From an uncultured virus (IMG/VR IMGVR_UViG_3300027782_000042) (lineage: Duplodnaviria; Heunggongvirae; Uroviricota; Caudoviricetes), in IMG/VR virus record IMGVR_UViG_3300027782_000042: 20,000 nt of DNA; one strand, written 5' to 3'. Below are positions 1 to 20,000 of this stretch, piece by piece (position 1 is the stretch's first letter; each line of letters starts with the position of its first letter). The notes under the pieces were generated by a model. It was not told the DNA's origin. It was given only the letters and a program-made list of their open reading frames with translations, and made no database searches. A program made the position numbers and the translations under genes.

Positions 1-264
1 GGACCCTTTTATTGTCTTACCCTCAACAGGTAAAAAATTTACTTTTAAACCTGCATGTATAATTTCACATGGTACGGATGGGTATGTCCTTGAAGGTATT
101 GATATTGTTTCTTCTGTTATACTTTTTTTTACATTTTTTTCATAAAAAAGAGATAAGAATAACGCATTACTTTGGTTATCAACAGTGACCACATACGGGG
201 CTCCCGTATAGTCAGATAAAGATTTTTCAAAATCTTCGGTTATTTTATAAACACCATTTGCCAT
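1..264 (-). CDS. DegT/DnrJ/EryC1/StrS-family PLP-dependent sugar aminotransferase (5' part, runs off window edge)
   Basis: Not in the ORF track. Manual translation from ATG at 264: MANGVYKITEDFEKSLSDYTGAPYVVTVDNQSNALFLSLFY...ISIPSRTYPSVPCEIIHAGLKVNFLPV. This matches the DegT N-terminal pattern FE..L..Y.G..YAVAV.N.T.AL / IP..TY.SV...I..AG...F. Starts 2 nt after the stop of the upstream gene. Confidence 0.85.
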   Translation of the reverse strand, partial: MANGVYKITEDFEKSLSDYTGAPYVVTVDNQSNALFLSLFYEKNVKKSITEETISIPSRTYPSVPCEIIHAGLKVNFLPVEGKTIKGS

Positions 265-266
265 TT

Positions 267-1781
267 TTAAACTATTATAATTTTGTCTTTTATTTTTTCA
301 ATTACATTTTCATTAATCATAGGAATAAAATTATGATTGTAATCATAAATAAAGTCTTCATCTTTTTTTGGGTCTTCGTTTCTTGTTTTAGATTCATAGT
401 GGTAAGCAACACAATCCCCACAAATATAATTTTTATGGTTACCACATAATAATTTAATATTTAATTCCACATCTTCTAAACAAGAAATGTAATTTTCATT
501 AAACATACCTTGTTTAATAAATGTGGTTTTTCTTACCAATAACAAACCTCCAGTACTTCCAATCACCTCTTTTAAATTATTATGATAGTTATAATAGTTT
601 TTAAAATTAAGATGACCTAAACCAAATGAATTATTCTTTCTATTTAATGTGATAAAAATTCCGTCATGTTGTATGGTATTATCCTCAAAATGTAATCTAC
701 AACCAACGCTACCCGTATTTTTGTGTTCATTAAAAACGTTTAACATTCCGGATATTACATCATTTAAAATTTTAATATCGTTATTACAGAATAGTAAAAA
801 TTCATAATCATCACTAATTTGGTTTTTAACTACATTATTATTTATTTTTGCAAAATTGTAGTAATCATATATAATTAATTTTACATTACCAATAGGTAGT
901 ATTTTATTTTTTATAATCTCTAGTTCATCATTATTTGATCCTGTGTCCGCAATAAATACATCAAAAATATTTGGGTCGCAATTATCATAAAATGATTTTA
1001 CACATTCGTATAACATATTAACATTTCCTTTTGTTGGTATTATAATTGCAATTTTTTTAAACTTTTTAAATTGTTTACGTTTTATTTGTGGAGCATAGAC
1101 TGACTCAGGTTTTAAATCTAAAGGTAATTTATCCCCCCACTTCTCAATAAATTTATTTTTACTCTCCCAAAATTCTTGGTTTGGTTGACCTACAGATTGG
1201 TGAGTAATTTCAAATGAGGTAGTAACACCAATTTTAACATCATCAAGGTAATTTGGAATACAAAATCCGTGATCATAAAAATGGAACTTACCAATTGTTT
1301 CATCAAAGGTATGTTTAATTTTTGTTTTATCAAAAGAAATAAATAAACCATCAATTGTTACAACAGGAATTAAAAAAGGTAATTTAGGTGAATATCTACT
1401 TAACCATTTTTTTTGTCCGTCAGGGTGGTGATAAACTTGACCCACCATAGTCTGACTTAATTTTTCCCAATATACTCCCGACTCAGGAAAGTAACAAGAT
1501 CCTGCCTTTCCTATAATTCCAAATTCAGGATTAGATACGAAATCATTAATTAATTTTTTACCCCAACCCTTTTCTAATTTAATGTCATTGTGACAACAAA
1601 CTATAATATTGTGTTTAGATTCTTTAATACCTTTATTATAAAGTTCGGATAATGAATATTGGTTGTGGTTTATGTACTCCAATATTTGGATGTTATCAAT
1701 ACCTGATGTTTGTAATAAATGTTGTTTAAATTTAGAATTATATTCTAAGTCTTTATGTGTTGAGTATAATATTGTTATCAT
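267..1781 (-). CDS. Two-domain GT2 (GT-A fold) glycosyltransferase: N-terminal Glyco_tranf_2_5-like domain plus C-terminal GT2 domain
   Basis: N domain: YNKGI..SKHNIIVCCHNDI, GIIGKAG, TIDGLF, FHFYD. C domain: IAIIIPTK, FIADTGS, NFAKINN, LLFCNNDI, VGCRL, EDVELNI, AYHYESKTR. Confidence 0.88.
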   Translation of the reverse strand: MITILYSTHKDLEYNSKFKQHLLQTSGIDNIQILEYINHNQYSLSELYNKGIKESKHNIIVCCHNDIKLEKGWGKKLINDFVSNPEFGIIGKAGSCYFPESGVYWEKLSQTMVGQVYHHPDGQKKWLSRYSPKLPFLIPVVTIDGLFISFDKTKIKHTFDETIGKFHFYDHGFCIPNYLDDVKIGVTTSFEITHQSVGQPNQEFWESKNKFIEKWGDKLPLDLKPESVYAPQIKRKQFKKFKKIAIIIPTKGNVNMLYECVKSFYDNCDPNIFDVFIADTGSNNDELEIIKNKILPIGNVKLIIYDYYNFAKINNNVVKNQISDDYEFLLFCNNDIKILNDVISGMLNVFNEHKNTGSVGCRLHFEDNTIQHDGIFITLNRKNNSFGLGHLNFKNYYNYHNNLKEVIGSTGGLLLVRKTTFIKQGMFNENYISCLEDVELNIKLLCGNHKNYICGDCVAYHYESKTRNEDPKKDEDFIYDYNHNFIPMINENVIEKIKDKIIIV

Positions 1782-1799
1782 AGTTTTCTAAATTCATTT

Positions 1800-2402
1800 T
1801 TATATACCAGTACTCCCAAACCCGTTGTCGGATCTATCTTTATTTTCAACCTCAGAAACTTTAACAATGTCAATCCATTTACCACAAACAACAGGACATA
1901 AAACCGCTTGAGCTATTTTCATTCCTTTTGTTACTATAAAGTCTTCTTTATTTGTGTTAAATAATATTACTTTTATTTCTCCTGTATATCCTTGATCAAC
2001 AGTTCCTGGCGAATTTAAAACAAATAACCCTTGGTTTAATGCCAATCCACTTTTAGATCTAATTTGTATTTCATGATTTTCGGGAACATCAATTACAATT
2101 CCTGTTGGGATTAGTTGTCTACCCATAGATGGTATTACAAATTCATCTACAGAATATAAATCCACACCAGAATCTGTGTCATATGCAAATTTAGGTAAAA
2201 CTGCGTCCCCGTGAATTAATTTAATTTTCATTTGAACTTTAGGGACATCTTCGGTAAAAACCCTTTCCAGCTCATTAAGATCAATACCATACTCATTCAT
2301 TAGAGCTTCTAACTCTAAGTCATCATTTACTTCGTTCTCACTAAATAAACTTTCAAGATCTTTAGTTTGTGATAATATTTTATTTAATTGATTTTTATCC
2401 AT
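1800..2402 (-). CDS. dut: Trimeric dUTPase with acidic N-terminal extension
   Basis: All five dUTPase motifs are present: SGVDL, RSKSGLA, SPGTVDQGYTGEIKV, KIAQ, RSDNGFGSTG. Confidence 0.96.
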   Translation of the reverse strand: MDKNQLNKILSQTKDLESLFSENEVNDDLELEALMNEYGIDLNELERVFTEDVPKVQMKIKLIHGDAVLPKFAYDTDSGVDLYSVDEFVIPSMGRQLIPTGIVIDVPENHEIQIRSKSGLALNQGLFVLNSPGTVDQGYTGEIKVILFNTNKEDFIVTKGMKIAQAVLCPVVCGKWIDIVKVSEVENKDRSDNGFGSTGI

Positions 2403-3103
2403 TATTTTAAATCTTTTAATTGTTTTATGAATTCAACTAATACATCAACATCTTTTTCACAATACTCAGCAATTTGGGGTAATTTTTGTTCTACCCAATA
2501 AGCGTGATGTACTTTATCTCCTGTTATTTCTCCGTCTTTAGGTGTTGGTATTCCCATTGTGGAACAAACCAAATCTAAGGAACCTATTGACGTGTAAGAC
2601 CCATATTGCCAAATTTCTTTTGTGTCAATTGCTTTAACCTCCCAAGGCTTCGTATCGTAAGATGGTAATAACTTAGACGGTAAAATTCCGTTTATTATCA
2701 TTCTTTTTGCCAACATAGGAATATCAAAATTCTTTAAGTTATGACCACATAGATAGAAATCTAATTTATGACATCTATCGAGAAGACTTCTCACTTGTGT
2801 TAATAAAACTTTTTCATCATCACCTGAGAATGTTTGTTTTTTTACTTCTCCGTTATCCATAACAAACGCCATAGAAACACAAACAATTTTTGCAAACTCA
2901 GGAACTAATGCTGATCGTTTTTTAAAAACTTCTTCTATTGATAATCCATTATCTTCTGGAAATCTTTTTTGAAACCAATCAAAATATTTCTCAAACTGTT
3001 CTGCAATTTCAGGACTAAATCTTTCGCAAGATTCTAAATCAGGACAACCTCCAACAGTTTCAATGTCAAGGAATAAAATTTTTGTTATAGGTACGTTAAT
3101 CAT
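2402..3103 (-). CDS. Stand-alone PolB-like 3'-5' exonuclease (DEDDy, DNA_pol_B_exo2-like)
   Basis: ExoI FLDIET, ExoII GHNLKNFDIP, ExoIII YCEKDV. TAATG coupling to dut. Confidence 0.88.
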   Translation of the reverse strand: MINVPITKILFLDIETVGGCPDLESCERFSPEIAEQFEKYFDWFQKRFPEDNGLSIEEVFKKRSALVPEFAKIVCVSMAFVMDNGEVKKQTFSGDDEKVLLTQVRSLLDRCHKLDFYLCGHNLKNFDIPMLAKRMIINGILPSKLLPSYDTKPWEVKAIDTKEIWQYGSYTSIGSLDLVCSTMGIPTPKDGEITGDKVHHAYWVEQKLPQIAEYCEKDVDVLVEFIKQLKDLK

Positions 3104-3105
3104 CT

Positions 3106-3747
3106 TTATACTATTTTTCTTATAATAAATTCATTACTACTTTTTAAATCTGGATTATTGGTTTTTTTTATTAAATCATAATTTAAACTACCAATAATTT
3201 CGTATTCATTTTTATCTAAATTATTTACAATATCATTTACCGCAGGATAAACGCCAGGACTATGAACATCATCTAAGTAGTCGTCAAAAACTATGAAACC
3301 TCCAGGTAAAACCAAATCTTTATAGTTTTCAAAGTCTTTTATGACCGCATTATATTTATGGTCACCATCAATAAATAAAATATCAACATTTTTAATTAAA
3401 TCGTAAACTTTTTTAATTGTTTCTTCTGATTTAGAATCCCCCTCAATATAATCATATTCGCAATTGTCATGTTTAAAGTTGTTAACATTTTTTATTGGAA
3501 TTTCTTTTTTTATTGGGTATCCTATGTCGACGCTGATTATTTTTTTAACTTTTTGGTTTTTAGACATTAAAGATGCGGATCCTCCCGCAAAAGTTCCTAT
3601 TTCCATGTATGTGATATTATCTTTATCAATATTCTCACATAAATCATAAAGAATATGAAAATGATTGTGAAAAGTATGTCTTTCCATATTTTTTATAATT
3701 TCATTAACTATGTTTAACGAAATTTCAGTTATATTAATATTTGTCAT
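3106..3747 (-). CDS. Class I SAM-dependent methyltransferase (Methyltransf_24-like, probable glycan O-methyltransferase)
   Basis: Motifs MEIGTFAGGS, ISVDI, GDS, ILFIDGDHKY..V..DF, LPGGFIVFDDY. Confidence 0.88.
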   Translation of the reverse strand: MTNINITEISLNIVNEIIKNMERHTFHNHFHILYDLCENIDKDNITYMEIGTFAGGSASLMSKNQKVKKIISVDIGYPIKKEIPIKNVNNFKHDNCEYDYIEGDSKSEETIKKVYDLIKNVDILFIDGDHKYNAVIKDFENYKDLVLPGGFIVFDDYLDDVHSPGVYPAVNDIVNNLDKNEYEIIGSLNYDLIKKTNNPDLKSSNEFIIRKIV

Positions 3748-3749
3748 TA

Positions 3750-4967
3750 TTATTTAATTAAAGATTTATAAAATTGATATCTTTCGCGAGTAACGTTATT
3801 AAGGTCATATTTGTCTTTTACGGTTTCATAAAGTCTTTCTCCAAGATCAACAATCATACTTGGATTGTCGACCAACTTTTTAATATTTTTTGCCCAATCA
3901 CTATGGTTATTATTTTCGTTAACCAATAAAGCGTTACCATCGGTAAATTTACCTTGATGTAAAGCGTGTTTTAAATCAATCGTGTATGGACCAACATTTG
4001 ATGCAATTAAAGCTTTCTTATAAAATCCTGCCTCAATAACTTTCAATTGAGACTTCATTCTATTAAAGATATGATTTTGAATTGGTGATAACGATATGTC
4101 AAATTTAGAATAATTTTTAGCATATGACGTTACAGGTTTTGTCCATACTCTTACATAGTTCTCGTTATTTAAAGACCCAAAATAGGTTTCATCCGTAAAT
4201 TTATTTAAAAACTCTTTGTATTTTGGTGAAACTATTTTGTAGTTATTAGTAAAAATTTCTTCGTACTTAACCCATACAGTTTCTTCAGGGTTGATTGGTC
4301 TTTGTTTCTTTTCTCCTGTTTGTTTATTTATTTCGGTAACCATACCTCTTGTGTCAAAACCACAAACATAAAATTGTAATTTATCTTGTATTTGGGATAA
4401 TTTGCTAACCGTCCCATCTAATAATTTTAAATCATGTAAGTGAGAGGATCCCCCTAACCAACCTACTCTTATTTTATCTGAAGGTAATGTTTCCTCATTG
4501 TATTGAGGATCCTGTGGGTCTATTGCGTTTGGTAACACAATAACATTTTTATTAAATTTTCTAATCTCATTAGCAAAAATTTCAGTGGTTGTTGTTACGT
4601 ATGAGGCGGCTTTAAGATTTTGAACTATTTTTTCATGTATCTTATTTGCCAAGATAAGTTGTTGTATTGGATGTTCCTTTGTTGGTAACCAATAATCATC
4701 AATATCCCCAACAACAATAATTCCTTCTGATTTTAATTTATTTATTAAAGATAAAGATTTCTCATAATCTTGCCCAATACTTCTATGAAAATGAACAATT
4801 TGGTATTTTTTAAAATAGTTGATGTCATCAACGTTTGGTTGATAATCAATATCAATATGAAATTCTTCAGGGTACATGTTTTGTAATTTAACATGTGGAT
4901 CTATAGATCTATATTTACCAACACCTGATTGATCTGAAGGTAATACTAATACGTTAATTTTTTCCAT
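3750..4967 (-). CDS. GT-B fold glycosyltransferase (GT4-like, phage type)
   Basis: SGVGKYRSIDPH, DIDDYW, VTTTT..FA, VLPNAID, RVGWLGGSSHLHDL, FDISLSPI...FNRMKSQLKVIEAG...LIASNVGPY. Confidence 0.85.
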   Translation of the reverse strand: MEKINVLVLPSDQSGVGKYRSIDPHVKLQNMYPEEFHIDIDYQPNVDDINYFKKYQIVHFHRSIGQDYEKSLSLINKLKSEGIIVVGDIDDYWLPTKEHPIQQLILANKIHEKIVQNLKAASYVTTTTEIFANEIRKFNKNVIVLPNAIDPQDPQYNEETLPSDKIRVGWLGGSSHLHDLKLLDGTVSKLSQIQDKLQFYVCGFDTRGMVTEINKQTGEKKQRPINPEETVWVKYEEIFTNNYKIVSPKYKEFLNKFTDETYFGSLNNENYVRVWTKPVTSYAKNYSKFDISLSPIQNHIFNRMKSQLKVIEAGFYKKALIASNVGPYTIDLKHALHQGKFTDGNALLVNENNNHSDWAKNIKKLVDNPSMIVDLGERLYETVKDKYDLNNVTRERYQFYKSLIK

Positions 4968-4969
4968 AA

Positions 4970-5002
4970 CAAAAATATATCTAAATATTATGGAAATATC
5001 AA
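4970..5002 (-). promoter_or_regulatory. Candidate host-RNAP promoter for the sugar/nucleotide operon, probably giving a leaderless or near-leaderless mRNA
   Basis: Minus strand reads TTGATA (5002-4997), 17 nt, TATATT (4979-4974), 6 nt, ATG. It also contains the Bacteroidota -7 consensus TAnnTTTG (TATTTTTG, 4977-4970). It lies just downstream of a terminator. The AT-rich background weakens significance. Confidence 0.45.
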
Positions 5003-5015
5003 CCTAAAAGACAAT

Positions 5016-5046
5016 AAAAAATCCCCACCTTAAAAGACGAGGATTT
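5016..5046 (-). terminator. Rho-independent terminator ending the 7808->5071 operon
   Basis: Minus-strand RNA AAAUCCUCGUC-UUUUAA-GGUGGGGAUUU followed by U residues. The 11-bp stem is fully paired only with G:U pairs on the minus strand. It starts 24 nt after the stop at 5071. Confidence 0.75.
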
Positions 5047-5070
5047 AAAAATTTTTATTATAGTTTAAAC

Positions 5071-5676
5071 TTATCTTGCAATCTTTTTAACTTTTAAAAG
5101 TTTACCTTCAAAGATATGTTGACCAACTCTAAATTTAAAAATATCATTAGTACTTGATTCTGACTCGGTTAATAATCCATTACTTCTTAAAACATCCTCA
5201 ACTGTCTCTTTCACTATGTTTTTAATGTCATTTGCGGTAAGACCTATCTGAGGTACTTTATTTTGAATTGTTGGACTTTGTTTTTTTGATTCCCCTATGT
5301 TATCTCCTTTGGCATTAATATTCATAAGTCTTGATGCCTTTTCAACTAAGTCATCAGATAATACGGAATTGTTTAAAGGTCCTGATGGTTGTTGTATTGG
5401 GTGTTCAATCATCAATCTTTTAATTTCATCAGGTAATCTAGAATTTAAAATTTTATCTTCCGTATTATCAAATTGGTTTTGTTTTTTTTGTTTTACTGCG
5501 TCTTCAGATAAATATTCTTGAGGTATGTTGTAAGTTCCTTTTACAGGTTCGTACGTATCAACATTTATATTATTATCTAAAGATTCTGTTACTGTGTTTC
5601 TACCCATATTATTATGTTTTTGCATAATTTGTTTTGATATCTGTAGTTTTTGTAATAACGCTTCTTCTGAATTCAT
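5071..5676 (-). CDS. Hypothetical phage protein (~201 aa)
   Basis: The ORF track starts at 5721. ATG at 5676 (MNSEEALL) avoids overlap with the WYL gene and follows an A-rich leader. No family recognised. Confidence 0.7.
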   Translation of the reverse strand: MNSEEALLQKLQISKQIMQKHNNMGRNTVTESLDNNINVDTYEPVKGTYNIPQEYLSEDAVKQKKQNQFDNTEDKILNSRLPDEIKRLMIEHPIQQPSGPLNNSVLSDDLVEKASRLMNINAKGDNIGESKKQSPTIQNKVPQIGLTANDIKNIVKETVEDVLRSNGLLTESESSTNDIFKFRVGQHIFEGKLLKVKKIAR

Positions 5677-5695
5677 ATTATTTAAATTTTTTTTA

Positions 5696-6079
5696 TTAAT
5701 CAAAAATTGCATTAATAACAACTCTTGACATACTTTTATCTCCGTTAGGGTTATAGTTTGGTCTAGGTTCGTTAAATTTCTCCATAGTTGGTTTTAATGC
5801 TATTATTTTATCTACTCTAAATAATCTCCAGCTTGGTAATGGTTTTTTACCTTTATACCCCCTATGTGAAGCTCCTTCCATATCCCATGCTCTTAAGACA
5901 GGGTTTCCGGATTTACTATACCCAAAACAAACAGGTTCAATAATTCTTAAACCTTTTCCTCCCGGTTCATCACCATCATAATAAACAATCACCCTACGCT
6001 TTTTTTTGATTGCGTCGACTATTGAGGATATTGATGCTACCTCAACAATAATGTCTTTAAATGAATTGTAAAGTTTCAT
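5696..6079 (-). CDS. Stand-alone WYL-domain protein
   Basis: AIKKKRRVIVYY...GLRIIEPVCFG......LRAWD.....WRLFRVDKI matches the WYL pattern (AI...+.v.i.Y ... R.ieP ... l.a.. ... R.FRlDrI). No HTH domain. Confidence 0.8.
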   Translation of the reverse strand: MKLYNSFKDIIVEVASISSIVDAIKKKRRVIVYYDGDEPGGKGLRIIEPVCFGYSKSGNPVLRAWDMEGASHRGYKGKKPLPSWRLFRVDKIIALKPTMEKFNEPRPNYNPNGDKSMSRVVINAIFD

Positions 6080-6369
6080 TAGGTTAACGAAGCGTAAGGA
6101 TATGGGTTGTCTGATTTATATTTGTTAATAACAATTTCTGATTTTCTTTCTAATTGGTCGGTTTTTGTTCCGCCATTTACAGTATCTAAGAAAACACCGG
6201 TACCTCTACCTTTATCATCACCATCACTCATTGCATCTTTATTAGTCGATGAATACTCGTTTGTGGTCTTATAATCATTTTTAGGTATTAGTTTTTTTCT
6301 TTCTTGATCTGCATATTTAGACAACAAATTATTTGGTTGACTAAAATCTAAAGGTTCTAAAGTTGGCAT
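6079..6369 (-). CDS. Hypothetical phage protein (96 aa)
   Basis: Clean ORF, TAATG-coupled to the WYL gene, starting 1 nt after the upstream stop. Confidence 0.7.
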   Translation of the reverse strand: MPTLEPLDFSQPNNLLSKYADQERKKLIPKNDYKTTNEYSSTNKDAMSDGDDKGRGTGVFLDTVNGGTKTDQLERKSEIVINKYKSDNPYPYASLT

Positions 6370-6370
6370 A

Positions 6371-6832
6371 TTAAATTATTTTTTTTATTAAATCGTTTAT
6401 CCTAATTAGGGTTTCTTTTATTTTTAAATTGTCTGTCATATCAGACGCATCAAATTCACTTGCTAAAGGTCCCAAGTCTTTAAGAAAATCCTTATCTATT
6501 GGGTCCTCTGGCATGTAATCATTTTTAATGGTCTTTGTAAAATTATCGGTATCTCTCAAACCTTTTATTGTGTTTGTTACCCAATTTCTCATTAAATCAC
6601 CACCATTTAGTATGTACGGGGCATCTTCCTTGTTTCCATTATAATATCTAAACCAATTATCAATTCTTTCTAACTGTTGGAAAGTTGCGTTTTTAGAACT
6701 CCTTAATTCCTCATTTCTTTTATGACCCTCAACAGAAGAATCAGAATTAGGGACTTGTTGAAAACAAATTGTTAAATGATCCAACATTTCTTTTGGTACA
6801 TCAATAATTTTATTATATAAATCTTTATTCAC
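6371..6832 (-). CDS. Hypothetical phage protein, possibly head-associated
   Basis: Overlaps the upstream gene by 8 nt. GHKRNEEL..KNATFQQLERIDNWF...YILNGGDLMRNWV resembles, from recall only, a small phage domain G..RA.QL...lS...ikRm.SfF...wllWGGd.g..W. Confidence 0.65.
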   Translation of the reverse strand: MNKDLYNKIIDVPKEMLDHLTICFQQVPNSDSSVEGHKRNEELRSSKNATFQQLERIDNWFRYYNGNKEDAPYILNGGDLMRNWVTNTIKGLRDTDNFTKTIKNDYMPEDPIDKDFLKDLGPLASEFDASDMTDNLKIKETLIRINDLIKKII

Positions 6833-7808
6833 CTTTTTTTAAGATTTGTATTAATTTATTTAAGTTAATGTCTTCTTTATCTGCAATTGTTTTAATTGAT
6901 TGTAGATTTTTTTTTATAATTCTATAAATAGGCGTCTCATCGTCAGATTTAAGTTTTTCTTTTTTTACAATATCTTCACTATCTGATTTTTTACTTAAAA
7001 CTATTTCATCAATTAAAGTGTCTAACTTATCTTTTTCTAATTCGAACAATCTTCTTTTTGTATAACAATTTTTACATCTACCTCGTTTTTTTTCTTGTTT
7101 TAATTCTAAATCTAATTTTTTATCAAAACCAAAAACTTTACATCTCTCATCTCTTTCTAAAAACTCTTCAACTCCAAGGTTTTTCATCGATTTCATACAT
7201 GCCGGATATGTTTTATCATATTTTGTTTCTTCACCACCAAACGTACCTGTTATATCTTCTTCATCTATTACAGGTTTGTCTTCTTCGGATTCACCATAAT
7301 AAATTCTTGCAAATGGAAATTGACTTACTCTGGACATTCTTGCCGTTTGATCCGTTGTTTTTCTTGGGTGGTGATTTAATTTTAAAATTGGAACATTAGA
7401 TCCAATTGGAGATCCGTCGGACGAAACCAATTCGTCAATTTCACCATCGGTTTTTACTTCTTTATATTTTTCAGGAACTTTACTTGTTAGTTTAATCCCT
7501 AACTTTTGACCAAGTTTAACAATGAATGGTGTTGCAATTGATGATCCAGGGACCAACTGAAAAACAATTAGAGGTATTAATTTTAATATATCTGAAGATT
7601 GATCTTTAATAAATTTTTTCTCTTCTTCATTTAAATCAAAATCTTTATTTTTTAAATAGTCTTTGGTTGTTGAAATAAGTATTTTTACAAGTAATCTTGT
7701 TTCTTTTACTTCGCTAATTGCTAAATCTTTATATTTTTTTAACGCACCCAAAACCGAACCAGTATTTTTTGGTTTGTCTTCACTTAACAAATTATTTGAA
7801 TGTGACAT
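6825..7808 (-). CDS. Protein with N-terminal LETM1-like helix/transmembrane segment and a charged C-terminal region
   Basis: aa ~33-112: EVKETRLLVKIL...DLNEEEKKFIKDQSSDILKLIPLIVFQLVPGSSIATPFIVKL resembles the LETM1 motif (L...E+..+.....D+.+++P...F.++P....+.P.++K). The C-terminal part contains CKNC. Confidence 0.6.
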   Translation of the reverse strand: MSHSNNLLSEDKPKNTGSVLGALKKYKDLAISEVKETRLLVKILISTTKDYLKNKDFDLNEEEKKFIKDQSSDILKLIPLIVFQLVPGSSIATPFIVKLGQKLGIKLTSKVPEKYKEVKTDGEIDELVSSDGSPIGSNVPILKLNHHPRKTTDQTARMSRVSQFPFARIYYGESEEDKPVIDEEDITGTFGGEETKYDKTYPACMKSMKNLGVEEFLERDERCKVFGFDKKLDLELKQEKKRGRCKNCYTKRRLFELEKDKLDTLIDEIVLSKKSDSEDIVKKEKLKSDDETPIYRIIKKNLQSIKTIADKEDINLNKLIQILKKGE

Positions 7809-7821
7809 ATACAGTTTTTAA

Positions 7822-7849
7822 TATAAATACTTTGATCTGTTGTATTTAT
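7822..7849. promoter_or_regulatory. Back-to-back TATTTAT motifs (divergent putative late promoters) forming an 8-bp inverted repeat
   Basis: ATAAATAC (7823-7830), 11 nt, GTATTTAT (7842-7849). Each TATTTAT copy points toward an ATG 12-14 nt away (7808 on minus, 7862 on plus). Confidence 0.7.
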
Positions 7850-7861
7850 TAAATAAAAAGA

Positions 7862-10717
7862 ATGGCGGGACAAAATATTAATCAATATGTGTTTCAAAAA
7901 TATAAAATAAACACCGTTAATGAGTCAATGGATATGTCATTGTCGTCAGATGAAAGAGATTATAACGAGGAAGTTATTTTTTCTCCATACCTTATTGCGG
8001 AAACCTACGGTAATAAATTACCAATTAATATTGATATTAATAATCCATTAACATCTCAAGGATTAATATTAAATTATAAAAATTTTAATTCTAATAATGT
8101 TTTTGTTTCTCAAAATTACTATAACCCAAACAATGAAGATCTAACTTGTTTTTCATCATCAACATTATGTGATGTAGGTTTAACAGGTATAGATAATGGT
8201 TTGGTTGATAAAATGACGGGGGAGACCTTAAATTATACAAAAGGATTATATAATGATTTTTTAAAATTTGACAGATTACATTTTGATAGAAGAATTAAAT
8301 TATTCCAAGTAACGGGATACACCCAAAGTAATAATAAATTTTCAGGAATTACAAAAGACACTCTTTATGAGGTTGTAAGTAAAAACGATCCTCAGTTTGG
8401 TAAGTACCATGAATTGTACGGTGGTTTCTACCAAGGATTTTACAAACTATTTGGATTTGATTATGAGGTTTTACCTGAAAGATCTTCTAAAGGTTGGTCG
8501 GTAGAAATGTTATTAAGACCTAGATTTGTTAATGAATACAATCCATTACCTACTGAAACAACTCTTAATGAGATGTACCCAAAAAATAAAAATACGTTTT
8601 TTTATTTTGGTACAAGAGCCGAAAATAAATTTTACCATCATGCCGATGGACACCCAAATTGTTTAACTGGTTATACAAGAGTTACTAATTCATTAAGTGG
8701 TTGTCCGTCAACATGTGCTTGTTGTGATAGAACAGTTACGGATAGTAGATGTGTTTATGTTTACCCACCAAGATCTTATAATAACCAACATGATCCACAT
8801 TTAAATTATGGATGTCCACTTTGTGGTGGAGACAAAAAAATCTCACTAACATGTGGTTGTGGTTGTAATGAAAGTTCATGTGAAACTTGTGGGTGGGAAT
8901 GCCAAATACATAATTGTGAAACAGTAATTTTACCAACACCTACCCCGTCACCAACACCAACACCAACTCCATCATGTGAAACACAAACACCGGTATGTAC
9001 ACCAACCTGTACTAAATGTGAAACGTGCGATGAGTGTACAACTTGTGGACCAACGGGTTTTACTTCTATTGAGTACACATGTGAGACCGATCCATTGTTT
9101 GATGTTATGTCAAATAACATATCGTTTAAACTTTGTGGTGATGTAAAAAACCCACAGATTGGTGTAAAGGTATTAAGGTTTACTGGTGGTTGTGAAACAA
9201 CGGGAACTTGTGTAACGGGTAAAACATATGTTACAGGATATACTATTGATGAATATTGTTCACCACCAATTTATCCTTATTGTGAAATTGTTAACCCTGA
9301 TTTCTTAAATGAAGAGCATTGGTTTTTAGTTAATGTAACTTGGGAAAGATATTCATGGTTTGATTTCTGTGATTTAAAATTTTATGGAGGTTTGTTTGAC
9401 ATTACTAAATTTGAATACTTGGAATCCTTGGCAAACAACAGTGTTGAATTAATAAGGCCTCCTTTAACCCATAACAATAAAAGCGGAGAATTAATAGAAT
9501 TAGTTAACTTAAATGAAACTTGGTTAGATGAAAAAAAATATAGATTAGGAAGATTAAAGATTTATGTTAACGGTAAAAAAATATATACAATAGAGGACTT
9601 TGAAGAAGTAATACCAAGAGGTTTGTTTACCGATAAAGAAAAACAAATAGGGGTTCCTTTTAATATCTCTTGGGGTGGTGGAACACAAGGATTACATGAA
9701 AATTTAACTTTTTCATCTTGTTCTGCGTTAACATCAAATTACATACAAGATCCAGAATGTTTACCTAATAATATATTAAGTGGTACTACTTTATCAGGGT
9801 TAAGTACTAACATATTACTTGAACAAAATTTCGGGGGAACTTTTGATGGGGGGATATCTCAATTCAGATTTTATATTGAACCGTTAGAATCTGATGAGAT
9901 CAAACATAATTTTAAATTATTAAAAGATAAATTTATTTTATTTGATCCTGATTGTCCTGATTGTGATACTAAATTTTGTAAGACAAATGATTTAACATAT
10001 CAGATAAATAATGTTGTTACAAGCACAACAACAATAAATTCTTTACCACATAGTTTAGGTAGGGTTTATATTGAGGACAAAAGAGATTTAAATTATCTTA
10101 TAAAAAACAACCAACGAACACTCCAACAAATATCAACACCACCAAAAGTTTTAACTCAAAGGTATTGGGATGCCAATGGGTGGTGGGGAGATCAAGGAAA
10201 CACACCTCAATGTGTTGGGTATTCGTGGTCACATTGGTTAGAAGATGGTCCTATACAACAATCGGGAATACCACCGATAATAAAACCTTTTGATATATAT
10301 AAAAACGCACAAAAATTAGATGAGTGGTATGGTGAAAACTATGACGGAACATCAGTTAGAGGGGCGGTAAAATATCTTAAAAATATTGGTAAAGTAAAAT
10401 CATACTATTGGGCGTTTGATGTACAAACATTGTCTGAAACAATTTTAAAATTAGGTCCTGTGGTTGTTGGGACTAATTGGTATAATGGAATGTTTTATCC
10501 TAATAAAACTGGGTTAATTAAAATTAGTGGACAGATGGTTGGTGGTCATGCCTACTTAATAAATGGTGTTGACACAAAAACAAAACAATTTAGAATAAAA
10601 AACAGTTGGGGTAAATCTTGGGGTAATGGTGGACATGCATTTATTTCGTTTAATGATATGTCAAGGTTAATAAAAGAAAATGGAGAAATCTGTTTGGCAA
10701 TTGAATTAGGAAGTTAA
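7862..10717 (+). CDS. Large virion-like multidomain protein: LamG/concanavalin-like domain with Cys-rich and Pro-Thr insert, plus C-terminal papain-like (C1A) cysteine peptidase
   Basis: LamG-like signatures [32 protein letters not shown]...EIKHNF. Peptidase residues Q778/C784 ([12 protein letters not shown]), H896 (GGHAYLING) and N914 ([10 protein letters not shown]). About 22 Cys in aa 267-395. Confidence 0.8.
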
Positions 10718-11463
10718 TGAGTACAAGTATTACAATAGAAAGTATTAATTTTATTGGGGAAAGTGTCACAGTACTTTTCAAACCCGATAACGATTTGGTT
10801 ACAATTAATTTGGGTCCAATAACTCTACCGTTTATATTTTTCCCGGCTTCTTTAAACCCACCAAGAGAAGTATATGGAACATACACAATATTAGTGGATG
10901 GAAGTAAATGTGTTAACATACTTAATGTTCCTAGAGTTACACCAACACCAACACCGACGATTACTCCAACAAGAACTCAAACACCAACACCAACACCTAC
11001 TAACACTCCAACAACGACTTTGGATCCTTGTAAAGTACCAACACCAACACCTACGGTAACGCCAACAATAAGTTTAACTCCAACAATAACACCTACACCA
11101 AGTGCGACTTGTACTAATCCTTGTGGGTGTGGTGACCCAACACCAACACCAACAGTTAAACCACCTAAACCAACACAAACTTGTACAAACCCTTGTGGAT
11201 GTACCCCAACACCTACACCAACAGGAACTAATACCCCAACACCTACACCAACAGGAACTAATACCCCAACACCTACACCAACAGGAACTAATACTCCAAC
11301 ACCTACACCAACAGGAACTAATACTCCAACACCTACACCAACAGGAACTAATACTCCAACACCAACACCTACACCAACAACACCTACATTTATATTTTAT
11401 ATAACCGGTGAAGATGGGAATAGGATACTTTCAGAAATAAGTCAGTACATAATTGCAGAATAA
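10717..11463 (+). CDS. Mucin-like Pro/Thr-rich protein (small N-terminal beta domain, ~150 aa PT tract, short C-terminal motif)
   Basis: TAATG-coupled to the upstream gene. Contains TPTPTP runs, TCTNPCGC x2, [10 protein letters not shown] x5 and a C-terminal [14 protein letters not shown]. Confidence 0.8.
11202..11363 (+). repeat. 30-bp coding tandem repeat (~5.4 copies) encoding [10 protein letters not shown]
   Basis: Unit ac(c/t)ccaacacctacaccaacaggaactaat at 11203, 11233, 11263, 11293, 11323 and partially at 11353. The first three copies have ACC, the later ones ACT. Confidence 0.95.
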
Positions 11464-11465
11464 AC

Positions 11466-11473
11466 TATTTATA
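11466..11473 (+). promoter_or_regulatory. TATTTATA putative late promoter motif
   Basis: TATTTATAATTAAAAA, with the core 15 nt before ATG 11489. The 16-mer is identical to the one at 18550. Confidence 0.7.
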
Positions 11474-11488
11474 ATTAAAAAATAAAAA

Positions 11489-13921
11489 ATGTCAGACGTT
11501 AAAATATCTCAATTTCCATATGTGGGTAATACAGGTTATACACCAAATGATTTGTTTGTGTTTGTTAACTATTTGAGCCCAACCGGAACAACAAGTAACA
11601 CAAAAATAGACGACTTTAAAAATTTCATAATAATTGATTCTTATAATTATTTTCTACCATTAAGTGGAGGGAGTGTAACAGGATCAACAACATTTACAAA
11701 TGGATTAACCGCAAACACAATATCCGCAACAACATATCAAAATTTACCTAAAGATATATTTGTTACAGGAGGAACATACACTAATGGGAGTACCACGTTT
11801 ACAAACAATACAGGTGGTACATTTACAATTACAGGGTTTAGTACAACAACACCATTTACAGGTGGTACCGTATCAGGTGCGACTAATTTCACAAATGGAT
11901 TAACCGCAAACACAATATCTGCAACTACGTATCAAAATTTACCGCAAGATATATTTGTTACAGGAGGAACGTACACTAATGGTGAAATACTATTTAAAAA
12001 TAACGCAGGAAATAATTTTACTGTTACAGGACTACCTATTGGAGGTGCTGGAGGAGAAGTTTATTATTTAAATCTATCTCAAACACAAACACCATATCAA
12101 GAATTTTCACCAATAGGAGTTATCTTACCTGAACAAGTAAGTGCGGTAACAATAAATAGTGGTGTGACATCAACAATTGCTTCATTTTTAACTCCTGTTG
12201 GGTATCCAAATACAATAACAATACCTGCAGGGATTTGGAGTTTTTATTTACATTCATATAAGGATGTGGTAAATGCTTCTTTTGATATTTTTTGTGAGGT
12301 TTATGTTAGAACAACAGGAGGCACAGAAACTTTAATAATAACAACAGATGGGGCAGATGTTAAGACTGTCGACCCCGATACTTATTTTGAATTAAGCGAA
12401 GGATATTATAGTGGGTCAACAATCGATGTTACAGATAGAATTTTAGTTAAAGTTTTATCAACAAACACAGGTTCCCAAACTAATACTGTTACATTTTTAA
12501 CCGAAGGTCAACAACATTATTCTTACGGTATAACACCGTTTAGTAATTTTAACGCACTTACTTGTGAAACTTTAAGTGGGTGTACTACTATTGTAGATTT
12601 AGAAAACAATAAGGTTAATAAGAGTGGTGATACTATGACAGGCACATTAAATGTTCCCACAATATCTGCAACAACATATCAAAATTTACCTAAAGATATA
12701 TTTGTTACAGGAGGAACATACACTAATGGGAGTACCACGTTTACAAACAATACAGGTGGTACATTTACAATTACAGGGTTTAGTACAACAACACCATTTA
12801 CAGGTGGTACCGTATCAGGTGCGACTAATTTCACAAATGGATTAACCGCAAACACAATATCGGCAACAACCATAACTGTTAATGGGTCCATAATAGCTAC
12901 AGGAATAACCCAATCAATATTTTCAGGTAATAGTTCTTCAGATTTAGTAAGAATCACACAAACAGGTTCAGGTAGAGCGTTTGTTGTAGAAGATTCGGCA
13001 AACCCTGATTTTACACCATTTCAGATTAATAATCAAGGAAAAGTCGGTGTTGGAGAAAGTTTAATAATATCTAGTTGGTATTCTTCAACAACAGTAAATG
13101 CGTTTTTAGAAATAAACTCAACACTTGACAGTCGTGACTATGGTATTTATCAAGCGGGTCCTGTTGTTAGTTTACCATCTTATGGTGTATTCGCTAATGC
13201 AGCTCAAATTGGTGTTTTTGGTAGTATTGCTAGTGATGGTGGTGGTATTGGTGTTTATGGTCAAACAGGAAATGCTGGTGGTGAATCACAGTCAGGTGAT
13301 TATATAGGAGGAAAGTTTGAATCATTCACATCTGGAGGTAATAGATATTCCTTACAATTACTTGATGGCACAGAAGGTGTTGGTAAAGTTTTAGTGTCGC
13401 AAACATCAGATGGTAAATCCAATTGGAGCTCAAGTTTAACAGGGTTAACAACTGTTGGTACTACATTACTAAAAATTAGTGGTATTACTGTTAACCCAAA
13501 ACAAACAATTGCATTATTTTTTGGTCACGATTCATTGAGTCCTGGAGACACCCAAACCTATTATATTGGTAATGCAATAAATTTAACAGCTCCGATTTCA
13601 GGATCTGATGGTAGAAGAGTTATTATTCCAAAAACAGGAAATATTGTTAGAGTTGATATTTGTCAAAACGTTGGCGGGGTTGTGGCTACTGGGTCAACTG
13701 AGTATAGTACCTTTACAATAAACAACGTAACTCAATCAACTCAATCCACAATAACAACAACATATCTTTATAATACATCAAATGGAAATATTGCATATGA
13801 TTTAGGAACACCATTATCCGTAAATGTTGGGGATAAAATAGAAATAAGGTGGACCACACCTGCTTGGGTAATTAACCCAACCACAGTAAGACAACAAATG
13901 AACGTTTATTTAGAATATTAA
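11489..13921 (+). CDS. Tail fibre/appendage-like structural protein with 65-aa Thr/Gly-rich repeats
   Basis: N-terminal DVKISQFP. Fibre-type motifs FLPLSGGSVTG and KVNKSGDTMTGTL. Repeated ANTISATTYQNLP.DIFVTGGTY. LQLLDGTEGVGKVLVS..DGKSNW motif of the kind seen in Bacteroidota/phage fibres. Beta-rich C-terminal domain. Confidence 0.75.
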   Translation: MSDVKISQFPYVGNTGYTPNDLFVFVNYLSPTGTTSNTKIDDFKNFIIIDSYNYFLPLSGGSVTGSTTFTNGLTANTISATTYQNLPKDIFVTGGTYTNGSTTFTNNTGGTFTITGFSTTTPFTGGTVSGATNFTNGLTANTISATTYQNLPQDIFVTGGTYTNGEILFKNNAGNNFTVTGLPIGGAGGEVYYLNLSQTQTPYQEFSPIGVILPEQVSAVTINSGVTSTIASFLTPVGYPNTITIPAGIWSFYLHSYKDVVNASFDIFCEVYVRTTGGTETLIITTDGADVKTVDPDTYFELSEGYYSGSTIDVTDRILVKVLSTNTGSQTNTVTFLTEGQQHYSYGITPFSNFNALTCETLSGCTTIVDLENNKVNKSGDTMTGTLNVPTISATTYQNLPKDIFVTGGTYTNGSTTFTNNTGGTFTITGFSTTTPFTGGTVSGATNFTNGLTANTISATTITVNGSIIATGITQSIFSGNSSSDLVRITQTGSGRAFVVEDSANPDFTPFQINNQGKVGVGESLIISSWYSSTTVNAFLEINSTLDSRDYGIYQAGPVVSLPSYGVFANAAQIGVFGSIASDGGGIGVYGQTGNAGGESQSGDYIGGKFESFTSGGNRYSLQLLDGTEGVGKVLVSQTSDGKSNWSSSLTGLTTVGTTLLKISGITVNPKQTIALFFGHDSLSPGDTQTYYIGNAINLTAPISGSDGRRVIIPKTGNIVRVDICQNVGGVVATGSTEYSTFTINNVTQSTQSTITTTYLYNTSNGNIAYDLGTPLSVNVGDKIEIRWTTPAWVINPTTVRQQMNVYLEY
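11726..12861 (+). repeat. 194-bp perfect direct repeat (11726-11919 = 12668-12861; offset 942 bp, in frame), plus a diverged partial tandem copy at period 195 bp
   Basis: Base-by-base comparison shows identity from gcaacaacatatcaa to aacacaatatc. About 11695-11787 versus 11890-11982 differ mostly at synonymous sites. Confidence 0.93.
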
Positions 13922-13923
13922 TT

Positions 13924-14094
13924 ATGGAAAAAGGAACTTATATTATTGAAACCTACACAGTAAATCACCCAACTGAAGGTGATATGACAAAACAACAAAT
14001 TATTTATTACAATCAAAGAGATGAAATTGTTACTCTCGAGTTTTATGATGGATATATAAGACCTGGATACACACTTAAAAATATTTCAGAGTAA
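13924..14094 (+). CDS. Small protein (56 aa), possible fibre-assembly chaperone
   Basis: Below the ORF-track cutoff: MEKGTYIIETYTVNHPTEGDMTKQQIIYYNQRDEIVTLEFYDGYIRPGYTLKNISE. It starts 2 nt after the fibre stop and fills the gap to the next gene. Confidence 0.7.
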   Translation: MEKGTYIIETYTVNHPTEGDMTKQQIIYYNQRDEIVTLEFYDGYIRPGYTLKNISE

Positions 14095-14102
14095 ACAATA
14101 TA

Positions 14103-14570
14103 ATGCCAAACGATATTACAATAACAAATATTACAGGAACATCACCATATGATTTATATGTTTGTGATGTTACAAACACTTTGTGTATTTTTATATCAGG
14201 GTTAACGTCTGTTCCTCCAAGTTACACATTTATTGTTCCTCCACCATTAAACACTTCAGGTTCTTTATTAATTAAAATTATAGATGGAGATGGTTGTGAG
14301 AGATTTGAATATTACTCATGTGTAAGTCCCACGCCAACACCAACACCCACACCAACCCCAAGTCCTTTACCAATATGTTATTGTACTGAGGCCATTGCAT
14401 TAACCGATGCCGATGGTACTTTAGATTTTGTGGATTGCCTTGGTATCGTTAATACATCAGTCCCGATAAGCCATACATCACCATCATATTTCTGTGCGTC
14501 TGTTGTAACAAATTTATCTAATGTTAATATTGTTACCGGACCACCTTGTGTTTCCAATCTTTGTGTTTAA
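14103..14570 (+). CDS. Small Cys-containing two-domain protein with a Pro-Thr linker (probable virion protein)
   Basis: N domain ITITNITGTSPYDLYVCD...IKIIDGDGC, linker [14 protein letters not shown] (14325-14366), Cys-rich C domain. Confidence 0.75.
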   Translation: MPNDITITNITGTSPYDLYVCDVTNTLCIFISGLTSVPPSYTFIVPPPLNTSGSLLIKIIDGDGCERFEYYSCVSPTPTPTPTPTPSPLPICYCTEAIALTDADGTLDFVDCLGIVNTSVPISHTSPSYFCASVVTNLSNVNIVTGPPCVSNLCV

Positions 14571-14617
14571 ATTATTTATTTTAGTTCATTTGTTTATTAT
14601 TTTTTTAAAAAAAAGTA

Positions 14618-15865
14618 ATGAAAATTTTTATACAAATTGCGTCTTATAGGGACCCACAATTAATACCAACAATCAAAAATTGTGTAGACAACTCAAAAAA
14701 TCCACAGAATTTAGTTTTTTCAATTGCAAGACAATTTAATCCTGAGGATAAGTTTGATGATCTCTCAGAATTTGAGTCTGATAAAAGATTTAAAATTCTA
14801 AACATTCCTTATCAAGAATCAAAAGGAGTTTGTTGGGCAAGAAATTTAACTCAACAACAATATGATGGTGAAGAGTATACTTTACAGATAGATTCCCATA
14901 TGCGTTTTGAAAAAGATTGGGACCAAACTTTAATTGACATGATTAAAGATTTACAAACCAAAGGTTATAAAAAACCATTATTAACTGGATATGTGTCGTC
15001 CTTTGATCCTGACAATGACCCTCAAGGTAGAGTTTTAGATCCGTGGAGAATGACGTTTGACCGATTTACACCTGAAGGTTGTGTTTTCTTTTTACCCGAA
15101 GTGATTCCTAATTGGAAAGACCTAACGGGACCAATACCATCAAGATTTTACTCGGCACACTTTTGTTTCACATTAGGAGAATTTTCAAAAGAAGTTCAAC
15201 ACGATCCCGAATATTATTTTCACGGAGAAGAAATCTCAATTGCCGTAAGGGCCTATACTCATGGATATGATTTATTTCATCCACATAAAATTGTTATTTG
15301 GCATGAGTACACAAGAAAAGGTAGAACAAAACAATGGGACGACGATAAAGAATGGTATAAGAAAAATGAATCATCACATTCTAAAAATAGAAAACTTTTA
15401 GGTGTTGATGGGGAAATATTAAACGAGGAGATTGGAATCTATGGGATGGGAACAGGACGTACCGTTACAGATTACGAAAAATACTCAGGTATACTATTTT
15501 CAAAAAGAGCGGTACAACAATATACAATAGATAAGAAATATCCGCCAAATCCATACGATTATAAGAACGAGGAAGAATGGATTAATAGTTTTTCAATGAT
15601 CTTTAAACATTGTATTGATGTTTCATTTAACGATGTTTCAGAAAATGATTATGAGTTTTGGGTTGTTGCATTTCACAATGAAAAAGATGAAACACTCTTT
15701 AGAAAAGATGCGGACACAGGAGAAATTCTTAGGATGAAACAAGATCCTGACGGATATTGTAAAGTATGGAGAGAGTTTAACACAACAGAGAAACCAAAGT
15801 ACTGGGTTGTTTGGCCGTACTCAAAATCAAAAGGATGGTGTAATAGATTAACGGGAAATTTATAA
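14618..15865 (+). CDS. GT60-like polypeptide GlcNAc-transferase (Pfam GlcNAc; Gnt1/Gnt2-like) with extra Trp-rich C-terminal domain
   Basis: IFIQIASYRDPQL..TI, ESKGVCWARNL.QQ.YDGEEYTLQIDSHMRF.KDWD (DSH metal-binding motif at aa 92-94), AHFCF, DP.YYFHGEEISIAVRAYTHGYDLFHP, VIWHEY.R. Confidence 0.85.
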   Translation: MKIFIQIASYRDPQLIPTIKNCVDNSKNPQNLVFSIARQFNPEDKFDDLSEFESDKRFKILNIPYQESKGVCWARNLTQQQYDGEEYTLQIDSHMRFEKDWDQTLIDMIKDLQTKGYKKPLLTGYVSSFDPDNDPQGRVLDPWRMTFDRFTPEGCVFFLPEVIPNWKDLTGPIPSRFYSAHFCFTLGEFSKEVQHDPEYYFHGEEISIAVRAYTHGYDLFHPHKIVIWHEYTRKGRTKQWDDDKEWYKKNESSHSKNRKLLGVDGEILNEEIGIYGMGTGRTVTDYEKYSGILFSKRAVQQYTIDKKYPPNPYDYKNEEEWINSFSMIFKHCIDVSFNDVSENDYEFWVVAFHNEKDETLFRKDADTGEILRMKQDPDGYCKVWREFNTTEKPKYWVVWPYSKSKGWCNRLTGNL

Positions 15866-15868
15866 ATT

Positions 15869-16873
15869 GTGAATTTAGAAATTAGACACGAATTTAGGGA
15901 CATTAGATTTGGTAATGATGAATTTTATGTGACAAGTTTTTTTAAAAAATTTTACGAAAAACTTAAAACAAAATACCCTAATCACAATTTTACGGTTAAC
16001 AATAAAAAAGAATACGAAAAATATGGTCAAGGAGGAATTCATAGTTGTATGAATTTTTCAATTATAAATCCGTTAAACAAAAATTATATACTAATTTCTT
16101 TTTTTGATAATTGGAAATATCATTTCATGTCTCACTTAGGGTGGGAAGCGAACAAAATGAAACAATTTTTTTACCCTGGAGGGTTTAATTTTTTAGACTA
16201 TTTTAATTTTAAAGAAATCTCTAAAACTAACAGAGATTTAATATTCCCAAAAAACATAGATTCAATTTATAATTCATTTTATTACGGACCTTATTTTGAT
16301 TCTTGTTATGATGAAATGAAAGTTTTATATAATAACAAATCAAATATAGAAAAAAGTGATAAATTATATTTTAGAGGATGGTTATGGGATTTTAGAAAAG
16401 AAATGGTTAAAAACATTAATAGAGAAGATGTTTTAATAATTGATAAAAATGAGAACAATCAAAATTTAAATTATAATACTTATTTAAACGAAACTTCACA
16501 ATACGCCGCAGCACTAAGTTTACCTGGTGGTAATGAAATGTGTAATAGGGATATTGAATGTTTTGGTATTGGTGTTCCTGTTATAAGACCTACATTGAAT
16601 ATTGAATATAATGATCCATTGATACCTAACTATCATTACATTAGTTGTTATCATTTTTGTGATTATAGTGATGGGGGACACCCAAAATATTTATCTTATG
16701 AAGATTTTAAAAAAAATTTATTAATAACATGGGATAAAGTAAAAAATAATAAAGAATATTTAAATTTTGTTTCTACTAATGCAAGGTCTTGGTTTGAAAG
16801 AAATTGTACTGTGGAAAACAACATTAATCATATTTTAGATAAACTTAATTTAGAAAAATTATTAGAGGAATGA
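15869..16873 (+). CDS. GT-B glycosyltransferase, GT90/CAP10-like (GT47-like alternative)
   Basis: GTG start. KLYFRG, Y..YLNE...Y...LSLPGG.EMCNRDIECFGIGVPVIRP, PLIPNYHYI, FVSTNARSWFE match GT90-type C-terminal motifs. Confidence 0.65.
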   Translation: MNLEIRHEFRDIRFGNDEFYVTSFFKKFYEKLKTKYPNHNFTVNNKKEYEKYGQGGIHSCMNFSIINPLNKNYILISFFDNWKYHFMSHLGWEANKMKQFFYPGGFNFLDYFNFKEISKTNRDLIFPKNIDSIYNSFYYGPYFDSCYDEMKVLYNNKSNIEKSDKLYFRGWLWDFRKEMVKNINREDVLIIDKNENNQNLNYNTYLNETSQYAAALSLPGGNEMCNRDIECFGIGVPVIRPTLNIEYNDPLIPNYHYISCYHFCDYSDGGHPKYLSYEDFKKNLLITWDKVKNNKEYLNFVSTNARSWFERNCTVENNINHILDKLNLEKLLEE

Positions 16874-18543
16874 TAACATTAGTAACAGGTTTATGGGATA
16901 TCGGTAGAGGTAATATGACAGAGGGTTGGTCAAGAAACTTTGATTTTTATTTAGAAAAATTTAAAGAACTGTTAAAGATTGATTGTAACATGATAATTTT
17001 TGGCGATATAGAATTACAAAAATTTGTTACTGATCAAAACAGAGACTTAAATAAAACTAGGTTTATATTAAGAGATTTAAGTTGGTTTAGAAATAACGAT
17101 TACTATGAAAAAATACAAACCATAAGAACAAATCCTAATTGGTATAACCAAGTTGGTTGGTTAAAAGACTCGACACAAGGTAAGTTAGAAATGTATAACC
17201 CATTAGTTATGTCTAAAATGTTTTTATTACATGACGCAATGTTACTTGATCCTTTTAATTCTGAAAAACTTTATTGGATAGATGCCGGATTAACAAACAC
17301 AGTTAGTGTTGGTTATTTTACTCATGATAATGTTTTAGAAAAAATAAATAAAACATTTAATAACTTTACGTTTATATGTTTTCCGTATGAAACAAATACT
17401 GAAGTACACGGATTTGAGATAAATAAAATGACAGATCATATTGGTAAAAAACCAAATATGGTATCAAGAGGAGGATTTTTTGGGGGGACCAAAGAAACAA
17501 TTTCCCAAATGAATTCATTATATTATCAATTATTGTTTCAAACCTTGAACTACGGTTTAATGGGTACAGAAGAAAGTTTATTCACAATTTTAACCTACAC
17601 TCAACCTAATATAATTGATTACGTAAAAATAGAATCAAATGGGTTATTATATAAATTTTTTGAGGATGTTAAAACCAACAATGTGGTCATAGAAAATAAA
17701 AAACCAAAAATAATAACTAACAATGAAAATAATGGGGGGGTTGGTTTATACGTGATAACATTTAATTCTCCTAAACAGTTTGAAGTTTTGGTTGAGTCTA
17801 TGATGGAATATGATCCTTCATTTATATCCAAAACCAAAAAATTTTTATTAGATAATTCAACTGATTTAACAACAACAAATGAATACTTGAGAATTTGTGA
17901 GATGTATGGTTTTGTTCACATAAAAAAGGATAATATTGGAATAACAGGTGGTAGGCAGTTTATTGCTGAGCACTTTAACAAACAAAATGATCTATCAACA
18001 TATTATTTTTTTGAGGACGATATGGCTTTCTACCCAAAGGAAAGTGATACATGTAAAAATGGTTTTAATCGATTTGTTAAAAATTTATTTAACATAACTC
18101 AAGAAATAATAAAAAAAGAAAATTTTGATTTTTTAAAATTAAATTTTACTGAATTTTTTGGTAGTCACGATAAACAATGGGCTTGGTATAATGTTCCCCA
18201 AAGTTTTAGGGAATCTCATTGGGAAAATAATAAATTATTGCCAAAACAAGGTCTTGACCCTAATTCACCAAACTTAGAATATAAACATATAAAATCACAT
18301 AAAGGGGTCCCATATGCTAGCGGTGAAGTTTATTTATCTAATTGGCCGATATTAATGACAAAGGAAGGAAATTATAAATGTTATATTAAAACAAAATTTC
18401 AAAACCCATATGAACAAACATTAATGAGTCATTGTTATCAAGAAACAATTAAAGGAAACATTAATCCATCTGTTTTATTACTTACACCAACGGAACATAA
18501 TAGATTTGATTTTTATAGTTCCGATTTAAGAAAAGAATGTTAG
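16870..18543 (+). CDS. Bifunctional glycosyltransferase: HtrL/YibB (WlaTC)-like N-terminal domain plus GT2-like C-terminal domain
   Basis: N domain: TLVTGLWDIGR, YNPLVMSKMFLL.DA...DPFNSE..YWIDAG, GGFFGG, GTEESLF. C domain: YVITFNSP, LDNS, NIGITGGRQ, YYFFEDDM. ATGA overlap with the upstream gene. Confidence 0.78.
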   Translation: MITLVTGLWDIGRGNMTEGWSRNFDFYLEKFKELLKIDCNMIIFGDIELQKFVTDQNRDLNKTRFILRDLSWFRNNDYYEKIQTIRTNPNWYNQVGWLKDSTQGKLEMYNPLVMSKMFLLHDAMLLDPFNSEKLYWIDAGLTNTVSVGYFTHDNVLEKINKTFNNFTFICFPYETNTEVHGFEINKMTDHIGKKPNMVSRGGFFGGTKETISQMNSLYYQLLFQTLNYGLMGTEESLFTILTYTQPNIIDYVKIESNGLLYKFFEDVKTNNVVIENKKPKIITNNENNGGVGLYVITFNSPKQFEVLVESMMEYDPSFISKTKKFLLDNSTDLTTTNEYLRICEMYGFVHIKKDNIGITGGRQFIAEHFNKQNDLSTYYFFEDDMAFYPKESDTCKNGFNRFVKNLFNITQEIIKKENFDFLKLNFTEFFGSHDKQWAWYNVPQSFRESHWENNKLLPKQGLDPNSPNLEYKHIKSHKGVPYASGEVYLSNWPILMTKEGNYKCYIKTKFQNPYEQTLMSHCYQETIKGNINPSVLLLTPTEHNRFDFYSSDLRKEC

Positions 18544-18549
18544 TTGTTA

Positions 18550-18557
18550 TATTTATA
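18550..18557 (+). promoter_or_regulatory. TATTTATA putative late promoter motif
   Basis: TATTTATAATTAAAAA, with the core 14 nt before ATG 18572. Confidence 0.7.
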
Positions 18558-18571
18558 ATTAAAAACAATTA

Positions 18572-19639
18572 ATGGAATTCTTTATTAAGAAAAACGCTAC
18601 ATTACCAATTTTAAAAATGCAAGTTGTTAAAGATGGTCGTAGTGATTTCAATAAAATGATGGGACTAATCGAAAATTCCGCCATATTCTTTTCTATGGTG
18701 GATATAGAAACAGGTATTCCTAAAATTACAACTAGACCTGCGGGGTTTGTATCTAAAAAAATGTTAGACCCAAATGCCGATCCTGAATATTATGTTTACT
18801 ATCAATTTACAAATAAAGACACAAGAAAAGTTGGTAGGTATGAAGGCCAATTTCTATTAAGAAATGAAGATGGTGTTTTAATATTACCAATAAGAGATAA
18901 GTTATTTATTAACATACAAGAAAGTTTTATTGCGGAAGACCTTCCATATGACAGTTGCTATGTTAGTGAATTTCCTTGTTGTATTTTACCAACCCCCACA
19001 CCATCACCAAACCCCACACCAATAGTAACAACTACAACAACATTTCAACCAACACCAACACCTTCACCATTACCTTTAGAGGTTGTTTTAAATGTGATAA
19101 TCACACCAGGATCCACAATAATAGACTATAATCTTACGTCAAATATTCCATTTGATGATCCAATATTAGTTTATTTTAATCATACTCTTAATGTTTACAC
19201 AGGTTCTCCAATAAATATTATAACAGGAGTTACAATATCTGTCGGAGAAATTTTTGGTAACACACAAGTTATTTTAGAAGAAAATTTTAATAATTTAACA
19301 AGAATAGATACTTTTAGTAATATAATTACCTACCCAAACCCTCTTAATCTTACTATAATAGAAAATTATCCTGTAACACCAACACCAACACCAACGGTAA
19401 CGCCTACCAACACACCAACATTAACACCAACACCAACCCCTACACCAACATCGGTTATAGAGATTTTAATTAACCCTATAATAACTGAGAACGGAGAATA
19501 TATTGATGTTGGTGGGAATTTTTATTTAATGTTTGTAGATCCACCACCTCAAGAGTTAATAAACCCGTTAATTGTTGGTAATGATGAATATTTAATTATT
19601 GGTGACGAAGAATATTTAGAATTTGTAGATCCAATATAA
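18572..19639 (+). CDS. BppU-like baseplate/fibre-anchor protein with two Pro-Thr linkers and a duplicated 30-aa C-terminal motif
   Basis: FFIKKNATLP.LK...VYYQFT..DT.KVGRYEGQF.L....G.LILP matches the BppU N-terminal pattern. PT tracts at 18989-19075 and 19370-19453. LINP.I....EY...G...YL.FVDP occurs twice. Confidence 0.7.
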   Translation: MEFFIKKNATLPILKMQVVKDGRSDFNKMMGLIENSAIFFSMVDIETGIPKITTRPAGFVSKKMLDPNADPEYYVYYQFTNKDTRKVGRYEGQFLLRNEDGVLILPIRDKLFINIQESFIAEDLPYDSCYVSEFPCCILPTPTPSPNPTPIVTTTTTFQPTPTPSPLPLEVVLNVIITPGSTIIDYNLTSNIPFDDPILVYFNHTLNVYTGSPINIITGVTISVGEIFGNTQVILEENFNNLTRIDTFSNIITYPNPLNLTIIENYPVTPTPTPTVTPTNTPTLTPTPTPTPTSVIEILINPIITENGEYIDVGGNFYLMFVDPPPQELINPLIVGNDEYLIIGDEEYLEFVDPI

Positions 19640-19649
19640 AACTTTAAAC

Positions 19650-19657
19650 TATTTATA
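19650..19657 (+). promoter_or_regulatory. TATTTATA putative late promoter motif
   Basis: taaacTATTTATA (the same 13-mer as at 11461), with the core 16 nt before ATG 19674. Confidence 0.7.
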
Positions 19658-19673
19658 TAATAAAAAACAAATT

Positions 19674-20000
19674 ATGGCATTAACAGGAAAAACAATTGGG
19701 GAATTATCATACCTACAATTCCCAACTAACGATACTTTAATCCCAGTACAATATATTGGGGACACTTATCATATTGCATTTTCTTCGATCACTTATAACG
19801 AAGGAACATATTCACAGTTTGTTGCGGAAGCGGGTAGTGGAATACTAACACCTGGTAGATTTTACTTAATGAGTGATTACCAAGCTTGTTATGATCAACC
19901 AAACTACAATAATGTAAAAAATCCAATTACAACGGGTAACTATAAAACAGGAACAACAGAACCAATTTTATTATTGGCGATATCTACAACAGGGTTTTCA
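19674..20000 (+). CDS. Probable fibre/structural protein (5' part, truncated by window end)
   Basis: Not in the ORF track. Open for 109 codons: MALTGKTIGELSYLQFPTNDTLIPVQY...GILTPGRFYLMSDYQACYDQP...TEPILLLAISTTGFS. The L.PG.fY.itDY pattern recalls Bacteroidota phage tail proteins. Confidence 0.72.
   Translation, partial: MALTGKTIGELSYLQFPTNDTLIPVQYIGDTYHIAFSSITYNEGTYSQFVAEAGSGILTPGRFYLMSDYQACYDQPNYNNVKNPITTGNYKTGTTEPILLLAISTTGFS

What the first reader, a model, noticed from the sequence alone, without database searches (positions are those of the whole stretch)
7862..19639. Candidate phage-encoded mucin-type O-glycosylation system: GT60-like initiating transferase plus two more GT genes embedded among Pro/Thr mucin-like virion proteins
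Seen: four co-oriented structural-type genes carry Pro-Thr tracts (8933-8974; ~10938-11388; 14325-14366; 18989-19075 and 19370-19453), and the fibre is very Thr-rich. Three GT genes (four catalytic domains) sit in the middle of this module at 14618-18543. Known: GT60 enzymes transfer GlcNAc to protein hydroxyls. Dictyostelium Gnt1 acts on Skp1 hydroxyproline, and Gnt2/Trypanosoma OGNT act on Thr of mucin-like proteins; the family is related to GT27 ppGalNAc-Ts. GT90 includes protein O-glucosyl/xylosyltransferases. Inference: the phage initiates and extends O-glycans on its own PT linkers. This would create a eukaryote-style mucin coat that could stiffen linkers, resist proteases or mediate adhesion. 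Capsid glycosylation is known in mycobacteriophages, but I do not know of a GT60/mucin-like pairing described in phage.
Basis: partly seen in the sequence, partly recalled or inferred. Interest (0 to 1): 0.9.

Follow-up and report, generated by a model that had tools for sequence, protein, structure and literature searches.

The report
Phage mucin-type sugar-coating gene cassette
An uncultured freshwater jumbo phage carries an enzyme shaped like those that start mucin-type sugar chains, set among its own proteins with proline-threonine stalks, and the same pairing recurs in unrelated phages and bacteria, so it probably sugar-coats those stalks, although no sugar has been measured on this phage.

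Summary
Observation confirmed. 14618-15865 is a soluble GT60-family enzyme (PF11397, E=1.5e-70) whose model is closest to mucin-initiating ppGalNAc-transferases (Z 21.4 and 20.0, next 16.7). 16870-18543 has two GT-A domains. 15869-16873 only looks GT-B-like; 'GT90' is unconfirmed. GT60 plus the tandem GT-A gene is a conserved core (79 of 80 related loci) around a variable slot of 0-8 sugar genes. Pro-Thr tracts track GT60: 18 of 18 GT60-positive large phage records have 3-48 (TP)3 matches, while 15 GT60-negative T4-like genomes have 0-1, across three capsid-tree groups. Near bacterial homologues such tracts are enriched (15 of 44 long loci; about 2.5 expected). Cultured XacN1 has the same two genes, and PAS-positive virion proteins were reported (PMC5852040). 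Against: no activity shown, virion location of the window's proteins is inferred, most bacterial loci lack a tract, and some small phages have tracts without GT60. Best reading (0.7): cytoplasmic O-HexNAc glycosylation of the phage's own Thr-Pro linkers. This scan noted the same system earlier on other genomes.

The parts
7862..10717 (+). 951-aa protein: conserved unknown N-terminal region interrupted by a Pro-Thr tract (8927-8983), C-terminal papain-like C1 peptidase domain; candidate acceptor
   Evidence: PF00112 E=4.7e-7, phrog_16701 E=6.9e-55; tract; relatives with and without the peptidase or tract
10717..11463 (+). 248-aa protein: about 74-aa conserved N-terminal module plus the longest Pro-Thr stalk (10936-11073, 11203-11394; [10 protein letters not shown] repeats); main candidate acceptor
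   Evidence: the same module occurs alone (74-75 aa) or with 40-260 aa of tract in relatives
11489..13921 (+). 810-aa Thr-rich (17%) protein without Pro-Thr tract, with a 70-aa internal duplication; fibre-like by inference only
   Evidence: no family hit above cut-off; singleton cluster among the first 84 loci
13924..14094 (+).
14103..14570 (+). 155-aa protein: about 73-aa conserved module (aligns with the module of 10717), Pro-Thr linker 14316-14372, Cys-rich tail; candidate acceptor
14618..15865 (+). GT60-family (PF11397) glycosyltransferase, 415 aa, no membrane anchor; GT-A domain about 1-330 plus a small C-terminal beta domain; proposed initiating polypeptide HexNAc-transferase
   Evidence: PF11397 E=1.5e-70; pLDDT 96; top folds ppGalNAc-Ts; D92, S93, H229 at least 90% conserved and H94, E205 invariant in 98 sequences; hydropathy maximum 0.65
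15869..16873 (+). 334-aa probable GT-B-type glycosyltransferase in the variable slot; family not fixed (GT90 unconfirmed)
   Evidence: Atlas look-alikes carry RXYLT1_C (57-58% of members), Glyco_trans_1_2 (83%) or GT90 (13-37%); no relevant hit; family present in 18 of 84 loci including near-duplicates
16870..18543 (+). 557-aa tandem GT-A enzyme: HtrL/YibB-type domain (1-267) and a second GT-A domain (286-549); conserved partner of GT60, proposed chain extender
   Evidence: PF09612 E=2.7e-17; model pLDDT 93; Z 12.7 to BoGT6a for domain 1 and Z 15.6 to B4GALNT1, 15.3 to POMGnT1 for domain 2; D138, E382, D384 invariant in 75 sequences
18572..19639 (+). 355-aa protein: conserved 125-138-aa N-terminal domain with optional Pro-Thr tails (18989-19075, 19370-19459); candidate acceptor
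   Evidence: many orthologues are the bare domain without tract; no family or PDB hit

Best explanation
The phage encodes its own soluble, mucin-type protein O-glycosylation pathway. In the infected cell's cytoplasm the GT60 enzyme adds a first HexNAc (alpha-GlcNAc by family precedent; donor not shown) to Thr, possibly also Ser, of Pro-Thr linkers in the phage's appendage or decoration proteins. The conserved tandem GT-A enzyme extends the chain, and an exchangeable slot of further glycosyl-, methyl- and other sugar-modifying genes (here one GT-B-like gene) diversifies it. The likely effect is stiff, protease-resistant stalks that present adhesion domains. Shown: gene identities, folds, lack of anchors, conserved gene order, co-occurrence with tracts. 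Inferred: acceptor, donor, order of action, virion location, benefit.
For: Fold nearest to ppGalNAc-Ts, standing clear of other GT-A enzymes (8v9q Z 21.4, rmsd 3.5, 277 aligned; 8uhv Z 20.0; next 16.7; Foldseek ranks 1-15 all ppGalNAc-Ts). A characterised GT60 member makes GlcNAc-alpha-O-Thr on mucin-like proteins (PMC9472816 passages). 69 of 70 full-length and 130 of 145 related viral loci carry a Pro-Thr tract (near-duplicates included). Genome-wide (TP)3 matches: 3-48 in 18 of 18 GT60-positive records (16 not chosen by the tract) against 0 in 14 and 1 in 1 of 15 GT60-negative T4-like genomes. The positives form three groups on a capsid tree, one clade rejected at p-AU 2.6e-9. XacN1 ORF325 has tracts while its RsoM2USA homologue has none. 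Phage GT60s fall in several places among bacterial homologues; G012, in the window's capsid clade, has a different GT60 lineage yet is still flanked by tract proteins. Bacteria: 15 of 44 long loci have a match within 10 kb against about 2.5 expected (hand count). Tract carriers include VgrG spikes (6 loci) and crAss-type muzzle proteins (2 loci); in the phage loci they carry LamG, Fib_succ_major, DUF285, PKD and gp38-type domains. XacN1 has both core genes, at least 14 tract proteins and at least two PAS-stained virion proteins.
Against: No enzyme assay or glycan for any member. No window protein has a virion-family hit. The XacN1 stained bands were not tied to tract proteins in the text I could read; the gel was not visible. 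58 of 80 bacterial loci have no (TP)3 in an open frame, though many are short, and local tract presence is not clustered on the GT60 tree (165-177 of 500 shuffles as low). Tracts do not need GT60: of 44 viral records picked by (TP)6, 10 have PF11397, one of these (G018) through an antisense Gly-Val artefact, and none of the other 5 near-complete records has it. Some GT60-positive genomes have few matches (6 in complete G053). The 15 negative genomes were hand-picked and the contrast rests on three groups.
Confidence: 0.7

Rival explanations
1. The cassette glycosylates virion proteins at other sites (for example capsid or tail-tube termini, as in mycobacteriophages, or Thr-rich fibres), and the Pro-Thr tracts are plain unmodified linkers of the same hypervariable module.
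For: Virion glycans on capsid and tail-tube C-termini are described for mycobacteriophages (as cited in PMC12619734). Tracts are optional on three of the window's protein families. Complete small phages have tracts without GT60. G018 has a divergent GT60-like gene among structural genes with only two possibly true matches genome-wide.
Against: Does not explain the genome-wide contrast in three phage groups or the bacterial enrichment, where the matches near GT60 are all or most of those in the genome (5 of 5, 14 of 19, 41 of 45, 55 of 71, 22 of 25).
Confidence: 0.13
2. The cluster remodels the host's surface polysaccharide or LPS to block other phages, the reading given for cyanophage glycosyltransferase clusters.
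For: PMC7824862 passages propose this for polymorphic cyanophage clusters. The variable slot and flanks hold LPS-type families GT25, GT9, GT10, GT8, DegT and epimerase; HtrL/YibB is a bacterial family.
Against: The lead enzyme has the fold of polypeptide transferases; none of the three enzymes has a membrane segment; two cyanophages tested lack both GT60 and tracts; the tract association is unexplained.
Confidence: 0.08
3. The acceptor is hydroxyproline in the tracts, as for Dictyostelium Gnt1 on Skp1 (recalled), after a prolyl hydroxylase acts.
For: Soluble cytoplasmic GT60 precedent (recalled); tracts are about half Pro; oxygenase-looking ORFs (my recall of the motif, no Pfam hit) occur near some loci.
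Against: No PF13640 hydroxylase in 11 of 11 near-complete GT60-positive genomes (divergent enzymes could be missed). The XacN1 oxygenase-looking ORF is also in RsoM2USA, which lacks GT60 and tracts.
Confidence: 0.05
4. The enzymes hypermodify phage DNA.
For: Many phage glycosyltransferases act on DNA (bioRxiv 10.1101/2023.12.21.572611 and PMC12619734 passages); a family B DNA polymerase gene lies just downstream in most related loci.
Against: That preprint's main text has no GT60, PF11397 or HtrL; fold and tract association point to protein acceptors; bacterial homologues sit beside VgrG and secreted proteins.
Confidence: 0.04

Closest known systems
CAZy GT60 / Pfam PF11397 polypeptide alpha-GlcNAc-transferases of protists (T. 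cruzi TcOGNT1; Dictyostelium Gnt1/Gnt2 recalled)
   Same: Profile match far above cut-off; D-S-H metal motif (label recalled) conserved; TcOGNT1 starts chains on Thr of mucin-like proteins that other transferases extend.
   Different: Phage-encoded, no Golgi anchor or signal, extra C-terminal beta domain, clustered with its extenders and candidate substrates; donor and acceptor untested.
GT27 ppGalNAc-transferases (animal and Toxoplasma mucin initiation)
   Same: Closest solved fold, Z 20-21 over about 270 residues.
   Different: Only 9-18% identity, no sequence-level hit; the match covers residues 1-330 only; not a member.
Xanthomonas jumbo phage XacN1 (also Xoo-sp13, Stenotrophomonas CM1, RAS14) glycosyltransferase cluster
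   Same: Orthologous GT60 (42-46%) and full-length HtrL tandem GT (40%); these are the only 4 of 50,697 phage records with either gene at full length; tract proteins genome-wide in the three counted; virion glycoproteins reported for XacN1.
   Different: Separate capsid clade and separate GT60 lineage; a carbamoyltransferase sits in the slot; the passages read do not identify GT60, tracts or sites.
Mycobacteriophage virion glycosylation (Freeman et al. 2023; paper not held, seen only as cited)
   Same: Phage-associated glycans on virion proteins.
   Different: Glycans at capsid and tail-tube C-termini, not on repeated Pro-Thr linkers; no mycobacteriophage record matched the GT60 query.
Bacterial GT60-like loci (Bacteroidota, Gemmatimonadota, Verrucomicrobiota, Burkholderiales T6SS regions)
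   Same: Same enzyme, often the same HtrL tandem partner, tract proteins nearby.
   Different: Uncharacterised in what I could read; carriers are VgrG, T9SS cargo or PqqD-like proteins; most loci show no strict tract.

Membership tests
CAZy GT60 / PF11397 | Match to the family profile above the curated cut-off | tested here: met
   238.9 bits against cut-off 21, E=1.5e-70
CAZy GT60 / PF11397 | GT-A fold nearest to GT27 polypeptide transferases | tested here: met
CAZy GT60 / PF11397 | DxH metal motif, distal His and conserved acidic residue (roles recalled) | tested here: met
   D92, S93, H229 at least 90% conserved; H94, E205 invariant in 98 sequences; D[SA]H in 97 of 97 rows (most rows were found with patterns that include this motif)
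CAZy GT60 / PF11397 | Transfers alpha-GlcNAc from UDP-GlcNAc to a protein hydroxyl | not testable with these tools
   needs an assay
GT27 ppGalNAc-transferase | Sequence similarity to GT27, membrane anchor and ricin lectin domain (architecture recalled) | tested here: not met
   no sequence hit; no hydrophobic segment; no lectin-domain hit
GT90 (15869-16873) | Match to Glyco_transf_90 or to solved GT90 structures | tested here: inconclusive
Tandem GT-A glycosyltransferase (16870-18543) | Two GT-A domains, each with conserved acidic residues | tested here: met
Skp1-type hydroxyproline pathway | Partner prolyl 4-hydroxylase | tested here: inconclusive
   0 of 11 GT60-positive genomes match PF13640; divergent or host enzymes not excluded
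Phage virion glycosylation systems | Acceptor proteins are virion components | tested here: inconclusive
   no virion-family hit for window proteins; tract carriers in other lineages are muzzle, VgrG and baseplate-adjacent proteins
Phage virion glycosylation systems | Glycan detected on virions | not testable with these tools
   uncultured; PAS staining reported only for XacN1
Moraphages (PMC12619734) | Placement with the 25 described genomes | not tested
   similar size range and four core glycosyltransferase groups reported; their sequences were not compared

The most novel reading that the evidence does not exclude
A mobile, soluble mucin-type O-glycosylation module (GT60 initiator, tandem GT-A extender, exchangeable tailoring genes) has been taken up repeatedly by unrelated phages and by bacteria, and wherever it lands Pro-Thr stalks appear on the local surface machines (phage appendages, crAss-type muzzles, type VI spikes). 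It would be a cytoplasmic prokaryotic counterpart of animal mucin glycosylation that gives each phage strain its own glycan coat.
Probability: 0.5. Interest if true: 0.9.

Novelty: new variant of a known kind. Interest (0 to 1): 0.72.

Why it matters
Mucin-type initiation on Thr/Pro repeats is treated as a feature of the eukaryotic secretory pathway (established knowledge). A soluble phage and bacterial version would name the enzyme and the sites behind the unexplained XacN1 virion glycoproteins, add a common, strain-variable glycan layer to an abundant freshwater jumbo-phage group (at least 580 related stretches in IMG/VR), and offer a small anchor-free enzyme that might O-glycosylate proteins in a bacterial cytoplasm. 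It is testable at once with one recombinant enzyme and a synthetic peptide.

Tried and rejected
No whole genome is held for the window; the nearest record G001 is a 54-kb fragment that ends in the tract region and stood in for the window on the capsid tree, labelled positive by kinship only. Sequence searches of PDB found nothing relevant for any of the three enzymes or the 18572 domain. The promoter/terminator scan was at chance level (82 against 73.8 +/- 10.2). The first capsid tree used a wrong-strand ORF for V45v66 and was rebuilt. The G018 tract match is the antisense of a Gly-Val repeat; it was dropped from the 10 of 44 count, and its 'PT' label on the tree is wrong. The 50 bacterial genomes were chosen after seeing and include six short loci with hits (L444, L456, L480, L486, L494, L516); the raw figure is 21 of 50 against 2.8 expected, the figure without them 15 of 44; two long loci left out (L462, L482) have no match, and L458 is probably a crAss-like phage contig. 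CM1 was not counted for tracts. RNA-run contigs cover short pieces of several genes but cannot show expression, since DNA may be present. The fold of the GT60 C-terminal domain and of 15869-16873 was not tested. Literature searches that did not show a GT60/Pro-Thr phage pairing: (listings only; open-licence library). PMC13573597 had no relevant passage. The XacN1 gel and proteomics figure are images I could not see, and bioRxiv supplements were not read; both could bear on precedent.
Full report
Setting. The window is a 29% G+C stretch of an uncultured freshwater phage. No own genome is held. The nearest record, G001, shares 68% of sampled words and encodes a T4-like capsid protein; complete relatives are 270-320 kb. 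Contigs of a run not flagged as the source reproduce the region with 0-2 differences per piece.

Observation. TPTPTP appears in 0, 31, 0 and 1 of 500 shuffles of the four proteins. The 810-aa gene is Thr-rich but has no tract. 7862-10717 ends in a C1 peptidase domain, and a 56-aa ORF at 13924-14094 was missed.

The enzymes. 14618-15865 matches PF11397 at E=1.5e-70. Its model (pLDDT 96, 98 sequences) returns ppGalNAc-transferases as the first 15 Foldseek rows and, against 48,161 chains, mouse GalNAc-T1 (Z 21.4, rmsd 3.5, 277 aligned) and Toxoplasma GalNAc-T3 (Z 20.0), ahead of the next family at 16.7. The D-S-H motif, E205 and H229 are conserved; their roles are recalled. 16870-18543 has an HtrL/YibB hit and folds as two GT-A domains: 1-267 like GT6 enzymes (Z 12.7) and 286-549 like B4GALNT1 and POMGnT1 (Z 15.6, 15.3); Foldseek ranks tandem GT-A enzymes such as LH3, LARGE1 and mimivirus R699 first. 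These middling Z values show fold, not specificity. 15869-16873 has no relevant profile or PDB hit; language-model neighbours are GT-B types, with GT90 on 13-37% of members of two clusters. None of the three has a membrane segment, so they should act in the cytoplasm, where virions assemble (inference).

Conserved anatomy. In 79 of the 80 closest IMG/VR loci GT60 is followed by the HtrL gene, with 0-8 genes between them (near-duplicate loci included, one partner truncated by a contig end and one single-domain). Of 58 representatives of these slot genes, hits include GT25, GT34, GT10, GT31-type, PLOD-type, GT2, GT7C, methyltransferases, DegT, an epimerase and an acetyltransferase; about half have no relevant hit. 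The window's 15869 family fills the slot in 18 of 84 loci. Flanking genes are modular: conserved 73-aa and 130-aa domains occur bare or with tracts of up to 260 aa. Of 45 long tract proteins scanned (of 139 representatives), 23 have a Pfam hit, mostly LamG, Fib_succ_major, DUF285, PKD, propeller, gp38-type or C1 peptidase domains. This suggests surface appendages but does not show it; no window protein has a virion-family hit.

Do tracts track the enzyme? Locally, 69 of 70 full-length and 130 of 145 viral loci have a tract. Genome-wide, the DNA pattern for TPTPTP occurs 3-48 times in 18 of 18 GT60-positive records; two of these were found through the tract, and three were picked by capsid protein alone and all had GT60. 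Fifteen hand-picked T4-like genomes of 160-595 kb without GT60 have 0 (14) or 1 (1) match. On a capsid tree the positives form three groups, each next to negatives, and one clade is rejected (p-AU 2.6e-9; quick tree with long-branch warnings). The sharpest pair is the XacN1 group against RsoM2USA, its closest relative here and in PMC8504454 (passages): XacN1 ORF325 has two tracts, its homologue none. On a GT60 tree the window's enzyme groups with Bacteroidota sequences, the XacN1 enzymes with proteobacterial ones, and G012, from the window's own capsid clade, with Verrucomicrobiota, yet G012 is still flanked by tract genes. That suggests repeated acquisition with the pairing kept (inference; no root or donor test was run).

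Bacteria. Many carry the same HtrL partner, some a carbamoyltransferase as in XacN1. 22 of 80 have (TP)3 in an open frame. Against each genome's own density, 21 of 50 loci have a match within 10 kb where 2.8 are expected, and 352 of 862 matches lie in 0.35% of the DNA. Because six short loci were included after I had seen their hits, the fair figure is 15 of 44 against about 2.5 (hand count). Carriers are VgrG spikes (6 loci), a T9SS cargo, PqqD-like proteins (2) and crAss-type muzzle proteins (2, probably phage contigs in bins).

Results against. Most bacterial loci lack a strict tract. Local tract presence is not clustered on the GT60 tree. Of 44 viral records chosen by (TP)6, 10 have PF11397; one is an antisense artefact, and the other five near-complete records lack it, at least three with a real open-frame tract. 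So tracts do not require GT60; the supported direction is that in large phages GT60 comes with tracts. No prolyl hydroxylase of PF13640 type was found in 11 of 11 GT60-positive genomes, which weakens the hydroxyproline route without excluding it.

What is in print. PMC5852040 (passages and supplement text; gel not seen) reports at least two Schiff-stained XacN1 virion proteins and suggests ORF328 and ORF334 make them. ORF334 is 46% identical to the window enzyme and matches PF11397; XacN1 also has the HtrL tandem gene and at least 14 tract proteins. PMC9472816 (passages) gives the GT60 precedent, GlcNAc-alpha-O-Thr on T. cruzi mucin-like proteins. PMC7824862 (passages) reads cyanophage glycosyltransferase clusters as host-surface modifiers. 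PMC12619734 (abstract, passages, one section) notes four core glycosyltransferases in aquatic 'moraphages' without assigning them. The mycobacteriophage paper was not held and is known here only through citing passages and recall. Nine searches listed no paper linking phage GT60 to Pro-Thr linkers; subscription journals are mostly not covered. Earlier notes of this scan describe the same system on other genomes; they are not independent support.

Verdict. It works most likely like a mucin-type O-glycosylation pathway acting on the phage's own Pro-Thr linkers (0.7). The lead enzyme is a GT60-family member by profile, fold and motif, with activity untested. It is a new variant of a known kind, virus-encoded virion glycosylation, with partial precedent in XacN1. 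Interest 0.72: surprising chemistry for a phage, good comparative support, a cheap decisive assay, but no biochemical proof.

Noticed in passing
window 1-4967 (- strand): A second sugar cluster faces the finding: DegT-type aminotransferase, two-domain GT2, methyltransferase and a GT-B enzyme, mixed with dUTPase and an exonuclease. It could supply or extend the same glycans.
   Followed up: no
window 11720-11929 and 12662-12871: A 70-aa block of the Thr-rich 810-aa protein is duplicated with 4 differences in 210 bases, suggesting a recent internal duplication.
   Followed up: partly
window about 10050-10717: Papain-like C1 peptidase fused to the first tract protein; present in some relatives only, and a homologue is a separate gene in XacN1, CM1 and RAS14.
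   Followed up: partly
window 5696-6079 and 6825-7808 (- strand): Stand-alone WYL-like gene (E=3.7e-4, below cut-off) and a LETM1-related gene.
   Followed up: no
L015, L039, L068, L077 upstream of GT60: Sulfotransferase, APS kinase, nucleotidyltransferase, GT8 and GT9 genes recur beside the cassette in 10-20 related loci, hinting at sulfated glycans.
   Followed up: partly
L466, L469, L495, L502, L510, L518: VgrG spike proteins with Pro-Thr tracts lie within 10 kb of a GT60 homologue in Burkholderiales, Dyella and Acidobacteriota; in four of the six the tract holds most of the genome's matches.
   Followed up: partly
L463:8438-9232, L465:9212-9952: Gemmatimonadota PqqD-like proteins with a Thr-Pro tail lie directly upstream of GT60 and the HtrL gene, resembling a peptide-modification locus.
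   Followed up: no
L456, L458: Contigs binned as bacteria encode crAss-type muzzle proteins with long tracts around GT60: probably a further phage lineage with the pairing.
   Followed up: partly
L295:10304-13540 (G018): A complete 108-kb phage has a very divergent GT60-like gene among head and fibre genes next to a protein with Gly-Val repeats rather than Pro-Thr.
   Followed up: partly
P0121-P0135: Unnamed proteins of 800-2500 aa carry two to four GT60-like stretches; origin not examined.
   Followed up: no
XacN1 ORF232-237 (L520, L527, L530): A run of six 400-750-aa genes with Pro-Thr tracts; a search with ORF233 finds this family only in the four GT60-positive isolates among 50,697 phage records; candidates for the stained virion bands.
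   Followed up: partly
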